Source: Candidatus Latescibacterota bacterium (GTDB lineage: Bacteria > Latescibacterota > UBA2968 > GCA-2709665). Taken from it: DNA of 64,000 nt. Positions within the stretch are counted from its first letter, which is position 1. The number at the start of each line of letters is the position of its first letter. Where the stretch lies: positions 3,392,001 through 3,456,000 of the forward strand of contig OZ244937.1 in assembly GCA_965222075.1 (NCBI GenBank), written 5' to 3'. The position numbers and the translations under genes were made by a program. Of the stretch, positions 1 through 64,000 are shown one piece after another. The notes beneath the pieces are model-generated. The model saw only the letters and a list, made by a program, of their open reading frames with translations. It did not search any database and was not told where the DNA came from.

Positions 1-139
1 TCTATGAGGCCAAACTCCGGGGCGCCATTGTGGACAAAGCGCAGTTCGAAGGCGCCATCACCATGGCAGAATCTTATTAATTGCGGATTGCGGAATAAAG
101 GCTTTTCAATCCCAAATCCGCAACCCGAAATTGCTCGAT

Positions 140-1162
140 ATGTCCTACACACTGACAGACACCCTCCACAGGCCTCTCAAAGACCTGAGGATCTCCGTCA
201 CCGACAGGTGCAACTTTCGGTGCCCCTACTGCATGCCTGCTGAAATCTTCGGGGAGAAGTACGAATTCCTCCCCAAAACGGAGATCCTGACCTTCGAGGA
301 AATCGTCCGGCTGGCGCGTCTCTTTGTCCAGCTCGGAGCCGAAAAAATCAGGGTCACAGGCGGAGAACCCCTCCTGCGTCGGGAGCTTGAAACCCTGATT
401 GCTCGGCTCGCAGGCATAAAGGGAGTGAAGGACCTCACCCTCACCACCAACGGCTACCTCCTGCCCCAGAATGCCCGCGCCCTCAAAGAGGCCGGCCTGC
501 ACCGGATCACGGTGAGCGTAGACACCCTGGACGAGGAGACCTTCAAACAGATGAACGGCCGGGGCTACAGCGTGGGCCGGGTGCTCGAGGGCATCCGTAA
601 AGCGGAGGAAGTTGGCTTTCACCCCATCAAAATCAACGCCGTAGTGCAAAAAGGCACCAACGACCACACCCTCGTCGACCTGGCCGGGTATTTCCACGGC
701 ACGGGGCACATCCTCCGCTTCATCGAATACATGGACGTGGGCACCCGGAACGCGTGGGAACTGGGCCATGTCGTCCCTGCCGCCGAAATCGTCCAGCGCA
801 TCCATGCGGTCCTGCCTCTTGAGCCCGTCGAGCCCAATTACATCGGAGAAGTCGCCAGGCGCTACCGCTACTTAGACGGCGGCGGAGAGATCGGAATCAT
901 CGCCTCGGTCACCCGGCCCTTTTGTGGGGACTGCACCCGGGCCCGGCTCTCTACCGACGGAAAGCTCTACACCTGCCTCTTTGCAGGCCAGGGCACCAGC
1001 CTCAGAGACGCCATGCGGGCCGGGGCGGACGACGGGGAACTCCTGGATCTCATCCAGTCCGTCTGGACGCGCAGGGAGGACCGGTATTCCGAACTTAGAA
1101 CCGCCCAGACGGAAAGGGCCGGCCGGCTCCCCAAAATCGAAATGTACCAGATCGGAGGGTAA
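140..1162 (+). CDS. moaA: GTP 3',8-cyclase MoaA (radical SAM, molybdenum cofactor synthesis)
   Basis: LRISVTDRCNFRCPYCM radical SAM motif, FCGDCTRARL C-terminal cluster, terminal IGG. Confidence 0.97.
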   Translation: MSYTLTDTLHRPLKDLRISVTDRCNFRCPYCMPAEIFGEKYEFLPKTEILTFEEIVRLARLFVQLGAEKIRVTGGEPLLRRELETLIARLAGIKGVKDLTLTTNGYLLPQNARALKEAGLHRITVSVDTLDEETFKQMNGRGYSVGRVLEGIRKAEEVGFHPIKINAVVQKGTNDHTLVDLAGYFHGTGHILRFIEYMDVGTRNAWELGHVVPAAEIVQRIHAVLPLEPVEPNYIGEVARRYRYLDGGGEIGIIASVTRPFCGDCTRARLSTDGKLYTCLFAGQGTSLRDAMRAGADDGELLDLIQSVWTRREDRYSELRTAQTERAGRLPKIEMYQIGG

Positions 1163-1210
1163 AGACAGGGGAATAGGGGGTAGAACCTGGAATCTTCTTC
1201 AGAAAATAGC

Positions 1211-1238
1211 TTGACAGACGTCATTTTTCTTTTATTAT
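1211..1238 (+). promoter_or_regulatory. sigma70-type promoter upstream of the nitrite/sulfite reductase
   Basis: TTGACA 1211-1216, 16 bp spacer, TATTAT 1233-1238 in an AT-rich gap. Confidence 0.6.
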
Positions 1239-1310
1239 TAAAAACATATTATTCTTGATCAAGTTACTTAAGAATACACCTCTTCTATCAACCCTCACAG
1301 GGGGTGTCTT

Positions 1311-3569
1311 GTGGGCGAGCCGACGACATGGAAAGAGAAACTGGCCGATCGTATCCCCGACGACCTCGGTCGGGAAGTCGATATTTTCAAGACCCAGATC
1401 GAGCTGAGAAGGCAGGGCAAGCTCGACGAGGTGGTCTTCATGGAAACCCGCCTGCGGCGGGGCATCTACGGGCAGCGTTACGACAACGGGCAGCGTTTTG
1501 ACGGCACGCAGACCCAGACGCTGAACTACCCCTCCGGGGACCTGATCAAAGGTCCGAACACCGTCTGGGACGCCCCGGGGATGCAGCGCATCAAGATCCC
1601 CTTTGGCGGCCTGACCGCAGAACAGATGGACGTCCTGGCCGACCTCTCAGAAGAGTACTCCGACGACATCGCTCACATCACCACCCGCCAGGACATCCAG
1701 CTCCACTACGTCCACATCGACGATACCATCGACCTGATGCGCCGGCTGGCCACAGTTGGCATCACCACTCGCGAGGCCTGCGGAAACTCAGTCCGCAACG
1801 TCACCGCCTGCCCCCTGTCGGGCGTCTGCCAAACCGAGACCTTCGATGTAACGCCCTACGCCAGAGCCTGCGCCGGATTCCTCCTGGGCCATCCGGATGT
1901 CCAGGACTTCGGCCGCAAATTCAAGATCGCCTTCTCCGGCTGCAAGCACGAGGCCTGCGGACTAACCACCATGCACGACATGGGCGCCATTGCCGTCAAA
2001 AAGACCGTCGACGGTAGGGAGGTCCGCGGCTTCGAACTCTACGTGGGCGGGGGACTGGGGGCGGTGCCGCACCAGGCCAAGCGCTTCGACGAATTCCTGC
2101 CCGAAGAGGAACTCCTGCCCACCGCGCAGGCCATAGGTCGGGTATTCGCCCGGCTGGGCGAGAAGAAAAACCGCAACCGCGCCCGGATCAAGTTCCTGGT
2201 GGCCAAACTCGGCATTGAGGAATTTAAACGACTCGTCCTGGAGGAGCGGGAAACGATGCCGGAGGACCCCCGGTGGGTCGCCTTCCTCTCCGACCTGCAC
2301 GCCCACGACGAGGAGCCTCTCAGGATCGCTCAGCCGCTGGACGGCGTCGTCAGGCCCGAAGGATTTGATGAATGGTACCGGACCAATGTCTACCCCCAGC
2401 GCCAGGACGGATACGCAGTCGCCACGGTCACCCTCCCCTTAGGCGACATCACGGCCAATCAGTTTCGCGCCCTGGCCGACATCGCCCGCCGCTTTGTCAA
2501 AGACACCGTTCGCACCACCGTAGAGCAGAACATCCTGCTGCGCTGGGTCAGCGAGGCCGACCTGCCCGAACTCTATGCCGCCCTCAAAGCAATCGGCCTG
2601 CACGAACCGGGCGCGGGCACGATCGTAGACGTCACCGCCTGCCCGGGCACGGACACCTGCAAGCTTGGCATCGCCTCCTCTCGAGGGCTTGCGGGCGAAC
2701 TCCGCACGCGTCTGGCGGAAAAGAGCCTCCAACTTGATCAGGCCGTTGAGAACTTGCGCATCAAAATCAGCGGCTGCTTCAACGCCTGCGGCCAGCACCA
2801 CGCCGCCGACCTCGGTTTCTACGGCATCAGCCGAAAATTCAACGGCTACACCGTCCCCCACTTCCAGGTCGTCTTAGGCGGGCAGTGGACTGAAAATGCC
2901 TCCTCCTACGGGCTGCCCATGGGTGCGATTCCCTCCAAGCGAATCCCGGACGCGGTGGCCCGCATCACCGAAAACTACATCCAGGGCCGGAACAGGGAAG
3001 AGAGCTTCCAGGACTACGTCAAACGCGTCGGCAAAGTGCGGGTTAAAGAACTCTTGAACGACCTCACCGAGGTCCCCGTCTACGACCTCGATTCCTCCTT
3101 CTACAGCGACTGGGGCGATACCCGGGTGTTCACCACCGGAGACATGGGCAAAGGCGAGTGCGCCGGCGAAATCGTCCCGCTGGTCCAGTTTGAACTCACC
3201 GCCTGCGAGCGGGAGGCCTTTGAGGCCCTGGTCCACTTAGACGATGGCAACTACGAAAATGCGGCCAGGACCGCCTGCACCGCCATGCTCCACGCGGCCA
3301 GGGCCCTGATCAAAACCCAGTTTCTGGACATCCCGGAGGAGCCGGACAGGATCATCGAGGAATTCCGCAGGCGTTTCTTAGACACCGAACTCTTCTTCGA
3401 CCCTTTCGCCAAGGACAAGTTTGCCAGATATCTGTTTAAAGCGCACGAGGAAGAGCAGAATGGGGTAGACTACACCCCGGACCTGGCCCACCAGCGGATC
3501 GAGGAGGCCCAGCTCTTCATCGAAGCCACCCACAGCTGCTACGGCCGGATGAACGTAGTCACCGCCTGA
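1311..3569 (+). CDS. Siroheme nitrite/sulfite reductase (NirA/Sir family) with C-terminal HEPN-like extension
   Basis: HITTRQDIQLH, ACGNSVRNVTACP, RKFKIAFSGC, ACPGTDTCKLG and ISGCFNACGQH motifs. Confidence 0.93.
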   Translation: MGEPTTWKEKLADRIPDDLGREVDIFKTQIELRRQGKLDEVVFMETRLRRGIYGQRYDNGQRFDGTQTQTLNYPSGDLIKGPNTVWDAPGMQRIKIPFGGLTAEQMDVLADLSEEYSDDIAHITTRQDIQLHYVHIDDTIDLMRRLATVGITTREACGNSVRNVTACPLSGVCQTETFDVTPYARACAGFLLGHPDVQDFGRKFKIAFSGCKHEACGLTTMHDMGAIAVKKTVDGREVRGFELYVGGGLGAVPHQAKRFDEFLPEEELLPTAQAIGRVFARLGEKKNRNRARIKFLVAKLGIEEFKRLVLEERETMPEDPRWVAFLSDLHAHDEEPLRIAQPLDGVVRPEGFDEWYRTNVYPQRQDGYAVATVTLPLGDITANQFRALADIARRFVKDTVRTTVEQNILLRWVSEADLPELYAALKAIGLHEPGAGTIVDVTACPGTDTCKLGIASSRGLAGELRTRLAEKSLQLDQAVENLRIKISGCFNACGQHHAADLGFYGISRKFNGYTVPHFQVVLGGQWTENASSYGLPMGAIPSKRIPDAVARITENYIQGRNREESFQDYVKRVGKVRVKELLNDLTEVPVYDLDSSFYSDWGDTRVFTTGDMGKGECAGEIVPLVQFELTACEREAFEALVHLDDGNYENAARTACTAMLHAARALIKTQFLDIPEEPDRIIEEFRRRFLDTELFFDPFAKDKFARYLFKAHEEEQNGVDYTPDLAHQRIEEAQLFIEATHSCYGRMNVVTA

Positions 3570-3731
3570 AACGCCGGGCACCGCCCTCCTACGAGGCCAC
3601 TGCACGACGGTCGACCCCAATCGTAATCTCAGGGGCAGCAGGCGTTGGGGGCCTGCACCGCAGGCACCCGGAGCACAGGGCCAGGGCTTGCCACAGGGCC
3701 AAATTTTAAATTTTGAAAATCCATACGCCAC

Positions 3732-4307
3732 ATGGACCTGCACAAAATCAACGTCAAATTCTACCTGCAAGACGGTCAGGACATCGAACCGGAGGCCTGG
3801 TTTCGGACCTTCAGCACCTGGATCCCGGACACCCCGGATGAAGTCCTGGTCGACGTTGCCGATTACAGCCATGTCCACCAGGGCCCCGTCACCCTCCTGG
3901 TGGGGCACGAGGCGAACTACAGCATCGACAATACGGACGGGGAACTCGGCCTGCTCTACAACCGCAAGCAGCCCTTAGATGGCGACCTGTCTGAGCGGCT
4001 CCACACGGTCTTCCGCAACGCCCTGAAGGCCTGCCGCCGCCTCGAAGCCGACCCCACCATCGGCGACAAGCTGAGGTTTCGGGGGAATGCGGCCCTGCTT
4101 GTGCTGAACGACCGACTGCCCAATACAGAAGAGATCCTCACGGCCCTCAGACCCGGCCTGGAAGGCCTTCTGGTGGCCCTCTACGCCGGGGCCAACGTCA
4201 GTTCCCGGCGCAATCCGGACCCAAAACGGCGATTTACCCTGAATATCCAGGCAGAAGGAGACTGGGATACCGCCACCCTCCTGAAAAACCTCGAAGGCCA
4301 TTTTTAG
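3732..4307 (+). CDS. hypothetical protein following the sulfite reductase
   Basis: 191-aa ORF with host-like codon usage and ATG start. Confidence 0.8.
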   Translation: MDLHKINVKFYLQDGQDIEPEAWFRTFSTWIPDTPDEVLVDVADYSHVHQGPVTLLVGHEANYSIDNTDGELGLLYNRKQPLDGDLSERLHTVFRNALKACRRLEADPTIGDKLRFRGNAALLVLNDRLPNTEEILTALRPGLEGLLVALYAGANVSSRRNPDPKRRFTLNIQAEGDWDTATLLKNLEGHF

Positions 4308-4318
4308 CATTTTGAACC

Positions 4319-4346
4319 TTGACAAACCACAAGAAAGTACTATATT
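4319..4346 (+). promoter_or_regulatory. sigma70-type promoter of the ferredoxin gene
   Basis: TTGACA 4319-4324 and TATATT 4341-4346. Confidence 0.5.
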
Positions 4347-4431
4347 TCGATAGGGATCACATTTTGATGTACCAATCGAAAAAAACTGAGCAAGGACTGA
4401 AAAGCATACCTCAAGGAAAGGGGTGAAAAGA

Positions 4432-4701
4432 ATGACCTACATCATCGCCGAACCGTGCATTGATGTCCTGGATAGGGCCTGTGTGGAGGTCTGCCCGGTA
4501 GACTGCATCTACGAGCCGGACGCGGCAGAAATTACCTTGCCTTCGGAAGAACGCTTGAACATGCTCTACATCCATCCGGAGGAGTGCATCGACTGTGGTG
4601 CTTGCGAGCCCGAATGCCCGGTAGAGGCGATCTTCGTGGATGAAGATACGCCCGAAGAATGGAATGAATATATCGAAATCAACGCAAAAGCTTTCGAATA
4701 A
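4432..4701 (+). CDS. dicluster (7Fe/8Fe) ferredoxin
   Basis: [27 protein letters not shown] and [12 protein letters not shown]; alternative GTG start at 4423. Confidence 0.95.
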
Positions 4702-4720
4702 GCGCCCTGTCGGGCCGAGT

Positions 4721-4770
4721 TGAAAAGGAAAATGCCAGAGTCAGGTTCTCGGCCCTGGCATTTTTCATTT
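4721..4770. terminator. probable bidirectional intrinsic terminator between ferredoxin and senB
   Basis: AAAATGCCAG...CTGGCATTTT inverted repeat with A/T tracts between convergent genes. Confidence 0.7.
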
Positions 4771-4824
4771 GAAAAACAGGGCCAATGGTTCGCTCAGCAT
4801 CAGGCAACCAACCGCAGGTAAAAC

Positions 4825-5784
4825 TCAGAATTCACCCTGCAGCTCCTTCAGCAGCCCCTCCCATGCCCCTCGCTCGCGGACAGGGTCAACCAGAGGCTTC
4901 AACCCCTTGCACCACGCCTTCAGCCTCGCATAAAAAGCCAAATCCCGCTCCGCCCGCCCCATCAGCTTCGCCAGCGCCTCTGTATCCCACACCGGGAAGT
5001 ACCCCGGATAGTCTTCGCCCAAAAGCCCGATTGACCCGGAAATCCGCGACGAAAGCACCGGCACCGAACAGGCCAGCGCCTCACACACCGCGTTTGCGCC
5101 CCCCTCCATCACCGACGTCAGCACCAGCAGCCGGCTGCGGGCTAAGATGCGGACCGCCTGCCAACGGGGGTGCTCCCCCACCCAGCGGTAGCGCGGGTTG
5201 GACGCCGCCTCCGCCCGGGCTTGGTCCGCCATCTCCTCGCTGAGCGCCCCGCCCACCTGCACCACTTCAACCCGCGACCCCGGAGGCAGCAGCCGGGCAG
5301 CAGCAGCGGCCCGAAACGGATCCTTCACCTCCCGCAGGTGCCCCAGCACACAAACTTCAAACGCCCCCACCCTGGGGGCAAAACGTCCCGGCGGTCACGT
5401 AAAAGATTGCGTGATCACCCGCGCTTTGGGACGCAAACGCTCCGGCAGCTCGGCGATGCCAGCAGGCTGCAGCAGCACAAATCGAGACGCCATCTCCAGG
5501 GACTCCTGCGCCTGAGGGTCGGTATGGATGTCCCCGTACAGGTCCGTCCCCGTCAATGCCAGGACCAGCGGCAGATCCGGGTGCACGCGGTGAAACCGGT
5601 CGATTGAGGCGTGGCTCCGCCGGGCGTGTAATGCCACCATCATATCGCACCGCTGCCCGCCGTATTCCTCCTCAACGGCAACACGGTGCCCCAGGTCCCG
5701 CAGCATCCTCGTCCAGCGCAGCGCCGTCACCCGGTTGCCTTTCCGGGAGCGGGCCGGCGCCGGTGTAACCAGACAGATTTTCAT
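4825..5784 (-). CDS. senB: Selenosugar synthase SenB (GT-B glycosyltransferase) with one in-frame TGA at 5395-5397 (Sec/readthrough or nonsense mutation)
   Basis: ORFs 5395-5784 and 4825-5370 are in the same frame; GNRVTALRW, ALHARRS, LTGTDLY, GHLREVKDP, EGGANAVCEA motifs; directly downstream of senA. Confidence 0.88.
5359..5397 (-). promoter_or_regulatory. candidate bacterial SECIS hairpin after the in-frame UGA of senB
   Basis: UGA CCGCCGGGACGUUUU GCCCCC AGGGU GGGGGC GUUU: GC stem with loop G about 23 nt after UGA. Confidence 0.4.
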
Positions 5785-5787
5785 GGC

Positions 5788-7122
5788 TCAACCCCCGGTG
5801 CCTGCCAGTGCGCATGTCCTGAACCCCGCCCACACATCCCGGCGATCGGGCGTTTGAAAATTGCGGTAGCCGGTGCGAATCAGCCGGGAACGGGTCACCC
5901 AGCAACCGCCCCGGTAGACCTTGCGCGTGCCGAACCAGGGCTCGGAATACTCCACATACGGATCTGTCTCAAATCCCGGAAAAGGCAGAAAGTCGCTGCT
6001 GGTCCACTCCCACACATTGCCGACCATCTGCCGGCAGCCGAAGGGGCTGTCCCCTTCCGGGAACGCCCCCACATCCACACAGCCCATCCCCCGCCAGTCT
6101 AAGTTGGTCCGCTCCGGCGTGGGCGGCGCATCCCCCCACGGAAAGCGCCGCTTCCCCTGGGCAAGCCCCCTGCCGTCCGCTGCGGGCTCTGCCGCCGCTG
6201 CCGCCTCCCACTCCGCCTCCGTCGGCAGCCGGCGGTCGGCCCAGCGGCAGTACGCCTCCGCCTCGTACCAGTTCACGTGGATCACGGGAAGGTGTGGTTC
6301 CAGCGGCCCCCACCGGTCAAAATGCCGCCGCAGCCAGCCCCCGTTCCCATCCCGCTGCCAGTACACCGGGTGTTCCGCACCGTCGGACTCCCGCCACACC
6401 CACCCTGCCTCGCTCCAGAATTCCCGCGTTCTGTATCCCCCATCTTCTGTAAACGCCGCAAACTCGGCCTGGGTCACCGGCGCCCGCGCAATCGAAAACG
6501 GGGCCACCCCCACCACATGGCCCCACTTCTCGTTGTCAAACACAAACGGCTCCTCCCGGGGCGCGCCCAGCACAAACGCGCCCCCTGCAACCTCCACATC
6601 GCCGGGCAGGGGTCCCCCGCCGGCGTCCGCCTGCCCGGGTTCGGCAACCATCGAAAGGCTCGGAGCGGGATACCCTAAGGTCTGCCGGGCGTAGGTCAGG
6701 GCCTCGGTGTGCATGTCCTCGTGCAGGGTCGTGTAAATAATATGATAGACCTCCGCTTCGGAAAGTCCGCCCTGCTCGATCCGTTCCAGCACCCGGTCCC
6801 GCACCTCGCGCATGTAGGCCAGAGTCTCACCTCGGGAGGGAAGCGGCAGGTCCCACCGCGTATCGTGGGCAACAGCGATCGAATCGTAGAGCGCGTCCTC
6901 GTCACCGCGCACCGGTTCCTGCCCACCCGCATGCCGCAGCGCCCACCTGGACTGGAACCACGCGTGGTGCCCCATCTCCCACAGCAGGGGATTGGTAATA
7001 GGGAGCTGTGGCCCCATCAACTGCTCGTCCGTCAGATCGGCAACCAGTTCAAAAGTCCGCTCGCGGGCATCGCGCACCCACCCGGCAAGTTCGGCAGTTG
7101 TAAAATAACTGGAAAGAGCCAT
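5788..7122 (-). CDS. senA: Selenoneine synthase SenA (EgtB-like: DinB + FGE-sulfatase domains)
   Basis: NPLLWEMGH, HEDMHTEA metal motif, FVFDNEKW, RLPTEAEWE, GNVWEWT, FAG-like WAGFRTC end; adjacent to senB; AGAGGAG RBS. Confidence 0.9.
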   Translation of the reverse strand: MALSSYFTTAELAGWVRDARERTFELVADLTDEQLMGPQLPITNPLLWEMGHHAWFQSRWALRHAGGQEPVRGDEDALYDSIAVAHDTRWDLPLPSRGETLAYMREVRDRVLERIEQGGLSEAEVYHIIYTTLHEDMHTEALTYARQTLGYPAPSLSMVAEPGQADAGGGPLPGDVEVAGGAFVLGAPREEPFVFDNEKWGHVVGVAPFSIARAPVTQAEFAAFTEDGGYRTREFWSEAGWVWRESDGAEHPVYWQRDGNGGWLRRHFDRWGPLEPHLPVIHVNWYEAEAYCRWADRRLPTEAEWEAAAAAEPAADGRGLAQGKRRFPWGDAPPTPERTNLDWRGMGCVDVGAFPEGDSPFGCRQMVGNVWEWTSSDFLPFPGFETDPYVEYSEPWFGTRKVYRGGCWVTRSRLIRTGYRNFQTPDRRDVWAGFRTCALAGTGG

Positions 7123-7230
7123 TGAAAAAAAATCTCCTCTTTAGGGTTGCGCCTGATGTGAATTATCTGTAACTTGGCAGGTTCTGATGCTACATCTGCC
7201 TCACTCTTCAAACATCGAAGAGGTATACCC

Positions 7231-8088
7231 ATGAAAATAATCCTTTTGTCCTGTCTCTTAGTCCTGTCTTCACTGGTGCCTGCGCTCTCCCAGCCCTTTC
7301 GGTTTACGGCGATTCCAGACGAAAACACAGCGCGTCTGAAGGAACGCTTTGACAAAGTTGCGTCCTACCTGTCCGGTAAACTGGGTGTCCAAGTCGAGTA
7401 CGTACCGGTAAAATCCTACAGCGCTTCGGTCGCCGCGTTCAAGAACAACCAGGTGCAGCTGGCCTGGTTTGGCGGCCTCTCCGGGGTCCAGGCCCGCCGC
7501 GTCGTACCCGGCGCCGTGGCCATCGCCCAGGGCGAAGAAGACCTGTTGTTTGTATCCTACTTCATCGCAAATACAAGAACCGGACTGCAGCCTGCAGAAG
7601 GTTTTCCCGAAGGCATCAGGGGACTGACATTCACCTTTGGGTCAAAAGGATCGACTTCGGGTCGGCTTATGCCGGAGTTCTTTATTCGGAAACATTTTAA
7701 TGCTGCCCCAAAAGAGGTCTTCCGGCGCGTGGGGTTCAGCGGCGACCACTCCAAAACCCTTGCCCTGGTACAATCGGGCAGTTATGAAGCGGGGGTTCTC
7801 AACTACAAGGTCTGGGAAAACGAAACCACAGCGGGCAATGTCGACACCAGCAAAGTCCGCATCATCTGGAAAACGCCCCCCTACCCGGACTACAACTGGA
7901 CAATTCGCGGTGATGTGCAGAAGAAATACGGCAAAGGCTTCATACAGAAAGTCCGGAATGCCTTTCTCGGCATGACGGATAGAGACCTGCTCAACGCCTT
8001 CCCGCGCACCCGTTTCATCCCCGCCGACAACGCGACCTACGGGCCAATACTGGAAACCGCAATCGCCGTGGGCATTATCGAAAAATAG
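7231..8088 (+). CDS. putative selenate ABC transporter substrate-binding protein (PhnD-like)
   Basis: signal peptide; FTAIPDE, AWFGGLSGVQAR, FTFGSKGSTSGRLMP, GFSGDHSKT; divergent from senA. Confidence 0.88.
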   Translation: MKIILLSCLLVLSSLVPALSQPFRFTAIPDENTARLKERFDKVASYLSGKLGVQVEYVPVKSYSASVAAFKNNQVQLAWFGGLSGVQARRVVPGAVAIAQGEEDLLFVSYFIANTRTGLQPAEGFPEGIRGLTFTFGSKGSTSGRLMPEFFIRKHFNAAPKEVFRRVGFSGDHSKTLALVQSGSYEAGVLNYKVWENETTAGNVDTSKVRIIWKTPPYPDYNWTIRGDVQKKYGKGFIQKVRNAFLGMTDRDLLNAFPRTRFIPADNATYGPILETAIAVGIIEK

Positions 8089-8091
8089 CCT

Positions 8092-8745
8092 ATGTTCGAT
8101 CTGGACAACATCAGTGTCGCCTACAGTGACACGCCGGTGCTGGTGGACATCTCTCTCAACATTCGGGAAGGAGAGAAAATCGTCATCATCGGCGCCAGCG
8201 GGGCCGGCAAATCGACATTGCTCAGGAAGCTTTACGAGATGCAGAAGGAACGGGCGGCGTTCATCCATCAGGATTATGCGCTCGTACCGCAGCTTTCTGC
8301 CTTTCACAATGTGTGCATCGGCCGCCTCGACCGACACAGCACCGCTTACAACCTGTTCAACCTGATCAAACCTCGAAAAGTGGAACTGGCCAGCGTCACG
8401 CCCATACTTGAGTCGCTGGGCATGCCGGAGAAAACCTTCGAACGCGTCAGCAGCCTGTCGGGCGGCCAGCAACAACGGGTCGCCGTCGCACGCGCGGTTT
8501 ACAGGGAAGCCGACGCCCTGATCGGCGATGAGCCTGTGTCTTCCATCGATCCGCACCAGGCAGGTGCGGTACTGAACCTCCTTAAACAGCGGTCAAAAAC
8601 CCTCATCCTGGCGATGCACGACGTACAGCTCGCGCTCGAGCATTTTGACCGCATCGTCGGGCTGCGCCTCGGTCGAATCGTCTTTGACCTGCCAGGTGTA
8701 GAGGTCAACGACAAAATCCTAACCGATCTGTACCGACCTTGCTGA
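8092..8745 (+). CDS. ABC transporter ATP-binding protein (PhnC-like)
   Basis: Walker A GASGAGKST, LSGGQQQRVAVAR, DEP. Confidence 0.93.
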   Translation: MFDLDNISVAYSDTPVLVDISLNIREGEKIVIIGASGAGKSTLLRKLYEMQKERAAFIHQDYALVPQLSAFHNVCIGRLDRHSTAYNLFNLIKPRKVELASVTPILESLGMPEKTFERVSSLSGGQQQRVAVARAVYREADALIGDEPVSSIDPHQAGAVLNLLKQRSKTLILAMHDVQLALEHFDRIVGLRLGRIVFDLPGVEVNDKILTDLYRPC

Positions 8746-10235
8746 GAGTCAGCCTTTACTTCCTTGTCGTTGCATCCGTCTGTCTCTTATTCGCAGATAT
8801 CGAGATCACGACGCTCGATCCCTGGCAGGAGATCCACCGGGTTGTCCTGGGCTGGGTCACGCCGGACCTGCTCGTACTCTACACCCTCAAAGACGCCCTG
8901 CTCAACACCCTCACCTTTGCGTTTTGCGGCATCACCCTCGGGATCCTGTTCGGCGCCTGTTTCGCCTTCCTTTTTCACATCAACCTCGTCAGACTCTTCT
9001 GCGCTTTCATCAGGGCCATCCACGAAATCCTCTGGGCCTTTATCTTCCTGCCCATCGTTGGATTAAACCCGATCTGCGGCGTCCTGGCCATCGGCGTCCC
9101 CTATGCCGGCGTCTTTGCAAAGGTGTATGCGGAGATCCTGCAGGAAGCCGACCAGAATCCCCTGAAAGGCTTACCGCCCGGTACCCGTTCCATCTCCAGG
9201 TTCATCTATGGAATCTTGCCGGTCACTTACACTGATCTCAAAAACTACACCGCCTACCGGTTCGAATGCGCCCTGCGTTCCAGCGCCATACTGGGCTTCA
9301 TTGGACTGCTCACCCTCGGATTTCACCTGGAAACCGCCTTTCGGGAAGGGCTCTATTCAGAAGCGGCCGCCCTGCTTTACATCTTCTACCTGCTCATTGC
9401 CTCCCTCAAATACTGGCTCAGGCCCAGACTCGTCCCCATATACGTCGGACTCTCCTTCGCCCTCATCTCCAAAGAGACATCCCTGTCGTGGGAGAACATC
9501 ACCCGCTTTCTCACCTACGAAATCCTCCCCTGGCCGATGCGGCGGGAGGGCTTTCTGTCCGGCACCTACGAAATCGCGTTTCCAGCCGGACAGGTCTGGG
9601 AATGGGCGGTCGATATATTCACAAGCGAGGGGCTTGTGGGCGTGTGGAATACGGTCATCCTGACCCAGATTGTTCTGGCGGGCACCGGACTGTTTACGCT
9701 CGTGGGCTTCGCGGCCGTCTGCCGGCACTTCTCGCCTCTCGCCTTTGCCAGGATCTCACACTTCCTCCTCATTATCCTGCGCACCACACCCGAATACATC
9801 CTGGCCTATGCCTTTATCCAGCTCTGGGGACCGTCCATGCTCCCCGCGATCGCCGCCATCGTCCTGCACAACGGCGCAATCCTGTCCTACCTGACCGGCC
9901 AGAACGCCGACCTGGTCAACCTCAGGATAGACGCGTCTGAGAAAAAAACCAATCGCTACTTTTTTGAAGTCCTCCCCCGCATCTACGGACAGTTCCTGGC
10001 CTTTCTGTTCTATCGCTGGGAGGTCATGATGCGAGAATCGGCCATTCTGGGAATTCTGGGCATCTACACGCTGGGATTCTTCATCGACAGCGCCATAGCG
10101 GACGACAAGCTGGACAAGGCCATCTTTCTGATCCTCTTCACCGCGCTGATGACCATGGTCATCGACACCATCTCCCAGAAGATACGCAAAAGGCTGCGGA
10201 TCTCTCCGGGTGCGGTCTTAACCATAAGAGAGTGA
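8739..10235 (+). CDS. ABC transporter permease with duplicated PhnE-like domains
   Basis: multiple TM helices; YRFECALRSSAILG and YRWEVMMRESAILG repeats. Confidence 0.92.
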   Translation: MLRVSLYFLVVASVCLLFADIEITTLDPWQEIHRVVLGWVTPDLLVLYTLKDALLNTLTFAFCGITLGILFGACFAFLFHINLVRLFCAFIRAIHEILWAFIFLPIVGLNPICGVLAIGVPYAGVFAKVYAEILQEADQNPLKGLPPGTRSISRFIYGILPVTYTDLKNYTAYRFECALRSSAILGFIGLLTLGFHLETAFREGLYSEAAALLYIFYLLIASLKYWLRPRLVPIYVGLSFALISKETSLSWENITRFLTYEILPWPMRREGFLSGTYEIAFPAGQVWEWAVDIFTSEGLVGVWNTVILTQIVLAGTGLFTLVGFAAVCRHFSPLAFARISHFLLIILRTTPEYILAYAFIQLWGPSMLPAIAAIVLHNGAILSYLTGQNADLVNLRIDASEKKTNRYFFEVLPRIYGQFLAFLFYRWEVMMRESAILGILGIYTLGFFIDSAIADDKLDKAIFLILFTALMTMVIDTISQKIRKRLRISPGAVLTIRE

Positions 10236-10273
10236 CCCACCCCGTCTTTTGCCCATCGCCCAAATTGCGAGAG

Positions 10274-10296
10274 GCGCATCGCGATGCGCCCCTGGT
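10274..10296. repeat. REP-like palindrome between convergent genes
   Basis: GGCGCATCGCGATGCGCC perfect palindrome. Confidence 0.55.
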
Positions 10297-10330
10297 AAAA
10301 TTCAACATTTCGGAAACGCTTACCCTGAAA

Positions 10331-11416
10331 CTATTCTTCTGCCCCTCTGCCCGCCATCGACAGCGCCATCTTCCCCCCCACCGTACTCGATACCACCCGC
10401 ATCTGGGGATGCTGGTCCAAAACAACCTGCGCCACCCGCCACACCGCCTGCTTCACCCCCCGCGTCGGCCGGGGGCGGCCCATAGGCGAAAGCTTCACCA
10501 GAACCCCCCCATCCGAATGCGGCAGTACCAGCACCCCAAAATGCTGCGTGAGTTCCCCCTCTTTTACCATCACCTCAATCAGCCGGTGCTCACCCTGCGA
10601 ATTCCGGTAGCCCTCCACCAGCTTCACAACCACCCTCACCCCCCGGTGGGTCTCCTGCCAGGTTTGGGACGCGAAAGCATCCAACAGGCGTGTCCGGTCG
10701 TAAGCCCCTTTCAGAATAACGTTCGGCATTGGCCCCACCTTCTCAATAGCCACACCCCGGCGCAGACAGGCCTCCCGACGCCAGACAAAATAGTGGATCG
10801 GCACACCGGCCGCCATCGCCTTTCGCTCGTACCTGGTCGGCGTGCGGCCCGGAAGATCGTGCACCGACGTCGCCGGGAAGCACGAGCGCAGCAGAGGCTG
10901 GCCTTCAAGCACCTTTCCGATCCAGGCGGCGTAGTCTGCGTGGTCAGTCGCAATCGTCACCTCACTCCCCGGTGCAAGCCGTTGTGCAAGCAGCCTGACA
11001 AACCCGGGCTGAATCAACCGGCGCGAATGGTGCCGCTCCTTGGGCCACGGATCCGAGAAGTGAATAAAGACCTGATCGATACCGTCTGGAGCGAAGAGGC
11101 GCTCTAAGACAAAAGCGGCATTGCCCTGAACCAGGCGCATATTGGTCAAAGCGGCCTGATCCAGTCGCTTGAAAATGCGCTGCATCGATCCCCACGACCG
11201 CTCAATTCCCACAAAATTGGACGCCGGGTGTTGTCCCGCTTGCCCGATTAAAAAACCACCGTTGCCAAACCCAATCTCCACCACAAGCGGCCCGGATCGC
11301 CCAAAAGTCGATCCCCAGGCAATGGGCCAGTCCAGCTCAAGCCAGGGCACCATATACCGCCCGATGGCTTCGCTTAAGGGGCGAGCAGACAGCAACGACT
11401 GTTCCGATTGCATCAA
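10331..11416 (-). CDS. trmB: tRNA (guanine-N7)-methyltransferase with long C-terminal extension
   Basis: EIGFGNG, FSDPWPKERH, ATDHADY, TRYERK motifs. Confidence 0.93.
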   Translation of the reverse strand: MMQSEQSLLSARPLSEAIGRYMVPWLELDWPIAWGSTFGRSGPLVVEIGFGNGGFLIGQAGQHPASNFVGIERSWGSMQRIFKRLDQAALTNMRLVQGNAAFVLERLFAPDGIDQVFIHFSDPWPKERHHSRRLIQPGFVRLLAQRLAPGSEVTIATDHADYAAWIGKVLEGQPLLRSCFPATSVHDLPGRTPTRYERKAMAAGVPIHYFVWRREACLRRGVAIEKVGPMPNVILKGAYDRTRLLDAFASQTWQETHRGVRVVVKLVEGYRNSQGEHRLIEVMVKEGELTQHFGVLVLPHSDGGVLVKLSPMGRPRPTRGVKQAVWRVAQVVLDQHPQMRVVSSTVGGKMALSMAGRGAEE

Positions 11417-11452
11417 GATTTCCCTTCAAAACACCCCGGGTTTGGACCATCT

Positions 11453-11481
11453 AACATAGCGTATCTCCCCCGCCCTGTCAA
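11453..11481 (-). promoter_or_regulatory. sigma70 promoter for trmB
   Basis: minus strand TTGACA-17bp-TATGTT. Confidence 0.6.
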
Positions 11482-11484
11482 CAC

Positions 11485-12093
11485 TTATGGCGCCAGCCGC
11501 TCCATCCGCCAGTTCCCACCCTCAACCCGGCGGTAGTGCAGCCGGTCGTTCAGCCGGTCGGGACGGCTCTGGAAGAACTCGATCGTCGTTGGAAAAACCC
11601 GGTATCCCCCCCAGAAGGACGGCCTGGGAACCTCCCGGCCCCGGTACTCTTCCGCCAGCGCCTCAAAGCGTCTCTCCAGCGCCCCCCGATCGGGAATCGC
11701 GCGGCTCTGCGCGGAGGCCCAGGCCCCCAGTTGGCTCCCCCGGTGGCGGTTCCGGAAGTAGGCGTCGGCCTCCGCATCCGGCACCTTCTCCACCTGCCCC
11801 TCAATGCGAACCTGGCGTTCCAAAGGGCTCCACCAGAAGACGAGCGCCGCCCGGGGATTCTCGGCCAGCTCCGCTCCCTTTCGACTCTCTAAATTGGTGT
11901 AAAACAGGAACCCCCGTTCATCCACTTCCTTCAACAGCACCACCCGCGCCGACGGCGCCCCGTCCACCGTCGTCGTCGCCAAAGTCATCCCCTCCGGAAG
12001 GACCGGCACCGCCTCACGCGCCTCTTCAAACCACCGTTTAAACAGCCGGATCGGATCCGGTCCCGCCTCGTCTTCCAGCAACGTCCTTTCCAT
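11485..12093 (-). CDS. pdxH: pyridoxamine 5'-phosphate oxidase
   Basis: ARVVLLK, FYTNLESRKG, RQVRIEG, SQLGAWAS, WGGYR, ERLAP. Confidence 0.96.
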   Translation of the reverse strand: MERTLLEDEAGPDPIRLFKRWFEEAREAVPVLPEGMTLATTTVDGAPSARVVLLKEVDERGFLFYTNLESRKGAELAENPRAALVFWWSPLERQVRIEGQVEKVPDAEADAYFRNRHRGSQLGAWASAQSRAIPDRGALERRFEALAEEYRGREVPRPSFWGGYRVFPTTIEFFQSRPDRLNDRLHYRRVEGGNWRMERLAP

Positions 12094-12105
12094 AACGCCT
12101 CCATT

Positions 12106-12990
12106 TTATGCTTTCTCATACAGTGTAATGCTCACCTGCGTCCCCAAAAAAGGCGCCGAGGGGGGCAGCACGTAGGTCCGCTTCCCCCGAAAGTAGACCC
12201 GCGTGTCCCCCGACCGGATGTGCAGGCTGCCCCGGTACTGCTGACAGATCTGGTTCACAATATAAAGCCCCAGCCCACGTGCAGCGTCCCGGGAAAATTC
12301 CTTCCGCACCGCGTTGGCAATCGCCTGTGCATGCGTCCAACCCGACACGTCAAACCGTTCGGCTAAGCTCTCTCGGATGCCGATGCCCAGGTCGCACACC
12401 CCGATAATCGCAAACTTCCTCCCCAGCTTCTGGTTCAGATACCGCTGTGCCACCAGCACCCCCCGGTCTCCACTGTGATCCAGAATATTGTGACACAGTT
12501 CGGCCACCACATTCTTGAAATCCGTAATCTCCCGCACCGTATACCGCAGCTCCTCGCTCAAGATCGCGCTCACCCGGGCCTCGATCACCCCCAGCACCGA
12601 CTCGATATCCGCCCGCTGCTCAATCCCCATTACCTCTAACAAACTCTCATTGTGCACCGGGGGGCGCCCCGTCTGCGGCATCCGCTCCAGGGTCACGTAC
12701 GCCTTTAAGGCCTCAAACACCCGCATCCGGGTCAGATAGCTCTCGATGCTCGCATCCGCAGGCAGCCTGCAGAAAATATCCCAGTACCGGCCGCCCAGAT
12801 AGCGTCCCAGCAGGCAGAGCATCCCCATCCCGTAGGGGTCCACAAACCCCAGCTCGGACAGGTCCAGCACAATATTGTCCTCGGACCGCCGTTCCATAAA
12901 CGCGTTCAGGTCGGCCAGCACCTCATCACAGGAAACCGCCGAGAGGTTGTCCTGACGAATCGAAAACGTATTGTCGAACACATCGGCCAA
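12106..12990 (-). CDS. STAS-like + HATPase_c (anti-sigma factor/kinase-like) protein
   Basis: LDLSELGFVDP STAS-like N-terminus; ELCHNILDHS (N box), DLGIGI (G1), GLGL (G2). Confidence 0.82.
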   Translation of the reverse strand: MADVFDNTFSIRQDNLSAVSCDEVLADLNAFMERRSEDNIVLDLSELGFVDPYGMGMLCLLGRYLGGRYWDIFCRLPADASIESYLTRMRVFEALKAYVTLERMPQTGRPPVHNESLLEVMGIEQRADIESVLGVIEARVSAILSEELRYTVREITDFKNVVAELCHNILDHSGDRGVLVAQRYLNQKLGRKFAIIGVCDLGIGIRESLAERFDVSGWTHAQAIANAVRKEFSRDAARGLGLYIVNQICQQYRGSLHIRSGDTRVYFRGKRTYVLPPSAPFLGTQVSITLYEKA

Positions 12991-13070
12991 TGCCGTGTGC
13001 TCCCCTTATTGAGAACAACCTTTCGGTAGATGGCCCTGTCGCTCAGTCCCGGGCGGTCTCCGTCATCCGC

Positions 13071-13162
13071 CCCCCATCACTCCCCCCTTGAGGGGGAGTC
13101 GCAGAAGCCGAGCCGGTCCCCTGAGCTTGTCGAAGGGCAGGCGACGGCTGATGCGGTGGGGG
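13071..13162 (+). repeat. intergenic repeat family A, carrying a CCTGAGCTTGTCGAAGGG insert
   Basis: TCACTCCCCCCTTGAGGGGGAGTCGCAGAAGCCGAGCCG...CAGGCGACGGCT matches the reverse complement of 21551-21604. Confidence 0.8.
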
Positions 13163-13239
13163 GTGCTTGTGGTGACTACTGCCATCGCAACAACACAGAC
13201 CCACAACCCCTTCCAGCCCTTCCCATGCCTTCGGCGAGG

Positions 13240-13507
13240 CCTTTTTCTTGCACGCCCAAGAAAAAGGCCCAAAAAGAAAGGCGCCTGCCTGCGCGGCGCA
13301 CCGCGCTGCAGGCAGGCCGCTCAAACGCCGCGGGGGCTGCTTTTCCGCGAATTGCCCCTCTGGTCGATACCTGAGTTTGTGCCCTGCGAGCGCTGGGGAA
13401 TTCACAAGGCGAAGGCGCTGGACGGAACCGCGCGGAAAAGCCCCTTCACCCCCCACCGAACGCGCAGGCAGGCGCGAAGACCGGTGGGGGTTTTAAGACA
13501 GCTTCTT
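13240..13507 (+). repeat. dispersed ~200-260 bp repeat family B, copy 1
   Basis: shares GGGGGCTGCTTTTCCGCGAA...GCGGAAAAGCCCCTTCACCCC blocks with 39340-39530 and 52354-52590 (both inverted). Confidence 0.8.
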
Positions 13508-13514
13508 AAGGTAC

Positions 13515-13546
13515 AAAAAAACGACCGCCCCTTCAAGGGCGGTCGT
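13515..13546 (-). terminator. intrinsic terminator, probably the displaced ssrA terminator
   Basis: ACGACCGCCC-CTTCAA-GGGCGGTCGT stem followed by a T7 tract on the minus strand. Confidence 0.8.
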
Positions 13547-13781
13547 GCAGATGCTCAATCTTTTTCTGGTGGAGGCAGCCACCGACTTTCGCTTTCCAGC
13601 CTCGTCCCGAATCTTCCACGACTAAATCCCCTAAGTAAAAAGGCTTAGTTGTGCAGTGTCGTCTTGACCGATATAGACACTTTCGCTATATTCCCGGAAG
13701 AAATGGGATATAGGGTGGGTCATCGAATGATACCGGAAGACACGGCGAAAGTCGTGAAGGCACTGCACGTGACGATTCGTA

Positions 13782-14729
13782 TTGACGTGGGGAGAGACGA
13801 CATTGGAGTTTGGCGAACTGAAGGACGTGACGCTACGCGAGGTGTGGGGACATGAAGCACACGATTTCACGCCGTGGTTGTTCGCGAACATGGAGCGGCT
13901 TTCGAAGGCGATTGGCCTTTCGATGGAACCGGAGGGCACGGAAGTCGCAGTCGAGCAATTCTCGGCGGATATCGTCGCCCGAAACCCCGCAGATGGCAGC
14001 CTTGTGCTCATCGAAAACCAGTTGGAAGGCTCCGACCACACGCATCTGGGTCAGATTCTTACCTATCTTGCCGGCATGCAGGCGCAGACCGTCATCTGGA
14101 TCGCGCGCGACTTTGATGAGTCGCACCGGTCGGCCATCCGCTGGCTGAACGACCACACAGTAGAACCTTTCGCATTCTTTGCAGTGCGCGTGCGGATTGT
14201 GCGGATTGCCGACTCACCGCTGGTACCGCTGTTCGAGGTTCTGGAGCGTCCCAGCGCGTGGGACCGGAGCGTACGCGCGACCGTTGAGAGTGACACGAGT
14301 GAGCTGACCCAATTCCGACGTGAGTTCTGGACCCACTACGCGAAGCAGTACCCGAATGACGGCGTTTCGGTCGGGTACGAGGCGAGTTCGTTCTGGGTGT
14401 GGATCGAATCAGCGGAACTGAACCTGTCCCTGTACCTGGCGCAGCGCTCCGTGGGCGTATGGGTGCGAGGGAAGAGGGGCGAACCGGCGGAAGCGGTGTG
14501 GGAACGCATCCAGACCTGGGAGCAAAGGCTGCGGGATGAACTTGGGGTGGAGATTGGCGAAGGAACCTCATGGGGCAGTTTCGCCAATAGCCACTACCCC
14601 GCCGATACGAAGGATCGCAGCAATTGGCCCGCCATGGCCGACTGGCTTCACAACAAGATCGCCGATTATCGCCGAGTTCTGGAGAGCACTCCCGCGCCGC
14701 CACCATCGAATGATCCGTCCGACGCATAG
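13782..14729 (+). CDS. PD-(D/E)XK nuclease-like / DUF4268 domain protein
   Basis: LREVWGHEAHDFTPWL, ADI...VLIENQL, DHTHLGQILTYLAG. Confidence 0.85.
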   Translation: MTWGETTLEFGELKDVTLREVWGHEAHDFTPWLFANMERLSKAIGLSMEPEGTEVAVEQFSADIVARNPADGSLVLIENQLEGSDHTHLGQILTYLAGMQAQTVIWIARDFDESHRSAIRWLNDHTVEPFAFFAVRVRIVRIADSPLVPLFEVLERPSAWDRSVRATVESDTSELTQFRREFWTHYAKQYPNDGVSVGYEASSFWVWIESAELNLSLYLAQRSVGVWVRGKRGEPAEAVWERIQTWEQRLRDELGVEIGEGTSWGSFANSHYPADTKDRSNWPAMADWLHNKIADYRRVLESTPAPPPSNDPSDA

Positions 14730-14786
14730 CGCGCGGGGACGCGTACCTGCCAACTCGCGTTGCCGGCAGCATATACCGCGAGCGTG

Positions 14787-14900
14787 GGAAGGCGCACCGT
14801 TGTAACGAGGTTGAAGAATCAGCGGCAGCGGCGATCCCTTCAGCCTGTAGAGGCCGTGAATCTGACGCCAGGTCAGCTTCTGTGTGAAACGGCCACACAT
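14787..14900 (-). pseudogene. SOS response-associated peptidase (SRAP) N-terminal fragment
   Basis: MCGRFT...PRYNGAPS, after which similarity is lost. Confidence 0.75.
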
Positions 14901-14974
14901 CGTCGGGTGCTCTCTGCGTCCTCCGTCTTAGGTTCCTTGTCCTGTCCCCTTCACTCAAAACATCCAAGGGCGCA

Positions 14975-15063
14975 AAACGGACGTCGACTGGTTCCTCAAG
15001 CAGCACTTTCGGAGGAAGATGATCACGCGTATCAGCACGAGCGCCGCAATAAATGCATGACAT
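14975..15063 (-). pseudogene. HNH endonuclease N-terminal fragment
   Basis: SCIYCGARADTRDHLPPKVLL. Confidence 0.6.
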
Positions 15064-15176
15064 GGACGACACATCGCCGAGACGTTCATCAAGAAACAAA
15101 GGTTGGTGACAGGGGTCCACTATTTCTTCAGCGGCAGCATCCGACCTGATTTAAAGAAAAGAAGCTAACTGCCAAC

Positions 15177-15304
15177 TAACAGTAGTTCGTTGGAATCGGT
15201 TTTGGGTGTGATTTCACATCCTTCAACGGCTGATTTTGTCCTATTTTTAAAGATTTAGCAGGATGCCGTAAGGAAGAATTCCTCATGTCAACAAACTACT
15301 GTTA
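15177..15304. mobile_element. MITE-like element
   Basis: TAACAGTAGTTCGTTG ... CAACAAACTACTGTTA inverted repeats (15/16) around a non-coding AT-rich core. Confidence 0.6.
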
Positions 15305-15603
15305 AGTAGTCAGGCAGAAGTAAAAGACTACGCTTGCGCCTTCGACAGCATCTTCTCCAAACGCAGCCAGCGTGAGAGTTTTCGCCGTTACCTGGAGGGG
15401 CTCTTGCTGGGTTGTGAGCGAAACAAGACCCTCATCGGCCTGCCTGCCTGCGCCTGCCTCCTCGGCCGCTGAAGAGCTGTCGTCTCAGGTGACGGAGATG
15501 CATCGTTAGTGGGGAGTTTTCGGCTGAGTCAGGTGCTGAGCGCTCCCGCGCGGCGTTGGAGTGGAACGTGCCTCTCGCATCTAAACACGAAAGGAGATAA
15601 ACA

Positions 15604-16323
15604 GTGACGAAGACCGTCGTAGTTGCGGGGGTCGGTGCCGGCTTAGGCGCCGCACTGGTGCGCAAATTCGCACGGGAGGGGTATCAGGTGGGGATGATGG
15701 CCCGTTCGACCGAATTCATGCAGTCGCTGGCCGACGAGATGGAAGCACAGGGGCATCGAGCGTTGCCGGTGTCCACCGATCTGACCGACCCGGAGCAGGT
15801 CGCGGGCGGTTTTGCCCGGGTTAAAGGGGAGCTGGGGCCGGTGGACGTGTTGATCAACCACGCGGGCAACGCCGCGTGGAAGGACTTCATGGAACTGACT
15901 CTGGAGGATCTGGAGCAGGCGTGGCGGATTTGCGTCGGCGGGTCATTTCTGTGCAGCCAGGCCGTCGTCGGCGACATGGTAGAGCGCGGGGCCGGATCGA
16001 TCCTGTTTACCGGGGCGACGTCGAGTATCCGCGGCCGTGCCGACGGCCTGGCCTTCAGTAGCGCCAAGTTCGCCGTGCGGGGCTTGGCTGAATCGCTGGC
16101 CAGGAAATTCTGGCCCCAGGGCATCCATGTCGCCCACATCATCATCGACGGTTGGCTGGCGACCGAAGCAGTGCGCAAGCAGAATCCGGACGCTGGGGAT
16201 ACGCCGATGCTCGACGTCGACCATGTGGCAGCCTCCTATTGGGCGCTGACCGAACAGGAGCGTGGGGGCTGGTCCTTCGAGATCGAGATGCGGGCCTACA
16301 ACGAGGAGGAATTCTTCGGGTAG
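15604..16323 (+). CDS. SDR family NAD(P)-dependent oxidoreductase
   Basis: GVGAGLG, LINHAG, FTGATSSIRG, FSSAKFAVRG; AAGGAG RBS. Confidence 0.93.
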   Translation: MTKTVVVAGVGAGLGAALVRKFAREGYQVGMMARSTEFMQSLADEMEAQGHRALPVSTDLTDPEQVAGGFARVKGELGPVDVLINHAGNAAWKDFMELTLEDLEQAWRICVGGSFLCSQAVVGDMVERGAGSILFTGATSSIRGRADGLAFSSAKFAVRGLAESLARKFWPQGIHVAHIIIDGWLATEAVRKQNPDAGDTPMLDVDHVAASYWALTEQERGGWSFEIEMRAYNEEEFFG

Positions 16324-16461
16324 CAATTCAAGAAGCCGTCTTATTTTGCCTTCCGGTCAGGCGAACCCGAACGTGACCTGTTGCAAAACAGCCGGGACCT
16401 GCCCGGCTGGGCGGTACCGCTCGCGCGCAGCATCACAAGTGACCAAGCCGTTGCTGTATGA

Positions 16462-16600
16462 GCGGAACGTCTCTATCCAAGGCCATCGGGCTCATCGGCG
16501 GTCCTCAGAAGGCATTGCACCGACCACCTCCACCAGTTCCGCCACCACTGCCACCTCACCCTCGTCGGCGTGCGTCAGGACGATGGGCTCGAACTCGGGA
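16462..16600 (+). repeat. ~140 bp chimeric segment with an AbiEii-like fragment, repeated at 25532-25670
   Basis: near-identical GCGGAACGTC...GGGCTCGAACTCGGG at both sites. Confidence 0.8.
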
Positions 16601-16614
16601 TTGATCGGCTTCAA

Positions 16615-16852
16615 CGTGATCTCCGTGTGCCGCCAGGGCAAGCACCGGAAGGATCGTTACACGATGCTCTGCACGGTCGCACAGAAGACGGTTCAAGACG
16701 ACAGGCGCCAATATCAACCCCGAATATGGCTGTTCCCGGGCGCCAGGCCGGGTGACCGGGCGGTCGGTACAGAAAGCGTTTGACCGGACTTGCAAAAAAG
16801 CCAATATTAACAAGCGGATATCGACACATACGCTGCGGCGCTCCTTTACCAC
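16615..16852 (+). pseudogene. frameshifted tyrosine recombinase C-terminal fragment
   Basis: [25 protein letters not shown]...KRISTHTLRRSF in different frames. Confidence 0.75.
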
Positions 16853-16933
16853 CCCTTTAAAATACACCTTGAAATTCCTGTCTATTCTGGCGATGTTTTC
16901 AAAAATGTTCTTATCACTGACAGGAGGTAGAAA

Positions 16934-17077
16934 GTGAAATTTTTTGTGGATTTATCGGAAAATGAGGCGCAACGTCTTGAAGCGACAGCCAAGCGACTGG
17001 GCGTTCGCCCGGAGGAACTTGCAAAGGCTGCCTTAAGTAACCTTTTAGATTATCCTGAAGAAGATGACGAACCCTAA
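16934..17077 (+). CDS. small DNA-binding/antitoxin-like protein, 47 aa, probably truncated
   Basis: AGGAGG RBS + GTG; MKFFVDLSENEAQRLEATAKRLGVRPEELAKAALSNLL. Confidence 0.6.
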   Translation: MKFFVDLSENEAQRLEATAKRLGVRPEELAKAALSNLLDYPEEDDEP

Positions 17078-17786
17078 ATGGCCACGATTAAGCCTGATGC
17101 TTGAGCAGCTATCCAATCGAGTCTATCGATGGGTCGAAGTGCACGGGGAGGCCCGAGGAGAGCCCTATCGATGGAACAGTTATGCGGTGCATATACCAGA
17201 ACGTGAGGCCCTCGCTTTGATTGATCCTCTCGAGATGGCCGAGGGTGAAGCTTTGGCCCTGGAGAGAATCTGCCGGCCGTCTCACATTATTCTGACTTGC
17301 GAGTATCATCTCAGAGAAGGCGAACAATACCGAAAGCGTTGGGGCTCGACTCTGTTGGCAAATGATGTTGAGCGGGAGAGGTACACCACAGCTCTGGACG
17401 GCTGGTTCAGCGATGGGGACACGCTTCTGGAGACGATCAGATGCGTCCTCGTCCCAGGAGGGTTCTATCCGGAGACGGCACTGCTCGTGCAAGGAGATCC
17501 AGCGGTGCTCATCATCGGCGATATTCTCTCAGGAGCGCGATGTGATGCTGGCATTTCGGATGGCGAGCTTGGTATCGCGTTCCCCGAGTACGTTCCTGAT
17601 CTAAGTTCGATTCGAAGGTCCCTGGAAAGGCTGAACGGCCTGGAGTTCGACGTACTCTGTTTCGGACATGGTGAACCAGTCCGACAACAGCCAAGAAAGA
17701 AGCTCCTGGAGTTGTGGGAGTCGGATGAAGTTTGGTCCAGGCTTGAGGAATTGAAGGAAGAGCGAGGGCCGAAGGAGGCAGAGTAA
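17064..17786 (+). CDS. metallo-beta-lactamase fold protein (cassette gene)
   Basis: ALIDP, IILTCEYHLR, IIGD, LCFGHGEP; start may be ATG 17097. Confidence 0.8.
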   Translation: MTNPKWPRLSLMLEQLSNRVYRWVEVHGEARGEPYRWNSYAVHIPEREALALIDPLEMAEGEALALERICRPSHIILTCEYHLREGEQYRKRWGSTLLANDVERERYTTALDGWFSDGDTLLETIRCVLVPGGFYPETALLVQGDPAVLIIGDILSGARCDAGISDGELGIAFPEYVPDLSSIRRSLERLNGLEFDVLCFGHGEPVRQQPRKKLLELWESDEVWSRLEELKEERGPKEAE

Positions 17787-17829
17787 ATTTGTCCGCCCAT
17801 TGTATTCCGTTTTGGCGGGAGTGGAGAGG

Positions 17830-17861
17830 CCCCAACGCCGTATAACGCGGGAACGTTGGGC
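17830..17861 (+). other. internally deleted attC-like site
   Basis: CCCCAAC...GTTGGGC only 32 bp apart, between two cassette-type genes. Confidence 0.55.
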
Positions 17862-17886
17862 GTAATTGGTAGACTTTTGTGGGACT

Positions 17887-18288
17887 ATGCGCATCCGAGA
17901 ATTTGAGTCATCTGATGCTGAGTGTCTTGTCGAGATCCTGCGACTGAATGGCCAATATTCGAGCGCAGAGGTCGAAGGTCCAGCCGCTATGGAGCGATTC
18001 GCTCAATGCGATGTAGCCCTGTTCCTTGTCGCCGAGGAAGGAGGTCGACCGAAGGGGCTCCTTCGTGCAGTCTATGACGGCTCGAGAGCTATGGTGCACC
18101 TTCTCTCAGTGCATCCCGAATATCATCGTAAGGGAGTCGGTTCAGATCTACTTGTTGCTGCTCAGTCAGAGCTACGGCGTCGTGGCGCTCCTTCACTCAG
18201 TGTGACTGTAACAGAGGAGAGTGCAGATTTCTGGGAGAAACACGGTTTCAGTCGGTTACCGGTATTTCTGATGCTCAAGAAATTCTGA
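17887..18288 (+). CDS. GNAT acetyltransferase (cassette gene)
   Basis: LSVHPEYHRKGVGSDLL motif A; FWEKHGF. Confidence 0.9.
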   Translation: MRIREFESSDAECLVEILRLNGQYSSAEVEGPAAMERFAQCDVALFLVAEEGGRPKGLLRAVYDGSRAMVHLLSVHPEYHRKGVGSDLLVAAQSELRRRGAPSLSVTVTEESADFWEKHGFSRLPVFLMLKKF

Positions 18289-18310
18289 CCATACTGAGTC
18301 TACCAACACC

Positions 18311-18621
18311 GCCCAACAGCACGTTTTGCGCTGCGGCGCTTTCGCGCCTTGGCCTTCGGCAACCCCTCGACACCCTTCGACAGGCTCAGGGTTCAGACTC
18401 AGGGTGCAAGGGTGCAAGCTCAATGATGGTTCGTTGAGCTTGTCGAAACGAACGCATACTCAGGGTGCATACTCAATGATGGTTCGTTGAGCTTGTCGAA
18501 ACGAACGCATACTCAGGGTGCATACTCAATGATGGTTCGTTGAGCTTGTCGAAACGAACGCATACTCAGGGTGCAGGCTCAGCGGCCGAGCTCGGGTTCG
18601 TAAGTGGCGAGAACGTTAAGC
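18311..18621 (+). other. expanded 311-bp attC site
   Basis: GCCCAAC...GTTAAGC; arms match the reverse complement of attC 55684 and attC 63030. Confidence 0.75.
18420..18575 (+). repeat. 3 x 53 bp tandem repeat inside the attC
   Basis: TCAATGATGGTTCGTTGAGCTTGTCGAAACGAACGCATACTCAGGGTGCATAC starting at 18420, 18473 and 18526. Confidence 0.92.
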
Positions 18622-18714
18622 GACAGCGGCAGAAGTCGATGCGTTATCTCTTGTCGTGCTATTGAATACTGCATGTCCCTTTGTCAGGTATGCCATATTG
18701 GGAGCACTCTGATT

Positions 18715-19161
18715 ATGGTTGAAATCTCCGTACGACTTGCCACCGATACCGACATGGACTGGTGCAGATATACACTAACACTCGACTCCAACTACCCAAC
18801 TCATCAGCTCTCCGGTCTGAGTGAGTTGATCGTAGCTGAATTAGATGGCCAATTGGTAGGCGTGTTACACCTTGCGTATTTATGGCCAGGTCAACAAGGA
18901 GGCACCCCTTATATCAGTGGAATCATCGTGATCAAGGAATATCAACGCAGAGGTGTTGGAAAGGCTCTTTTAGGATTTCTGGAGCGTCTTTTGAAAGAAC
19001 GAGATCAGAGGGTTCTGCTAAGCTCGTGTGTTATCAACGAGCATGAACCTCAAACCTGGCATAGGCATGTGGGCTTCAAGAGCTGTGGGAATCTGGAGGG
19101 AATTCCCTTTGATGATGAATTGGGAGAGGTGTTCTTCTACAAACGACTGGATCAGCAGTAA
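18715..19161 (+). CDS. GNAT acetyltransferase (cassette gene)
   Basis: EYQRRGVGKALL; WHRHVGF. Confidence 0.88.
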   Translation: MVEISVRLATDTDMDWCRYTLTLDSNYPTHQLSGLSELIVAELDGQLVGVLHLAYLWPGQQGGTPYISGIIVIKEYQRRGVGKALLGFLERLLKERDQRVLLSSCVINEHEPQTWHRHVGFKSCGNLEGIPFDDELGEVFFYKRLDQQ

Positions 19162-19220
19162 AGTGACAGTGTGCGTCGTCCGTCTTGCCACATCGACGCC
19201 ATACCAACGAAAGGAATCAC

Positions 19221-20291
19221 ATGAAGGAATCCGATCCATTTGAAAAAGGCCTCGCAGCCGGTGAGGCAGCGGCTTCTGCCGCCGGAGGCGCATCACAAAC
19301 ATCGGCGAACGGCGGGCGTATGTATGCGCGCACACAGAGTTTTGGGTCAACCGATGCCGAGTTGCGCTTTTTGCAGCGCTGTGGCGTGCGCCACAAGGCC
19401 GCCACCTTTCCGTTCCACCCCGACCGCGGCTGGGATCTCGACGAGTTGGTCCGGGAAAGAGAGCGCCACGAAGCCTTCGGGCTGACACTGGATATGAGCG
19501 CGCTACCCATATATGAGAGATTTCCCAACATCATCTATTTTGGCAAGAGCCCGGAGCGTGACCGGGAAATCGACCTCGTATGCGAAATGATCCGGACCGC
19601 TTCGCGCGCCGGCATCGATTCTCTGCGCTACAACACTTGCGTCCTGTCCATCGACCGTACGGAACCGGAAGAAGGTCGCGGCGGCTACTACCACACTGCG
19701 TTCCGCCTGGACAAAATTCCGGCAGAAGAACAGGCCAGGCTGACTGAGGCCGGGCGAGTCACGGCAGACATGCGCTGGGAACGAATTGAGTATCTGCTCG
19801 AACGCATGATTCCGGTGGCAGAAGAATTCAAGGTTCGAATGGGCAATTCCCAGGAAGACCCTGCCACACCCCCCGGTTATAGGGGCGTCGACAAAGTCCT
19901 CAATGACTTTGAGGGCATGAAGCGTTTCATCGAGATTCAGCGCAGTCCGTATCACGGCTGGAACTTCTGCGTCGGCTCCATCGCTGAAGGGCTCGAAGAT
20001 CCCGCCAATGAAATCTACCCCTTCATAGAATACTTTGGCAATCGCAATACCATCTTCCTGGTTCACTATCGTAACCTCCTCGGGGGGCGCTACAGCTTCC
20101 GCGAGACTCTGCCCGATGAAGGAGATATGGACTTCCACCGGGTATTAAAGGCACTCAAGGACACAGGCTACTGTTACGGCATCGATCCTGACCATGTCCC
20201 GCGCACCGACGACGATCCGAAGGGCTACTATCAGTCCTATGCTTACTGCTTCGGCTACATCAATGCCATGATCCAGGCGGTCTACGCTTAA
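19221..20291 (+). CDS. uxuA: mannonate dehydratase-like protein (UxuA family)
   Basis: RDREID, YLLERMIPVAEEFKVR, FCVGS, VHYRN, F.E..PDEGDMD, PDHVP. Confidence 0.8.
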   Translation: MKESDPFEKGLAAGEAAASAAGGASQTSANGGRMYARTQSFGSTDAELRFLQRCGVRHKAATFPFHPDRGWDLDELVRERERHEAFGLTLDMSALPIYERFPNIIYFGKSPERDREIDLVCEMIRTASRAGIDSLRYNTCVLSIDRTEPEEGRGGYYHTAFRLDKIPAEEQARLTEAGRVTADMRWERIEYLLERMIPVAEEFKVRMGNSQEDPATPPGYRGVDKVLNDFEGMKRFIEIQRSPYHGWNFCVGSIAEGLEDPANEIYPFIEYFGNRNTIFLVHYRNLLGGRYSFRETLPDEGDMDFHRVLKALKDTGYCYGIDPDHVPRTDDDPKGYYQSYAYCFGYINAMIQAVYA

Positions 20292-20344
20292 TCCATACGC
20301 AGGAGGTAATGGTTCGGATATGAAGAACCCCACTTCACATGTCA

Positions 20345-20434
20345 TCACGCTACACGCTGTTGTTCGTCAGCGGCCTCGCTCAACCCGATTATCTGGTCGA
20401 GATTGAAGCCGTAGCATTCCTCCCATTCTCGTAG
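20345..20434 (+). pseudogene. RidA family C-terminal fragment
   Basis: VSGLAQPDYLVEIEAVA. Confidence 0.6.
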
Positions 20435-20459
20435 AAGCCCGGTCCGGGCTTCTACGAGG
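20428..20459. repeat. perfect palindrome (REP-like or terminator-like)
   Basis: CTCGTAGAAGCCCGG-T-CCGGGCTTCTACGAG. Confidence 0.65.
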
Positions 20460-20513
20460 CGCCCAAAGATCATGGAATTCATAAGCGATTAAAGGGATTG
20501 GTGGATTAAGGAT

Positions 20514-21461
20514 ATGGGCACTTTAGCGATTGCTCCCTGGAAAGACGGAGATATGCAACCGGTGATGGATCTCTGGCAGCGGGTGTTTGCAGACCGGAAA
20601 TATGATTTCCGGATGGATGAAGCGGGGTTTCGGCAACGGGTGCTGGCACATCCGGATTTTGACCCGGAGGGGGCGCTGATTGCAAGGGTGGAAGGCAGGG
20701 TTGTGGGGTTTGTTCTGGCGGTGGCGCCCGGGCGTGGAGAGACGGGCTATCTGAGTGTGCTGATGGTGGATACGGATTTTCGGCAAAAAGGGGTTGGGGG
20801 TATGCTCATGGATGCCGCGGAGGGATTTCTGGCAGGTTGCGGAAATACGGAGATTCGGATCGGTTACAAAGGTAATCCGGTCTCATTTGCAACTGGTGTC
20901 GATGTGAAGACGCCGGCCTATACATTCTTCTTGAATCGGGGGTTCCGCAACCGCGGGTCGGTGAGTCTGTTTATGGAAACGACGTTTGCCGAGTTTAAAC
21001 TTCGGGAGGAGATAGAAGGTTTTATTGAAAATAACCGATCTCGAGGCATCCTGTTCGGGCTGTGCGAAGCAGGACATCGGGAGGCGTTATGTGCGTTTAT
21101 GGAGGCTTTGTTCCCGGGTGGTTGGGAGGCTTCTGTAAAAGGATGTTTGGATGGAGGCCCGCCATATCCCGTGATAATTGCGACGGACGGACCGGCGGTG
21201 GTGGGTTTTGCCGGGCCGATCCGGGTGGGCGCGGATGGTAGCGGCGGTTTTACGGGGATCGGGACACATCCGGATTACCGACGGGGCAAGATCGGAACCG
21301 TGCTGTTCAATCTGATGTGTGCGGAGTTCAAAAAACGGGGTATGGTACGCAATACGCTCCATACGGGACTGAATAATCCGGCGCAGGAGATCTATTTCGG
21401 CGCAGGATACAGGGTGCGACATCTGGTGGATTATCACCTGGTGAAACGGTTGGGGAAATAA
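20514..21461 (+). CDS. tandem GNAT acetyltransferase
   Basis: two motif A copies (FRQKGVGG; YRRGKIGTVLF). Confidence 0.9.
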   Translation: MGTLAIAPWKDGDMQPVMDLWQRVFADRKYDFRMDEAGFRQRVLAHPDFDPEGALIARVEGRVVGFVLAVAPGRGETGYLSVLMVDTDFRQKGVGGMLMDAAEGFLAGCGNTEIRIGYKGNPVSFATGVDVKTPAYTFFLNRGFRNRGSVSLFMETTFAEFKLREEIEGFIENNRSRGILFGLCEAGHREALCAFMEALFPGGWEASVKGCLDGGPPYPVIIATDGPAVVGFAGPIRVGADGSGGFTGIGTHPDYRRGKIGTVLFNLMCAEFKKRGMVRNTLHTGLNNPAQEIYFGAGYRVRHLVDYHLVKRLGK

Positions 21462-21550
21462 GGTTTCACACAGAGGTGTTGTTTTGGTTGAGACATTGGA
21501 GGATATAAGCGTTCTGCCTTCTGGGGCGCTTTTTCGACGTAAATCCTTAT

Positions 21551-21604
21551 TAGCCGTCGCCTGTCGGCTCGGCTTCTGCGACTCCCCCTCCAGGGGGGAG
21601 TGAT
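21551..21604 (-). repeat. repeat family A, copy without the insert
   Basis: reverse-complement match to 13077-13150 lacking the ~21 bp insert. Confidence 0.75.
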
Positions 21605-21626
21605 TGGACCGTCGAAGGGGGCCCTA

Positions 21627-21659
21627 CCTGCCTGCCGCGCGGGGCCTGGCGCAGGCAGG
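21627..21659. repeat. CCTGCCTG...CAGGCAGG palindromic micro-element
   Basis: 33 bp with the same termini as 13284-13316; flanked by A and T. Confidence 0.75.
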
Positions 21660-21814
21660 TCTGGCTGGCATGGACGGCAGCATCGCCGACCTCCTGAGTG
21701 ATTCCGTGTGATTCTGCGACGTTTTTCCTTATGTGGACTTCTGAAACTGAGCAATAGTAGATTTCTTACCGCGCACGGCAACGGGAAACTGTCCGAACCC
21801 CATCGAGAATTGAA

Positions 21815-22966
21815 ATGACCAGGGATGTGTTAATCGTCGGTATCGTTTTGCTATTTGGGCTTCCGGCGGGCGCGGTATCAAAGCCAGGGATTCATCCGGC
21901 CCTGGCGGCATTCATAGCCGGTCAATACGCCGAGGCCGAGAGCAACCTTCAGAAAATGCTGCGGCAGGCGGAGACCGACCGGGCACAAATATACTATCTG
22001 CTGGGCCGTATCAATGCCTGGGAGTGGGATATCAAGGCGGCATTCGATTGGTTTGAGAAGGCCGTTGAGGCCGATCCCGCAAATGCCGACTACCGATATC
22101 GGTTGGGAATGATGTATGGCGCCAAAGCACAAGGTGCCATTATTTTCAGGAAACCGGGATACGCCCGGCGCGCGCGCAAGGCGTTTGAGAACGCGGTCCG
22201 GTTGAACCCCGGTCACCTCGCCGCGCGAACCAAGCTGGTGGAGTACCACCTGTACGCGCCGGGGATTCTGAGTGGCAACAAGAAGAAAGCCCGTGAACAG
22301 GCCGACGAGATCAAGTCTCGCAATCCGACGGAAGGCCATCTCGTGTGGGGCCTGATCCATGCCAGGGAAAAGGCGCAGGATAGCGTTGAAATCGCCTATC
22401 TTGCGGCGGTCGAGTCCGCGTCCGACGACCCGCGTCCGGTTCTCTGGCTGGCGTCTCTCTACGGCCGGACCGAACGGCGTCTCGAGGCAATTCAGGTCTT
22501 AGAGACCTATCTACAGTCCTTTCCCGATGAGGGCGTGGTCCTGCGTAAATTGAGCGCCCTTTATCGTCAGGAGAAAGCGTATGAAAAAGCATCTGAAGCC
22601 GCCCAGCGGAGCCTGAAAGTGGCCATAGATTCTCTTTCAACTCTGAAGGCCGACTCAAACGCATCCGTTCAGTCCTTCGAGAACGCGCTGACCATCCATT
22701 CCAACCGGATCAATGCCCTCTATGAAATCGGTAGATTTTCCGCCACGACCGGGATGAACTTAGATCGGGGTCTTGAGTCGTTGAACGCCTTTCTCAGCCT
22801 GGTTCCGGAGCGGTGGCGTGCGCATAGGGCACGGGGGTACTACAGGCTTGGTGGCATCTATGTCCATCTCGGGGATCGAGACCTGGCACGCAATGCCTAC
22901 AGAAAGGTTCTGCACTTGAACAAGAAGCATAAAGGCGCGCAAAAAGCGCTCAAGGACCTGGAGTAA
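21815..22966 (+). CDS. exported tetratricopeptide repeat protein
   Basis: N-terminal signal peptide; repeated TPR helices (YYLLG, YRLG, AYRKVL). Confidence 0.88.
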   Translation: MTRDVLIVGIVLLFGLPAGAVSKPGIHPALAAFIAGQYAEAESNLQKMLRQAETDRAQIYYLLGRINAWEWDIKAAFDWFEKAVEADPANADYRYRLGMMYGAKAQGAIIFRKPGYARRARKAFENAVRLNPGHLAARTKLVEYHLYAPGILSGNKKKAREQADEIKSRNPTEGHLVWGLIHAREKAQDSVEIAYLAAVESASDDPRPVLWLASLYGRTERRLEAIQVLETYLQSFPDEGVVLRKLSALYRQEKAYEKASEAAQRSLKVAIDSLSTLKADSNASVQSFENALTIHSNRINALYEIGRFSATTGMNLDRGLESLNAFLSLVPERWRAHRARGYYRLGGIYVHLGDRDLARNAYRKVLHLNKKHKGAQKALKDLE

Positions 22967-23039
22967 GCTTTGAAGCTGGCCGGTGCATAGCGGGCAAATC
23001 AGAAGCGCGTTTCCACGATACCGGACGCGCAGAAGTCGA

Positions 23040-23090
23040 ACTTCCCTGGTAACTTCCCTGGTAACTTCCCCGGTAACTTCCCCGGTGACG
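23040..23090 (-). repeat. 4 x 12 bp tandem repeat encoding T(G/R)EV, a remnant linker
   Basis: AACTTCCCYGGT units; TGEV repeats are typical linkers of Fic/wHTH proteins. Confidence 0.7.
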
Positions 23091-23093
23091 GGC

Positions 23094-23536
23094 TCTACCA
23101 CCGGTTGCCCGACGGACATCCGAAACTGTTCTTCAAGGGAGGGACATCGCTTTCCAAAGCCTTCGGTCTCATTCGACGGTTCTCGGAAGATATCGATCTC
23201 GTCGTCCATCGCGACGACCTGGGGTTCGCAGGTGACCGCGACCCGACCGTTGCGGGCCATCTGTCGAACAAGAAGCGGGCCGACCTGCTCCGCAGGTTGG
23301 GTATCGAAGCCGTGCCCCATGGATTTCGATCCAGCTTCGATGGTTGGGCGTCCGAGAGAACCGATGCATCTCGCGAAGTCATTGACCTGGCGCTCGCCCA
23401 CGTAGAAGCAAACAAGAAGCGGGCCGCCTACGCCCGTTCGGATCTGTTCGAGCGGCGGCGGCGGTTGATGGAGCAGTGGGCGGAGTTTTTGGCCAGCGCG
23501 AGTTGCGAATCGAAGGTCGCGCCGACCCACCGATGA
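23094..23536 (+). pseudogene. chimeric remnant: AbiEii-like nucleotidyltransferase N-terminus fused to a P4-type integrase C-terminus
   Basis: FKGGTSLSKAFGLIRRFSEDIDL followed by HGFRSSF...ALAH...AYARSDLFERRRRLMEQWAEFL. Confidence 0.85.
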
Positions 23537-23759
23537 ATCCAATTGTCCCATAGACTGGCCGGGGACACGGAAGAGTTTCCGCGGCTCGGCGCAGCTCTAC
23601 CGCCGCCAAAGCGTCGCCGAACGCCCCAACGAGGATACTGATCCTCCCACTCCCGGACGGCGTTAGACTGTCCGTTGATTCGGGAAAGCTGTGTGACAAC
23701 CCGGCTCCGGCTGTCAGGGCATACTGTCCAATGACCTTTTGAGTTGTACACTTCACGCT

Positions 23760-24434
23760 ATGAGTCACTCCGTCCGTAGCCATCTTCGCCTTGAGATCGA
23801 TGCCTACGACGAAGCCATCCGACGGTTCATCCCGGGCTACGAGGAAGGATTGGCCCGGGCTGCCCGTGAAATCGCTGCTGTCCGCCCCACCCTGGTGCTG
23901 GACCTCGGCGCGGGAACGGGGGCACTTTCCAAGGCGATGCTGGAACATGAAGGCGTGGGTGCCGTTGAAGCGATCGACGTGGATGCGGAGATGCTAGACC
24001 GGGCGCGCATCCGGCTAGAGCGATTCGGAGCTCGCGCGCGTTTACGTGAGTGTTCCTTCGATGCTCCGCTCCCGGAATGTGACGCCGTGGCAGCTTCCTT
24101 GGCCCTGCATCACGTGCCCGAGATGGAGCGCAAGCGTGCATTGTACAAGCGCATTTTTCAGGCGCTCCGTCCCGGCGGGCTGTTCGTGAACGCTGACCTG
24201 ACCATGAGCGCCGACCCAATGGTTCGGGAGCAATGCTACCGCATATGGGCCGCCCATTTGGTTTCCTGCGGCATCGAGGAATGGCGTGCCTATGAGCACT
24301 TCGACAAGTGGGCGGACGAAGACACCTACTTCCCGCTCGACGACGAACTTGCCGCCTTGCGCGAAGCTGGGTTTCACGCCGAATGCGCGTGGCGAGACCA
24401 ACCGAACACCCTCCTTGTAGGAAGCAAGGAATAA
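23760..24434 (+). CDS. class I SAM-dependent methyltransferase
   Basis: VLDLGAGTG, SLALHH, ALRPGGLFVNAD. Confidence 0.92.
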   Translation: MSHSVRSHLRLEIDAYDEAIRRFIPGYEEGLARAAREIAAVRPTLVLDLGAGTGALSKAMLEHEGVGAVEAIDVDAEMLDRARIRLERFGARARLRECSFDAPLPECDAVAASLALHHVPEMERKRALYKRIFQALRPGGLFVNADLTMSADPMVREQCYRIWAAHLVSCGIEEWRAYEHFDKWADEDTYFPLDDELAALREAGFHAECAWRDQPNTLLVGSKE

Positions 24435-25320
24435 GGTTTCAGCGTACGAGCCAGCGTCATCGGTTCGAGAGCCTTCCCGTAGGGATGAATTAGACGGGAG
24501 TGACCCCCCGCGGGCGTGCAGGGTGCGTGTGAAAACCCGCCCCATGCCACGCCCGCACTAGTGCATCGCGGTGTAAATCTTTACACATGACAGCACTGCG
24601 GCTAATCTACTTGAGTCCCACGTTTTGGCGGAACTACATGGCGATCAGGGAAATGGGTAATAACTTTCGCCACGATGCACTAGCAGCCTGTTCCACACGC
24701 CTAAGGCGTGTTGGTTCGGAATGCTCATGCTCTTCAAGACTGTTGAAGAATCCTACGCGGTGCCTCCATCACCCGGAGTTGCCACTTTTTCATCTGATCA
24801 TCGACGTACATTTGTGTGGTCTCAATATCCATGTCCGATTGGAGTTTCTCAAGGTGCTCTCGCATATATTCAACGGATCTCATATTGGATCTCTTTAGCC
24901 TAAAGACAGTGCTGCCGGATAGCAACATCGGCCCGCACGGTCCTCTTGGATAAACTCAGCCGAATCTCCAGACAGTATCTCGTCCCCGAATATTTCAGTC
25001 TGGAGCGCCGCAAACCGGTCTATGGCTTCGCACTCTCCACTCCCTGAGCCCCGTTTTTGGCCAGTTCCTTGTCGATGGCGGTCTGGCAGTACTGGCGCAC
25101 GCTTATGCCCTTGAGCGCAACGACCGACATTCTGCCCACCTACCTTCGCGTCCTGTGAATCCAGTTCCGCTTTCTTCTCAACGAGCCGTTTCACGAGCAA
25201 TGGGAGCGGCACCCGTTTGCCATTTTCCAGTTGGATCACGGTGCTGGGCTTAGGCTACCTTTGAAACGTCGTCCAACCGCAATGCGGAACTCGGTCTTGT
25301 TTGATCTCGATTTCTGCCAC

Positions 25321-25460
25321 TTATTGCGATTCCTGGATTTGCCTCAGGTATTCGCACCCCGCCGACGTCAGACGATAGCGCTGGTTCCTGCTGCGTGGTT
25401 TGTCCGGGATGGTCATTTCGATCAGACGAGCCTGAAGAGCGGGCAATAGATACGCCTTGC
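25321..25460 (-). pseudogene. Fic-associated winged-helix C-terminal fragment
   Basis: HFRKAYLLPAL...IEMTIPDKPRSRNQRYRLT. Confidence 0.7.
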
Positions 25461-25464
25461 GAAA

Positions 25465-25670
25465 GTGGTCCTCGTGCTCGACGCGCTCTACCACCGGCTG
25501 CCCGACGGGCATCCGGGATTGCTCTTCAAGGGCGGAACGTCCCTCTCCAGGGCCATCGGGCTCATCAACGGCCCTCAGAAGGCATTGCACCGACCACCTC
25601 CACCAGTTCCGCCACGACTTCCACCTCACCCTCGTCGTCGTGCGTCAGGACGATGGGCTCGAACTCGGGG
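25465..25670 (+). pseudogene. AbiEii-like nucleotidyltransferase fragment (further copy)
   Basis: VLDALYHRLPDGHPGLLFKGGTSLSRAIGLI. Confidence 0.75.
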
Positions 25671-25672
25671 TC

Positions 25673-25762
25673 GAAGCCGTCTCCGGCAACGGAGGCGTAA
25701 CCATTCGCCAGAAGATGCGCTTCAATGACGGTCTCAAAGGCGGCCTCGTTGGTCCAGTTCAT
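25673..25762 (-). pseudogene. hsdR: type I restriction subunit R, N-terminal fragment
   Basis: MNWTNEAAFETVIEAHLLANGY; last position of the R-M operon. Confidence 0.7.
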
Positions 25763-26010
25763 GGAGCGTCCTCGGACTTCCAGCCTGGGACATTCGCGAC
25801 CATAAAAGTACCCATGTCAGTCAATACAGCGTACGCAACCTGTTCAGCAACGCCCTGGCGTGTGGACAGGTGGCTTCGACGCAGGCAGGTCGCCGAGTCC
25901 AGCACGATCGAAGAAAGTCTTCCATCCCTGGCGAAAACGAAGGACAACGCCTTCGCACGATGACTGCGTTTGTCACCACCGCCTTCGATGTACAGCTTGG
26001 CGGTTACCAT
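25759..26010 (-). pseudogene. DUF4276/TOPRIM-like partner of the ATPase, internally deleted
   Basis: KLYIEGGGD N-terminus; overlaps the ATPase stop. Confidence 0.6.
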
Positions 26011-27302
26011 CGATTTCCGCCCAGTTCTCCCGATGTCCAGAGATCGCCGAGGGTGTAGTCTTTCAACCACTTCGCCAGCCGATCCTTGTCGAGACGGCGC
26101 ATCTCGGTCTGCCCGTCGCGCTGTTCGCAGACGACGACGCTCTCCGGGTGATCGGTCAACGCATCGACAAGCACGTCCGAGTGGGTCGTAACAACCAGTT
26201 GACTCCGCGCGGACGCTTCGACCAACAAATCGCTCAACGCAGGCAGCAGATCCGGGTGCAGCCCCAACTCCGGCTCCTCAATACAGACGAGGGACGGCGG
26301 TTCGGGATGCAACAAGATCGCCAACAGGCTCAGGTAGCGAAGCGTCCCGTCCGAAAGGCGGCTTGCCGGAATCTGGCGGCCGCCCCGCTCCTCGAGGAAA
26401 AGCGCAACGCCCCCGCCTGCCGCCACCGGACAGTTGATGTCCACGATACCGTCATAGAGCGCCTGCAACGCCGCGACGAGCTTCCTTTTTTCGTCCCCCA
26501 GGAACTGTGACAACACGAGCGCCAAGTTTGTCCCGCCTTCGACCAGAAAGTCGGTGCGGTCGTGAGCGCTCGGGTTGCGACGCAATGCCGCCGAAGGACC
26601 GAATGCCCAATCCCGGAACAGACGAATGTCCTGGTAACCTTCCTGCAGACAGTTCAGCGCGGGATAGCGTTGCGCGTCGCGGACCTCCGACAGCACGGAT
26701 CGTCCGGGATTGGACCTCGGTTGGGAGACACTTGTTCTGAGCGTATCAGACACCGTGACGTTGTCCGAGGAGCTGACTTCCAGGTTTGAATCCGTGCGGG
26801 CGCCCGGGTCTTCCTGCGACGCCTCATCCGCGTCCCGGCAAGTGGGTGCCAAGGCTCGATCCGCTCCTGCTTCCGGCATGGATGGGCCGTCGAAAACGTG
26901 GTTTTCTCCACAAAGATGGTAGGAGACGCCGGGACCCTGCTGCGAAGAATTTCCTTCAAGGTATTCGATCCTTTCGTCGATTACTCTGAAGTGTTCTCCG
27001 TAATTGGCGAAAACCATCTGATGACGAACCGAAAGTCCGTCCTTTGGATCGTGAACAATGGCCTCTACACCCGCTTCGCCCGGCGTCCCTTCGCCCTTCC
27101 AGAGCCACGCCCACACGCCGTCTCTCCGAATCGCTTCGTCGAGTTCACGTGGCGCATGTTGGAGTAGCGCGAGCACTTCCAGCAAGTTGGACTTTCCGGA
27201 ACCGTTCGGACCGATGAGGACGTTCAGGGGCTCCATCGGCAGATTGACCCCGTTTGGCCCAAACGACAATAACCCCGAAATCTTCAGTTTATGAATCAGC
27301 AT
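26004..27302 (-). CDS. AAA_21/ABC-type ATPase (defence-associated type)
   Basis: GPNGSGKSN, LSDGTLR, IEEPELGLHP, TTHS, LGDLWTSGELGG. Confidence 0.9.
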   Translation of the reverse strand: MLIHKLKISGLLSFGPNGVNLPMEPLNVLIGPNGSGKSNLLEVLALLQHAPRELDEAIRRDGVWAWLWKGEGTPGEAGVEAIVHDPKDGLSVRHQMVFANYGEHFRVIDERIEYLEGNSSQQGPGVSYHLCGENHVFDGPSMPEAGADRALAPTCRDADEASQEDPGARTDSNLEVSSSDNVTVSDTLRTSVSQPRSNPGRSVLSEVRDAQRYPALNCLQEGYQDIRLFRDWAFGPSAALRRNPSAHDRTDFLVEGGTNLALVLSQFLGDEKRKLVAALQALYDGIVDINCPVAAGGGVALFLEERGGRQIPASRLSDGTLRYLSLLAILLHPEPPSLVCIEEPELGLHPDLLPALSDLLVEASARSQLVVTTHSDVLVDALTDHPESVVVCEQRDGQTEMRRLDKDRLAKWLKDYTLGDLWTSGELGGNRW

Positions 27303-27312
27303 TCCGGCTCCT

Positions 27313-27594
27313 CAATTGAAGAAGTCCTTCCTCAACTTTGTTCGTCACCTCTGTTTACGGCGTGATCTTCGCAATCACCACATCGCCATCGAAGAACTGC
27401 GAGTAACCCGCCTTGAGATTCTCAATTGGACGAATCGCGGACAGATCAAGCTGTCCTTGCTCCCCGATGGCCTCCATCGGCAAGAAAGACGCCTCAGAGA
27501 CGTGAGCCAGCCGTGCGCGTCTGCTGTCGGAAGAATTTCGCGACGTGAGATAACGAAGGCGTTTGATCGGCCACTGTTTGGATAAGGCGGTCAT
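27313..27594 (-). pseudogene. hsdS: type I R-M specificity subunit, internally deleted
   Basis: W..KRLRY, SFLPME, YSQFFDGDVVIAKITP then a stop. Confidence 0.8.
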
Positions 27595-27702
27595 TCCGTC
27601 ATCTCCTGCAGCAGCACAAACCTCTTACGCTTTTTCATATACCCATCAACCGGAGATCAGGTGTCGTCGAGACCGCTGGTTGTATGCTTCGTTCGTACGC
27701 CA

Positions 27703-28080
27703 TCAGGCAGGGTCCATACGATACTGCCAGCCACGAAGCATCGCCGCACGCGTCAAGTATTTCGCCTTCGTCTTGATTTCCGCGTTAGAATAGTCGCTGA
27801 AGTCAATCACGACATGCTCCGGAAACGGTTCAGGATCAGGCGTTACAGGCAACTCCTGTTGTCGGCACTCTACTACGGTTAAGGCTATGACACCAGCCGA
27901 TGTCAGTTTCAACCGTTGGGTGTAGTGGCGATAGGCCTCCTGAGCCGTCATCTGATCTCCGTCGTAGACGGACAGTTTCTTTTGGTCCTTTGCCGTCGGC
28001 TTGAACGCCTGGGAGGTGACTCTTCCTTCGCGAATCCAGTGTGGGTTAACTTGTCGGAGAAGCAGGGTGTCGGAGGTCAT
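27703..28080 (-). CDS. hypothetical 125-aa protein, possible ART/RES-like toxin fold
   Basis: ATGA overlap with upstream gene; LLR, SQAFKP, KLSVYD, H..IDF pattern. Confidence 0.75.
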   Translation of the reverse strand: MTSDTLLLRQVNPHWIREGRVTSQAFKPTAKDQKKLSVYDGDQMTAQEAYRHYTQRLKLTSAGVIALTVVECRQQELPVTPDPEPFPEHVVIDFSDYSNAEIKTKAKYLTRAAMLRGWQYRMDPA

Positions 28081-29204
28081 ACGTCGCCCGCAGTCATGTC
28101 CTTGATCTGGGCGACCAGCCACCTCCAATCCTCGCCATCGTCACAATTCAACGTGCGCTCGGAAGCGTCATCGGACACCATGTTGAGCACGTGCCATTCA
28201 CCGGAATGGGTTTCGAGGTTCACATCAAACGTGACCTCGTTCGGGTCGAAGGACCACTCAGCTTGAACGCCTCCAGTCTCCGTTGGGTAGAGGTACGGCA
28301 GGGGTGCCTCATCGGGGAAGTGCCGGTCGAAGGCGTCGTGCAGCCAATCGAGGCCCGCGCTGGGTGGCGCTATCCCTTCCCCTTCGAGCCAGCCGTCCTG
28401 CAATAGCCGCAGTTCGTCGAGTTGTGCGCCGAAATCCAGGGGGTCGAGAATGCTCAGATGTTCAATCGAATCGAAGCCAATAAGCTGATCGCCGCGGCTG
28501 AAGCGACCGATGCCCTGAAATAGCGCGCGCATGCCGTTCTGGTATCCATTGAATACTTCGAGGATAGTGTCGAGGTGCTGTGACGCAATCGGAGCTTTGA
28601 CCTTGCGGCCGTCTATCAACTGAATCTCGAAGGTCATGTCGTCCTGATCAGCCTCGGGCACTGTACCTCGAATCGAAATTTCCTCGGTCAGTTCCTTCAC
28701 TTTGGGCGACGCAAGAACCAGTCGCCGCCGTACATCCTTGGTGAGCTTCGCTGTGGTTTTTCGGTCCGGACTATCGAATTCGACCACTTCACCCTCCTTC
28801 AGGCTTCGCCCCAACTTGTCGAAGTAGCTTAGCGTCCTCTCCGGCAAATGCGATTCGATGGGCTGTCCGTTTTCCGCTGCACTAATAGCTTCGATGATCG
28901 CATCGCGCGCGTATCCGGAATAGTTTTGGCTGACTGTCGGGAGCAAGGTCGGTGGTTCCGGGGCAAGTCGGATATCCAGAGTGGCGCTGCCAGGATCGAT
29001 CGCCGCGAGCATCAGGTGGATGTTTCTCGTGAAGCCACGGGGTGACCGCTGACGGTTGGGGTGATCCGCGAGGAACTTGGACTTGGCGACTTCAACGACC
29101 ATTTCTTCCAGCACTGCAACATCTCTCAAGAATTCCAGCGGGATGGAGTGGTCGTCGTAGCGCTTCCCAACGAGACGCAGGCGCATGAAAGGCTGTGCAC
29201 TCAT
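28077..29204 (-). CDS. hypothetical 375-aa protein translationally coupled to hsdM
   Basis: intact ORF with ATGA overlaps at both ends; C-terminal PYLYPTETGGVQAEW domain. Confidence 0.85.
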   Translation of the reverse strand: MSAQPFMRLRLVGKRYDDHSIPLEFLRDVAVLEEMVVEVAKSKFLADHPNRQRSPRGFTRNIHLMLAAIDPGSATLDIRLAPEPPTLLPTVSQNYSGYARDAIIEAISAAENGQPIESHLPERTLSYFDKLGRSLKEGEVVEFDSPDRKTTAKLTKDVRRRLVLASPKVKELTEEISIRGTVPEADQDDMTFEIQLIDGRKVKAPIASQHLDTILEVFNGYQNGMRALFQGIGRFSRGDQLIGFDSIEHLSILDPLDFGAQLDELRLLQDGWLEGEGIAPPSAGLDWLHDAFDRHFPDEAPLPYLYPTETGGVQAEWSFDPNEVTFDVNLETHSGEWHVLNMVSDDASERTLNCDDGEDWRWLVAQIKDMTAGDV

Positions 29205-29923
29205 GACGTCACCTCCCTCAACAGCCGCAAGATCGTTTTCTCAGCCTTCTTCAGATCCGCGTCAATCTCTTCCAGCGGGCGCGGCGGCGTATACTTGTAG
29301 AAGTGCCGGTTGAAGTTGATCTCGTAGCCGACTTTGTCCTTGCTGCGGTCCATCCAGGCGTCGGGGACGTGGGGTAGCACCTCACGCTCGAAGTAGGCGT
29401 CGACATCCACGGCGAGCGGCACGTTCTCGAAATCGCGCAGCCCGGTGTCAGGCTCGTAGCCTTTCTCCCGGCCATCCTTCCTGACCGGCTCGGCCTCCGG
29501 ACCCTTTTTAGTGAAGACATCTCTGAAGAGCTTCTGTTCCGCCTTTTTCCAGCGCGACTGCCGCCCATGCAGAAGATCGACAATATGCTCCCACGTCGCG
29601 TTCCAGTCGCGCAGAGGCTCGCGTCCCAACGCCTTGTCTATGGCCTGAACGTCGTCGAGCAGGTACGGGCAGGCGTCGAGAAAGCGAGCCTTGTCTTCTA
29701 TGGTCATCCGGTAGCGCAGGCGCAGGGGGCGCTCCACGGTAACGCGCGTGTAGCCGAAATCGGCGCTATCGAAGACCCTGGAGCGCTCGCCATCCTCGAA
29801 GCAGCCGTAAAGCCGCACGATCTCCTCAATCTGGCTCGCTGTAATGTGCCGCCGCTTGTCACCAAGGCTGCGCCTGCTCTCCTCGCTGCCCCCGGCCGTC
29901 CAGAAGTCGCGGGCGTCGAGAAG
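29201..29923 (-). pseudogene. hsdM: type I R-M methyltransferase, C-terminal part, 5'-truncated at an IS end
   Basis: RSLGDKR, DFGYTRVTVERPLRL, LRDFENVPL, YFEREVLPHVPDAW, GYEINFNRHFYKYTPPRPLEEI. Confidence 0.9.
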
Positions 29924-30250
29924 TGGAGTTACCCCGGGTTTTGTGGACGGTTTTAAGCTTGGGTGTCAAGCCCATGCCTGGTGTTTTTCCTCGTAGGTTG
30001 TGGGTGAGTCGTACCCCAAAGCTGAACGTCTGCGATGTGGATTATACTACCCCTCGATATACGCGAAGAGTGCCTGGAGAGCGACCCGCTCGTACCAACG
30101 CCACCATCTGCTGCCTGTCTGCGTGCCACGCACAGGCAGGCCGAAACTCCGGCGGATAGAGAGGATGCGTCTGAGACGTGATGAACCTCCTTTCTCCTCT
30201 CAAGATAACAAGAAAAGATGGGTGTCCACCAAATCATCGGGGCAAGTCCA
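29924..30250 (-). mobile_element. internally deleted IS3-family element
   Basis: TG...CA ends with ~25 bp imperfect IRs; orfA start MSQTHPLYPPEFRQQMVALVRAGR once the 27 bp insert 30114-30140 is removed. Confidence 0.8.
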
Positions 30251-30252
30251 TT

Positions 30253-30870
30253 TCAACTTACCCAGTCCTCGATGAACCCGACATACTCAGGCACAGGCAT
30301 CATTTGTAGATCTTTGTCCCTAAAGCCCTCGGCCTCTCTCTTCTGGTAGAAATCCGCCATAAACTCGTTGAACTCATCCCAAATCACGGTCCCGCCAGGC
30401 AGACCTCCGATGCCCACCTCAACAAACCAGTTCCTCACTTGATGGACGATTTCCTCAGGCTCATTCTGGTGTCGCTTAATGTCGGAGTTCGACAGATCAG
30501 ACAAGGCCTTTTGGTAATCGTACTGTTCAGTTTCCAAGATCAAACACCGCTTTTGACTCCGTAGGCCGCAAGAGAAAACCCTACAGCCGATGTCGAGACC
30601 CAGTTCGAAGGGCATGTTCATCCTGTGAATTTCGCCCTCGAATGACGCCCGCATCCTCGACAGATCATGCACACTGTATTTTGACTCACCTATCAATTTA
30701 CAGATTCGATTGATCCTCGCAATCCCAGAGTCAAAAGTCTCCGAAGCAATCCTCACCGTCAGGCCTGCTCGAACCACACTGAATAGCAGAGGTCTTAAGA
30801 GAGGGGTATACTCGTCATCGAAGGGGCAGTTGATGAAGACGTTGGTATGGAATTCTCCTCCGTTGTTCAC
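30253..30870 (-). CDS. hypothetical protein, TIR/nucleoside deoxyribosyltransferase-like fold
   Basis: VFINCPFD, SVHDLSR, NMPFELGLD; GTGA overlap with upstream gene. Confidence 0.8.
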   Translation of the reverse strand: MNNGGEFHTNVFINCPFDDEYTPLLRPLLFSVVRAGLTVRIASETFDSGIARINRICKLIGESKYSVHDLSRMRASFEGEIHRMNMPFELGLDIGCRVFSCGLRSQKRCLILETEQYDYQKALSDLSNSDIKRHQNEPEEIVHQVRNWFVEVGIGGLPGGTVIWDEFNEFMADFYQKREAEGFRDKDLQMMPVPEYVGFIEDWVS

Positions 30871-31082
30871 TTAGCCCGTTTCCATTTTTGTATGGATCCA
30901 TCTCGTTTGTGAATGACGACATCCCTACCTTTTGAAATCTTGCTTGCGCTTCTTTCGGCATCGGACTTAGTGCTGTAGATCTTTGAAGCTTTGGAATTCC
31001 CTTCCTTCTTGACTGCCCAACCATCTTTTCTTGAGATGACATGCACTCTTTTGCCACTGGTTGCTTGTGAATTTTTTGCCAT
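30867..31082 (-). CDS. DUF2188-like small protein
   Basis: VHV...GWAVKKEG..KAS...TK..A...VIHKRDGSIQ. Confidence 0.8.
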   Translation of the reverse strand: MAKNSQATSGKRVHVISRKDGWAVKKEGNSKASKIYSTKSDAERSASKISKGRDVVIHKRDGSIQKWKRAK

Positions 31083-31149
31083 GACAGGTCCTTTCTCTCC
31101 CTCGCAGGTGCTTATCTAAACGTTTGGTGTGAGTTATTTTCAGTGTCAC

Positions 31150-31315
31150 CATTCAATCAATTCAGCAAAAGCCAACCGAGACCTCCCTAACTGTTCATTG
31201 AATCAGATACAGAAGTTGTGAAGCGCCATCTTCGCAGCCAGCCGGACGTGGAAGCCAGAGAGATGGTGAGGCCGTTCTTTCACCAATCGGAAAGTATTGT
31301 GAAGTGGAGTTATCC
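31150..31315 (-). pseudogene. transposase C-terminal remnant (IS982-like)
   Basis: ERPHHLSGFHVRLAAKMALHNFCI. Confidence 0.45.
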
Positions 31316-31972
31316 CGGTTTGGTGGCCGTTTAGAAGAGAGGAAGTCCGTCGTGCCGCAGGCATCCTCCACATGGACGCCTCCCGGCGCGATTCTTGGCC
31401 TGCCCTGAGTCCGCGCGAGGCGGCAGAGAACAGGCGCAGCGGCGTCGTGCTGATGACTTCCCGGATGGTGGGGAAATCGTCATTTGGCCAGTGTTTCTCT
31501 CGAGAAATGCGCCATGACCGAGTCGCGGGGCTTTTCCCAGTTTTCAATGTATTCCCGCATGGCCTCTTCCAGCACCGCCTCGACCCTCCTTCCGGGCAAT
31601 CTCCCGCATTGTACCCAACAACTCCGGCGAGACCTGGCTGGAGAATTTCTCTCGTGACACAGCCATCACGTATACGCCTCTCTATTACGTTCCATTATCG
31701 GATGATGAAGTCAGTGTGTCAAGAAATATCTTGATGGAAATGGGCAGAAAGCGTCACGGGTCACCGCGAGGCAGCAAAGCGGTCGCACAGGAGCGTCCGA
31801 AATCGTTTATCACGCCCGGATCGCTATGTGCAACTCCCGAACTGCGCGATCAGGAAGCGCTGGCCGGCGGCCCTGTTCAGCCTGGCGTCGAGCGCATCGC
31901 CGTCGAGCCTGTCACCCCAGCGATCGTGCTCAGCCAGGACTCTGCCCTCGAAGGGTGACGCCAGTTGACTGA

Positions 31973-33613
31973 CTATGTTGCGACTTTTTCTCGGGCTTCC
32001 AGGACCTTTGCAACCACGGCTTCGATGTCGCCTTCATCGACGAACGGCGACAGGATATACGATTTTAAAGCGAAGATGGGCTCCTGATAGCTGGTGCGCC
32101 GATAACAGTCGGTCGAGGAAATGACGACGCCGCGTCCAGCCATGGCCTCCGAGTGCACATATCGAAATATCTCTCGATTATAGTCGTTATGAGCGAGCAA
32201 GGTATCCCGGTACGCGGGGTTGCCAAATTCCTGGTCCTTGATTGCAAAGGTATCGACGCCCAGGGGATATGCGCGGAAGAGCGTTACCGTGCCGAAATTG
32301 TCCCGGTTCAGCACGGTCGTGCCTTCGTGGCCTTCGAGATGCTCGCGCAGGAGTTGGGCCATCTCGACGATGTGTCCGACTACGACCTGTAACCCTTGCT
32401 CGCCAAACAAGCGAAAATTGGCGAGGGCCGCAAGAGGCCCTGTCCCCGCTCTCGATGTTTCAAGGGTGTACATCCCGGGTCGGTGTTCGCCAAAATGATA
32501 GAGGTAGGGCATCTGTTCCGCGTGCCGCGTCACCAGCTGCAGATCCTCCCGGTTTTTGACGAGGACGAGGCTGGAGATATAAGGAGCAAAACCGGTCTTG
32601 TGAAAGTCGACGCCAATGGAATCGGCCAGCGACAAATGGCGTATTCGACGACACGTGCCTGCCAGGGCACGGAGTGTGCGCGGCCGAAATCCCAGGGGGT
32701 TACTCTCAAAATCGTACTCGTTGAAGACCGACCAGGCCCAGCCGATGACAGCGTCGGCGTGAATGTGCGGACAATAGGCGAGCTGGAATTCCTCCACCAG
32801 GGTGTCTCGCAGGGCCACGATCCCCTGTAAATCGTCCAACCCGAACGCATCGGTGGTCCCCAGGGTCGCAATGATGGCGGCGATCTTTTTTCCGCTTGAC
32901 AATGCCGTCCGAGCGGCTTGTTCGAGATGGAGGAGGTCGATTTCGTTTTCAGCTGTCGTCGGAATCGCGACCAAATTGTCGGTTCCTATTCCGAGCCACC
33001 CGGCAATGTTCGTGGCACAGTAATGTCCGGCCTCTGAAACCAACACGACAACGTCCTCCGATACGCCCTTGTGCACGGCCTGCGGACAGGCCTTTTCCAG
33101 TCCAATTTTCACCCCGTACAGCGATGTTCCAGTGCCGCCAAATGTAAACACGCCGCTCGCCAGTTCCGGGTTGTACCCGATCAAGTTCGCGGTGATACCA
33201 ACCGCCTCAACTTCGGCCAGCGCCACGAGGCGGCTGTATTCATCCCAGGCGACATTGGGGTTGTACAGCGAAGAGAGCAGAACGCCGACCAGGCTCGGAA
33301 TGGTCGGCGGAGGGATGACGTTTTGTTGGGTGCGAGGATGACCGAAGATGGTCATGCCTCGCAGATAGCTTACGAGGTCGGATGTGACCGACTCAACCGA
33401 GGCCATTTGGACGGATAACTTCGCGTTCCTCGCCGCATCGAAATCGCCTGGGACGACGGAACCGAGAATCGGCAACTGCGTTTTAAGCACGTCAACCTGA
33501 TCCAGGGCGCGCATTATGGAGTGCACGAAATAGGAGTCGTGGATCGGGTCGGATACCGGTTGGGGAAATGCAAGCCGGACTTTCTTCAGGATTTCGCGAT
33601 AGGGCGTGGTCAT
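31973..33613 (-). CDS. group II PLP-dependent decarboxylase
   Basis: GVFTFGGT, TLGTTDAFGLD, HADAVIG, DSIGVDFHK; start ATG 33613 chosen (ORF open to 33670). Confidence 0.9.
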   Translation of the reverse strand: MTTPYREILKKVRLAFPQPVSDPIHDSYFVHSIMRALDQVDVLKTQLPILGSVVPGDFDAARNAKLSVQMASVESVTSDLVSYLRGMTIFGHPRTQQNVIPPPTIPSLVGVLLSSLYNPNVAWDEYSRLVALAEVEAVGITANLIGYNPELASGVFTFGGTGTSLYGVKIGLEKACPQAVHKGVSEDVVVLVSEAGHYCATNIAGWLGIGTDNLVAIPTTAENEIDLLHLEQAARTALSSGKKIAAIIATLGTTDAFGLDDLQGIVALRDTLVEEFQLAYCPHIHADAVIGWAWSVFNEYDFESNPLGFRPRTLRALAGTCRRIRHLSLADSIGVDFHKTGFAPYISSLVLVKNREDLQLVTRHAEQMPYLYHFGEHRPGMYTLETSRAGTGPLAALANFRLFGEQGLQVVVGHIVEMAQLLREHLEGHEGTTVLNRDNFGTVTLFRAYPLGVDTFAIKDQEFGNPAYRDTLLAHNDYNREIFRYVHSEAMAGRGVVISSTDCYRRTSYQEPIFALKSYILSPFVDEGDIEAVVAKVLEAREKVAT

Positions 33614-33650
33614 GGCTCTGAACATGTAAAAATAAAAGGTTATAGGACGC

Positions 33651-33683
33651 ACGTCTCCCCGGAGAATCACCCCGGAGAGACGT
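33651..33683 (-). terminator. hairpin downstream of tmRNA
   Basis: ACGTCTC.CCGG...CCGG.GAGACGT inverted repeat. Confidence 0.5.
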
Positions 33684-33699
33684 GTTGTGTTTTAAAGAT

Positions 33700-34064
33700 T
33701 GGTGGAGGCGGCGGGAATCGAACCCGCGTCCGAAGGCAGTTCAACGACAGCGTCTACGTGTGTAGTCTACCTTTTGAGTCTCACGCGCCGACACCCCGGT
33801 AAACAGGGTTGCCCACACGCCAGCCCGATTAAAATCTCACCCGGAACCCTCGGGGCGGAGGCGCCCGGGCCAGCCTGCATCAGTCGACGCCCCGGCCATA
33901 TCCTGCAAGCGGGATCTGACGGGACGGGCTGCGCTTTAGTTACGCAGCCAGTGCGTACGAGTTATCGTTCGCAGTTGTGTTTTTCCCCACTGGTTTAACG
34001 AGGTAAATGGGACCTCGACACGCAGCTCTCGTCTCCCCCCCTCCGTCGAAGCCTTGTCGCCCCC
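33700..34064 (-). ncRNA. ssrA: tmRNA, tag peptide ANDNSYALAA (33940-33972)
   Basis: 5' GGGGGCGACAAGGCTTCGAC; 3' GCGGGTTCGATTCCCGCCGCCTCCACCA; internal tag ORF ending ALAA-TAA. Confidence 0.96.
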
Positions 34065-34112
34065 ACGCAAAATAAAGAAACAGGCCGGATCATCCGAACT
34101 TCCGACCTTGAA

Positions 34113-34141
34113 AAGATAACCACGCGCCCCCACGCTGTCAA
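34113..34141 (-). promoter_or_regulatory. ssrA promoter, back-to-back with a +strand TTGACA at 34143
   Basis: minus strand TTGACA-17bp-TATCTT. Confidence 0.7.
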
Positions 34142-34224
34142 GTTGACACACCCACAGATCATATTGTGTATATTACCGGAAACAGCGCTGTTACCTCCTG
34201 ACACACCCGCAGAGGAGGAAGCCC

Positions 34225-35235
34225 ATGAAAATCGCCATACTCCACGGTCCGCGCGACCTCCGCATCGAAGAACGTCCCCTGGATACCGCGAACCTGAAAC
34301 CCGACCGGATCTGGGTAGAGACCGAAATTTCCGCCCTGAAAATCGGCACGGATCGGGGCAATTACGAAGGCGCGGAACAGGTCCCCGGAGCGCCGGACTA
34401 TCCCCGCTGGGTCGGAGACAGCAACCTGGGGATTGTACGCGGCATCGGCAGTGCGGTCACCCGCTTTCAGGTCGGCGACCGGGTCGTGTCCCGCTATTAC
34501 CACCAGTCAGAGTATATCGCCGGCGAGTCGGAGTCCATCGTCAAGGTGCCCGAATCGGTCCACCCGGAAGACGGGGTATTTGCCCACCTCTACACCCTCA
34601 GCGCCCACTGCTATCGCAAAGCGTTCTTCCGCCCCGGGGAAAACGTCGCCGTAATCGGCCTGGGCGTCCTCGGGCTGGGCGCCGTGGCCATAGGCCCGCT
34701 CTTCGGCGCCCGCGTCGTCGGCCTGGGCAACAGCCCGGTCCGCCTGAAAATGGCCGAACGCATGGGCGCGCATGCGGCCTTATTGTCCGACGATCCGGAC
34801 CTCGAAACCAGACTCGACGCGTTTACCGACGGCGTGGGCATCGACCTGGTTATTCTCACCGCAAACCCCTGGCCGGCCTTCCGCACCGCCGTGCAGATCG
34901 TTCGCCCCAACGGCCGCGTCTCCATCGTCAGCCTGCTGGGACGGGGCGAACCGCCCCTCGATTTCAACCCCCTGGCCATGGAGTGGTTCTACAACAAAGG
35001 CATCTCCCTGATTGCGGTAAGCCAGCAGGCAGGCTATTTATACCCCACCCCCGAAAACCGTTTTGACGACATCCGCGCCTGTGCGCACACCCTCTCGCTG
35101 ATGGCCGAAGGCCGCTTAGAGCCCAAACGCCTGATCACGCACCGGTTCCACTACACGGAAATGGTCGAGGCCTACGAGATGGCGTTTCACCGGGAAAAGT
35201 CCATGCTCGGCGTAATCTTCAACTGGGACACATAG
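34225..35235 (+). CDS. zinc-binding (MDR) alcohol dehydrogenase family protein
   Basis: GPRDLRIEE, GLGVLG, LITHRF; GAGGAGG RBS. Confidence 0.92.
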   Translation: MKIAILHGPRDLRIEERPLDTANLKPDRIWVETEISALKIGTDRGNYEGAEQVPGAPDYPRWVGDSNLGIVRGIGSAVTRFQVGDRVVSRYYHQSEYIAGESESIVKVPESVHPEDGVFAHLYTLSAHCYRKAFFRPGENVAVIGLGVLGLGAVAIGPLFGARVVGLGNSPVRLKMAERMGAHAALLSDDPDLETRLDAFTDGVGIDLVILTANPWPAFRTAVQIVRPNGRVSIVSLLGRGEPPLDFNPLAMEWFYNKGISLIAVSQQAGYLYPTPENRFDDIRACAHTLSLMAEGRLEPKRLITHRFHYTEMVEAYEMAFHREKSMLGVIFNWDT

Positions 35236-35246
35236 CCCTTAAACGC

Positions 35247-36242
35247 TCACTCATCTTCGGTTATGGCGTCGAAAAACTTGACCACGTTCCCCCTGTCCTC
35301 CGTGGTGTTGAACGCCATAGCAGAACGCGGATGCTGGTTCAAAATTCCCGTGATCATATACGGTAGGTCGAACCCCCACAGCAGCTCTGACCGCATCGGC
35401 TCAATATGCTCCTGAATGCACTGGAGAATCGGCCGGAGGCGGAACTTCGGGTTGTGCAAAAAACCGATCAACAGCTCAATCGGACAGTTGCCGGCCCCGC
35501 GTCCCAGTCCCGCCATCGTCGCGTCAATCATCGTTGCGCCCAGAACAATCCCCTCAATCGTATTGGCATAGGCCAGTTGCTGGTTGTTGTGTGCGTGTAT
35601 TCCCACCTGCTTCCCCGCCGGTTCCGAGCGCTCGAGAAACCGCTTCATAAATGTCTGAATCTGTTCGCTGTAGAGGTGCCCGAAACTGTCCACCACGTAG
35701 ATGGCATCCACCTCCGAATTCACCAGGAGTTCCAGCCCTTTGTCCAGCTCCCGTTCCTGAACGGTTGAAACCGCCATCAGGTTGACGGTGGTTTCGTAGC
35801 CCTTGTCGTGGGCGTCTTTGATCATATCTAAGGCCGTGGGAATCTGGTGGATGTAGGTCGCCACCCGGATCATATCCAGCACGCTTTCGCTTTTGGGCAG
35901 AACGTCCTCGCGGTAATCGCTCTTCTCCGCGTCCGCCATCGCCGAAAGTTTCAGGGGCGTATCGTTTTCTCCCACAATGCGCCGGATATGCTCCTCGTCG
36001 CAGAACTTCCACGCGCCGTGCTCGGTCGAGGCAAAAAGCTTTTTGGAGTTCTTGTACCCAATCTCCATATAGTCGATACCGCTCTCCACGCAGGCGTTGT
36101 ACACGGCCTTTACGACGTCATCGTCGAACTGGTGATCGTTCATCAACCCCCCATCCCGAATCGTACAGTCCAGAACCTTGATCTCCTCGCGGTAGGACAC
36201 CCACTGCCCGGCAGCACTCTCTTTCGACTTCGGCATTTCCAT
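35247..36242 (-). CDS. HMGL-like (DRE-TIM) aldolase catalytic domain protein
   Basis: LDCTIRDGG, VDSFG, GIHAHNNQQLAYAN, GLGRGAGN. Confidence 0.92.
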   Translation of the reverse strand: MEMPKSKESAAGQWVSYREEIKVLDCTIRDGGLMNDHQFDDDVVKAVYNACVESGIDYMEIGYKNSKKLFASTEHGAWKFCDEEHIRRIVGENDTPLKLSAMADAEKSDYREDVLPKSESVLDMIRVATYIHQIPTALDMIKDAHDKGYETTVNLMAVSTVQERELDKGLELLVNSEVDAIYVVDSFGHLYSEQIQTFMKRFLERSEPAGKQVGIHAHNNQQLAYANTIEGIVLGATMIDATMAGLGRGAGNCPIELLIGFLHNPKFRLRPILQCIQEHIEPMRSELLWGFDLPYMITGILNQHPRSAMAFNTTEDRGNVVKFFDAITEDE

Positions 36243-36388
36243 ACTGGTCTCTCCTTTACCTCTGTCCATTCACGATTACCAACACACCGTCAAGTCGGTT
36301 GAAAACCAACAGCCCACGGTAGAATTTATCCCGGCTAAATATGGCTTTTTCAGCCCTCTGAATCAAGTTCAAATGTGTCTGGATGGGA

Positions 36389-37645
36389 TTATTGGTCGTC
36401 CAAACCAATATAAATTGTAAACCGCACCCGCTTAAACCGCCGGCCCAGCGCAATCGCCCGGTCTTTAACACCCTCCAGATCCCGCTGGTTCAGCACATCC
36501 ACAATACAATCGGCGATCTCGGGCGCATCCGCCTCCGTCATCCCGTACCGGGTCACCTCCTGCACCCCGATGCGTAGCCCGTGCCTCCCCAGTTCTTCGG
36601 GAATTCCCGCTGCCCCGGCAATGATATGGCACGCCTCAAGCCGGTCGGCAACCACCTTGCCCTCACCAAATTCATCCACAATCGGCAGGAGCATGTGAGA
36701 CTCTGTAATCCCGAACTGCGCCCCCACCACAGGAATGCCGCGCTCGTAGAGCGCCCTGCCCAACGCCTTTGCATTGCCGGTAATCGCATCTGCATGCGCC
36801 CCCCCGCAGGCCATCCACTCCAGAAACGTCCCGGCAAGCGCGGGCAGGCGGCCGAGGTGGTGGTTGGCAATCATCAAAGGGGAAGTTGCCGACCCGATTC
36901 GTTCGGCAATCGACCGATCGTTGGCCAGAATCATGCCCCCCTGAGGACCGGCAAGGGTCTTGTGGGTGCTGGTAATCACCACATCGGCCCCTTCCTGGAG
37001 CGGGGATTGAAATCGCCCACCCGCAATCAGCCCCAGAACGTGGGCCGCGTCGTAGATCAAATAAGAACCGGGAGAGTACTTCTCCATGGCCTCCTTGAGC
37101 TCCCGCACCGGCAGGGGAAAGAGAAAAGTGGACGACCCAATACTCACGATTCTGGGCCGATGCTTGCGAATGAGCGAAACGGTCTGGTCCAGGTCCACGT
37201 TGAACCGCACCCCATCCCAGGGAATCGGAACCGGCTGGAGGTCCACTTTCAAAGCCGACGAGGCCAGCTTCTCTGCATACCGGTGCCCGTTCTGAGCCTC
37301 CAGCACCGTATCGCCCGGACTGCCCAGTGCAAACGCGGCGATAATCCCCGCAATATTTCCCGACAGCGGACGAAGTTCCACAAACCCCGCGCCAAACAGC
37401 TCCTTCGCCAGTTCCTGCGTAAACACCTCAATCTCTCCGACAAACCTGCCCCCCTGGTAAGCCTGCATTCTCGGATCGATACCGCTGTAATACCCGTACC
37501 GACGGTCCAGATCCTCGGTAATCAGCCTTTCCACCAGAGGACTGGGTGTATTCTCAGACGCAATGAGATTCAAACAGTTTTCTCGAAACGTCTTGTGCTT
37601 CTCAATCAGCGACTCGACATTCTGAATTTTAAGATCAAAATCCAT
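36389..37645 (-). CDS. serine hydroxymethyltransferase-like PLP enzyme (divergent paralog)
   Basis: LNLIASEN, YDAAHVLGLIAGG, STHKTLAGPQGG, GLRIGVQEVTR; GAGGAG RBS. Confidence 0.88.
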   Translation of the reverse strand: MDFDLKIQNVESLIEKHKTFRENCLNLIASENTPSPLVERLITEDLDRRYGYYSGIDPRMQAYQGGRFVGEIEVFTQELAKELFGAGFVELRPLSGNIAGIIAAFALGSPGDTVLEAQNGHRYAEKLASSALKVDLQPVPIPWDGVRFNVDLDQTVSLIRKHRPRIVSIGSSTFLFPLPVRELKEAMEKYSPGSYLIYDAAHVLGLIAGGRFQSPLQEGADVVITSTHKTLAGPQGGMILANDRSIAERIGSATSPLMIANHHLGRLPALAGTFLEWMACGGAHADAITGNAKALGRALYERGIPVVGAQFGITESHMLLPIVDEFGEGKVVADRLEACHIIAGAAGIPEELGRHGLRIGVQEVTRYGMTEADAPEIADCIVDVLNQRDLEGVKDRAIALGRRFKRVRFTIYIGLDDQ

Positions 37646-37687
37646 CCCCGTCTCCTCAATCCAAGATTTTTCAATCCGCAATTGAGC

Positions 37688-39325
37688 CTACCACCCAATC
37701 GCATACCCATCCCGCCTCGGATCGGCGCCCCCCATAAAGGAACCCGTCTCCGGGTCTACCATTATGCCCTGCCCGCCGCCCACGCCGGGGGACCAGTCTC
37801 CCAGACGGTTGAACCGGTGCCCCATCTCCTCCAGCGCGGCCAGCACCTCCTGGGCAATCCGCGTCTCCACACACACTGTGTACCCCGGCGAAGTGGCCTT
37901 CACACGGGGCGCTTCAATTGCCGCCTGAACGTTCATATTGTGATCCAGCACATTCATAATCATCTGAGGCGTCGTCTGCAAAATACCGTAACTGCCCGGT
38001 GTGCCGATCAGCAGGCGCAACCCCTGGTCATCCCACACCTGGGCCGGCGACATGCACATCTCGATCTTCTTGGACGGCCCCACAGCGTTGGGACTCTGCG
38101 GCTCCAGATCGAACCACCGCATCATGTTGTTCAGCGCAATCCCCGTACCCGGCACAACCATGGCCGAACCGAACCCGCTGCCCAGGCTCTGGGTCACTGC
38201 AACCGCATTGCCATCCGCATCGGCCGTATCGAAGTGCGTCGTACACTCGGTCTGCATCCACGCGTATGGATCTCCGGCCAGCACCTCATCCGCCATCTTC
38301 GTCGCCGTGTAGACCTCACCCCCCGTAGGCCGTGCCCGTTCCCCGATTCGTTTGCGTCGCTCGCTTGCGTACTCCTTGGAGAGCAGGCCGGCCACAGGCG
38401 GAGCCTCGATTCCGGTGTACTCCGCCCGGTCCGCCGTCGCCAGTTTCGCCGCTTCGATAAACCGGTGCAGCGTCGCCGCCGTATTGTGACCCATCCCGCC
38501 CACATCGAACCCCTCCATCATATTGAGCATCTCCAGATACTGCACGGCCTGGCAGGGCGGGGGCGGCACAAAAACCCTGTACCCCCGGTAATCCACGTGG
38601 ACCGGATCGAGCCAGACCGGTTCAAATCCGCTTAAATCTTCGTGGGTGATCAACCCGCCGCTCTCCTCCATATACCGTACAATCCGATCTGCGATCTCCC
38701 CCCTGTAAAAAACATCCGGCCCGCCCTCAACAACCGCACAAAACGTGCGGGCGAGGTCCTGCTGAACCAGAACCTCGCCGGGCCTCGGCGCCCTGCCGTC
38801 AATCAAATAGGTCGCCGCCGAAGAGGGATACTTGCTCAGATCCGCCGCATTGGACCCGGTAAACAGGTGATTCTTAACGGTAAACGCAAACCCCTGCTCC
38901 GCGTACTCGATCGCCGGTGCAAAAACCGTCCCCACATCCATTGTCCCGTACCGGCGCAGCGCCTCCAGCCACCCCCCGCAGGCGCCGGGAACCAGGGGCG
39001 TAAGCGGCCCCCGGTCCCGCCTCTCCGGGCTGTCGTAGAGTGCAAGCTCTGCAGCCTTGGGCGAAAGCCCCATGTAGTCGAGCACCCTGTGCGCTTTCTC
39101 CCGCACGCTGTAAACATGCATGAACCCATCCCCACCAATGCCCGACATATAAGGCTCAACCACGTTCAGCGCAGCCGCAGTGGCCACGGCCGCATCGATC
39201 GCATTGCCCCCCTGCATCAGAATGCGCAAACCGGCAATCGACGCAAGTGGGTGGGCCGACGCAATCATCCCCCGGGTACCTGTGACCGTCGCGCGGTTGA
39301 CACTACCTGTAGCAGAAAAAGCCAT
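37688..39325 (-). CDS. ggt: gamma-glutamyltransferase
   Basis: GGNAIDAAVA, MSGIGGDGF, TTHF, TGIALNN, GGADPRRDG; true start MAFSATG at 39325. Confidence 0.93.
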   Translation of the reverse strand: MAFSATGSVNRATVTGTRGMIASAHPLASIAGLRILMQGGNAIDAAVATAAALNVVEPYMSGIGGDGFMHVYSVREKAHRVLDYMGLSPKAAELALYDSPERRDRGPLTPLVPGACGGWLEALRRYGTMDVGTVFAPAIEYAEQGFAFTVKNHLFTGSNAADLSKYPSSAATYLIDGRAPRPGEVLVQQDLARTFCAVVEGGPDVFYRGEIADRIVRYMEESGGLITHEDLSGFEPVWLDPVHVDYRGYRVFVPPPPCQAVQYLEMLNMMEGFDVGGMGHNTAATLHRFIEAAKLATADRAEYTGIEAPPVAGLLSKEYASERRKRIGERARPTGGEVYTATKMADEVLAGDPYAWMQTECTTHFDTADADGNAVAVTQSLGSGFGSAMVVPGTGIALNNMMRWFDLEPQSPNAVGPSKKIEMCMSPAQVWDDQGLRLLIGTPGSYGILQTTPQMIMNVLDHNMNVQAAIEAPRVKATSPGYTVCVETRIAQEVLAALEEMGHRFNRLGDWSPGVGGGQGIMVDPETGSFMGGADPRRDGYAIGW

Positions 39326-39339
39326 AGGACAACACTCCT

Positions 39340-39530
39340 TGGAAGGGGTGAAGGGGCTTTTCCGCGCAGATCCCTCCAGCACCATCGTCCAAAAACGCCC
39401 CAAAGGTCCGCTGGGCACAAACGCCCGCTTCCACCACAGGCGCAGTTCGCGGAAAAGCAGCCCCCGCGGCGTCTGAGCGGCGCCCTTCTTTTTCGGCCTT
39501 TTTCTTGGGCGAACAAGAAAAAGGCCAAAA
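39340..39530 (-). repeat. dispersed repeat family B, copy 2
   Basis: reverse-complement similarity to 13240-13455; empty at both micro-element sites. Confidence 0.8.
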
Positions 39531-39689
39531 GCAAAAGAACAATTGAACCCGGGTATCTGCTGAACGAACCTGGTCAAGAGAACCACTAAGAGACACGGTT
39601 GAAGACCCCTTGACATTCGCAACCCGCTTTCTTTCTTTTCAGCACCCGACGAAACGTATCAATCCATAACCCAACACCACGAGGCATCC

Positions 39690-40514
39690 ATGAAACTGGG
39701 CTACAGCACTTACGCCATGCAGCGCCTCGATATTTTTGAGGCCCTGCCCCGGATTCGGGCCATCGGCTACGATGCCATGGAGATCGCCGTGGGCGACGAC
39801 TGGCCCACGGCCCCCCACAAACTCGACGCGGCCGCCCGTCAGAAACTGGCGGACCTGCTGCAGGACCTGGGCTTCCCGCCGCCCGTCCTCTTCGGTCCCG
39901 TACCCACCTGTGCCCGGGGGGACGCGCGGCAGGCCATGCTCGGCCGGTTCGCCGGGATCTGCGCCCTGGCCCGGGACCTGAATTTCGGCGGCGAACCGGC
40001 CGTGGTCACCAGCACCCTGAGCGGCCGCCAACTCGACTGGGACGCCGACAAGCAGGCTGTTGCCGACGACCTCCTCGAACTGGCGGACCTGGCGGCCGGA
40101 GCCAGCGCCATCCTGGCAATCGAACCGCACGTGGGCGGTGCGTTCGACACCCCCGAGAAAGCCGCCTGGCTCATGCAGCAGACCGATCACTCCCACCTGA
40201 AGCTCAACTTCGACTACAGCCACTTCTTCGTCCAGGACATGGACCTGCAGCGCTGCGTTGACCTGTGCCTGCCCTGTGCCGCCCACATCCACATCAAGGA
40301 CGGAACCCTGGCCGGCAACCGGGTCAAATTCCTCCTGCCCGGCGAAGGCAAGTTAAATCTGACGACCTACATCAAAGCCTTAATCCAGGCCGGCCTCACG
40401 GTCCCCGTCACCGCCGAAGTCAGCGCCATGATATGGAGAGAGCCGGACTACGACCCCTGGGCCGCAGCGGAATTCTGTTACCGTGCCCTGAACCAGGCCC
40501 GCCGGGACGCCTGA
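39690..40514 (+). CDS. sugar phosphate isomerase/epimerase (xylose isomerase-like TIM barrel)
   Basis: GYDAMEI, AIEPH, LNFDYSHF, HIHIKD, PGEG. Confidence 0.92.
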   Translation: MKLGYSTYAMQRLDIFEALPRIRAIGYDAMEIAVGDDWPTAPHKLDAAARQKLADLLQDLGFPPPVLFGPVPTCARGDARQAMLGRFAGICALARDLNFGGEPAVVTSTLSGRQLDWDADKQAVADDLLELADLAAGASAILAIEPHVGGAFDTPEKAAWLMQQTDHSHLKLNFDYSHFFVQDMDLQRCVDLCLPCAAHIHIKDGTLAGNRVKFLLPGEGKLNLTTYIKALIQAGLTVPVTAEVSAMIWREPDYDPWAAAEFCYRALNQARRDA

Positions 40515-40617
40515 TGCATCTCAAAATACGTTGCGTTGACAGATCCACCGCCTTCGGGTCAAACGCTTCCACCACCGGGTACAGTTAGAAACCCAGGGAA
40601 ACCCATCTACCGAAAGG

Positions 40618-41688
40618 CTATTTTTCAAGAAGCTCCTCCAGCGCGAGAGAATCCGAATAGGCGAACAGCGCCGGAAGGCCTCCGGTATGAATGAAAAGGA
40701 CCTTTCGACCCGGATCGATTAAACCGCGTCGGACGTGATCGATCAGACCCGCCATCGCCTTCGACGTATACACCGGATCGAGCAGCAGCCCGTCGCTGCG
40801 CCCGACCAGCCGCATCGCCTCCTTCCCTTCATCCGTCACCACCGCGTAACCGGGCCCGACATAGTCGACCGTGCTGATGATCTCATCGGGGGTAAGCCGG
40901 GTCGGCAGCCCGAGAATCTCCGCACACTCGTTTCCGATGTGGGAGATGCACTCCGGAAAGGTCCAGCCCGGGGTGATCGGGTCGGGAAGCGCCGGAAGGC
41001 CGACCAGGCGAATGGGAGACTCAAGGTGTTTCAGCGCAATGGCAAGCCCGGCCTGGGTCGTGTCCGACGAGCAGACCCAGATCTCGTCGATCTTCAAATT
41101 CAGATCCTCCGCCTGTTCCACCATTTCCACAAACGCTTGCGCGTACCCGCAGGCGTAAAGCCCCAGCCTCGACTCGTCTCCAAGGCGGGCCACGTAAACC
41201 CGCTTCCCCTGCGCCTCCAGCTCCTTTCCCCGCTGCCGGATGCGCTTGCCCTGAACCGTCCAATCTTCCCCTTCGAAAACTTCTACCTGAGCGCCCACGA
41301 TGAGGTCCAGAAGAAAGTTCCCCTGGATCTCGTCGTCCCGCTTCCCCCGGACCTTCCGAAGGACCAGGTGGCACGCCAGCCCCAGCTTCGCACAGGACGC
41401 CGCGAGCTGCCGGCAAAAGTTGGACTGAACCGCAGCGCCGGCAACAACCGCATCCGCCCCACTTTCCACGGCCTCACCCAAAACATACTCGAACATCCGG
41501 GTCTTATTTCCACCTGCTGCCAGGCCGGTGAGATCGTCCCGTTTTACCCAGATCTCAGGCCCGCCCAGTTCGCGCGTCAAGCCTGGACAGGGCTCAAGAT
41601 CCGTAGGTAAGTTGGCCAGAGAAACCCGTGGAAGCGCATCCAGCGCCTCCTTCAACTCGGCCAGACGCCGTTCGCTTGCGTTTTTCAT
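40618..41688 (-). CDS. D-cysteine desulfhydrase / ACC deaminase family PLP enzyme
   Basis: KRDDLTGLAAGGNKTR, QSN, LLDPVYTSKAM, FIHTGG. Confidence 0.92.
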   Translation of the reverse strand: MKNASERRLAELKEALDALPRVSLANLPTDLEPCPGLTRELGGPEIWVKRDDLTGLAAGGNKTRMFEYVLGEAVESGADAVVAGAAVQSNFCRQLAASCAKLGLACHLVLRKVRGKRDDEIQGNFLLDLIVGAQVEVFEGEDWTVQGKRIRQRGKELEAQGKRVYVARLGDESRLGLYACGYAQAFVEMVEQAEDLNLKIDEIWVCSSDTTQAGLAIALKHLESPIRLVGLPALPDPITPGWTFPECISHIGNECAEILGLPTRLTPDEIISTVDYVGPGYAVVTDEGKEAMRLVGRSDGLLLDPVYTSKAMAGLIDHVRRGLIDPGRKVLFIHTGGLPALFAYSDSLALEELLEK

Positions 41689-41742
41689 GAAATACCCTTT
41701 CCACTTCTGGTGCCAATGTGAATTTCAGGTCTGCTATCTTCT

Positions 41743-42006
41743 TCACTTCCTGGACATCCCCCTGGTATAAACCTTCCCCTGAATCATCTTGTGAGCCGGA
41801 CAGCCTCCGATCAGTATCAACCTGGCAAACTTCTGTTCACACTGCGGGCATGTTAACCCCCCTCCGGTGCGATCCTCAACAATCCGCTCCACAAAACATT
41901 TGACCAGACCGCCCCGGCCCCCTTTACGATACTTGTAAAGAAGCGTCTTACACTTCGCGCAGTAAATCGAGATTGTCCGGCGGTCTATCTTCGCTTTCCT
42001 GGCCAT
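41743..42006 (-). CDS. small zinc-ribbon protein
   Basis: CAKC...YRKGGRGGLVKC...CPQC. Confidence 0.75.
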   Translation of the reverse strand: MARKAKIDRRTISIYCAKCKTLLYKYRKGGRGGLVKCFVERIVEDRTGGGLTCPQCEQKFARLILIGGCPAHKMIQGKVYTRGMSRK

Positions 42007-42074
42007 CGCCCACAGCTCCAACAGCCTGCATCAACCGAGCTGAGAAAGAATACGCTCCATGAGAAACAATATAC

Positions 42075-42245
42075 ACCCTCCGAAGTGGAAAAGGTAGCCA
42101 AAGATGAAGCGATCCTGAGTCCGGAGAGGCTGCTTCGAGCCGGTGCCCGCAAGATGCAGCAGGACGTCCCTGTGATACCTTCTCTGTTTCCTATCCAAAG
42201 AGGCTCTCACCCGCTGTCGAAACCATTTGACAGCGGGCTTTTTTA
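42075..42245 (+). ncRNA. unidentified structured RNA or leader followed by an intrinsic terminator
   Basis: nested complementary segments (GAAAAGGTA/TACCTTCTC, TCCTG/CAGGA, CCGG..GGCT/AGCCGG), then a terminator. Confidence 0.35.
42210..42245 (+). terminator. intrinsic terminator
   Basis: CCCGCTGTC...GACAGCGGG followed by CTTTTTT. Confidence 0.8.
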
Positions 42246-42325
42246 TGGCTTTTCTGTTAGGCGAGAGACAAAATCCCAGGGCAGGTTCCGCAACCGCCGG
42301 CATATGCGCACAGGAGAGGAAAACC

Positions 42326-43405
42326 GTGAAGAGAGAAGAAAAACGCACAGGGAATGGCCGGGGCTGGGATAACCGCAGCCAGGCGAAACCGGCGGCGGAA
42401 TATGAATTTCGCTACGGCTCCGGGCTGTTGAAGAAAGAGAGCGCCGGGTGGCCGCGCACCTTAGTGGTAACCACACCCAGCGCGTACAGGACCGCCCGCC
42501 CATACCTGTCCCGGGAACCGGCCGGCGTAGCCTGCGTACGGTGGCTGGACTGGGATCACCTGCACGAAACCAGCAAACAGCTGCCCGACGATGCGGGGCT
42601 GGTCATAGGCCTCGGCGGTGGACGCGCCGTGGACGCAGCCAAATTCGTGGCGCTCGAAAAAGGCCTGCCTCTGATCACAGTTCCGACGATCGCATCCACC
42701 GGTGCGATTATCCACGGCGTGTGTGCAAAATGGAAGGGCAGGGAGCCTGTACAGGATACTGACTGGCCGTGGGTCGATTGCGAGTATGTCCTGGTGGATT
42801 ACGACCTGGTGCTGGAAGCGCCTTATTATCTGAATACGGCCGGGCTGGGCGATATCCTCTGTGGGTACGCCGGGCTGGCGGAGTGGCGGTGGAGGGCCAG
42901 GAACGGCCAGGGACCTGCCTGTGACGAGGCGGCCATGGCCACGGTTATCGAACACCACGAAGCGTTCACCCGGAGGTTTGAGGAAACGCTCGACGGTGAG
43001 GGCAACCTGACGGCCGACAGCGTACATCACATGATGACATGCTTGCAGGAGCGGGACGGCAGGGCGCTCCGGCACCCGGGCATGAGGAGCGGGGACCATC
43101 ATTTCTTGATCGCCCTGGAGTTTGTGAATAACAGGAGCTGGGTTCACGGTGAGCTTGTTGCCTTAGGCGCGCTCACTATCGCCTGGCTGTGCGATGCGCA
43201 GCCGGAAGACCTGATCGGAAGGCTGGAGAGGTGCAGGGTGCGGCGCCGGCCGACGGAGATGGAACTGGGCCGTGAGCAGCTGCGCAAAGGGCTGGCATTT
43301 GTGCCGGACTATATGGCGCAGCGGAACATCGACTCGATCCTGCGCCACGAGCCCGTTAAGGGCGCGCAGTTCGAGGCGCTCTGGGAATTTCTGGAAACCG
43401 GGTAA
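42326..43405 (+). CDS. glycerol / glycerol-1-phosphate dehydrogenase-like protein (dehydroquinate synthase-like fold)
   Basis: GLGGGRAVDAAK, PTIAST, AGLGD, SGDHH, HGELVALG; GTG start after AGGAGAGG. Confidence 0.88.
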   Translation: MKREEKRTGNGRGWDNRSQAKPAAEYEFRYGSGLLKKESAGWPRTLVVTTPSAYRTARPYLSREPAGVACVRWLDWDHLHETSKQLPDDAGLVIGLGGGRAVDAAKFVALEKGLPLITVPTIASTGAIIHGVCAKWKGREPVQDTDWPWVDCEYVLVDYDLVLEAPYYLNTAGLGDILCGYAGLAEWRWRARNGQGPACDEAAMATVIEHHEAFTRRFEETLDGEGNLTADSVHHMMTCLQERDGRALRHPGMRSGDHHFLIALEFVNNRSWVHGELVALGALTIAWLCDAQPEDLIGRLERCRVRRRPTEMELGREQLRKGLAFVPDYMAQRNIDSILRHEPVKGAQFEALWEFLETG

Positions 43406-43462
43406 CGCGTGGACACGGTCTGAAATTCCACCTCTCATTACGAACCGAAAGGAGTCAGCAGG

Positions 43463-46438
43463 ATGCCGAACAGAAAAAAGCGCAGCCGATTCGTTAGCGC
43501 CGGGATGCGGGCCAATGCGCTGGCGAATGCGGAGAAACACGAGTGGGTGCGGCAGCAGCAGGAACGCGCGGTCGCAGCGGCCGAGGCGTGGGTGAGCCGC
43601 ACGGATAATACGCTGTGGACAATGGTTACCGCGCAAGAGCTGCCCCGGACGACTTACACGAATGAAGGCGTGGTTTACAGGGGCCAGAAGCCTTACTGCC
43701 CCGGCTGCGGGGAGGCGGCGCCGGCGAAATCGGGGCGAGAATGGTGGGATTTTGACCAGGACAGGCCGTGGAAGGTTCAGTGCGAACACTGCGATGAGAT
43801 CTATCCCAAGAATGACTTCGAAGCATTCTACAAGACGGCTCTGGATGCGCACGGTATGTTCCAACGGAAGTTGGGCGACCGATCGCTGCTGTTTAATGCG
43901 GACCATCCCGATCCCACCGATCCGCTGCACAAGCTCTACGTTGACGACGGCTATGGGATGTTCGACGAGAAGGGAAACCGGCACGACATCATCGCATACT
44001 ACAATTTTGAAGCGGTGTGGCGGCGGGTCCAGTCGGGCGTAGCCGCGCTGGCCGAAGCGTATGCGCTCACCAGCGATAAGCGCTATGCCCACAAGGCAGG
44101 TGTGCTGCTGGACCGGATCGCCGATGTCTACCCCGAGATGGACTACCTGCCTTTGCACGAATTGGGCTTTCAGCACAGCCAGGGCGGCTCGGGGAGGGGA
44201 CGCATCGAGGGGTGCATCTGGGAGACGTTTGTGGCCCAGCGCCTGGCCCGGAGCTACGATGTGATCTTCGACGGGCTCCAGGGCGACGGTGAACTGGTGA
44301 CGTTCTGCTCGGATCAGGCAGAGCAATACGACCTGGGCGACAAGGGCAGTATTGCCGCGATCTGCGAGCATATTCGCGATCACCTGCTGCTGGAGGCGCT
44401 GGCGTCGGTGAAAGACGGCCGGATTAACGGCAACACGGGTATGAACCACACTTCGCTGGCTACCTCGGCGATCGCGTTGGACGATCCCGAGTTGACGCCG
44501 CAGTGGCTGGACTGGTTGTTCCACCCCGATTTTCCCGGCGACCACTCGAACCGGAAAGACCCGGTGCCGTGGGTGCTGACCGAGGGCCTCGACCGGGATG
44601 GCATGGGCAGCGAGTGCGGAGGTTACGGCCTCATCTGGACGCGCCACATGCAAGACCTGGTCGAAATTCTGGCCGTCTATCCCGAGTATGTGAAACACAA
44701 CCTGGTTGCCGATTACCCGAAGCTCAAACAGGCATTTCTTGTGGAGTCCCGGCTGAATGTGCTGGATGGGATGATGCCCAACACAGGCGACAGCGGCGCG
44801 GTCGGCGCCTGGGGAAGACAGGGCAGTGCTGCGACCTACCTCCTGGCGTATAAGCTGTACCGGGACCCGCGTTTTGCCACCCTGGCGTGGTTCGAGCACG
44901 AGGCCCACGGGTCGTCCCTGCGCCTCGACGACGACATCTACCAGGAGGATCCGGACGCGCTGATCCGTGAGGTGCGGGAGATCGCTCAGGACGAGCCGTC
45001 CAAACTGAAGAGCGAGCACTTTGGCCGGTACGGGCAGGCGTACCTCCAGACTGGAAATCCCGAGAATGGCCGCGCCGTGTTCATCCACTACGGGCAGGAC
45101 AAAGGGCACTCGCACCACGATTGTCTCAACCTGGGATTGCTGGCGAAAAATGTGGCCATGATTCCGGATCTGGGCTACCCGGAGTACACCGGAACCTGGC
45201 CGAAGCGGCATGCCTGGACGGCCAACACGATCAGTCACAATACACTGGGGGTGGGCGATACCGGATCGGGATACAGCCCGGGCGGACAGATTGAGTTTTT
45301 CGCGGTTGAAACGCCCCTGCGCGTGATGCAGGTGGATGCGCCCAACGCTTATGAAGGTATGCGGACCTACCGGCGCACGGTTGCGCTGGTGGACGTGGGC
45401 GAGGACGACAGCTACGTTTTCGATCTGTTCCGGGGGCGGGGTGGGAGCAACCACCGCCTTTCCTGGCACGGGGCGGCAGAAGCGGCACAGGTTGCGGGCC
45501 TTGAGCCGGTCAGACAGGAGAGCGGCACGTTCGCCGGTCCGGATGTGCCGTTCGCCAGGCTCGACGGCGAGGATGCCGACTTCTACAAACGGAGCGGTTT
45601 CACCTACCTCTATGACGTGGAGCGCTCCACCGGTCCTGTGGAGACGCCCTACACCGTCGACTGGAAGATCGAAGATATCCAGGACCGCATCCGGGAAGGC
45701 CACGAACCGCATCTGTGCCTGCACGCGCTAACGTCCTGCGATGAGGTCGCGCTGGCCACGGGGGATTCGCCGCGCAGGCTGCAGCGGCCCAGATATCTCA
45801 TCCAGAGCCGGCTGGGCGAGGATGTGCAGAGCCAGTTTGTCAACGTGCTTGAACCCTATGACACCAGGCCGTTCATCAATCAGGTTCGCCGACTGAGGGT
45901 GGAGCACAACGGGGATGCCGATGCGGCCGCCGCCGTGGCCGTGGAGTTGGCCGATGGTCGCATGGATATCCTGATCAGCTGCGAGGAGACGACAGAGGGT
46001 ACGGTCGAAGGCGGGATCACATTCAACGGTACCTTCTGCATGATTCGCCTGGTTGACGATGAGGTGAAGCTGATGCGGTTGATCGGTGGCACGTTGCTCG
46101 CCTGTGGGGATGCGAAGCTGACGGCAGACCGGGCCGCCTGGCGCGGGAAGGTATCGCGAATTGACGCTTCCGACGCCGGGAACAACCAGGTCTTCCTCGA
46201 TCCCCCGCTGCCGCAGGATGACGACCTCGCTGGCCGCACGATCCATTTCATCAACGGTTTGCCGATGGATACGAGTTACAAGATCAGGGCGGTCACGGCC
46301 GAGGGCATCTCCACGGGCGACATTACGATTGTGAGAGGGCTGAAGGAAGGCACCGACCTCGCCAGTGGACACACGTACCTGGTCAATCCTGGAGATGAAT
46401 ACGTCGTGCCAGTGATCGCCAGGAGCGGAGATGCGTGA
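43463..46438 (+). CDS. heparinase II/III family protein with N-terminal CxxC pair
   Basis: GHSHHDCLNL, PDLGYP, WTANTISHNT; CPGC and CEHC near the N-terminus. Confidence 0.88.
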   Translation: MPNRKKRSRFVSAGMRANALANAEKHEWVRQQQERAVAAAEAWVSRTDNTLWTMVTAQELPRTTYTNEGVVYRGQKPYCPGCGEAAPAKSGREWWDFDQDRPWKVQCEHCDEIYPKNDFEAFYKTALDAHGMFQRKLGDRSLLFNADHPDPTDPLHKLYVDDGYGMFDEKGNRHDIIAYYNFEAVWRRVQSGVAALAEAYALTSDKRYAHKAGVLLDRIADVYPEMDYLPLHELGFQHSQGGSGRGRIEGCIWETFVAQRLARSYDVIFDGLQGDGELVTFCSDQAEQYDLGDKGSIAAICEHIRDHLLLEALASVKDGRINGNTGMNHTSLATSAIALDDPELTPQWLDWLFHPDFPGDHSNRKDPVPWVLTEGLDRDGMGSECGGYGLIWTRHMQDLVEILAVYPEYVKHNLVADYPKLKQAFLVESRLNVLDGMMPNTGDSGAVGAWGRQGSAATYLLAYKLYRDPRFATLAWFEHEAHGSSLRLDDDIYQEDPDALIREVREIAQDEPSKLKSEHFGRYGQAYLQTGNPENGRAVFIHYGQDKGHSHHDCLNLGLLAKNVAMIPDLGYPEYTGTWPKRHAWTANTISHNTLGVGDTGSGYSPGGQIEFFAVETPLRVMQVDAPNAYEGMRTYRRTVALVDVGEDDSYVFDLFRGRGGSNHRLSWHGAAEAAQVAGLEPVRQESGTFAGPDVPFARLDGEDADFYKRSGFTYLYDVERSTGPVETPYTVDWKIEDIQDRIREGHEPHLCLHALTSCDEVALATGDSPRRLQRPRYLIQSRLGEDVQSQFVNVLEPYDTRPFINQVRRLRVEHNGDADAAAAVAVELADGRMDILISCEETTEGTVEGGITFNGTFCMIRLVDDEVKLMRLIGGTLLACGDAKLTADRAAWRGKVSRIDASDAGNNQVFLDPPLPQDDDLAGRTIHFINGLPMDTSYKIRAVTAEGISTGDITIVRGLKEGTDLASGHTYLVNPGDEYVVPVIARSGDA

Positions 46439-46540
46439 GACAATCGAGCCGAAAGGGTGGAGGGATGCCGATCTGAAAGACGCTCAGACCGTGTTGAAAG
46501 ATGGGATCATCTTGCCGGATTACGATTGGAGGTCTGGAGC

Positions 46541-48007
46541 ATGGTAGCTTTTGACAAGCACCGCAAGCGACGCATGATCTGCAACGATGACGGGGATCAG
46601 CAGAGGTCCGCCAGCGACCGCGCCTTCGGGTACAACGTCCACGACGAGCAGTCATTCCTCGACGCGCGTACGACGGTTACGTTCGATTCGCACGTGGACA
46701 CGTACGTGTGGTGCGTGGGAAACGGCGCGGACCCGCCTTATGGTGACGCTTCACTCGTTCCAGGTGTGAAGTCGGCTTCCCACGCCAACGACATGGTCGT
46801 GGAAAAGTGCCACGCCTGCGGAATGGAGGTATGGGCGTCACTGCGCATGAACGACATCCACGACTCGCGGGCCAAAGGTCTGGAGCACGTCCACGATGAC
46901 CTGAAGCGGCAGCACCCGGAACTGCTCGTTGCGCCGGAGGAGAACCGCCACCTGCCGGTCGAACTGGCCGAGCGCAGCCAGTGGACGGTCTTCAACTACG
47001 CCCGGCCCGAAGTGCGGCAGCACCGGCTCAACTTTATCCGGCACAACGCCTCCGCCCACGATTTCGACGGCTACGAACTGGACTTCACCCGCCACGGGTT
47101 CTACTTTCCACTGGGCCAGGAGCGCGAGTTGGCCCCGAAGATGACCGACCTGATCCGGCAGGTGCGGGCACTCCTGAACGACATAGGCGAAAAGCGAGGA
47201 CGGCCCTTCACCTTTGTTGTGCACGTCAACGACTCGGTCGAATCCTCGCTCGGCCAGGGTCACGACGTCGTAACGTGGTTGAAGGAGGGCCTGATTGACG
47301 TGTTGATCGTCGGGGCAGGGTATCTCCCTTATGGGGTGCCCTGCCATGAATGGGTGTCACTGGGCAAACACTACGGCGTGCCGATCTATCCGTCCGTGAA
47401 CACCAATACGTATCTCCCCTTGTGCCGAGACCTGCTCAAGCGGCCGCTGGCTTTCCCGGAAGCGGTCCGCGCCCATGCCGCGCACTACTGGCACCAGGGG
47501 TTTGAGGGCCAGTACCTGTTCAACCTCTTCTGCATGGATGAGAAGGAACGGGCGGGGTCTCCGGAGATCGCCTACCAGGTGCTCAACCAGATCGGCGACC
47601 CGGCGGCGCTGGTGGGCACCAGCAAGATCTACTGCATCCAGGGCGCGCAGGACTCAGGCGGCAATGCCCGGTTCGGCTCCGGCCCGACCCCCCTGCCCAT
47701 CGCCCTGGTTGGACAGGAGCACAAGCTGCCGCTCCAGCTCGGCCCCGACGGCGGCGATCCGAATGCAAAGATCACGATCACCGCCCTGGCCAACGGCGAC
47801 GCAACGGACCGCCGTGTGTGGCTTCGGTTGAACCATCGCCTGCTGCCCGCACCGACGCGCACCGACCTGGGCTTCGTCGTCCAGGCACCGGCGGGATTTG
47901 CCCGACCCGGTCAGAATGAACTGTCCATCTGGGCCAGCGACAACACCGCGTTGTCGGATCGACCCATTGTCGTTTATCAGGTTGTTGCGCATGTGGAATA
48001 CGAGTGA
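46541..48007 (+). CDS. glycoside hydrolase-like TIM barrel protein (GHL10-like)
   Basis: ICNDDG, SLRMNDIH, NYARPEVR, FDGYELDFTR, YLFN. Confidence 0.82.
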   Translation: MVAFDKHRKRRMICNDDGDQQRSASDRAFGYNVHDEQSFLDARTTVTFDSHVDTYVWCVGNGADPPYGDASLVPGVKSASHANDMVVEKCHACGMEVWASLRMNDIHDSRAKGLEHVHDDLKRQHPELLVAPEENRHLPVELAERSQWTVFNYARPEVRQHRLNFIRHNASAHDFDGYELDFTRHGFYFPLGQERELAPKMTDLIRQVRALLNDIGEKRGRPFTFVVHVNDSVESSLGQGHDVVTWLKEGLIDVLIVGAGYLPYGVPCHEWVSLGKHYGVPIYPSVNTNTYLPLCRDLLKRPLAFPEAVRAHAAHYWHQGFEGQYLFNLFCMDEKERAGSPEIAYQVLNQIGDPAALVGTSKIYCIQGAQDSGGNARFGSGPTPLPIALVGQEHKLPLQLGPDGGDPNAKITITALANGDATDRRVWLRLNHRLLPAPTRTDLGFVVQAPAGFARPGQNELSIWASDNTALSDRPIVVYQVVAHVEYE

Positions 48008-48074
48008 TGAATAGGCCTGCTTTTCAACTGGAAGTGGTCGATGATCGATTTCTGCAGGAAAGGAGGTCGAGACG

Positions 48075-49655
48075 ATGATATCAGCTACTGAAAGCCCGCG
48101 GGGCGCCCGACGGGTGATTCACACCAGCGACCTGGGCTCACATTTTGGCGAGGGAACCTGGCTCTTTGGCGACCCGACAACCGCCGAAGAGCTGCGGAAT
48201 TGGATTTGCAATGTGGCCGCAGGCGGCGCAGACACCTACGTGCCGGAGGTCTATTTTGATGGCCTGAACGCCTACTATCGCAGCGACCGATGTCCGAACT
48301 GGGATTCGCCGAGGTACAGGCGCTTCGACGCCATCATGGATTCCGGAACCATGCCACTTGAAATTTTCGTCGAGGAAGCGCACCGACAGGGAATGGAATT
48401 ACTGGCCGGTTTTCGGATAAACGACCGTCACCGCGTCCACAAGTCCTTTTTTGAGGAGCATCCGGACTGGATGTTGAAGGACCTCGGACACGGCGTGGAC
48501 TACTCGCTGCCGGAGGTGCGGGACTGGATGTTTTCTATTGTAGAGGAAGTGCCCGACCGGTTTGACGTGGACGGAATCGAGTTCAACTTCATTCGTCACG
48601 GCTATTGTTTTCCGCCGGCAACGGCCGCAGATCAGCATCCGATTATGACGGACTTTATGCGGCGCGTCCGTAAGATGCTCAATGATATCGGCAAGAGAAG
48701 GGGACGTCATCTCCTGCTGGGCGTGCGGGTGCCCACCACGCTGGAGGAATGCCGCCACTTTGGGTTCGATCTGCCCACGTGGGTTGCGGAAAAGTTGATC
48801 GATTATGTGGCTCCGACCGACTATCACTACACGAATTTCAACATGGAGGTTGAGGCGTTCTCCGAGCTGACCCGGTCCTCGGATTCCTGTTTCCTCTATC
48901 CGGCCATCCAGGCCGATGTGCCCGGGAACTGTGCGATCATGTCGCTGGACAACTACCGGGCCGCAGTGCAAAATTTCTATGGCGCGGGCGCCGACGGTAC
49001 CTCCACGCACAACTACGACGTCTATATGTGGGGGCAATTGCGGAGCAAGAGCTACCCCGGCCCGGCGGACATGTACCCGAAAGCTCTGGATTATTTCAAA
49101 ACCCTGAAGCATCCCGATGCAGTGGTCGCCGGGGACCGGCATTATCTGTTTCTCCCCCTCTGGCCCCACGAACTCCACCCTGCCGGGTATCGCGGGATTA
49201 CAATTCCGCACCCCAGAGCGGTGCTGAAGCGCAGTGAGCCAGACCACCGCGCCGAATACCGGTTCCGCATTTGCGAGGATCTGCCCGAGCGTGTCGATCT
49301 GCCGAGGGATAACCGCGGCGTGTACGCAGGGCAATTCAACAGCACAGGTAAGGCTCCGGGCGTCTGGCTCATCTTCAGAGCGATCGGGTTGGGACCGGGC
49401 GATGAGATTGCGGTGGACATAAACGGACAGGAGGTTCCAGCCGACCGTGTCCGACAGATCTGGTACCGGGAGGGCCGGCCTGCATGGGAGGGAAGGCCGC
49501 TGCCGCCGTATACCGAATGCCGGTTGAACTTGACTGCGCCCCCAGGGGTCTACGGCGATAACAACCTGGGTTTCAAGCTCCTTGGAAGTGACGAGGGGGC
49601 CGAAGGGGATGTTGTTGTTGACGAACTTGAGGTTATTGTGCACGTGAAAGACTGA
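48075..49655 (+). CDS. glycoside hydrolase-like TIM barrel protein (GHL10-like), paralog of the upstream gene
   Basis: FRINDRH, DYSLPEVR, DVDGIEFNFIR, GADG. Confidence 0.82.
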   Translation: MISATESPRGARRVIHTSDLGSHFGEGTWLFGDPTTAEELRNWICNVAAGGADTYVPEVYFDGLNAYYRSDRCPNWDSPRYRRFDAIMDSGTMPLEIFVEEAHRQGMELLAGFRINDRHRVHKSFFEEHPDWMLKDLGHGVDYSLPEVRDWMFSIVEEVPDRFDVDGIEFNFIRHGYCFPPATAADQHPIMTDFMRRVRKMLNDIGKRRGRHLLLGVRVPTTLEECRHFGFDLPTWVAEKLIDYVAPTDYHYTNFNMEVEAFSELTRSSDSCFLYPAIQADVPGNCAIMSLDNYRAAVQNFYGAGADGTSTHNYDVYMWGQLRSKSYPGPADMYPKALDYFKTLKHPDAVVAGDRHYLFLPLWPHELHPAGYRGITIPHPRAVLKRSEPDHRAEYRFRICEDLPERVDLPRDNRGVYAGQFNSTGKAPGVWLIFRAIGLGPGDEIAVDINGQEVPADRVRQIWYREGRPAWEGRPLPPYTECRLNLTAPPGVYGDNNLGFKLLGSDEGAEGDVVVDELEVIVHVKD

Positions 49656-49712
49656 CGTCGGATGGGTTCTGACCGTGAGCGGAAGCGCCTGTTCAACCCG
49701 GGAGAATACCCA

Positions 49713-50924
49713 ATGAGCAAGCCGGATATCTACCAGCGCACGATGATTGACGTGCTGACGCCCCAGTTGAAGAAACGCGTCAAGGACCACTTTACCATGC
49801 ACCAGTTCGCCATCTGCGGCTGCACGCGCGAGGATGGGTTCGCCGGGCAGGGGGTCGTGCCGCTGTATGAAATGGAACGGCACTACGTTTTCAAGACTTC
49901 CACCGATCTGGGGACCTACAACCATCACCCGAACCTCGTCAAGTGGAAGGGCGAGTATTGGTTTGCCTGGGACAACTGCATGGTCAACGAGGAATGGCCG
50001 GGACAGCGGACGTTCATTTCGCATTCGACCGATGGTGTGGCGTGGTCCGAGCGCATCCTCGTGGCCGACGGGGATGAGAAGAGAGGGATGCTGCGCAATC
50101 TCGGCGGGGTCTACGCGCGCGGCAACACGCTCTACGCGTTCATCCAGGAGAAGTGGGACCTGGCCCATGCTACGGATCCCGAGATGAGCGTTCACGACAA
50201 CACGAAGGTGTCGGTCCGCAACGATCTCTGGGCAAGCAGGGACGGCAAGAATTGGGAACTGCTGAAACAGAACTACGTGGATGTGCGCTGGATGTTCGAG
50301 AACCCGAGGCTGACCAACGGTGGACGTCTGATGGGGCCGATCACGGACCACGACGGAGCGCCCGGTGTCGCGCTGTGGCCCGGTGACGATCCCGAAGAGA
50401 CGCCGGAGGTGATCCACCAGCCCTGGCACGGCAACAGGGACGACTACTTCGCCGGCCACGACGAAGGCCGGTTTATCTACGGCGAGGCGACCTGGTACAC
50501 CGATGACGAGAATCGCATCTGGATGTACTGGCGCGACGAGAGCGGGTCCACGTACCTCGGTCTGACGCTCTCCGAGGACGGGGGCGGGACGTGGACCGAG
50601 GTGATGCGCACGAACTTCCCCGATTCAAAATCGCGCACCTTTGCGGGACGCCTCTACGACGGGCGCTTTTTCCAGGTCGGTAACTCGACCCGTGTCTACA
50701 TGGACCGCAATTTCTTCGCGCTGAGCCTCTCCGACGACGGCGCCAGGTTCAGCAAGATGTACCAGCTCATCAAAGAACCCGCCTACCAGCGTTTCCAGGG
50801 GCATCTGAAGGCCCACGGCTACCAGTATCCAAGCTGCGTGGTAGATGGCCACAGGCTTTTGATCGGTTACTCGGTCAACAAGGAGGACATCGCGGTCGGG
50901 ATCGTGGATACAACAGAGATTTGA
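49713..50924 (+). CDS. sialidase-like BNR/Asp-box beta-propeller protein
   Basis: STDGVAW, SRDGKNW, SEDGGGTW, SDDG Asp-boxes; YQYP, YSVNKE. Confidence 0.88.
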   Translation: MSKPDIYQRTMIDVLTPQLKKRVKDHFTMHQFAICGCTREDGFAGQGVVPLYEMERHYVFKTSTDLGTYNHHPNLVKWKGEYWFAWDNCMVNEEWPGQRTFISHSTDGVAWSERILVADGDEKRGMLRNLGGVYARGNTLYAFIQEKWDLAHATDPEMSVHDNTKVSVRNDLWASRDGKNWELLKQNYVDVRWMFENPRLTNGGRLMGPITDHDGAPGVALWPGDDPEETPEVIHQPWHGNRDDYFAGHDEGRFIYGEATWYTDDENRIWMYWRDESGSTYLGLTLSEDGGGTWTEVMRTNFPDSKSRTFAGRLYDGRFFQVGNSTRVYMDRNFFALSLSDDGARFSKMYQLIKEPAYQRFQGHLKAHGYQYPSCVVDGHRLLIGYSVNKEDIAVGIVDTTEI

Positions 50925-51005
50925 AGCATGGTCCAATTCACAGGTACAGGGGCCTGTCTGCGAAGGACGAACAGGAGGAGGCAATGAATCGAAAGGAGAG
51001 GACCG

Positions 51006-52355
51006 ATGGCCCGGTTGCAATTCGGCATGGCCGTTCGTGACATTACACCCCGCTACCCGGTCTGGGCGCACGGGTACTCCGCACGTACGCGCAAGTCCTC
51101 CGGCGTGCGGGAACCGCTGTCTGTGGGATGTCTGGCCGTTACCAACGGCCAGACCCGGGTGCTGATTTTTGCGCTGGACATGATCGGCGTTCGGGCCGAT
51201 GTGTGCGACGAGCTGTATGCGCTGCTGGAGAAGGAGACGGGTGTGGGCTACCCCAATATCCTGATCTCGGGGTCGCACACGCACTTTGCCCCGGCGCTGC
51301 ACGGGACGGCCTTCGCCGATCCGGCGATTGCCTTTGTGGATCGCGACGAGAAGTATGTGAATGGGGTAAAGACCCGGCTCGTGGAGGCGGCCGGGGAGGC
51401 TCTGGCCGACGCGCGCGCCATGCGCCTTGAGACGGCCCGGATTCAGGTGCCTCAGGTGGTGTACAACCGGCGAACGGTGCGAAGGTCGGACGGCATGGTG
51501 CAGATGAACCTGATGTACCCGGAAAACCCCTCTCCGTACACGTTCAGCCCGGTGGATTCCGAACTGACGGTTCATCGTCTGGTGGACGAGAGGGGGGTGC
51601 ACGGCGTGCTGATGAACTTCGGCTGTCATCCGGTCACAGGGTGCTGGCCCGACGAGGACAACTACAAATTCTCAGCCGACTATCCGTACCACGCACGGCA
51701 AACCATTTCCGAAAAATGGCATTGCCCGGTGCTGTTCACACTGGGCGCCGCCGGAGACGCCGTGCCGATCAATCGCCGCGACGACTGCAGGGAACGCATC
51801 GGCAGTGTGCTGGGAAACGCGGCGGTGCTGGCAGAGCGCACGTTTCAGGCCGATCCCTCCACCGACCTGAATGCCGATACGGTAGAAGTGGAGGCCGAGA
51901 CGATTCTGAAGACGCACCCGTCCAGGGCCGAGGCCGAGTACGAAGCGGCGAGGCAGGCGGTTCTTGCGGTAGAAGACAGGAAGGGTGAACAATTTCGCGA
52001 ACGCAATGAGGCGTTCACGCAGAAGTTGCGGGATTGCGGACGGGCCCGCCTCTATCCCGAAAACAGGTGGCGAATCAGGGTTCAGTTCGTCCGGATCGGG
52101 AAGACGACGCTGGTGGGTCTGCCGTTCGAGGTGCTGGCCGAGATCGGCCTCAGGATGAAGGAACGCTTTCCGGACAGCGTTCTGGTGTCCTGCTGCGGAG
52201 GCTACCAGGCCTACCTGCCCCTTGCCTACGAATACGACCGCGTGGGCTATGAAGCCACGGCGTCTTCAACGCATTTCGTACCGGGCACGGGCGACCGGGT
52301 ACTTGAGGCCATTCTGGAGCGGCTTGAAAAGAAGACCATCCCGGGGAGCTTATGA
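51006..52355 (+). CDS. neutral/alkaline ceramidase-like metallohydrolase
   Basis: DITP, SHTHFAP, NRR, NFGCHP, SADYP, GAAGD, YE. Confidence 0.85.
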   Translation: MARLQFGMAVRDITPRYPVWAHGYSARTRKSSGVREPLSVGCLAVTNGQTRVLIFALDMIGVRADVCDELYALLEKETGVGYPNILISGSHTHFAPALHGTAFADPAIAFVDRDEKYVNGVKTRLVEAAGEALADARAMRLETARIQVPQVVYNRRTVRRSDGMVQMNLMYPENPSPYTFSPVDSELTVHRLVDERGVHGVLMNFGCHPVTGCWPDEDNYKFSADYPYHARQTISEKWHCPVLFTLGAAGDAVPINRRDDCRERIGSVLGNAAVLAERTFQADPSTDLNADTVEVEAETILKTHPSRAEAEYEAARQAVLAVEDRKGEQFRERNEAFTQKLRDCGRARLYPENRWRIRVQFVRIGKTTLVGLPFEVLAEIGLRMKERFPDSVLVSCCGGYQAYLPLAYEYDRVGYEATASSTHFVPGTGDRVLEAILERLEKKTIPGSL

Positions 52356-52590
52356 GAAGCTGTTTTAAAATTCCCGGTGAGTTCCCCAGCGCGAGCGAAA
52401 AAGTATCGGTCTCGCCTCCTCCACCTTCGTTGCGGAGTGGTGGGGCTTTTCTGCGCGGTTCCGTTCACCGCCTTCGCCCAGAAACGCCCCAAAGGTCCGC
52501 AGGGCAGACCTGCCTGTGCCGTGCCCGGCACGGCAGACAGGAGCTTCCGTTTCCACCCCAGGGGCAATTTGCGGAAAAGCAGCCGCTTAA
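52354..52590 (-). repeat. dispersed repeat family B, copy 3, with a 33-bp insert at 52509-52541
   Basis: shares blocks and the AGAAGCTGTYTTAAAA terminus with copy 1. Confidence 0.7.
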
Positions 52591-52668
52591 ACCCAAGAAA
52601 CACAACAAGTTCTGTTACAATCTGAAAGCCTATTTTCCAAGTAGCAGCTTCATAAAAAGGGGGATCCG

Positions 52669-53595
52669 ATGTCGATGGCATCTCAGAGCGCAGTGGTCGA
52701 GAAGCTGGATGGGGAAGATGGATCTGTTGAACTTCCCTGCCGGGTGCTGGGCAAGACGGGCGAGCGCGTGCCGATCCTGGGGTACGGCACAGCGCCTGGC
52801 GGTATGGGGTTGAGCGATGAAGAGGCGATTGCGCTGATTCACAGGGCGATTGACCTGGGAGTTACCTGTATGGACACGGCACCGGGGTACGGACGAGCGC
52901 ATGTGCAGCTGGGGACGGTGATGGCAGAGCGGCGTGAGGAGGTCTTTCTGGTGACCAAGACGGGTGCGGATGATGCGGAAAAGGCGCTGGAGATCCTGGA
53001 GCAGAGTCTGAAAGATCTGCAGACCGAGCAGGTGGATCTGACCTACGTCCACTCCCTGGGCAACCGGGATGTGGACCGGGTGCTGGCTGTGGATGGGTCT
53101 CTGGCGGGCCTCCGAGAGGCGCAGCGGCGAGGGTGGACGCGTTATGTGGGGTTTTCGGCGCACAATACGCCCTGGAAGGCGGCCAGGGCGCTTGAGGAGG
53201 CGGATGTGGATGTGGTGATGCTGGCGATGAATCTTGCGGACCGGCACACGTACAATTTTGAAGAAGCGGTCCTGCCCCTGGCCCGCGAGCGTGGGGTGGG
53301 GGTGGTGGCGATGAAGGTCTACGGCGGGGCGCTGGAGATGAAATACGACCGTCCGACCCCTTCGGCGCTGGCAGCACACGGCGCACACGACCACCAGGCT
53401 GCCCTGAATTATGCGCTGGGCCTGCCGGGGGTGGCAACGGCGGTTGTGGGGGTGTATACCGGGGCGGAGTTGATCCAGAACCTCGAATGGGCTCGAAATC
53501 ACACGCCCCTGTTCGCTGAAGCGGAAGCCGGGCTGGAGAAGCTGGGCAGGGAGATTGCCGCCGACTGGGGGGCGCACTACGGCTCGGTACGATAG
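52669..53595 (+). CDS. aldo/keto reductase
   Basis: LGKTG, DTAPGYG, FLVTK, SLKDLQTEQVDL, AMKVYGG. Confidence 0.93.
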   Translation: MSMASQSAVVEKLDGEDGSVELPCRVLGKTGERVPILGYGTAPGGMGLSDEEAIALIHRAIDLGVTCMDTAPGYGRAHVQLGTVMAERREEVFLVTKTGADDAEKALEILEQSLKDLQTEQVDLTYVHSLGNRDVDRVLAVDGSLAGLREAQRRGWTRYVGFSAHNTPWKAARALEEADVDVVMLAMNLADRHTYNFEEAVLPLARERGVGVVAMKVYGGALEMKYDRPTPSALAAHGAHDHQAALNYALGLPGVATAVVGVYTGAELIQNLEWARNHTPLFAEAEAGLEKLGREIAADWGAHYGSVR

Positions 53596-53648
53596 AAGCT
53601 GCTGCTTCGGAGTGTAAGTGCTGCTCAACTTTCGTAGTAACACATTCT

Positions 53649-54089
53649 TCAGCAGCAACTTCTCAGAGATTCGGCGCTCCATCGCTCTTTCGGTGGATAC
53701 CACCGTCCCTGACCGAGCAACTGGTCTACCACCGCCGCAAATTCTGCTGTCATGGCTTCTCGGAAGATGCGAGATTTCCTCACGGATCGGCTGACTCCTC
53801 CCGGGTACTTTCGCCAGGTCGCAGGGGCATCCCGCTGTACGCCCTCCATCTCCAGCCGACGCCAGATCGTTGATTCCATCTCTGCGGCGTCTTCGGCCGT
53901 AAACGCGCGCACCTTGACGTAGCCCCGGGTGCAGAGCTGCTCAAGGTCCTGTTCGTTCAGTGGTCCGTCAGTCGGCGATGTGTTATTTGTCTCTGAGCGA
54001 AAGGATTCCAAATACTTCCCCCGGACACCAGGACCGAGATCTCCACGGCGATATCCTGGACGCAGCTCGTCTGGATCAGCCTTCTTCAT
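53649..54089 (-). pseudogene. chimera of a BrnA-like antitoxin N-terminus (copy of 60590-60686) and a PhyH-like dioxygenase fragment
   Basis: first ~33 aa nearly identical to ORF 60459-60686; then LNEQDLEQ..RGYVKV...W...VDQLLG. Confidence 0.7.
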
Positions 54090-54142
54090 AGATTCTCCTG
54101 TTGACGTCCACTGCCTGTAGCGCCTTGGCAGACGGCGTTGTC

Positions 54143-54397
54143 TTACAAAGACTGCAGCATGGCTTCAGCTCCGATTTCCGCTCGCTCTACCTCGTAACCT
54201 GCCGATTTCACATTTGCGATGGCTGAACGAATAGCTGCTTCCAGGGAGTCCCCCTCTCGGTGAAAATCAATCGAGAACACACCGTTGCAGATCCCTGGTG
54301 TTCCATCGTCACAACCGGCCTCGAACAATTCGTCTGCAATCTCTTCGGTCAGCTCGAATTGTCCTTTGAGAATCAAGGTAAAACCATATTTGGTCAT
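54143..54397 (-). CDS. small acidic protein, probable antitoxin (HicB-like)
   Basis: LFEAGCDD...FHREGDSLEAAIRSAI; follows a HicA-like gene. Confidence 0.75.
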   Translation of the reverse strand: MTKYGFTLILKGQFELTEEIADELFEAGCDDGTPGICNGVFSIDFHREGDSLEAAIRSAIANVKSAGYEVERAEIGAEAMLQSL

Positions 54398-54423
54398 TGG
54401 GCTTAACCTTTCCAATTTACAGT

Positions 54424-54654
54424 CTACAACATGTGATGCGGGCAACGGTCAATAGCCCGACGGATGTCTTTGGCATGGTCTTCAGGACTCTTTGGGGTTG
54501 AGTATACAGCTCTCGCACAGCCAGTCTGATCGCTCAGTGGGCAATACAAGCGGCCCCAGGTGTGGGCACGTGGTCCCGCTTTCCGAACCGTCCAGCCATG
54601 GTCTAATGCGTAAGCAATGGCTGCACGAATATGCTTATTGGGATGATCTGACAC
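54424..54654 (-). CDS. HicA-like small basic protein, probable toxin
   Basis: HPNKHIRAAI..A...GW, HTWG.LYC, STPK. Confidence 0.75.
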   Translation of the reverse strand: MSDHPNKHIRAAIAYALDHGWTVRKAGPRAHTWGRLYCPLSDQTGCARAVYSTPKSPEDHAKDIRRAIDRCPHHML

Positions 54655-54746
54655 TGGATTCTTATAACGTCATTTATGTTTTGGCTTGATTTCTTCGTGC
54701 GCGATTTGTTGAAGTGGGGTCTGAGAGCTTTTTTTGCGCCAGTTTT

Positions 54747-54829
54747 GCATAACGTTTCTCCGGTTTGCGAACCGCGCAGCGGTTGCGCGGAGGGGCGGAT
54801 GCCCCGTAGCCGGGGGCACGGTGTTACAG
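54747..54829 (-). other. attC site
   Basis: GCATAAC...GTTACAG, family consensus. Confidence 0.8.
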
Positions 54830-54900
54830 GATGTGCCAGTTCAGGATATTGGGCTCCCAGCTTGCTACGGACGGCAAGACCGCTACATAAAAGATACCAC

Positions 54901-55614
54901 TCAGTTTCGATCTATCCCTAATATTGCAGGTAGGTCAGCCAATGAAGTAATTTCGTGGTCAGCTTTGATCTCAGTGTCGTTCATCAGACCTTCACGATTC
55001 AGCCAGACCGCATGCGCTCCGGCCTCACGCGCTCCGGCAACATCGTTTTCCAGGGAATCCCCCACGTGTAATAGCTGCTCCAGCGGACAGCACGCCCTCC
55101 GTGCGGTGATCTGGAAGATGCGTCGATCGGGCTTCTCAACACGCACATCCTGGGAAAGGACAGCAAAGACAAACCGGCCCTCAAGCCCACAGCGGTCGGG
55201 GTAACTATTCCCATTGGACAAAAGTCCGATCTTGAAATGAGGCGCTAGAATGTCAAGAGCAGGCAAGACATCCTGATACAACTCAATATCTTCGAAACGA
55301 TGCTTCAGATATATCTCATTCAAATGAACAGCCAGACTGCGGTCCTCACAGCCAACGCGTTCAAGCGTCCTCTCAAATGCAAGTCGTCTGATCTCCTCAA
55401 GATTCCAGGTCTTGCCCTTCACTTCCTCGGCAAGCCGATTGCGAATCACAATCATTTCGTCCACCGTAAGGGCCACAGCTCGCTCTGCCGGAACGTGCCT
55501 ACGCAGTTCCACTAACGTGTGCTTTAGTGAATGTCTCATGACCTTCTGAAAATCCCACAAAGTCATGTCGCCATCAAAAGAGATCGCTGAAATTCGCAAG
55601 GTACTCGCCTCCAC
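54901..55614 (-). CDS. HAD family hydrolase (cassette)
   Basis: FDGDMTLWD, LSNGN, KPD, HVGDSLENDVAGA; start uncertain. Confidence 0.9.
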   Translation of the reverse strand: MEASTLRISAISFDGDMTLWDFQKVMRHSLKHTLVELRRHVPAERAVALTVDEMIVIRNRLAEEVKGKTWNLEEIRRLAFERTLERVGCEDRSLAVHLNEIYLKHRFEDIELYQDVLPALDILAPHFKIGLLSNGNSYPDRCGLEGRFVFAVLSQDVRVEKPDRRIFQITARRACCPLEQLLHVGDSLENDVAGAREAGAHAVWLNREGLMNDTEIKADHEITSLADLPAILGIDRN

Positions 55615-55683
55615 TAAATGGACAAAGATGCCTCGGCGTATGATGACGACGGTTCTGCCGCTTCCAGAGCTGGGTGGCACTTC

Positions 55684-55804
55684 CTATAACGTTTCGCCGA
55701 TTCGCGAACCCCGAGCTCGGCCGCTGAGCCTGTCGAAGCGTGTCGAAGGGTTGCCCTTAGGGCCAAGGCGCGAATGCGCCGCAGCGCAAAACGTGATGTT
55801 AACT
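55684..55804 (-). other. attC site with nested insert
   Basis: CTATAAC...GTTAACT. Confidence 0.82.
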
Positions 55805-55849
55805 GCTGGCGACCCTTTTTTAGGAAATCCTTCAGTATGCATAGGATCG

Positions 55850-56281
55850 TCAGCTTTCCATTAGGGCTTGTTTGACCCGGTCTGCATATGAATCCAATTC
55901 CTCATCAGGGATACGATCTAGCCACCGTGGATAAACTCTCAATAAACCATCGTCTACTTTTCTAGGATGGATATGAAAATGCACGTGGGGGACTTCCTGG
56001 TGAGCACCTGGCCCATTGCTCTGCCATATGCTTAATCCGTCTAGCTCGAAGGCTTTTCTGACGGTTCGAGAAAGTAAGATCATAGCTTTCATAATCTCAG
56101 ATCCTGTTTCCTCTGACAGGGCATAGATGTCTGGAAAGTGCTCTTTGGGAATGACCAGAATATGCCCAGGGTTTGCTTGCCTTGGATCTATCAGCGCGAT
56201 GACAGAATCCGACTCGTATACCACCCTCGCACTCTTAGTTCCCTCCACGATTTCACAGAAGACACATCTTGATTCATCCAT
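55850..56281 (-). CDS. HIT family protein (cassette)
   Basis: CVFC, GHILVIPKEH, NG..AHQEVPHVHFHIHPR. Confidence 0.94.
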   Translation of the reverse strand: MDESRCVFCEIVEGTKSARVVYESDSVIALIDPRQANPGHILVIPKEHFPDIYALSEETGSEIMKAMILLSRTVRKAFELDGLSIWQSNGPGAHQEVPHVHFHIHPRKVDDGLLRVYPRWLDRIPDEELDSYADRVKQALMES

Positions 56282-56377
56282 ACATCCTTCACCTTGCTTT
56301 GTGCAAGAGATATAATGACGTACGAAAAGGCTCTCCGCGGTAATGGGTGTGTGCTATTCTTTGGTTTTTTCGCTTGC

Positions 56378-56471
56378 AGTTAACGTTCTGGCCACTTGCG
56401 AACCCGCGCAGCGGGTTGCCGAATGGCCGGAGGGAGCGAACGCGCCGGAGCCGCAGCCCGTCGTGTTATGT
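56378..56471 (-). other. attC site
   Basis: AGTTAAC...GTTATGT. Confidence 0.82.
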
Positions 56472-56487
56472 GTAGTTGCAGTCCCGG

Positions 56488-57333
56488 TTATCGCCGGCCT
56501 TGCCATGCATGGCAAGGCCGGAAATGGGCTGATACCTCAAACTTCAATCTGGCTTTCTTCCTGCGAAATGCTAAAGCAGTTTCGTAGTGCTTGGTGATCG
56601 ATCCTCCGTAGTTCTTGTTTATCAGGTCAGCGATACCATCAAATAGGTGCGTGCGATTGAATTCGGGCAGCGCGATGTGGTCAGAATAGGTGCCAATGAG
56701 TTTGATGTACTGTTCCGCAGAATAGTTCGCTGTCCACGCGTACACTCGGTGGATAGGATCGGCAAAAGCGGTAGTTCCGGGTTCTGGGGACTCTGATGTC
56801 GTCGGAGTACTGGGATCCCGAGGGGAATCTGAAACTACATAATGCTTGCTATAAACTTCCTGGACTTCCGCAAAGAAACCTTCGTGTTTTCTTACGTGTT
56901 GGTTGGAGAAGATGGCCAATGATCCCCTGGCCTTCAGGGTGTCACGGGCTTTAATGAATCTGACTCTTGGACTCACCCAGTGGAATGCAGTCGCGGAGAT
57001 CACAAGGTCAAACTTGCTAGCCGAGTCCCAATCTTCGAAAGGACACAGGACGAAGCAAACGTTCTTGTAGTTGTTGAGTCGCGCCCTCGCAACCTCGATC
57101 AAATCTTGGCCAATATCCAAACAGGTCATTTCGCAACCGATGGTGGCAAATAATCTCGAAGCCTGTCCGGTTCCACACCCGACTTCCAGGATTTTTCCGC
57201 TTCTATCCATTCCGGAGAGGTCCAAAACATCCCTGACAAGCTCATCAGGGTATCCGGGCCTCACTTCGTCATAGAGCGAGGCAACGGTATTGAAAGTGGT
57301 TTTGAGATCAGGGCGGGGCATTAGAATTCCCAT
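56488..57333 (-). CDS. class I SAM-dependent methyltransferase (cassette)
   Basis: YDEVRPGYP, LEVGCGTGQ, SATAFHWV. Confidence 0.92.
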   Translation of the reverse strand: MGILMPRPDLKTTFNTVASLYDEVRPGYPDELVRDVLDLSGMDRSGKILEVGCGTGQASRLFATIGCEMTCLDIGQDLIEVARARLNNYKNVCFVLCPFEDWDSASKFDLVISATAFHWVSPRVRFIKARDTLKARGSLAIFSNQHVRKHEGFFAEVQEVYSKHYVVSDSPRDPSTPTTSESPEPGTTAFADPIHRVYAWTANYSAEQYIKLIGTYSDHIALPEFNRTHLFDGIADLINKNYGGSITKHYETALAFRRKKARLKFEVSAHFRPCHAWQGRR

Positions 57334-57383
57334 GATTTGGGTTTAGGCGGCGCAGGGAGGCGTCGCTCTGGGACTACAATTGC

Positions 57384-57468
57384 ACATAACGTCCCGGCTG
57401 TTCCTGAACCGTGTAGCAGTTGGGTCAGAAGGAGCCAAGCGACTGGAGCCAGGAACAGCCTGTTATGT
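57384..57468 (-). other. attC site
   Basis: ACATAAC...GTTATGT with GGCTGTTCCTG/CAGGAACAGCC stem. Confidence 0.85.
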
Positions 57469-57534
57469 GTCTGTAGCAGTTTGCGATCGGAAAAGCGATA
57501 GAGAGGCGACCATCACCCTTCTGTTTTGTGTCTT

Positions 57535-58080
57535 TCAGGGTTTTACAGCCTGAGCAAAGAACAGACTCTGAGAATAATCGTCATACACCTTCCACTTAAA
57601 GATTTCAAAACCTGCTGTCTCGACTTCCTGAACCAGACTCTCTGGCAAGCCCCAGAAACGCGTTGCGATTCCATTCTCTATTTTGCATCGGGTCACAGGA
57701 TCAAACGGATAATCTGCATTCTTTGGCTCACCACATTTTGTCATGACGATGAATAACCCCTGAGACTTCAGTACACGATGCACATTCTTCAAGAATGCAA
57801 TGCGATCTTCGCCGATGATACAATGTAGGCAAAGGGCGTCTATGATCACGTCGAAAAACCCATCCTCATACGGCAAATCGAGGACGTTCCCAACTCGGAA
57901 ATCCGCTCTCAAATTCTGTTCCTCACCCTTTTCCTCTGCCCAAGCAATCGCCGTCGGAGAGATATCGATTCCATAGGCTTGAAAGCCCTTCTCCGAAAGG
58001 AGCAAAGAAAGATCGCCGGCACCACATCCTAACTCAAGCAAAGTTCCCGATTCCAACTCCAACTCTCGCAATACATTGGT
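57535..58080 (-). pseudogene. class I methyltransferase (cassette), 5' end disrupted by an IS4 remnant
   Basis: LLELGCGAG, GIDISPTAI, CLHCIIG; N-terminus replaced by transposase sequence. Confidence 0.8.
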
Positions 58081-58870
58081 CACTTTGCCGAAGTTCCAGG
58101 TCGTCCGACCTGCCTGTGCGTTGCACGCACGCAGACAGGTCAAGCGAGATGGTGAAGTCACACTTGACTGGCAACAGACCTGCCTGTGCGTTGCACGCAC
58201 GCAGACAGGTGCAAGATCAAGTCGACCACCAGATCATAGGGCAGATGAAATCCACTGAAGAAACGTTGAATCCTGCGATAGTTGGACTTCTGCTTGGCTT
58301 TGCCGTTGAGAACGTTGGCCAGTTTGCTGAAGTTCACTGTTGTCAGTTTGATGAGGGATAGGATGAACGCGCTGACCTGCCTGTGCGTTACCGCACGCTT
58401 GCCTGCGCGCAGCGCGTCTGCCTGTGCCGAAGGCAGACAGGCAAGCAGGCAGACAGGTGAATTTCACTCGGGCTTTATGCCAGAGAAAATGCCATTGCAT
58501 TACCTCTTGCAATTGGTTAACTTGGGGAGACATGGACCTGTGCCTTTCTTATGAATGAGTGGTTGGATTGTGGCCAACCCAAACCTAACTCATTTCATCT
58601 AAAAACGCAGGTCTTTTCTATTGAGTGTGTAGGAAATCGCGGGCGCTTTGAAAGGGCCTTCAGACAGCATAAATGCCTGCTCGACATTTCCCAAATCCCA
58701 TTTTGGCCCCTGAGGCTGCTCATTGAGACCAAACATCGAGGATACTTTAAATGTTTGGCCTGAAAAGCAAGAAAATTCACGATAACAAATTTCGTAAGTG
58801 ATTTTTTTTCAGACTGTTATTTCGCCTGTAAAATCCTACACACTCTTTTCTATTTTGTCGTGTACCTTGA
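58081..58870 (-). mobile_element. truncated IS4-family element with three palindromic inserts in the transposase
   Basis: removing the inserts restores HKARVKFISAFIL...SNYRRIQRFF...ISLDRTTWNFGK; probable end CAAGGTACACGACAAAA near 58870. Confidence 0.8.
58109..58457. repeat. CCTG...CAGG palindromic micro-elements: 58109-58139 and 58179-58209 (identical 31 bp) and nested 58376-58457
   Basis: CCTGCCTGTGCGTTGCACGCACGCAGACAGG, each inserted at GA^T. Confidence 0.9.
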
Positions 58871-58901
58871 TCCGGTCCATAAATCCCAAAACTGCCATGG
58901 C

Positions 58902-59006
58902 ACATAACGTTCTGGCCACTTGCGAACCCGCCGAGCACAGCGAAGGTGGGTTGCCGCTAGGCCGAAGGGAGCGAATGCGACCGAAGCGCAAGTGGACGTG
59001 TTACAC
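58902..59006 (-). other. attC site
   Basis: ACATAAC...GTTACAC with CCACTTGCG/CGCAAGTGG stem. Confidence 0.85.
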
Positions 59007-59067
59007 GCCGGCGCCTTGATAGCGAAGCTCATTTGGCGCAGGAGTTGCGCACCCGGCATCTCGCCAA

Positions 59068-59772
59068 TCAATCCCCAGCCAGCAGGAATCCGATCCGCCA
59101 TCTACCTTTGAGATACTCGAACTGGGCACGGTAGCCGATGGGGCTTCTACAATCTGAGGCCAAAACGTAACCAGAAACTCCATCCAAGGTCGTGACCCTC
59201 TTCCATTCTCTTCCGGCCTTGTCTCGCGGATTCGGCTCGTTCACATCTTTGACGATTTCGTAGCTCAGAGTATCAATTGCCGCTGAACTTAGGCTCATCT
59301 CGGGCCGCAGTGGAGCAGCCTCTGACTTGATAGCCGAATAGAAATAGGCGTCGTAAGCGTCTGGCCATCGAGAAAAGAAGTATGGAATTATGAAAACTGT
59401 GCAGCTGTCATTCTCACACGTCGCGCCAAGTGCCAGCAATTCCTCTAGGGTGCTCCACAACCTAGACTTCTTTGGCTTCGATCTCAGGTTCCAGTAATCG
59501 AGAAACCCTTCCCTTCCGAATCGTCCTCCGTAACTAACGTGAATATCTGGTTTCAGATGATCTAGGACAAAATCGAGGTCTTTCCGCTCAACGGCTGAGG
59601 CCAACTCTGAGCGAAAGTTACCGAAGGAGTCGCTGAGATAAGTTTCGTCAATCGGTAGCAGTCGAGTAACACCCGTACCTGCCAGGAGACTCAAGGGTAG
59701 GGCTATAACCAGGAACGTAGCTCTGAGTATCATGTCAAATCGTTGGTGCGAAGGTAGTTGGTTTGTCTTCAT
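59068..59772 (-). CDS. exported protein with C-terminal SH3b-like domain (cassette)
   Basis: signal-like hydrophobic stretch; W..V.T.DG..GYV...RSPIGYRA. Confidence 0.8.
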   Translation of the reverse strand: MKTNQLPSHQRFDMILRATFLVIALPLSLLAGTGVTRLLPIDETYLSDSFGNFRSELASAVERKDLDFVLDHLKPDIHVSYGGRFGREGFLDYWNLRSKPKKSRLWSTLEELLALGATCENDSCTVFIIPYFFSRWPDAYDAYFYSAIKSEAAPLRPEMSLSSAAIDTLSYEIVKDVNEPNPRDKAGREWKRVTTLDGVSGYVLASDCRSPIGYRAQFEYLKGRWRIGFLLAGD

Positions 59773-59807
59773 ACACCTGTCGGGTGCCTCCGACTTCCGA
59801 CGCTGGC

Positions 59808-59889
59808 GTGTAACGTTTCAGTGCCCCCGAACCGCGAAGCGGTTGGGCGAAGGGCCGAATGGCCCGAAGCCGGGGGCACAATGTTAGGC
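59808..59889 (-). other. attC site
   Basis: GTGTAAC...GTTAGGC with GTGCCCCCG/CGGGGGCAC stem. Confidence 0.85.
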
Positions 59890-59899
59890 GAAGTCTCCG

Positions 59900-60328
59900 T
59901 TACTGAAAGCGGACCACGCATTTGTATCGTTGAACACCCGGATATTTCTCGCCGAGAGGTTCTATTTCAAATCCACATGATCTGTAGAAGCCAACGGCAT
60001 CGTCGTCAGTTTCTGCCTCTAACTGGCCAAACCTCAGATCGTCACGAACGAACGCAATCAGTCTCCGTCCTATGCCTACACCCCTCCATTCAGGATGAAC
60101 GGCGATGTGGGTGATGATACACCGGCTTCGATCGGATGAATCCAAACGTACGATTCCAACGGGCGCGTCCTCGCATCTGGCAACCCATAACGTCGTGAGG
60201 GAGTTCGAAGTGCAAGACTGCATGAGCTCTCCAATAGCAGCCTCTGTGGGTGCACCAACGGACTCGGCAAGAATACTCGCCACATCCTTTGCGTCCGACT
60301 CATCAGCATGAAAACGATGGATCTGCAT
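59900..60328 (-). CDS. GNAT acetyltransferase (cassette)
   Basis: IAVHPEWRGVGIGR, ETDDDAVGFYRSCGF. Confidence 0.92.
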   Translation of the reverse strand: MQIHRFHADESDAKDVASILAESVGAPTEAAIGELMQSCTSNSLTTLWVARCEDAPVGIVRLDSSDRSRCIITHIAVHPEWRGVGIGRRLIAFVRDDLRFGQLEAETDDDAVGFYRSCGFEIEPLGEKYPGVQRYKCVVRFQ

Positions 60329-60340
60329 CTTGGAAATGTC

Positions 60341-60430
60341 GCCTAACGTCTCATGATTTGCGAACTCGCGAAGCGGGTTGCCGAAGGCCAAGGCGCGATC
60401 AGCGCCGCAGCGCAAATCGCTGTGTTACAG
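60341..60430 (-). other. attC site
   Basis: GCCTAAC...GTTACAG with GATTTGCG/CGCAAATC stem. Confidence 0.85.
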
Positions 60431-60458
60431 GAAGAGAGAAAGATACAGCCTGTGTATG

Positions 60459-60686
60459 TCAACTGGTGCTCTTGGTAGAGTCCTCCGGTCCCTCTGCCGC
60501 GTCCATAAACGACCGAAGAGCATTGTTTACGGCCTCGTCCGTGGGAAATGCCTTCGCAACGTCTGGGTGGAGTAGAACCAAATTTGTCCCTGAGCAAAAG
60601 GATTCCAAATACTTACCCCGGACACCAGGACCGAGATCTCCACGGCGATATTCTGGACGCAGTTCGTCTGGATCAGCCTTCTTCAT
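60459..60686 (-). CDS. BrnA-like antitoxin
   Basis: DELRPEY...GVRGKY...LHPDVAKAFPTDEAVNNALR; overlaps brnT. Confidence 0.85.
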   Translation of the reverse strand: MKKADPDELRPEYRRGDLGPGVRGKYLESFCSGTNLVLLHPDVAKAFPTDEAVNNALRSFMDAAEGPEDSTKSTS

Positions 60687-60945
60687 AGATCCTCCTTTCC
60701 TGACGCGTCATTAAACGTGCACTGATTATTCTCGTCTTTCCGGCTCGTTGGGTATGCAAGATGACTACCAATCGATTCAATCTCGACAGGCCAAAAGTAA
60801 GATATCGTTCTTCATCCACCGAGTGATCGGGATCGGGGAAGGTTATTGCCAGCGGGTCCCCAAAAACAGTGGCCCCTTCGTGAAAACTGAGGTCGTGTTT
60901 TCGCTCGTTCGCTTTGGCTTTTTCTGAATCCCATTCAAATTCCAT
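60673..60945 (-). CDS. brnT: BrnT family toxin
   Basis: FEWDSEKAKANERKH..F, DPDHS..EER, RIISAR. Confidence 0.93.
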   Translation of the reverse strand: MEFEWDSEKAKANERKHDLSFHEGATVFGDPLAITFPDPDHSVDEERYLTFGLSRLNRLVVILHTQRAGKTRIISARLMTRQERRIYEEG

Positions 60946-61026
60946 CAGTTGACGGCTTCCTCATCAATAACAGTAGCCCCAGTGTTTTATTATCCCACAG
61001 CAAAAGCGATTCTCTGTTCTCTTTTC

Positions 61027-61101
61027 CTGTAACGTCTGCCGGTTTGCAAACCTGCGAAGCGGGTTGCCAGAAGGGCCAAGGCGCGAAACGTGCTGTTATG
61101 G
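61027..61101 (-). other. attC site, partly deleted
   Basis: CTGTAAC...GTTATGG. Confidence 0.75.
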
Positions 61102-61156
61102 GCCGTGGCACGCAATAGCCTCATCGAAAGTTCATGAGGTGGTGGGTAACACGTCT

Positions 61157-61366
61157 CTAATCATGTAAGATCTCACCCGCCAATGGAGGGCGTACTGCTG
61201 AATCTTCCAGAGTCAGAACCGCAATGGTGGTGCCCTGAGTATCCACGAACTCTACCTCCGACGCCTCGTCGTCCGCATATCTATGTACCACTGTGCCCAC
61301 ATCTCCGGCCACCAGACCGTGCTCTACAATCGACTCCTTGAGAACCACCAGATCCAATTCAGCCAT
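61157..61366 (-). CDS. DUF4926-like small protein
   Basis: ELDLVVL...GL..GDVGTVV...EVEF...G.T.AV.TL; AAGGAGG RBS. Confidence 0.85.
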   Translation of the reverse strand: MAELDLVVLKESIVEHGLVAGDVGTVVHRYADDEASEVEFVDTQGTTIAVLTLEDSAVRPPLAGEILHD

Positions 61367-61381
61367 TTCAATCCTCCTTGA

Positions 61382-61714
61382 TCAAGCTGGATAGGCTGTC
61401 ACCAGACGAGGCCTATCTGAACCAGGTTCAACAATCCAGACCGTCCGAATCCGAACACTCGAACCCGATGGGGTTTTCACACGACCATCCAAAATATACT
61501 TGGTGCCATGACGTGTCTGTATAACTTCGGAGACCTGCTCATTGCGCGCAATGGATGCTAAATCAGCTTTGAGGACAGAGGGGTCCTCCTGCCCATACCC
61601 AACACCACGGAAGAATCTCGCCTTTGCTCGACCTACGGCATGTATATCGGAAAGCAGATATTGCTCGACTTTCTCAGTAGGTATCGCCACATTTATTCCG
61701 TTAGGCAACTTCAT
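61382..61714 (-). CDS. DUF6883-like putative toxin/nuclease
   Basis: MKLPN...YLL...H..G..KARFF...HGTKY...TVWI...PRLVTAYP. Confidence 0.85.
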   Translation of the reverse strand: MKLPNGINVAIPTEKVEQYLLSDIHAVGRAKARFFRGVGYGQEDPSVLKADLASIARNEQVSEVIQTRHGTKYILDGRVKTPSGSSVRIRTVWIVEPGSDRPRLVTAYPA

Positions 61715-61757
61715 AGAATCAGTATTTGTGAATCAGATCCAATTTTCACGCCAGGGC

Positions 61758-61850
61758 CCATAACATTTCGCCGGTTTGCGAACCTGCGAAGCAGGTTGCC
61801 CGAAGGGCCAAGCTGCCGCAGGCGGCGCAGCGCAAACCGCTGTGTTCTGG
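61758..61850 (-). other. attC site
   Basis: CCATAAC...GTTCTGG with GGTTTGCG/CGCAAACC stem. Confidence 0.82.
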
Positions 61851-62030
61851 GAAATTGGAATCCACTTGAAAATATGTCTAAATTCCTGCGCAATAAGTGT
61901 CAAGGCGTTGAACCGTGGCTATCGCGATATGCTGCCCAACTACGGTTTCATCGTCATTCCTGCCCCTCAGGCTATGCATAAGGGCGTCTGCGCAATCACT
62001 TGTTTGGTGACAAAACCGGAAAAACAAACA

Positions 62031-62984
62031 TCAAAACTGGACAACAAAATCAATGTACGGCACACCGGGGAAAAATGCTTCCTCTCCTATCATATTGATA
62101 AGCGCGAGGTCTACACTCAATCGTCTGCCAAAGAATCGCAGTCCATAAGAGATCAAGGTCTCGTCTACACCCGGAAAGATCCAGTTTTCCGAAACAAATG
62201 CTATCCGTCGAGTCAAGCGTTTCTCTCCGCCAACCATCACCATAGGATGATCTGCTAAATCTCGGTCGACAAAGCCATAACCGAGTCCTGCAGTCAGGCT
62301 TGCATCGGGTTGCCCAAACGTTATTACACCATACAATATGCCCACAACTGAGTACTCATCAGGGACACGCACAAGAAGCGCGCCCACGGAAAACTGAACG
62401 GGATCTTCTTGTACTAAACCAAATTTTGGCGCGAAAAAAAAGAGTTGCTCATCCATATCTACGCCGGGAAAGATAGAAACCCCACCTCCCAGTGTAAAAC
62501 GATCAGTTACCCCATAAGCAAATCCTGGAAAAAAGAGATAATAATCGGAAAAATAACCTCTGCCCTGTTCCAGCATACGCGCCGTAGGTGCAAAGAACAG
62601 GCGCGTTGTATTGGGATTTTTAAACCAGATCTCACCATCGTGTATCGAAGTAACAGGTACTGTTTCAATGTGTTTAATCTTTGAAATGGGAATGTGGATT
62701 ATGCCCAGGTCCGTCTCAAATGCAATCTCTTCATCACCAATCTGCACGATGCGTCCGACATTTGTCGATGCATCCATTGTCTCAATCACCTGAATATGAT
62801 TAGAATCGGGAATTGCCAACTGGGCCATTAGGCATGCGCTTTTAAGTTGCGTATCCTTCGCACGTTCTTCTGCAAAGGCAATACTCATGGCGTCCAGAGA
62901 AATCGTAGTCCAGGTGGAGAACAAGAGTAACCATAGCATCCGTGTGCCAACTACAGGGGTATCGATGCATACTTTAGGTACCAT
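62031..62984 (-). CDS. exported, probable outer-membrane beta-barrel hypothetical protein (cassette)
   Basis: signal-like N-terminus; NPNTTRLFFAPTAR; amphipathic strands; C-terminal Phe. Confidence 0.8.
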   Translation of the reverse strand: MVPKVCIDTPVVGTRMLWLLLFSTWTTISLDAMSIAFAEERAKDTQLKSACLMAQLAIPDSNHIQVIETMDASTNVGRIVQIGDEEIAFETDLGIIHIPISKIKHIETVPVTSIHDGEIWFKNPNTTRLFFAPTARMLEQGRGYFSDYYLFFPGFAYGVTDRFTLGGGVSIFPGVDMDEQLFFFAPKFGLVQEDPVQFSVGALLVRVPDEYSVVGILYGVITFGQPDASLTAGLGYGFVDRDLADHPMVMVGGEKRLTRRIAFVSENWIFPGVDETLISYGLRFFGRRLSVDLALINMIGEEAFFPGVPYIDFVVQF

Positions 62985-63029
62985 GAGATCTCATTCTTTC
63001 GAGAATACTGATGGCCGTTCTCCAATTTC

Positions 63030-63171
63030 CCATAACGTCTGACGGTTTGCGAACCCCGAGCTCGGTCGCTGAGCCTGAACCCTGAGCCTGTCGAAGGGTG
63101 TCGAAGCGTGTCGAGGGGTTGCCGAAGGCCAAGGCGCGAATGCGCCGTAGCGCAACACCGTGCTGTTAGAC
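63030..63171 (-). other. attC site with doubly nested insert
   Basis: CCATAAC...GTTAGAC. Confidence 0.82.
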
Positions 63172-63188
63172 GATCGCGGCGACCAACC

Positions 63189-63524
63189 TTATTCGCAGTT
63201 CTGCCTCTCGAAATTTCGAACAACCATTCCCACACACTCCGTGAAACCTTGCTTAACGTAGAAATCAGACACATCTCGGTCGCACACAAGGTCAATCATG
63301 TAAAAATGCCCAAACTCCTTGAGCATTCGCCTGACAAGCTCAGCTCCAATGCCCATACCATGGTAGTCGGGCAGTACACCGAGGTGAGGAATATATGCAC
63401 AGGACACACCATCCGAGATGGCAGAAATCCAACCGACGACCTCTCCTTCTGGCGAAATAGCCAGAACAAAGAAATCGCTGCCCTGCAAAATTCTAAGATG
63501 CGCCTCTGGGGAGGGAGGATTAGG
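63189..63524 (-). pseudogene. GNAT acetyltransferase cassette gene, 5' end cut by the IS
   Basis: PNPPSPEAHLRILQGS...AISDG..AYI..L.VLPDY.G.GIG; frame runs into the IS end. Confidence 0.8.
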
Positions 63525-64000
63525 CCTTAAATAAGCGAGTTCCTTAAATAAGCGAGGTTTTGTTGTTTGCTGAACAGAAAGGCCATTTTGTGTTACGATT
63601 TGGTTGATAGAAGTATCCGTGCTGCCTAATATGGTGCGCGGGAGGTCGTTCTGGCGTTTGTTGAGTGTTTGTTGGAGTGGTAAAGCGAACCGTTATTTGT
63701 CGGGTGGGCGTATTTGTCCGTTGCGTCGCCGTGGGCGTCGTGGGTCCCCTGGTACAAGGTCACGGTTCGTGCCGGTGTCAGGTGAAGCCGGTTCGTTCGA
63801 TGGTAGCCCAAGCGCTCAAGAGTCTTTTCAGGGATGGCTGATAGCCGATGATGCGCACCCTCGTGCTTCGGGCGTGTCGCACGACACGACAGGGAAACAG
63901 GATGATGTGTGTGAGGAAGGTCCGAAAGTCCATACGGATATATTGTCGGCGATGGTTTTTTTGATGCATCATCAGGGCAAACCACGACTTGATGTTCCAG
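63525..64000 (-). mobile_element. IS1380-family element, 3' end (continues beyond window)
   Basis: terminal CCTTAAATAAGCGAG present twice; transposase C-terminus. Confidence 0.75.
63778..64000 (-). CDS. IS1380-family transposase C-terminus (partial)
   Basis: WNIKSWFALMM...MDFRTFL..II..PCRVVRHAR...RIIGY. Confidence 0.75.
   Translation of the reverse strand, partial: WNIKSWFALMMHQKNHRRQYIRMDFRTFLTHIILFPCRVVRHARSTRVRIIGYQPSLKRLLSAWATIERTGFT

Follow-up and report, generated by a model that had tools for sequence, protein, structure and literature searches.

The question raised by this locus is whether a selenosugar synthase gene, senB, that is interrupted by an in-frame TGA codon has been broken, or whether the codon is read as selenocysteine (Sec) and a complete enzyme is produced. 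We propose that senB is an intact selenoprotein gene and that its UGA codon 130 is very probably decoded as Sec. The evidence for a Sec codon followed by a bacterial SECIS, as the original prediction had it, consists of the conservation of the codon, the existence of Cys homologues, covariation in the hairpin and a full Sec machinery, and altogether this reading is strongly supported by the comparison of sequences.

The senB gene, its product and its surroundings

The window, i.e. the whole stretch of 64,000 nucleotides of Latescibacterota DNA that was analysed, carries the following features around senB.

4825..5784, minus strand: senB, selenosugar synthase; 319 codons plus a terminal TGA (4827..4825), with one internal TGA; match to TIGR04348
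5395..5397, minus strand: UGA codon 130, in frame in senB, proposed to be read as Sec
5380..5394, minus strand: spacer of 15 nt from the UGA to the hairpin, codons 131-135, with a coding substitution pattern
5363..5379, minus strand: candidate bacterial SECIS; 6-bp stem GCCCCC/GGGGGC with the apical loop AGGGU (5373..5369)
5788..7122, minus strand: senA, selenoneine synthase; NF041186 (SenA), 502.9 bits for a cut-off of 420
7174..10235, plus strand: putative selenate ABC transporter, divergent from senA and senB
7174..8088, plus strand: binding protein of this transporter; TIGR04553, 368.7 bits for a cut-off of 250
8092..8745, plus strand: ATPase of this transporter, with a PhnC-like match
8739..10235, plus strand: permease of this transporter, with a PhnE-like match

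Translation of 5784..4825 yields 319 residues with a single internal stop (asterisk) in the context RVITQSFT*PPGRFAPRVGAFEV, the same region being also given as RVITQSFT*PPGRFAPRVGAFEVCVLGH. The stop is the TGA at 5397..5395, and it is all that separates the two open reading frames, which share one frame as had been claimed; they lie on the minus strand, which the claim had left unstated. The hairpin described 3' of this codon is likewise found, after a spacer of 15 nt, and is made up of GCCCCC (5379..5374), AGGGT (5373..5369) and GGGGGC (5368..5363). The first G of its loop is the 23rd base past the A of the TGA, in agreement with the distance originally given.

senA is located directly upstream and ends 3 nt ahead of the senB start codon, and on the other side of senB are found a ferredoxin, a nitrite/sulfite-reductase-like gene and moaA. 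No senC was detected within the 64-kb window, and genome-wide only one SelD scores above the cut-off, 0.5 Mb away from senB.

The protein obtained by reading through the UGA matches TIGR04348 (NCBIfam, "selenoneine biosynthesis selenosugar synthase SenB") with 398 bits for a cut-off of 300, and the match spans positions 1-309 of the 310 positions of the model. Taken separately, the N-terminal and C-terminal halves score 167.9 and 222 bits, which bears out the earlier impression that both are intact. For comparison with a known enzyme we used SenB from V. paradoxus (PDB 8JJN, 8JJQ, 8JJT, 8FBX and 8RZ3), the characterised Se-glycosyltransferase of selenoneine biosynthesis. In a search of the PDB its chains align end to end with the read-through protein (E value of 2.6e-57, 38-39% identity). 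The AlphaFold model of the read-through protein is predicted with a pLDDT of 92.9, and the top Foldseek matches of this model are again the solved SenB chains, with a TM score of 0.90 and an rmsd of 2.2-2.5 Å over about 320 columns that cover both GT-B domains.

In V. paradoxus SenB, the residues to which the selenophosphate pocket, the binding of the sugar and the cleavage of the Se-P bond have been attributed are N20, T23, H58, R61, T83, T85, Q131, R155, K158 and E231 (PMC10891094, PMC11237966). All of them are present in the protein studied here, where alignment to 8jjq places them at N17, T20, H53, R56, T78, T80, Q126, R151, K154 and E227, and most substrate-binding and catalytic residues are invariant across the homologue alignment. 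Judging from its sequence, the read-through product is thus a complete SenB and an intact enzyme.

The counterpart of column 130 in V. paradoxus SenB is Ala135, which falls within the interdomain loop of that protein, given as residues 131-145 (PMC10891094); in the model the corresponding loop is predicted at 124-141. The UGA had been assigned to an interdomain linker, and this placement stands, yet the sugar-binding Gln (Q126, equivalent to Q131 of V. paradoxus SenB) is only 4 residues ahead of the column, which therefore adjoins the active-site cleft and is not part of a remote spacer. The two enzymes are alike in belonging to the TIGR04348 family, in their GT-B fold, in the binding and catalytic residues that are kept and in the presence of an adjoining senA. 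They differ in that Ala135 of V. paradoxus is replaced by the UGA, in that V. paradoxus has Val149 where the clade of the window has a conserved Cys145, and in that the genome of the window is devoid of a dedicated senC, its one SelD aside.

Conservation of the UGA codon and of the hairpin behind it

Sequencing runs from three different studies (X2, X3 and X8) gave contigs across 4700-5900, with depths of 60.1, 24.3 and 7.96. These contigs differ from the window only at 4810, 5461, 5709 and 5779; at 5395-5397 all of them carry the TGA and no sense codon appears. The sole contig from an RNA library at the locus spans 5518-5840 and stops short of the UGA. A scan of 168 Latescibacterota genomes returned 31 genomes with a SenB match at E <= 1e-60, 30 of which are above the family cut-off, and nine of the 31 contain one internal TGA. 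In eight of the 30 genes above the cut-off, distributed over six genera and three families, this TGA is at column 130, while in the ninth TGA gene of the phylum (L063) it is found at column 165. The seven column-130 genes other than that of the window are 59-93% identical to it at the protein level and show no further stop or frameshift.

We then considered a wider homologue set, composed of 80 of 460 confirmed loci taken at one genome per species, 80 of 430 metagenome loci and the loci of the phylum scan. It comprises 165 unique SenB sequences after removal of exact duplicates and of seven disrupted or truncated rows, namely L119 and L129 (frameshifted or disrupted, L119 having a TAG past the end of homology), L065 (contig end), L201, L204 and L218 (TGA at codon 5, probably ahead of the true start) and L162 (without 32 N-terminal codons). 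The column-130 TGA is also present in two of the 80 metagenome loci, which brings the total to ten distinct senB sequences; these ten are related, nine of them falling in one clade, and such counts are not independent. Three of the 165 homologues (L021, L148 and L122) have a Cys at this column. L021 and L148, with the motif QSFT-C-PPG, belong to the clade that holds nine of the ten TGA genes (support of 98 in a FastTree tree, whose supports are local only). The pairing of Sec and Cys at one column is the usual signature of selenoproteins. On the other hand, column 130 is mostly Ala or Pro and rarely Cys, which would be atypical for a catalytic Sec.

Protein databases bear the mark of this codon. 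A protein collection was searched with the N-terminal half, and of the best 120 short relatives 17 end exactly at column 129. In a collection of 5.8 billion proteins no close relative of the window protein is entered at full length: no full-length relative exceeds 74% identity, and relatives with 95%, 86% and 83% identity occur there solely as 129-residue fragments. The DNA behind the UGA has evolved as coding sequence. In codons 131-135 of the eight ungapped TGA genes, pairwise differences amount to 14, 34 and 76 at codon positions 1, 2 and 3, respectively. Since most changes are at third positions and no start codon lies ahead, it appears that translation continues into these codons from the upstream frame, and for this the UGA must be decoded.

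The bacterial SECIS (bSECIS) model, as described in PMC13188914, calls for a loop of 3-9 nt, a stem of 4-16 bp, a G in the first two loop positions, a spacing of 16-37 nt from the UGA to the loop and a minimum free energy of -7.5 kcal/mol or lower, and the loop is mostly of the form N1-G[G|U]-N-N2. With a stem of 6-8 bp, a loop A-GG-G-U, a spacing of 21-22 nt and about -13.7 kcal/mol, the hairpin of the window agrees with every one of these values. The ungapped version of this test is passed by 8 of the 10 column-130 TGA genes, as against 10 of the 155 homologues in which column 130 is not TGA; the two remaining TGA genes (L027 and L028) conform to the model only with a bulged stem.

The stem is also conserved in register. 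The eight genomic TGA genes form 6, 6, 5, 6, 6, 6, 5 and 5 of the 6 pairs, whereas none of 89 other homologues forms six and only three form five, one of these being the Cys form L021. The GG of the loop is present in 8/8 genomic TGA genes versus 13/89 other homologues. Homologues that share the P-R-x-G residues form only 3-4 pairs in the stem register of the window, and the stem is thus not a by-product of the protein sequence. In the alignment of the ten TGA sequences, 95% of the cells are paired, compared with 50-68% when the partners are slid, and compensatory changes affect three of the six stem pairs (G-C to A-U once, C-G to U-A twice). For covariation we obtained a score of 0.344, where shuffles average 0.210 and none out of 500 attains the observed value; the sequences are related, however, and these figures overstate their independence.

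Considered one sequence at a time, the hairpin is not remarkable. The 48-nt stretch has a folding energy of -15.7 kcal/mol (z = 0.16), which is equalled or surpassed by 108 of 200 shuffles and is not significant. At a permissive threshold Rfam returned no SECIS family and only matches at chance level. The senB family is rich in G+C and its members without TGA often have hairpins of like length; generic hairpin strength past codon 130 does not separate the TGA genes from the other homologues. The significance of the putative SECIS is comparative: it comes from the common column, the register, the compensatory changes and the restriction to TGA-bearing genes.

The genome of the window possesses the complete set of Sec genes whose presence was to be verified, with selA (566.7 bits), selB (368.6 bits) and a tRNA-SeC(tca) adjoining selD and selB. 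Its selD has an in-frame TGA of its own, in the context SCGG-U-ASK, and is of the Sec type. selA was found in all 13 TGA-senB genomes tested, eight of the column-130 type and five out of five of the other types; as 131 of the 168 phylum genomes contain selA, its presence is uninformative as a discriminator within the phylum. In a further Sec gene of the same genome, which is fdhA-like with the classical SRA-U-H site, the UGA is followed by 11 nt of spacer and a stem of 7 bp, whose GGUCU loop starts 18 nt past the UGA. The G-rich apical loop of senB is 3 nt further from its UGA, and the two distances are similar.

How do the other explanations compare with decoding as Sec? The TGA might be a true stop in the interdomain loop of a split gene, the two Rossmann domains being made separately and then associating. 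The stop does fall exactly within this loop, the C-terminal domain could start downstream of it, for example at the GTG codon 139 (5370), from which an open reading frame of 181 residues extends in the window, and L018 has an AGGAGG ahead of a GTG at codon 141. But in L029 no ATG, GTG or TTG occurs in frame as far as codon 154, and in L024 and L019 the first start codon is codon 153, within the catalytic GHLRxVK motif. Together with the coding pattern of codons 131-135, a compensated in-register hairpin that is specific to TGA genes and close relatives with a Cys at column 130, this makes a split gene very unlikely. We consider highly improbable a read-through without Sec, in which the hairpin would stimulate the near-cognate insertion of Trp, Cys or Arg and give a selenium-free full-length SenB. 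The identity of the inserted residue is deduced from sequence and a hairpin could in principle stimulate generic read-through, but the one found here fits the bSECIS loop pattern at the canonical distance, the TGA-senB genomes tested all have selA, and Sec and Cys are paired at column 130.

The original prediction had regarded a nonsense mutation or a sequencing error as equally possible, a view that the contigs of three studies and the presence of the TGA in ten genes contradict. A mutation such as CGA>TGA that inactivated senB would agree with a single internal stop and with public gene calls that render close relatives as 129-residue fragments. It is nonetheless extremely improbable given that the TGA is common to ten sequences, with an identity among genome loci that goes down to 59%, that both halves are constrained, that a frameshift or a second stop is found in none of the TGA genes and that the C-terminal half alone retains its high score; the divergence of the ten genes excludes copies of one recent mobile fragment. 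As for an error of sequencing or assembly at 5395-5397, for which nothing but its prior possibility speaks, the unchanged contigs and the same codon in independent assemblies of other species leave it a negligible chance. Decoding of the UGA as Sec is the reading that we retain.

In-frame UGA codons at other positions of SenB

Exactly one internal stop is found in 30 of the 165 SenB sequences, and in every one of them this stop is a TGA. In the numbering of the window, the TGA codons and the residues of the 165 sequences at the same columns are as follows, with lineages taken from the record titles.

Column 130: TGA in 10 sequences, Latescibacterota; A 54, P 46, K 15, R 12, U 10, C 3
Column 145: TGA in 12 sequences, mostly Poribacteria; C 142, U 12
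Column 165: TGA in 1 sequence, Latescibacterota
Column 171: TGA in 4 sequences, Acidobacteriota; R 127, K 15, C 4, U 4
Column 220: TGA in 3 sequences, Blastocatellia; L 138, U 3, no Cys

Columns 130, 165, 171 and 220 are occupied by a residue other than Cys in most homologues (Ala/Pro, Leu, Arg and Leu, respectively). As the TGA codons occupy five different columns, they must have been gained separately five times or more, independently of the topology of any tree. Truncated entries are seen for these types as well: among the 120 best short database proteins, 28 end at column 144 and 30 at column 170.

The case for recoding is weaker at these other columns, where it would be founded on the conservation of the column and not on a SECIS. 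In the ungapped bSECIS test, 0/12 of the genes with TGA at column 145, 0/4 at column 171, 0/1 at column 165 and 2/3 at column 220 passed. RNAalifold predicted only an invariant 4-bp hairpin for the column-145 genes and a 6-bp triloop hairpin for the column-171 genes, both without informative covariation. Whether the TGA type goes together with an adjacent senC/selD paralogue was also examined, and no clean pattern emerged: such a gene is present at none of eight column-130 genome loci, for which the flanks covered only 1.5 kb, and at four of nine column-145 loci, and it is absent at most loci without TGA.

Selenium dependence of SenB and the possible reason for the UGA codon

The following mechanism can be proposed. 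SelB carrying Sec-tRNA(Sec) would bind the hairpin at 5379..5363 and insert Sec at codon 130, and the product would be the full-length SenB of 319 residues with a Sec in the loop between its two Rossmann domains. When charged tRNA-Sec is lacking, the ribosome would halt at the UGA and release an inactive N-domain fragment of 129 residues. Active SenB, and hence selenoneine synthesis, would be obtained only when selenophosphate suffices to charge tRNA-Sec. Insertion of Sec would thus make selenoneine synthesis mechanically dependent on selenium, which the cell probably needs in order to make SenB at all. Any selenoprotein depends on the selenium supply in this way. The peculiarity of SenB is that it consumes the same selenophosphate that SelA needs for charging tRNA-Sec, and in the genome of the window the source of this compound is a single SelD, itself a selenoprotein.

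Provided that the codon is recoded, one would wonder what would be the benefit of a Sec in this enzyme. Selection of the UGA as a selenium checkpoint is a serious possibility, even if we stop short of calling it probable; selenol chemistry, be it in the handling of the selenol product, of selenium or in redox reactions, appears possible but somewhat more doubtful, and a tolerated, near-neutral Sec seems unlikely. The idea of a selenium gate agrees with the data, and we advance it tentatively. It is conceivable, although we would hesitate to rely on it, that the UGA is kept as a translational checkpoint and not for its chemistry, what is selected being a Sec codon anywhere in senB. Such a checkpoint might, on the same doubtful footing, rank the synthesis of selenoproteins above a small-molecule pathway that uses the same selenophosphate. 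The occurrence of UGA at five columns, most of them usually without Cys, fits selection for a checkpoint without proving it. On the other hand, the conserved Cys145, together with the Cys that unrelated lineages show sporadically at column 130 or 171, would point towards selenol or thiol chemistry in this clade.

A parallel can be drawn with known systems in which the decoding of Sec acts as a sensor of the selenium supply and sets expression. In E. coli a SECIS-like element regulates the expression of selAB, and in eukaryotes the synthesis of selenoproteins follows a selenium-dependent hierarchy. Unlike in these two cases, where the Sec machinery or the selenoproteins are regulated, the gated product would here be a small-molecule pathway that competes for selenophosphate. 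The hairpin itself resembles the bSECIS type of E. coli fdhF in that it is a coding-region hairpin directly past the UGA, with a 6-bp upper stem and a 5-nt loop that fits the consensus; it differs from the E. coli element in keeping GG and not GU in the loop and in the lack of an Rfam match. Another comparison is offered by the Sec-containing SelD (TIGR00476, motif UxxK) of the same genome, likewise a selenoprotein that acts in selenium metabolism and whose synthesis depends on selenium. According to PMC13188914, whose text merely alludes to the control of selB, the Sec of SelD is the catalytic residue of an N-terminal loop and is paired with Cys across the family. The Sec column of SenB, by contrast, is mostly Ala or Pro and lies within the interdomain loop.

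No description of SenB as a selenoprotein was known to the original prediction, and we found none in the titles, abstracts and full-text passages searched. In particular, no Sec form of SenB is described in what we consulted of the discovery preprint and the SenB structure papers. A review of the prokaryotic selenoproteome from May 2026 speaks of "more than 110" families (PMC13188914), and its main text does not contain SenB, TIGR04348, glycosyl or selenosugar. On the basis of the sequence comparisons, we consider it very likely that SenB is a new family among bacterial selenoproteins.

If this is true, the catalogue of prokaryotic selenoproteins, now at more than 110 families, would gain another one. 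SenB catalyses the committed step, at which selenophosphate is consumed, in the only well-characterised route by which selenium enters a small molecule, and the particular interest of its UGA comes from this role of the enzyme and from the repeated gain of the codon at different positions. If Sec decoding holds for Latescibacterota and apparently, at other positions, for Poribacteria and Acidobacteriota, present gene calls split or truncate senB, and selenoneine producers would be undercounted in uncultured phyla, some of which are labelled as sponge metagenome. It has long been discussed that Sec codons could act as selenium sensors and set priorities among the pathways that use selenium. A repeated gain of UGA, mostly at positions without Cys, would make this idea directly testable.

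In-frame TGA codons at other columns of senB

Besides the window gene, in which the TGA is codon 130, other senB homologues carry an in-frame TGA, as listed here by locus in window senB numbering.

Codon 145: L070, L072, L075, L083, L088, L090, L120, L126, L135, L160, L161, L173 (n=12; Poribacteria-type)
Codon 165: L063 (one Latescibacterota genome)
Codon 171: L108, L121, L123, L150/L151, L167, L185 (Acidobacteriota)
Codon 220: L136, L142, L214 (Blastocatellia)

Column 171 is otherwise mostly Arg, and at column 220 the TGA replaces a conserved Leu. In L136 and L214 the latter is followed by CCCGCC-UGGAA-GGCGGG, the stem in L142 being shorter and imperfect.

Cysteine is found at columns 46, 145 and 292 in 138, 142 and 146 of the 165 unique SenB sequences, respectively, whereas the characterised V. 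paradoxus enzyme lacks it at at least two of these three clade-conserved positions (columns 46 and 145). A separate observation concerns the Poribacteria-type genes, where the conserved Cys of FEV-C-VLGH is replaced by the TGA, so that column 145 reads U in 12/165 sequences. The sequence 3' of this codon is identical in all twelve, CGTCCCGTGAAGGA(C/T)CC, and is the same in the sister genes L103, with TGC at the site, and L096, with TCA (Ser). The hairpin predicted after the TGA is weak, with just 4 bp.

Selenocysteine machinery of the genome

In the genome to which the window belongs, the stretches G000:C1:3959745-3962940 and C1:4481682-4483049 hold these genes: selB, a Sec-containing selD (SCGG-U-ASK) and tRNA-SeC are clustered and selA lies at a separate place. 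Only one SelD match exceeds the family cut-off; the organism therefore possesses senA and senB and lacks a dedicated senC. In an fdhA-like gene (L226, near C1:1196506-1197228), the motif NCSRA-U-HAP likewise contains an in-frame TGA; the gene's SECIS, an 11-nt spacer followed by GGUUGCC-GGUCU-GGCAGCC, resembles the E. coli type.

Possible transcript coverage and genomic neighbourhood

In a metatranscriptomic library that bears the label sponge metagenome, one contig spans the junction of senA and senB (window 5518-5840) with a single difference, at 5709; it ends short of the senB TGA and may stem from DNA carry-over.

The following genes lie beside senB in the window.

131-1162: moaA
1311-3569: nitrite/sulfite-reductase-like gene
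3732-4307: ORF matching no family
4423-4701: ferredoxin gene

A selenate-type transporter is located on the opposite side, beyond senA. Together with the genes at 131-4701, it forms what looks like a putative neighbourhood for selenium uptake and reduction.

Follow-up and report, generated by a model that had tools for sequence, protein, structure and literature searches.

Hairpin repeats of 23 nt layered inside integron attC sites of a Candidatus Latescibacterota bacterium

The folded attC sites of integrons serve as landing sites for IS1111-attC insertion sequences and group IIC-attC introns, gene-carrying elements of 1 to 2 kb that use known enzymes, enter at set points close to the core sites, and can ride with the cassette. 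Much smaller repeats, of about 21 to 27 nt, are said to have been described by Elhai and colleagues in 2008 from heterocyst-forming cyanobacteria, where they reportedly are mobile, insert in one another, and have no identified transposase. REPs form another group of short repeats, thought to move as single-stranded hairpins (PMC3116915, PMC3733652). The CGTC class of REPs "apparently lack[s] a dedicated transposase," as stated by Di Nocera et al. (2013; PMC3733652). The variable terminal structure of the Vibrio cholerae repeat VCR2/1 is the central 65 bp of the site, and when these 65 nt were replaced by a triplet, recombination shifted by only 1.6- to 2.4-fold (Bouvier et al. 2009, PMC2727003). 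Here, we describe attC sites whose extra DNA is a recognizable foreign repeat family rather than site-specific sequence as in the Vibrio cholerae repeat, and in which one hairpin reaches about 238 nt and the whole site 311 bp, compared with the 65 bp given for VCR2/1 in that text.

We analyzed a window of 64,000 nt (the whole stretch of DNA under study) from a Candidatus Latescibacterota bacterium whose genome is assembled as a single contig (GCA_965222075.1, contig OZ244937.1, positions 3,392,001 to 3,456,000, forward strand). An nhmmer profile made from attC sites of the same genome located 38 attC sites in the genome, 9 of them in the window, forming four to five clusters. The 311-bp stretch at 18311 to 18621 (top strand on plus; E value of 2.4e-11) is a genuine integron-type attC. 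Its core sites, R'' GCCCAAC (18311 to 18317) and R' GTTAAGC (18615 to 18621), match RYYYAAC and GTTRRRY, with the other family members reading xxTAAC...GTTAxxx, and it lies 3' of the stop codon of a GNAT acetyltransferase gene (17866 to 18288; Pfam GNAT match). Cassette-type genes (GNAT, methyltransferases, HIT, and HAD) each end adjoining an attC. On the minus strand, an array at 54749 to 61852 contains other attC sites without the multilayer module (nhmmer starts at about 54749, 56381, 58904, 61029, and 61760), with minus-strand cassette genes for a HAD hydrolase, HIT, two methyltransferases, GNAT, and DUF6883. The best genome-wide match to the integron integrase model TIGR02249 reached 93 bits against a cutoff of 265, with fragments only (at 697214, 416087, and 5301112), and the arrays therefore count as CALIN, the term used in PMC4889954 for attC clusters without an integrase.

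The DNA fold of a basal attC (genome position 4168415) had an R stem of 7 bp and an unpaired spacer of 3 nt. Its L stem bulged by a single base at two points, both on the 3' arm, and three hairpins formed the top. The palindrome and the extrahelical bases of an attC are thus present, and the basal site is already branched into three hairpins, like the Vibrio cholerae repeat. In a DNA partition function, the L-stem pair probability was 0.8 to 0.9 in basal sites, 0.98 in the 142-nt site, and 0.0 in the 273- and 311-nt sites, as in some short sites. Minimum-energy folds of the two largest sites lose both the R and the L stems; the energy model gives no credit to G.A pairs.

Measured from core box to core box, attC sites in the window are 90 bp (60341 to 60430), 121 bp (55684 to 55804), 142 bp (63030 to 63171), and 311 bp long, the same sizes that an earlier sequence-only reading of this DNA had given (the first as an approximation). 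A further site, of 273 bp, lies beyond the window at genome position 969865. The basal 90-bp site (minus strand) has AACTC-GCGAAGC-GGGTT as its first inner hairpin, with a C-GNA-G mini-hairpin. Genome-wide, the forms run from a basal AACCC-GCGAAGC-GGGTT through a one-module form, AACCCCGAGCTTGTCGAGGGGTT (four sites), to a form with 23 nt more (two sites) and one with another 23 nt (two sites), followed by the 273- and 311-bp sites. The 121-bp site (minus strand, so that its bottom strand reads on plus) is the single-module form with an added 23-nt layer, CGGCCGCTGAGCCTGTCGAAGCG, at 55718 to 55740, in the stem variant CGC/GCG. The 142-bp site (minus strand) has both of these layers and a third 23-nt layer, TGAACCCTGAGCCTGTCGAAGGG, at 63076 to 63098 in the loop of layer 2. 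Each of the two sites differs from the next smaller form by exactly 23 nt, and in both, the first inner hairpin holds the added DNA in its apical loop. The stems of the second layer, CGC...GCG, lie within an outer CCCC...GGGG, so the arms covary layer by layer. The sequence-only reading had bracketed inserts at 55684 and 63030; both are real and 23 nt long, with the bracket at 55684 marking the same insert shifted by one base. Module-type hairpins occur in 10 of the 38 attC sites of the genome, and CTGAGCYTGTCGAAG was found four times in the window, compared with 0.01 copies expected (none of 100 shuffles reached 4), and 10 times in the genome.

The 311-bp site is built differently over much of its length. 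Read on the bottom strand, its innermost, apical module is CCCTGAGCCTGTCGAAGGG (18373 to 18391, minus strand), followed by the outermost right arm, TGTCGAGGGG, at 18363 to 18372. A 53-bp tandem occupies 18409 to 18575 (no strand assigned; Tandem Repeats Finder [TRF] period of 53, 3.2 copies, 98% matches, score of 320) and makes up about 167 of the 311 bp, i.e., over half. In each 53-bp copy, two left-arm pieces (CCCTGAGTATGC and CATTGAGTATGCA) flank one module in the opposite orientation. This inverted module, GGTTCGT-TGAGCTTGTCGAA-ACGAACG, lies at 18428 to 18454 on the plus strand in the stem variant CGT/ACG and recurs at 18481 to 18507 and 18534 to 18560; the 273-bp site contains one copy of the corresponding block. 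Slippage likely occurred at the TGAGTATGC pieces, which are direct repeats. The two largest sites do not have matching numbers of arms, with about 8 left and 5 right arms at 969865 and many left and 2 right arms at 18311. The earlier proposal that these sites grew by nested insertion is supported for the 23-nt steps but not for the roughly 167 bp of tandem slippage, nor does it account for the unequal arms of the two largest sites.

A tandem of this kind, or even the entire long hairpin region, could in principle be misassembled. In contigs derived from public reads (four runs from four studies, at least one of which may be the sample behind this genome assembly), the flanks and the right junction (18546 to 18619) were present with zero differences, as was a 62-nt unitig (18440 to 18501) in all four runs. 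As these contigs include the right junction and a unitig that exceeds the 53-nt period, a tandem is supported. The left junction (18344 to 18447) appeared in one of the four runs, and the depth of the repeat unitig was 1.0 to 1.6 times that of the flanks, with about twofold expected, so the reads do not confirm the count of three copies. An artefact is nevertheless extremely unlikely, given also that the 273-bp site has the block in single copy, that layered sites occur in three other genomes, and that the genome is a single contig. The cassette at 18311 and its attC were absent from the same-genus genome G001, where only the neighboring gene matched (window positions 17071 to 17846, 93% identical).

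The module itself is a hairpin, CCC-TGAGCYTGTCGAA-GGG, with a spacer of 4 to 6 nt. Its left arm reads CCC-T-GA-GC, its loop YTGT, and its right arm C-GA-A-GGG. The core, TGAGCYTGTCGAA, is present 17 times in this genome and 39 to 154 times per genome in 15 of 15 genomes of a sister genus, compared with 0 to 2 per genome for the reversed pattern used as a control. We assign the module to a REP-like repeat family and read it as a very small REP-like mobile repeat that here colonizes attC sites. Like REPs and REPINs, it is a short imperfect palindrome, dispersed between genes in tens to about 150 copies per sister-genus genome, and it occurs as inverted doublets able to form long hairpins (in genome G006, plus/minus pairs 45 to 100 bp apart). 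The element is no attC specialist: the repeat family lies mostly outside integrons, sparse in this genome and abundant in the sister genus, and is recognizable across phyla. Many out-of-family copies are bordered by CCGTTCG...CGAACGG. Exact layered-attC-hairpin patterns (two, both strict and therefore of little weight) had no match in a metagenome contig collection, the module was in none of the 47 CRISPR spacers of this genome, and a literature search with the module motif strings returned no relevant paper.

The modules differ from REPs and REPINs in nesting in each other's loops in 23-nt steps; we found no description of such nesting of REPs among the literature matches listed or in the available portions of PMC3733652 and PMC3116915. 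They differ also in that no RAYT gene tracks their copy number. Y1/RAYT transposase domain PF01797 had no match in 7 of the 15 high-copy genomes, two of which are single-contig assemblies, and the only Y1 gene that is intact here is bordered by unrelated hairpins, with no module core beside it (allowing up to two mismatches). On both grounds, we rejected a RAYT/IS200-type transposase as the general mover. A module-flanked gene in G006 was likewise discarded: at five places with modules 0.4 to 1.5 kb apart, the open frames were all small and unrelated, and no gene recurred consistently. Nor is the module a MITE, as there was no constant target-site duplication and no parent element was found. 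These searches yielded no enzyme for module insertion. In the subset of module sequences inspected, no GTAG/CGTC tag lies next to the stem. The nearest parallel to the modules is the transposase-less CGTC class of Di Nocera et al. (2013; PMC3733652).

Comparison with other systems sets the module apart in further ways. From what is said of the cyanobacterial repeats, the modules are a different sequence family in other hosts, with a hairpin that has a tandem G.A core, and their preferred site is their own apical loop, resulting in mirror-ordered stacks; in addition, they occupy attC. In contrast to the attC-targeting insertion sequences and introns, the module is 23 nt long, is devoid of genes, and settles in one of the loops of the variable terminal structure. 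Among the literature matches listed, we found no report of repeats inside attC.

To characterize the layers, we surveyed distinct apex units, 135 in total, of which 27 belong to this genome and 108 to sampled sister-genus loci. The sum of the left and right arm periods was 23 in 61 of 73 layers, 24 in 10, 22 in 1, and 26 in 1; many of these layers are paralogous copies of one composite element and thus are not independent events. A sum of 23 holds whatever the split between the arms (12+11, 15+8, or 13+10), and there are at least five structural kinds of layer (12+11, 15+8, 13+10, 13+11, and 16+8), with several stem variants. Of 42 left stems other than CCC, 14 had their exact complement in the right stem of their own layer and 1 in that of another layer; most of the misses were one-base variants of CCC. 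Layers with CAT/ATG and CGC/GCG stems are nested in CCC/GGG layers and in one another. The unit that the sequence-only reading had put at about 21 to 24 bp, inserting in itself, is therefore a discrete one of about 23 nt, as evidenced by clean steps, mirrored stems, a constant period, and the differences of 23, 24, and 46 nt at orthologous loci given below.

Both arms are tandem short direct repeats, which are classic substrates for slippage, and a simpler view would have the left 12- to 15-mers and the right 8- to 11-mers expand independently, with selection for pairing equalizing the arms and fixing compensatory changes. Certainly the 53-bp, 3.2-copy tandem arose in this manner, and the unequal left and right counts of the 273- and 311-bp sites, together with arrays in G006 that have a 23-nt period without nesting, point the same way. 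We nevertheless consider arm-wise slippage improbable as a general account. It does not predict the sum of 23 regardless of split that 61 of the 73 layers have, nor nested stems and spacers that are unlike one another (CAT/ATG in CCC/GGG, CGC/GCG in CCCC/GGGG, or a CGTTGT spacer in a layer surrounded by one with CCGCTC), and orthologous loci differ by a whole layer on both arms together. Simple slippage, with identical copies head to tail and boundaries at short direct repeats, describes the 53-bp block only and not the mirrored nested layers.

The gain or loss of whole modules can be followed at orthologous loci of the sister genus, which provides the direct evidence of layer gain rather than this genome. 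Between G006 and G016 (flanks 86% identical), one hairpin differs by +23 nt and its neighbor by +46 nt. A 24-nt nested layer in G006 is absent from both G010 (93% identical) and G016, indicating a gain in the G006 lineage, and genomes also differ there in whether they have a 23-nt unit placed side by side. Identical 23- and 24-mers with identical spacers (CGGT and CGTTGT) recur at separate loci, and these spacers are unlike those of the resident layer, which counts against local duplication. The insertion point shifts over 0 to 3 nt within the loop (GAGC^, GAGCY^, and GAGCYTG^). Junctions are ambiguous by 0 to 2 nt where modules nest and by 4 nt in one instance of side-by-side placement, with no constant duplication.

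Similar differences occur at attC sites themselves. At the same attC apex, G020 has the two-layer form with a different third layer, for a net gain of 23 nt, and the third layers at that apex differ between G000 and G020. Genome G018 has a diverged three-layer attC form and, at a second site, five left and five right arms with a spacer typical of its own genus, and in G003, a reversed module is present in a different attC hairpin. Different layers at one attC apex fit repeated, independent insertion. The layered attC sites within this genome could stem from few ancestors. At 973277 and 63032, hairpin 1 is common to both sites and hairpin 3 is different, and the same is true of 969865 and 18311. 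The layered hairpin also recurs among separate attC arrays and in the attC of another genus. This recurrence fits the earlier suggestion that the element travels with cassettes, though exchange by recombination from one attC to another may also play a part.

Carried further, these patterns could mean that a few ancient nestings were spread by homologous recombination, gene conversion, or cassette transfer, with no ongoing insertion. One multilayer hairpin in attC sites with different remainders and a diverged three-layer form in another genus agree with this idea, as do the arms of about 20-nt identity that composite elements provide on either side of the loop. The third layers that differ at the same apex and the genus-specific spacer of G018 speak against it, however, and with at least five kinds of layer and several stem variants, even "few origins" would still need a process that acts on the unit. 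Recombination accounts for spread, not for origin, and is compatible with our preferred explanation; as the sole process, we regard it as rather unlikely.

Layering is also found outside attC. A repeat that we refer to as repeat A is anchored at 13 places in the genome, of which 7 are empty, 1 has one module, 3 have two modules, and 2 are otherwise different. The sequence-only reading had contrasted a filled copy near 13117 with an empty one near 21560, and both are there: the filled copy (13078 to 13163, plus strand) has a second hairpin with one module, GTCCCCTGAGCTTGTCGAAGGG, at 13116 to 13137, and the empty copy (21553 to 21602, minus strand) reads GCCGAGCCG-A-CAGGCGACGGC. This pair is not a clean one, as one base is swapped for 22 nt. 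The states of repeat A thus comprise zero, one, and two layers, and the step from one to two is a net gain of 23 nt.

Enlarged hairpins might alternatively have been selected for a function, be it tuning of cassette folding and excision or action as a terminator or mRNA stabilizer, with modules recruited as building blocks. Module stems keep their tandem G.A mismatches and one T-A pair covaries to C-G, many copies lie directly behind genes, and composite elements weakly resemble Rfam family RF02901 (AaHKsRNA41, Aggregatibacter small RNA 41), whose consensus has GCUGAgCUUGcCGAAGC ... UUCGgCAAGcUCAgC, i.e., the same core as an inverted doublet. That likeness is a shared motif and not membership, at 17 to 30 bits against a gathering score of 97, and the family is an RNA of one genus; at the gathering threshold, the window matched tmRNA only. 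Modules are present in only a quarter or so of the attC sites and their sizes are haphazard, a homologous cassette, 83.6% identical, is followed by a basal attC in this genome but by an expanded attC in G020, and the change in the VCR2/1 assay was small (PMC2727003). The neutral site proposed by the sequence-only reading would draw its support from that assay of another attC. A selected function would also leave the 23-nt quantum unexplained, and we give it still less credence than arm-wise slippage.

In our preferred explanation, which we consider likely, hairpin 1 of the 311-bp attC grew by nesting of modules, placement of one module in inverted orientation, and slippage of arms, the module being one of a REP-like family. 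These three processes would have enlarged the first hairpin of the variable terminal structure, 17 nt at the outset, to about 238 nt. Discrete 23-nt modules would have nested stepwise, each in the apical loop of its predecessor, which yields two mirror-ordered stacks, one of left arms and one of right arms, on opposite sides. One module would then have been placed in the opposite orientation within the stack of left arms. Slippage between directly repeated left arms would finally have multiplied the 53-bp block to 3.2 copies, and right arms were probably lost in part. As for how modules insert, we infer a copy-and-paste process in which modules from other places in the genome enter hairpin loops, probably during a single-stranded phase of the DNA, through an activity that may be supplied in trans; layered hairpins may spread further via cassette movement and recombination between similar attC sites. 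The observations of the sequence-only reading are thus confirmed and its interpretation is partly supported. More tentatively, and with doubt prevailing, the 23-nt module, found from Chloroflexota and Cyanobacteria to Proteobacteria and candidate phyla, may be an autonomous-looking mobile unit that copies itself into single-stranded hairpin loops, above all its own, by means of a host enzyme or a new one other than RAYT, and that rides integron cassettes between genomes via attC, enlarging the sites past annotation limits.

The default upper size for attC in IntegronFinder is about 200 bp. An attC can reach 273 to 311 bp by taking foreign hairpin repeats into its variable terminal structure, so sites this large would be missed and cassette boundaries misdrawn. 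Basal and expanded attC sites of one family, side by side, form a natural series for the effect of the top structure on folding and recombination. How REP-like repeats that lack their own transposase multiply is a standing question, which Di Nocera et al. (2013; PMC3733652) put for CGTC repeats. The module family has a sharp, countable signature in its 23-nt steps and mirrored stacks, and the recent gains between close genomes open target rules and candidate enzymes to comparative genomics and a hairpin reporter. If the module is indeed an autonomous-looking unit of 23 nt, it would be among the smallest mobile DNA known.

The 311-bp attC site (window 18311-18621, top strand +), which starts with GCCCAAC and ends with GTTAAGC, is directly preceded by the stop codon of a GNAT acetyltransferase gene (17866-18288), and its outer parts resemble a site family that recurs across the genome. 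We aligned seven short sites into a profile and searched the entire 5.36-Mb single-contig genome with nhmmer, which yielded 38 attC sites at E values of up to 0.5, 9 of them inside the window. The sites were grouped in four to five clusters, at genome positions 965-982 kb, 3.447-3.471 Mb (including window 54749-63171, with one further site at 3.527 Mb), 4.159-4.175 Mb, and 5.295-5.299 Mb, plus a pair at 651 kb. Genes between the sites in the window are the usual cassette cargo (GNATs, methyltransferases, HIT, HAD hydrolase, and DUF6883). Their direction places the attC top strand on + at 18311 and on - in the 54.7-63.2 kb array. Consistent with this assignment, one basal site folds with an R stem of 7 bp, an unpaired spacer, and an L stem whose two single-base bulges are confined to the 3' arm, and carries three small hairpins at its top. 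The 311-bp attC is a lone, oppositely oriented site surrounded by that GNAT gene, two others (about 18716-19161 and 20514-21461), and a UxuA-like gene (together, 17866-21461); the same-genus genome G001 matches the region only up to window 17846.

An intact integron integrase was absent from the genome in a search with TIGR02249 (best score, 93 bits; cut-off, 265), and the arrays thus belong to a category defined by Cury et al. (PMC4889954), integrase-less groups of attC sites. Three fragments are left, all outside the window (genome 697214-697619, 416087-416323, and 5301112-5301384; 70 to 93 bits), one of them 2 to 3 kb away from the 5.295-5.299 Mb cluster of attC sites. Together with a very weak match (21.7 bits) at window 16755-16859, 1.5 kb upstream of the 311-bp attC, they are probably decayed integrases.

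From box to box, site lengths are 90-91 (basal), 95, 98, 116, 121, 142, 273, and 311 bp, which upholds the sizes of ~90, 121, 142, and 311 bp given in a sequence-only reading of the window. The length differences are confined to one of the three top hairpins, the first. On the bottom strand, this hairpin is AACCC-GCGAAGC-GGGTT in the basal form (a), with variants GCGCAGC and GCGTAGC. These three heptamers, which are exceptionally stable C-GNA-G DNA mini-hairpins, close the first top hairpin of basal attCs (e.g., window 60341-60430 and genome 4168415). Also on the bottom strand, form (b) reads AACCCCGAGCTTGTCGAGGGGTT (four sites), and form (c) reads AACCCCGAGCT[CGGCCGCTGAGCCTGTCGAAGCG]TGTCGAGGGGTT (window 55684 and genome 3527397). 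Form (d), at window 63030 and genome 973277, is form (c) with [TGAACCCTGAGCCTGTCGAAGGG] between ...CGCTGAGCC and TGTCGAAGCG. The 273-bp and 311-bp sites are forms (e) and (f). The bracketed inserts CGGCCGCTGAGCCTGTCGAAGCG and TGAACCCTGAGCCTGTCGAAGGG are exactly 23 nt each, the second within the first, in agreement with the nesting described earlier for 55684 and 63030. In each layer (one module nested in the apical loop of another), the left arm CCC-T-GA-GC can pair with the right arm C-GA-A-GGG, giving a stem of three or four G-C pairs, then a T-A pair, two adjacent G.A mismatches, and a last G-C pair. On general grounds of DNA structure, the tandem G.A would be expected to stabilize the stem in this context. 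The second layer has CGC...GCG stems within the outer CCCC...GGGG, and the arms thus covary layer by layer. A module-type hairpin is present in 10 of the 38 sites.

The bottom strand of the 311-bp site runs from the outer left arm through a second left arm (CGC type), three 53-nt blocks, and two or three more left arms to the apex module (CCCTGAGCC followed by TGTCGAAGGG), after which only the outermost right arm is found. In each block, the left-arm piece CCCTGAGTATGC is followed by a complete, oppositely oriented module (stems GTTCGT...ACGAAC), CAT, and another left-arm piece, CATTGAGTATGCA. The 273-bp site at genome 969865 has the same architecture with the block in one copy and four additional CCC/GGG layers, with four left arms opposite four right arms. 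Among these layers, it is the outermost that bears a variant on both arms, a pattern that fits outer layers being older than inner ones. Tandem Repeats Finder reported 3.2 copies of the 53-bp unit at 98% identity. Since the block is bounded by a directly repeated TGAGTATGC, slippage accounts for it, and slippage can also explain the absent right arms of the 311-bp site. On this account, about 167 of the 311 bp derive from tandem duplication instead of nesting.

The possibility that reads collapse the tandem was addressed with read-derived contigs from four public runs (four studies), one or more of which may be the source of the assembly. The contigs showed no differences at the flanks, the right junction (18546-18619), or a 62-nt unitig (18440-18501), and the left junction (18344-18447) was present in one run. 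The unitig exceeds one period and so spans a copy junction; the copy number is unreadable from these contigs, as the unitig depth ratio is only 1.0 to 1.6. Contigs of three runs contain a relative of the 311-bp site whose corresponding position has another filling, of 24 nt, which is also found in the related genome G020. Another tandem in the window, of 12 bp (AACTTCCCCGGT x 4, 97% matches; 23039-23086), lies inside overlapping open frames on both strands.

To describe the layers, we sampled (rather than exhaustively counted) 135 distinct apex units, 27 from the genome and 108 from retrieved loci of a sister genus in the same family, using a parser that accepted period sums of 19 to 28. The left and right periods summed to 23 in 61 of 73 layers (24 in 10, 22 in 1, and 26 in 1), many of the 73 being paralogous copies that represent fewer independent events. 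The split between the arms varied (12+11, 15+8, and 13+10) with the sum unchanging. Among 42 non-CCC left stems, the right stem of the same layer was the exact complement in 14 and that of another layer was complementary in 1; the noncomplementary stems were mostly one-base variants of CCC. CAT/ATG layers occurred within both CCC/GGG and CGC/GCG layers, and one stack had left stems CCC, CA(G), and CGC against right stems GGG, ATG, and GCG.

Orthologous loci of the sister genus differed by whole units. At G006:225650-226050, one hairpin had 23 nt more than in G016 (flanks 86% identical), CCCTGAGCTTG[CGGTCCCTGAGCCTGTCGAAGGG]TCGAAGGG, and the adjoining hairpin had 46 nt more; the element is missing at this locus in G009 and G019. 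At a second locus, the 24-nt layer [CGTTGTCCTGAGCTTGTCGAAGGG] was found in G006 alone, and its absence from G010 (93% identical) and G016 indicates a gain in G006. A 23-nt side-by-side unit at the same locus was present in two genomes and missing in one. The inserted 23- and 24-mers were seen again at other loci with identical spacers, which are unlike the spacer of the surrounding layer. This recurrence and the foreign spacers favor copying from elsewhere over local duplication. Slippage without consistent unit boundaries does not fit the period sums, and the proposed discrete unit of ~21 to 24 bp in its own loop is borne out by the 23-nt steps, the mirrored stems, and the whole-unit differences. 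The unit is real, is gained or lost as a whole, and resides by preference in the apical loop of hairpins like itself.

The module is no attC specialty, where the sequence-only reading had placed its focus, being abundant in the sister genus and also found in repeat A, a dispersed repeat of the genome. Its core, TGAGCYTGTCGAA, has 17 copies in the genome and 39 to 154 copies per genome in all 15 sister-genus genomes (reversed-pattern control, 0 to 2). Most other relatives have 0 to 3 copies, with exceptions of 40 and 17. Most modules of G006, a single contig, form plus/minus pairs 45 to 100 bp apart, and some are arrayed head to tail every 23 nt. In 7 copies of repeat A the second hairpin has no module, in 1 (window 13116-13137) it has a single module, and in 3 it has a nested pair; the two-module state is a net 23 nt longer than the one-module state. 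Among the matches listed, the exact 17-mer of the commonest variant is found across many phyla (chance expectation by our own calculation, about 555 over the whole collection). In 70 of 137 instances among the matches listed, a second core in inverted orientation (2 mismatches allowed) lay within 120 nt, and 91 of the 137 had some hairpin or partner feature, so that the majority of listed matches are genuine family members. The matches listed also include nested and tandem examples in Bacteroidales, Chloroflexota, cyanobacterial, and Pseudomonadota records. The consensus of Rfam RF02901 (an Aggregatibacter small RNA) includes the module core, with scores of 17 to 30 bits, far below the threshold of 97; within the window, only a tmRNA gene (33700-34064, -; 205 bits, gathering score 47) passes the Rfam gathering threshold.

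Two copies of CGG-TGAGCGTGTCGAA-CCG, a variant core with a GCGTG loop, lie 84 nt apart outside the window (genome 493954 and 494038), in neither attC nor repeat A. In G001 (C304, about 1430-1540), a 38-nt spacer of a short CRISPR-like array contains a nested module with two right arms and one left arm, which suggests that some DNA invading this genus carries such modules. A 48-repeat array with a near-identical repeat is located at genome 2493017-2496475, outside the window; its spacers 11 and 12 are identical, and none of its 47 spacers contains a module.

The attC family, including form (b), also occurs in the sister genus and a third genus, and the stems covary in other genera (e.g., AACGCCGAGCTTGTCGAGGCGTT). 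A pattern search for multilayer attC hairpins matched 4 of 22 family genomes: ours, G020, G018, and G002. The G002 match (2 mismatches) showed no layered hairpin on inspection. In G020, an attC extends form (c) by a net 23 nt with a third layer unlike ours, CTAACTCTGAGCCTATAGAAGAGCG, and its adjoining cassette is 83.6% identical to one in our genome, the attC of which is basal in its first hairpin. G018 has two layered sites, one a diverged form (d) and the other with five left and five right arms and the spacer TTGCGGT, typical for modules of its genus. In G003, a genome of another genus (C1, about 1742440-1742500), the third attC top hairpin, not the first, holds a reverse-orientation module and an extra left-arm piece. 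Layered sites are common to separate arrays and to different genera. These comparisons indicate that attC top hairpins were colonized several times, in more than one loop, by locally circulating module variants.

A common GAGC...CGA core is present in the hairpin of repeat A and in attC form (b). Insertion may occur onto single-stranded folded DNA, since hairpin loops exist only there and attC and REP sequences are both single-strand substrates, and the activity would be supplied in trans. The insertion junction varies (after GAGC, GAGCY, or GAGCYTG; ambiguity of 0 to 2 nt), and no constant target duplication was seen at module junctions. Y1/RAYT transposases were rejected as the mover: PF01797 was unmatched in 7 of 15 high-copy genomes, two of them single-contig, and the intact Y1 gene of our genome is flanked by other hairpins. 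Within a stack, the left arms form direct repeats, as do the right arms, and slippage at these repeats may add or remove arms and amplify whatever is trapped between them. Layered hairpins could spread further as cassettes move and as similar sites recombine. In another attC, exchanging a 65-nt top structure for a triplet was reported to change integration by a factor of only 1.6 to 2.4; the authors could not exclude that the structure contributes to folding when the DNA is replicating (PMC2727003). Given this small effect, the attC hairpin is plausibly a neutral landing site for modules.

The module family functions like REP/REPIN elements and differs from them in that its modules do not go with a RAYT and no GTAG tag was seen in the module sequences inspected. 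Two groups are closest in behavior. The small dispersed repeats of cyanobacteria described by Elhai et al. in 2008 are reportedly 21 to 27 nt long and nest within each other. The repeats of Di Nocera et al. are described as having no dedicated transposase (PMC3733652). Among the open-access papers listed, we found neither the module motif nor a description of repeats nested in attC hairpins or of nested REPs. We rate as new the self-nesting geometry with its 23-nt quantum, the reach of the family across phyla, and its colonization of integron recombination sites.

Follow-up and report, generated by a model that had tools for sequence, protein, structure and literature searches.

The I2 insertion of the integrase and the extrahelical bases of the attC site are treated as what makes integrons work. 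XerCD recombinases require full duplex arms, and Xer arms measure 11 bp. A canonical IntI carries out attI x attC integration and attC x attC excision. In Escudero 2016 (PMC4792948), I2 is described as accommodating the extrahelical bases, XerCD as lacking I2 and the CTX phage stem as folded single-stranded DNA without such bases. PMC3518468 describes the veb1 site, which has a larger spacer and a single extrahelical base, as poorly used by IntI1. Pairing of the R boxes past 7 bp has already been published, reaching 9-11 nt (PMC2727003). Detection tools call IntI by its insertion, and a published analysis rejects recombinases without this domain as IntI. An 'Integron-like' subgroup of tyrosine recombinases has also been described, for which the passages of Smyshlyaev 2021 (PMC8138268) on it give no attI, attC or cassette array; the word 'attC' occurs 0 times in the main text.

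In this study we analysed a window of 64,000 nucleotides from Candidatus Latescibacterota and found an integron array of ten attC sites at 54747-63171, with tandem cassettes, palindromic attC sites between them, AAC and GTT triplets and co-oriented genes. The bottom strand of the array is the plus strand, with the cassette genes encoded on the minus strand; in the wider attC family to which these sites belong, 102 of 108 cassettes have their longest ORF on the top strand. The array resembles the canonical integrons, both class 1/2 mobile and Vibrio sedentary (with IntI1, VchIntIA and PDB 2A3V), in its mostly single-gene cassettes, its AAC/GTT crossover triplet, the attC at the cassette 3' end and an R'/R'' pairing that is restored in the circle and extends past 7 bp. 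Neither an integrase nor an attI was found within the 64-kb window, which in this respect is like a CALIN, an attC cluster without integrase. A megablast search of the array against plasmids gave no match, one attC used as a query gave a chance match only, and the sole match to Rfam was tmRNA.

The sites (all on the plus strand) and cassettes (all on the minus strand) are as follows, the arms being the two matching ends of a cassette. Site 1 (54747-54829) marks the distal array end and is followed by cassette 1 (54823-55690), which encodes a HAD hydrolase (54901-55680) and has arms at 54823-54838 and 55675-55690 that match at 14 of 16 positions; other genomes have this arm pair on unrelated genes. 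Site 2 (55684-55804) contains a REP-like hairpin within its variable part, and cassette 2 (55798-56384) encodes a HIT protein (55850-56281; arms 55798-55812 and 56370-56384, 13/15). Next to site 3 (56378-56471) is cassette 3 (56465-57390) with a methyltransferase (56488-57333; arms 56465-56485 and 57370-57390, 18/21). Site 4 (57384-57468) is of a divergent sequence type with an ungapped L stem of 9 bp and a 7/3 spacer. It precedes cassette 4 (57462-58908), a methyltransferase (57535-58200) with REP-like repeats upstream. Site 5 (58902-59006) has a likewise ungapped 9-bp L stem and a 7/4 spacer, and cassette 5 (59000-59814) carries a 234-aa ORF without a Pfam match (59068-59772; arms 59000-59013 and 59801-59814, 13/14). 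Site 6 (59808-59889; spacer 6/3) is again of a divergent type and cassette 6 (59883-60347) is a GNAT cassette (arms 59883-59898 and 60332-60347, 13/16). Beyond site 7 (60341-60430), cassette 7 (60424-61033) combines a BrnT-family toxin (60673-60945) with a small partner ORF (60459-60686) between arms at 60424-60440 and 61017-61033 (16/17). Site 8 (61027-61101) is short with a weak L stem; cassette 8 (61095-61764) holds DUF6883 and DUF4926 genes (arms 61095-61109 and 61750-61764, 14/15). Site 9 (61758-61850) is followed by cassette 9 (61844-63036), with a 317-aa ORF lacking a Pfam match (62031-62984; arms 61844-61859 and 63021-63036, 15/16). Site 10 (63030-63171) has a REP-like insert, and for its GNAT cassette (63189-63488) no matching 5' arm was found in 63490-63720. 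A separate GNAT cassette lies on the plus strand at 17855-18317 (gene 17866-18288; arms 17855-17875 and 18297-18317). Its attC (18311-18621), whose bottom strand is the minus strand, is about 310 nt long, enlarged by tandem REP-like repeats.

The first-pass annotation had proposed that the two ends of each cassette pair far beyond the 7-bp R box, and all five end pairs that it quoted are present in the sequence as written. Stretches of 14-21 bp are found in 8 of the 9 array cassettes and also in the separate GNAT cassette (18/21). The exception is cassette 4, with 8 ungapped matches and further ones only with gaps. Counting from the G of GTT, the 9 cognate pairs match on average at 5.9 of the 8 positions from 8 to 15, against 3.2 for the 72 non-cognate pairs, and the observed sum for the 9 window cassettes was reached in 10 of 1,000,000 permutations. 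The two flanks of a single in-array attC mostly stay unpaired, as had been noted, with pairing over 4 positions in 8 of the 10 sites; site 9 reaches 8 with one mismatch, and site 4 pairs over 8 positions because cassettes 3 and 4 begin alike. When a cassette is circularised with the crossover at G^TT, R'/R'' complementarity is restored. The claim that the repeat differs for every cassette needs to be narrowed: the arms are cassette-specific, but two positions, 4 and 8, do not vary, and at position 11 a G/A asymmetry is fixed. This asymmetry is seen in 6 of 10 window cassettes (the G-T pair of cassettes 2, 3, 5, 6 and 7 and of the separate cassette; position 11 is mismatched in cassette 8 and Watson-Crick in cassette 9) and in 75 of 99 elsewhere.

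For the wider comparison we used 80 unrelated (non-homologous) family cassettes, mostly from Ca. Latescibacterota, and as references 35 class 1/2 and 12 Vibrio cassettes. Several loci and sites were excluded: 21 of 84 scan loci, judged by title and appearance to be chance matches; the first cassette of L093 and dfrA1 of L092, which are 5' ends belonging to other cassettes; class 1 sites that were truncated or interrupted by an intron or IS; duplicate entries; and two gaps in the Vibrio array. The cassette analysis also leaves out L103 and L107. The structure-only attC detector was too noisy genome-wide and was limited to gaps between profile-found sites and to annotated arrays.

The long extension is not routine among these references. 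Pairing extends up to 13 positions in the class 1/2 and up to 11 in the Vibrio cassettes, and positions 13-16 are at chance in both, whereas the family arm pairs to 14-20. In the 80 family cassettes, 195 of 320 pairs at positions 13-16 are formed against 94.8 under permutation, and 94 of 240 at positions 17-19 against 60.1 (0/20000 permutations in each case). Runs of pairing continue in 45 of 49 cases at position 13 and 41 of 45 at position 14, and in about two thirds per step thereafter, which is a pattern of core plus tail. At position 11, 74% of the family cassettes have a bottom-strand G-T pair and 9% a Watson-Crick pair, compared to 3% G-T in class 1/2; G is found on the R'' arm in 67 of 80 and A on the R' arm in 72 of 80, and a top-strand wobble in 0. 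Mismatches at positions 12-20 are not enriched for bottom-strand G-T. The signature is shared by 12 Bacteroidota cassettes, a set curated by eye in which positions 1-8 helped to pick the ends and from which Emticicia cassette 5 was excluded for want of a clean end: position 11 is G-T in 12 of 12, positions 12-15 are paired in 44 of 48 (against 27.3), and the arms end near 15. Extension to 9-11 nt was known before; what is not routine is the pairing through positions 13-19 and the wobble at position 11.

Our folding calculations bear out the proposal that the stem is limited to the excised circle. For the R stem, the median pairing probability drops from 0.99 in the circle to 0.30 in the array, with 83 of 84 cassettes giving the higher value as circles; the computed stem is reliable only in the circle. 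On this model, a bias to integration over excision is plausible. That the full length of the stem is required for folding finds no support: 7 cognate positions already suffice for a probability of 0.97, and folding saturates there. Of a canonical attC, recombination uses the folded bottom strand only. In the family the bottom strand is of lower energy in 76 of 84 cassettes, and the top strand of the circle folds too, with a median probability of 0.95. Covariation across the circle implies, as far as sequence can tell, a hairpin or cruciform. RNAalifold with DNA energies returned no bottom-strand structure, and this result was set aside.

The geometry of the sites departs from that of canonical attC. 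The canonical central spacer is near-symmetric with 5-6 nt, but 53 of 74 family sites have a 7/4 spacer with the longer side on the cleaved strand, and 116 of 128 family sites have a spacer offset between +2 and +4, whereas the offset is 0 in 25 of the 30 class 1/2 sites and in 14 of the 15 Vibrio sites. In these counts, window site 1 was read in a different register, and sites 2, 3 and 8 were below the cut-off. The canonical extrahelical bases of the R''-L'' arm are likewise missing from most sites, as computed from sequence: 81 of 128 have no bulge, and an R''-L'' arm bulge is present in 29 of 128 compared to 29 of 30 in class 1/2. The family L stem is of 9 bp, mostly without extrahelical bases, and the family attC further differs in its multi-branched loop.

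Unlike a CALIN, the related arrays are not orphans. In six related genomes the array opens with a conserved attI, which has a covarying palindrome and is adjoined by a tyrosine recombinase 41-42 residues shorter than IntI. The recombinase lies divergent beside attI in all 6 genome records; of these copies, 3 carry frameshifts and 1 is truncated where the locus ends, and most attI matches have no recombinase nearby. The first cassettes abut attI at GTT; in 15 of 16, at least 7 of positions 1-8 pair with the cassette's own far end, and 10 of 16 have G-T at position 11. No full-length IntI was matched in the fetched family loci (20 kb each). The short recombinase has the tyrosine recombinase fold and catalytic residues, with R150, K175, H240, R243, H266 and Y275 invariant in 110 sequences; it matches PF00589 and PF13495, and 2A3V is its best sequence and fold match. 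It lacks the IntI-specific insertion (about 35 residues with helix I2), its insertion segment being 76 residues against 117-118 in IntI with the I2 region missing. The corresponding motif distance is 66 against 107-108, and 65-67 in 85 of 85 homologs with both motifs among the 120 matches listed. With 239.6 and 223.6 bits it falls below the TIGR02249 cut-off of 265, and an I2-based profile would be expected to miss such recombinases beside attI.

In our tree the short recombinases group apart from XerC/D, and the base does not separate loss of I2 from never having had it. Their clade also takes in two IS-type recombinases, and no array could be resolved at the locus of a short recombinase from Persicobacter, so not all members of the clade are integron enzymes. 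One relative of the short enzyme stands at the head of an array in Chryseobacterium that shares the arm signature.

Taken from sequence and folding, these observations lead us to lean towards reading the inverted repeat as the complete arm to which the recombinase binds once the cassette is excised and folded, the integron itself being non-canonical. At the R box the monomer's outer binding arm would take in the whole repeat and extend past the 7-bp consensus. After excision both cassette ends would flank the cassette's own attC, and the bottom strand would fold, giving an arm of about 14-15 duplex bp that trails off softly to about 20 and includes the fixed G-T wobble of position 11. We suggest that the short recombinase is the enzyme and that, like XerCD on folded CTX DNA, it requires a substrate mimicking ordinary duplex, which would call for a long Watson-Crick arm. 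In contrast to CTX, a phage using the host dif, the family has a putative dedicated recombinase, its own attI and many-cassette arrays. The T at position 11, on the cleaved strand in both the folded attC and the occupied attI, may be a recognition base; the G opposite would keep the bottom strand paired, the top strand receiving an A-C mismatch. The wobble could in this way help to choose strand and orientation, replacing the extrahelical bases, although, the top strand of the circle also folding, its role in strand choice is put forward with caution. In-array hybrid sites without the arm would make excision rarer than re-integration, and the arm-core-arm would be inherited as a single unit upon capture of new genes. 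The saturation of folding at 7 positions and the lack of G-T enrichment at 12-20 fit a protein reading Watson-Crick geometry better than they fit stem stability. A sharp footprint does not, however, predict the soft tail at 15-20.

It is unlikely, in our view, that this is an ordinary integron with a canonical IntI encoded elsewhere, where the long arm would compensate for a short L stem and a branched loop and the short recombinase would have no part in the process. The crossover triplet, the array layout and some of the extension are indeed canonical, many short recombinases are broken or absent, and domain-less enzymes have been rejected as IntI. But folding needs only 7 cognate positions, the extrahelical bases read by IntI are missing from most of the sites, and it is the short enzyme that occupies the intI position beside attI in six genomes with no canonical IntI matched in the fetched loci, a relative heading the Chryseobacterium array.

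The first-pass annotation also asked whether one end is templated from the other. One arm might be copied at cassette birth, or later homogenised by template switching or hairpin repair, the arm length being the copying tract. The geometric decay of the tail from 15 to 20 is in keeping with this, as is the absence of a G-T bias among mismatches at 12-20 (outside 10-11). Homologous cassettes show 140 positions that changed on both arms yet stayed paired, 56 that changed on one arm only and 40 that changed on both with the pair lost. Against it, only 8 of 99 cassettes have a Watson-Crick pair at position 11, a rate equal to that of non-cognate pairs, which means that a copying process would need to leave out a single base; the Bacteroidota arms, too, stop near 15. 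One arm pair is moreover carried by at least five unrelated genes (NUDIX, methyltransferase, GNAT, HAD and unknown), and it tends to go with one core subtype (core score 0.31 against 0.17 in 19 pairs, which are not independent). Since the asymmetry is fixed and the arm pair recurs on unrelated genes, wholesale end copying is improbable, although hairpin repair may be the source of compensatory changes kept by selection. An expression signal, with positions 11-13 as a start codon or the ends pairing in mRNA, can practically be dismissed: ATG stands there in 51 of 108 cassettes, but it opens a frame of at least 100 aa in only 8 of the 51, the RNA-sense strand has the A-C mismatch at 11 with a top-strand wobble in 0 of 99, and the Bacteroidota A at 11 is mostly not followed by TG.

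Returning to the arm as a recombinase-binding site, we tentatively raise the possibility, on which we stop just short of leaning either way, of a second, undescribed integron class that spans two phyla or more (Ca. Latescibacterota and Bacteroidota), with an I2-less integrase and attC sites without extrahelical bases, in which a long cassette-specific arm, together with a single G-T wobble and a lopsided spacer, would tell the integrase strand and direction. Such a class might represent a surviving link from Xer-like recombinases to IntI, and some of the attC clusters regarded as 'integrase-less' might be explained by it. If arrays that have neither I2 nor extrahelical bases prove active, a class is overlooked in integron counts, an enzyme exists for some of the orphan attC clusters, and the transition from an Xer-like recombinase to IntI becomes testable with living enzymes. 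The reuse of an arm-core-arm unit on unrelated genes argues against fresh end copying in cassette origin. The arm also offers a recognition rule for such cassettes, namely G/A at position 11 in arms that pair as far as about position 15. Enzymes homologous to the short recombinase are also found under Bacillota and Chloroflexota names.

The long inverted repeat formed by the two ends of each cassette is real. The main array of the window consists of 10 attC sites and 9 complete cassettes, whose genes lie on the minus strand, so that the plus strand is the bottom strand. At positions 8-15, counted from the G of the GTT crossover triplet, cognate pairs of ends average 5.9 matches out of 8, compared with 3.2 in 72 non-cognate pairs, and the cognate sum was reached in 10 of 1,000,000 permutations. 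The first-pass annotation was thus right that the repeat exceeds the 7-bp R box. The pairing spans 14-21 positions in eight of the nine cassettes, while the ungapped pairing of cassette 4 covers 8, and the ends of the 17855/18317 cassette pair at 18 of 21 positions. Position by position, 6-9 of the 9 cassettes match at positions 4-10, 2 at position 11 and 6-8 at positions 12-16, with matches at chance level further out. No integrase or attI was found within the 64-kb window. Degenerate site remnants are seen at 17790-17860, where neither attC nor attI precedes the 17855 cassette in complete form, and at 63610-63700, in the decayed proximal end of the main array. Past the distal end, the 115 bp at 53984-54098 repeat, with 95% identity, the beginning of the small ORF of cassette 7 (60581-60695) and are fused to another frame. 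A tmRNA gene lies at 33700-34064 on the minus strand.

End pairing beyond the R box is partly known already. Bouvier 2009 (PMC2727003), citing Rowe-Magnus 2003, states that in most cassettes the pairing does not stop at the 7-nt boxes and takes in 9-11 nucleotides in a row, and Loot 2017 (PMC5371416) that R' and R'' of in-array sites need not pair. Our controls agree with both; they are a small set of 35 class 1/2 cassettes from plasmids and 12 Vibrio anguillarum cassettes, the latter being the only chromosomal integron covered. The class 1/2 cassettes (reference loci L001 and L086-L106) pair over 7-13 consecutive positions in 32 of 35 cases and over 4-5 in the other three, with modes at 8 (12/35) and 12 (9/35), and the sharp edge in these lengths may mark the IntI arm. 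They exceed permutation at positions 9-12 (78/140 matches against 42.9) and show no excess at positions 13-16 (33/140 against 31.5). The Vibrio cassettes pair over 8-11 consecutive positions, again with no excess at positions 13-16 (6/48 against 8.6 expected). Extension of the pairing is therefore routine in these cassettes to about position 12 and no further. Positions 27091-41427 of the Vibrio record L104 (MK672802), which was deposited as a phage, carry intIA of the host together with the first part of the superintegron.

A single genome scan with the inner-attC pattern gave 84 loci, with 21 chance loci dropped; 51 of 80 titled records belong to Ca. Latescibacterota. Profiles of the site interiors only, positions 1-4 included, delimited 108 distinct cassettes, some of which are probably two merged cassettes that dilute the pairing signal. 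The 99 cassettes outside the window show 314 matches at positions 12-16, against 168.9 when permuted and 206.7 when permuted within loci (0/20000), and 121 against 75.5 at positions 17-19 (0/20000). Positions 20-22 are marginal (432/20000) and positions 23-30 show no excess over permutation. Taking one cassette per homology cluster (n=80) left the result unchanged. In the 63 clusters that pair well at positions 5-9, the run continues in 45 of 49 at position 13 and 41 of 45 at position 14, and then in about two thirds per step up to position 20. The flanks of one in-array site, described earlier as generally unpaired, are indeed near background except at fixed positions (159 sites). We are nearly certain that the long arm is specific to this attC family.

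A second feature is a wobble at position 11, where the 99 cassettes have a bottom-strand G-T in 75 cases, a Watson-Crick pair in 8 and a top-strand G-T in none; the bottom-strand G-T occurs in 3% of class 1/2 cassettes. The consensus is G in the R'' arm and A in the R' arm, so the wobble persists in hybrid sites too. A Chryseobacterium plasmid array (L108), traced via a recombinase homolog, and an Emticicia array carry it in all 12 of their hand-curated cassettes, which match at 44 of 48 places at positions 12-15 (27.3 expected; 0/50000) and give no clear signal at positions 16-19. At L108 20270-28780, group II intron sequences and an IS110 are inserted directly after R'', and a repeated element lies between cassettes. 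Among the open-access papers searched, none turned up that describes an arm of 14-20 bp, a wobble at position 11 or arrays whose integrase lacks I2. The combination of long arm and wobble appears to be new and points to a non-canonical integron.

Computed folding of 84 cassettes ties the long stem to the excised circle, as had been proposed, with a median R-stem pairing probability of 0.99 there, compared with 0.30 in the array. In a subset of 42 cassettes, made up of every second one, seven cognate positions were enough for this probability in the circle. Positions 12-15 are thus maintained for some other reason; their mismatches show no bottom G-T bias. With moderate confidence, we suggest that the arm would be the duplex binding arm of the recombinase. 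Arms of 11 bp in Xer and 13 bp in Cre would reach to positions 12 and 14, respectively. The covariation links ends that come together only in the excised circle and implies that the substrate is a hairpin or cruciform even without I2. In Escudero 2016 (PMC4792948) the extrahelical bases are accommodated by I2, and a precedent is described in XerCD, which lack I2 and use a CTX stem mimicking duplex DNA. The wobble would leave an A-C mismatch on the top strand and may assist strand choice. This is the weakest step of the mechanism because the top strand of the circle also folds (0.95), and we consider a strand signal possible but somewhat doubtful.

The cognate enzyme of the family arrays is probably a short tyrosine recombinase without the IntI-specific I2 insertion. 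Such recombinases occupy the integrase position at L049 7296-8201 and L057 7899-8780 (both minus strand), in L062, L011, L013 and L042, and in the Chryseobacterium array (L108 14983-16026, plus strand), where the enzyme is oriented as its array. In six genome records the recombinase gene lies divergently next to an attI that is conserved and contains a covarying palindrome; two of these genes are intact, one is ended by the locus boundary and three are frameshifted. The short enzyme keeps all catalytic residues, is 41-42 residues shorter over the I2 region (the Chryseobacterium enzyme likewise), and has 2A3V as best match by sequence and by predicted fold. Its top score is to the integron-integrase model, yet under that model's cut-off. 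In a 26-row tree whose base lacks resolution, a branch (98/100) separates the 18 short enzymes and 2 IS-type recombinases from 4 IntIs and XerC/D. Homologs are common (7142 of 8000 scored candidates at E <= 1e-30), some with Bacillota and Chloroflexota names. According to Cury 2016 (PMC4889954), recombinases of this kind are not IntI, a judgement drawn from 21 cases with <3 attC sites for the nearest four; on this point Smyshlyaev 2021 (PMC8138268) notes only incomplete conservation of the insertion.

Alternatively, a canonical IntI may be encoded elsewhere in these genomes. Many attI-led arrays lack the short enzyme and no array was found alongside the Persicobacter one, which count against it as cognate; the IntI1 search of the family loci matched only recombinases without the insertion (33-37% identical). 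A profile of the six recombinase-adjacent attI gave 19 distinct forward matches, and in 15 of 16 attI with a downstream family site the first cassette pairs with its own far end at at least 7 of positions 1-8. A family attI with its covarying palindrome occurs in L062, L079 (twice), L077, L068, L053, L038, L065 and other loci. Individual genomes have several attI, the majority with no recombinase close by, so a single enzyme may act on arrays at scattered places. In one case, L020 at about 15455-15516 (minus strand), an attI is fused to an attC left arm at a common L-box motif, as if exchange took place at the L box. Such exchange is normally blocked by I2 and the extrahelical bases.

Regarding the origin of the ends, the suggestion that one is templated from the other looks unlikely. 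The same arm pair is found on genes for NUDIX, methyltransferase, GNAT and HAD proteins (the last being window cassette 1) and on unknown genes, and NUDIX homologs bear differing pairs. Shared arms also tend to accompany a shared core subtype, a tendency seen in pairs that are not independent of one another. On these patterns, reuse of an arm-core-arm unit would fit better than fresh copying of ends. The soft tail of the pairing and the many double arm changes (140 against 56 single) leave room for a contribution of hairpin repair.

The family attC also differ in geometry from class 1/2 sites, in which the spacer is symmetric in 25/30 and the R''-L'' arm bulge present in 29/30. Among 128 scorable sites of 167, the cleaved-strand spacer is 2-4 nt longer in 116, and 81 have no bulge on either arm; the L stem is 9 bp and covaries. 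REP-like hairpins swell the attC loops at 18311-18621, 55684-55804 and 63030-63171, the first, with tandem copies, reaching about 310 nt, far above the published range of 57-141 nt (PMC5027507). Three copies of another REP-like repeat lie within cassette 4 (58100-58440), where its methyltransferase gene starts and upstream of that gene.
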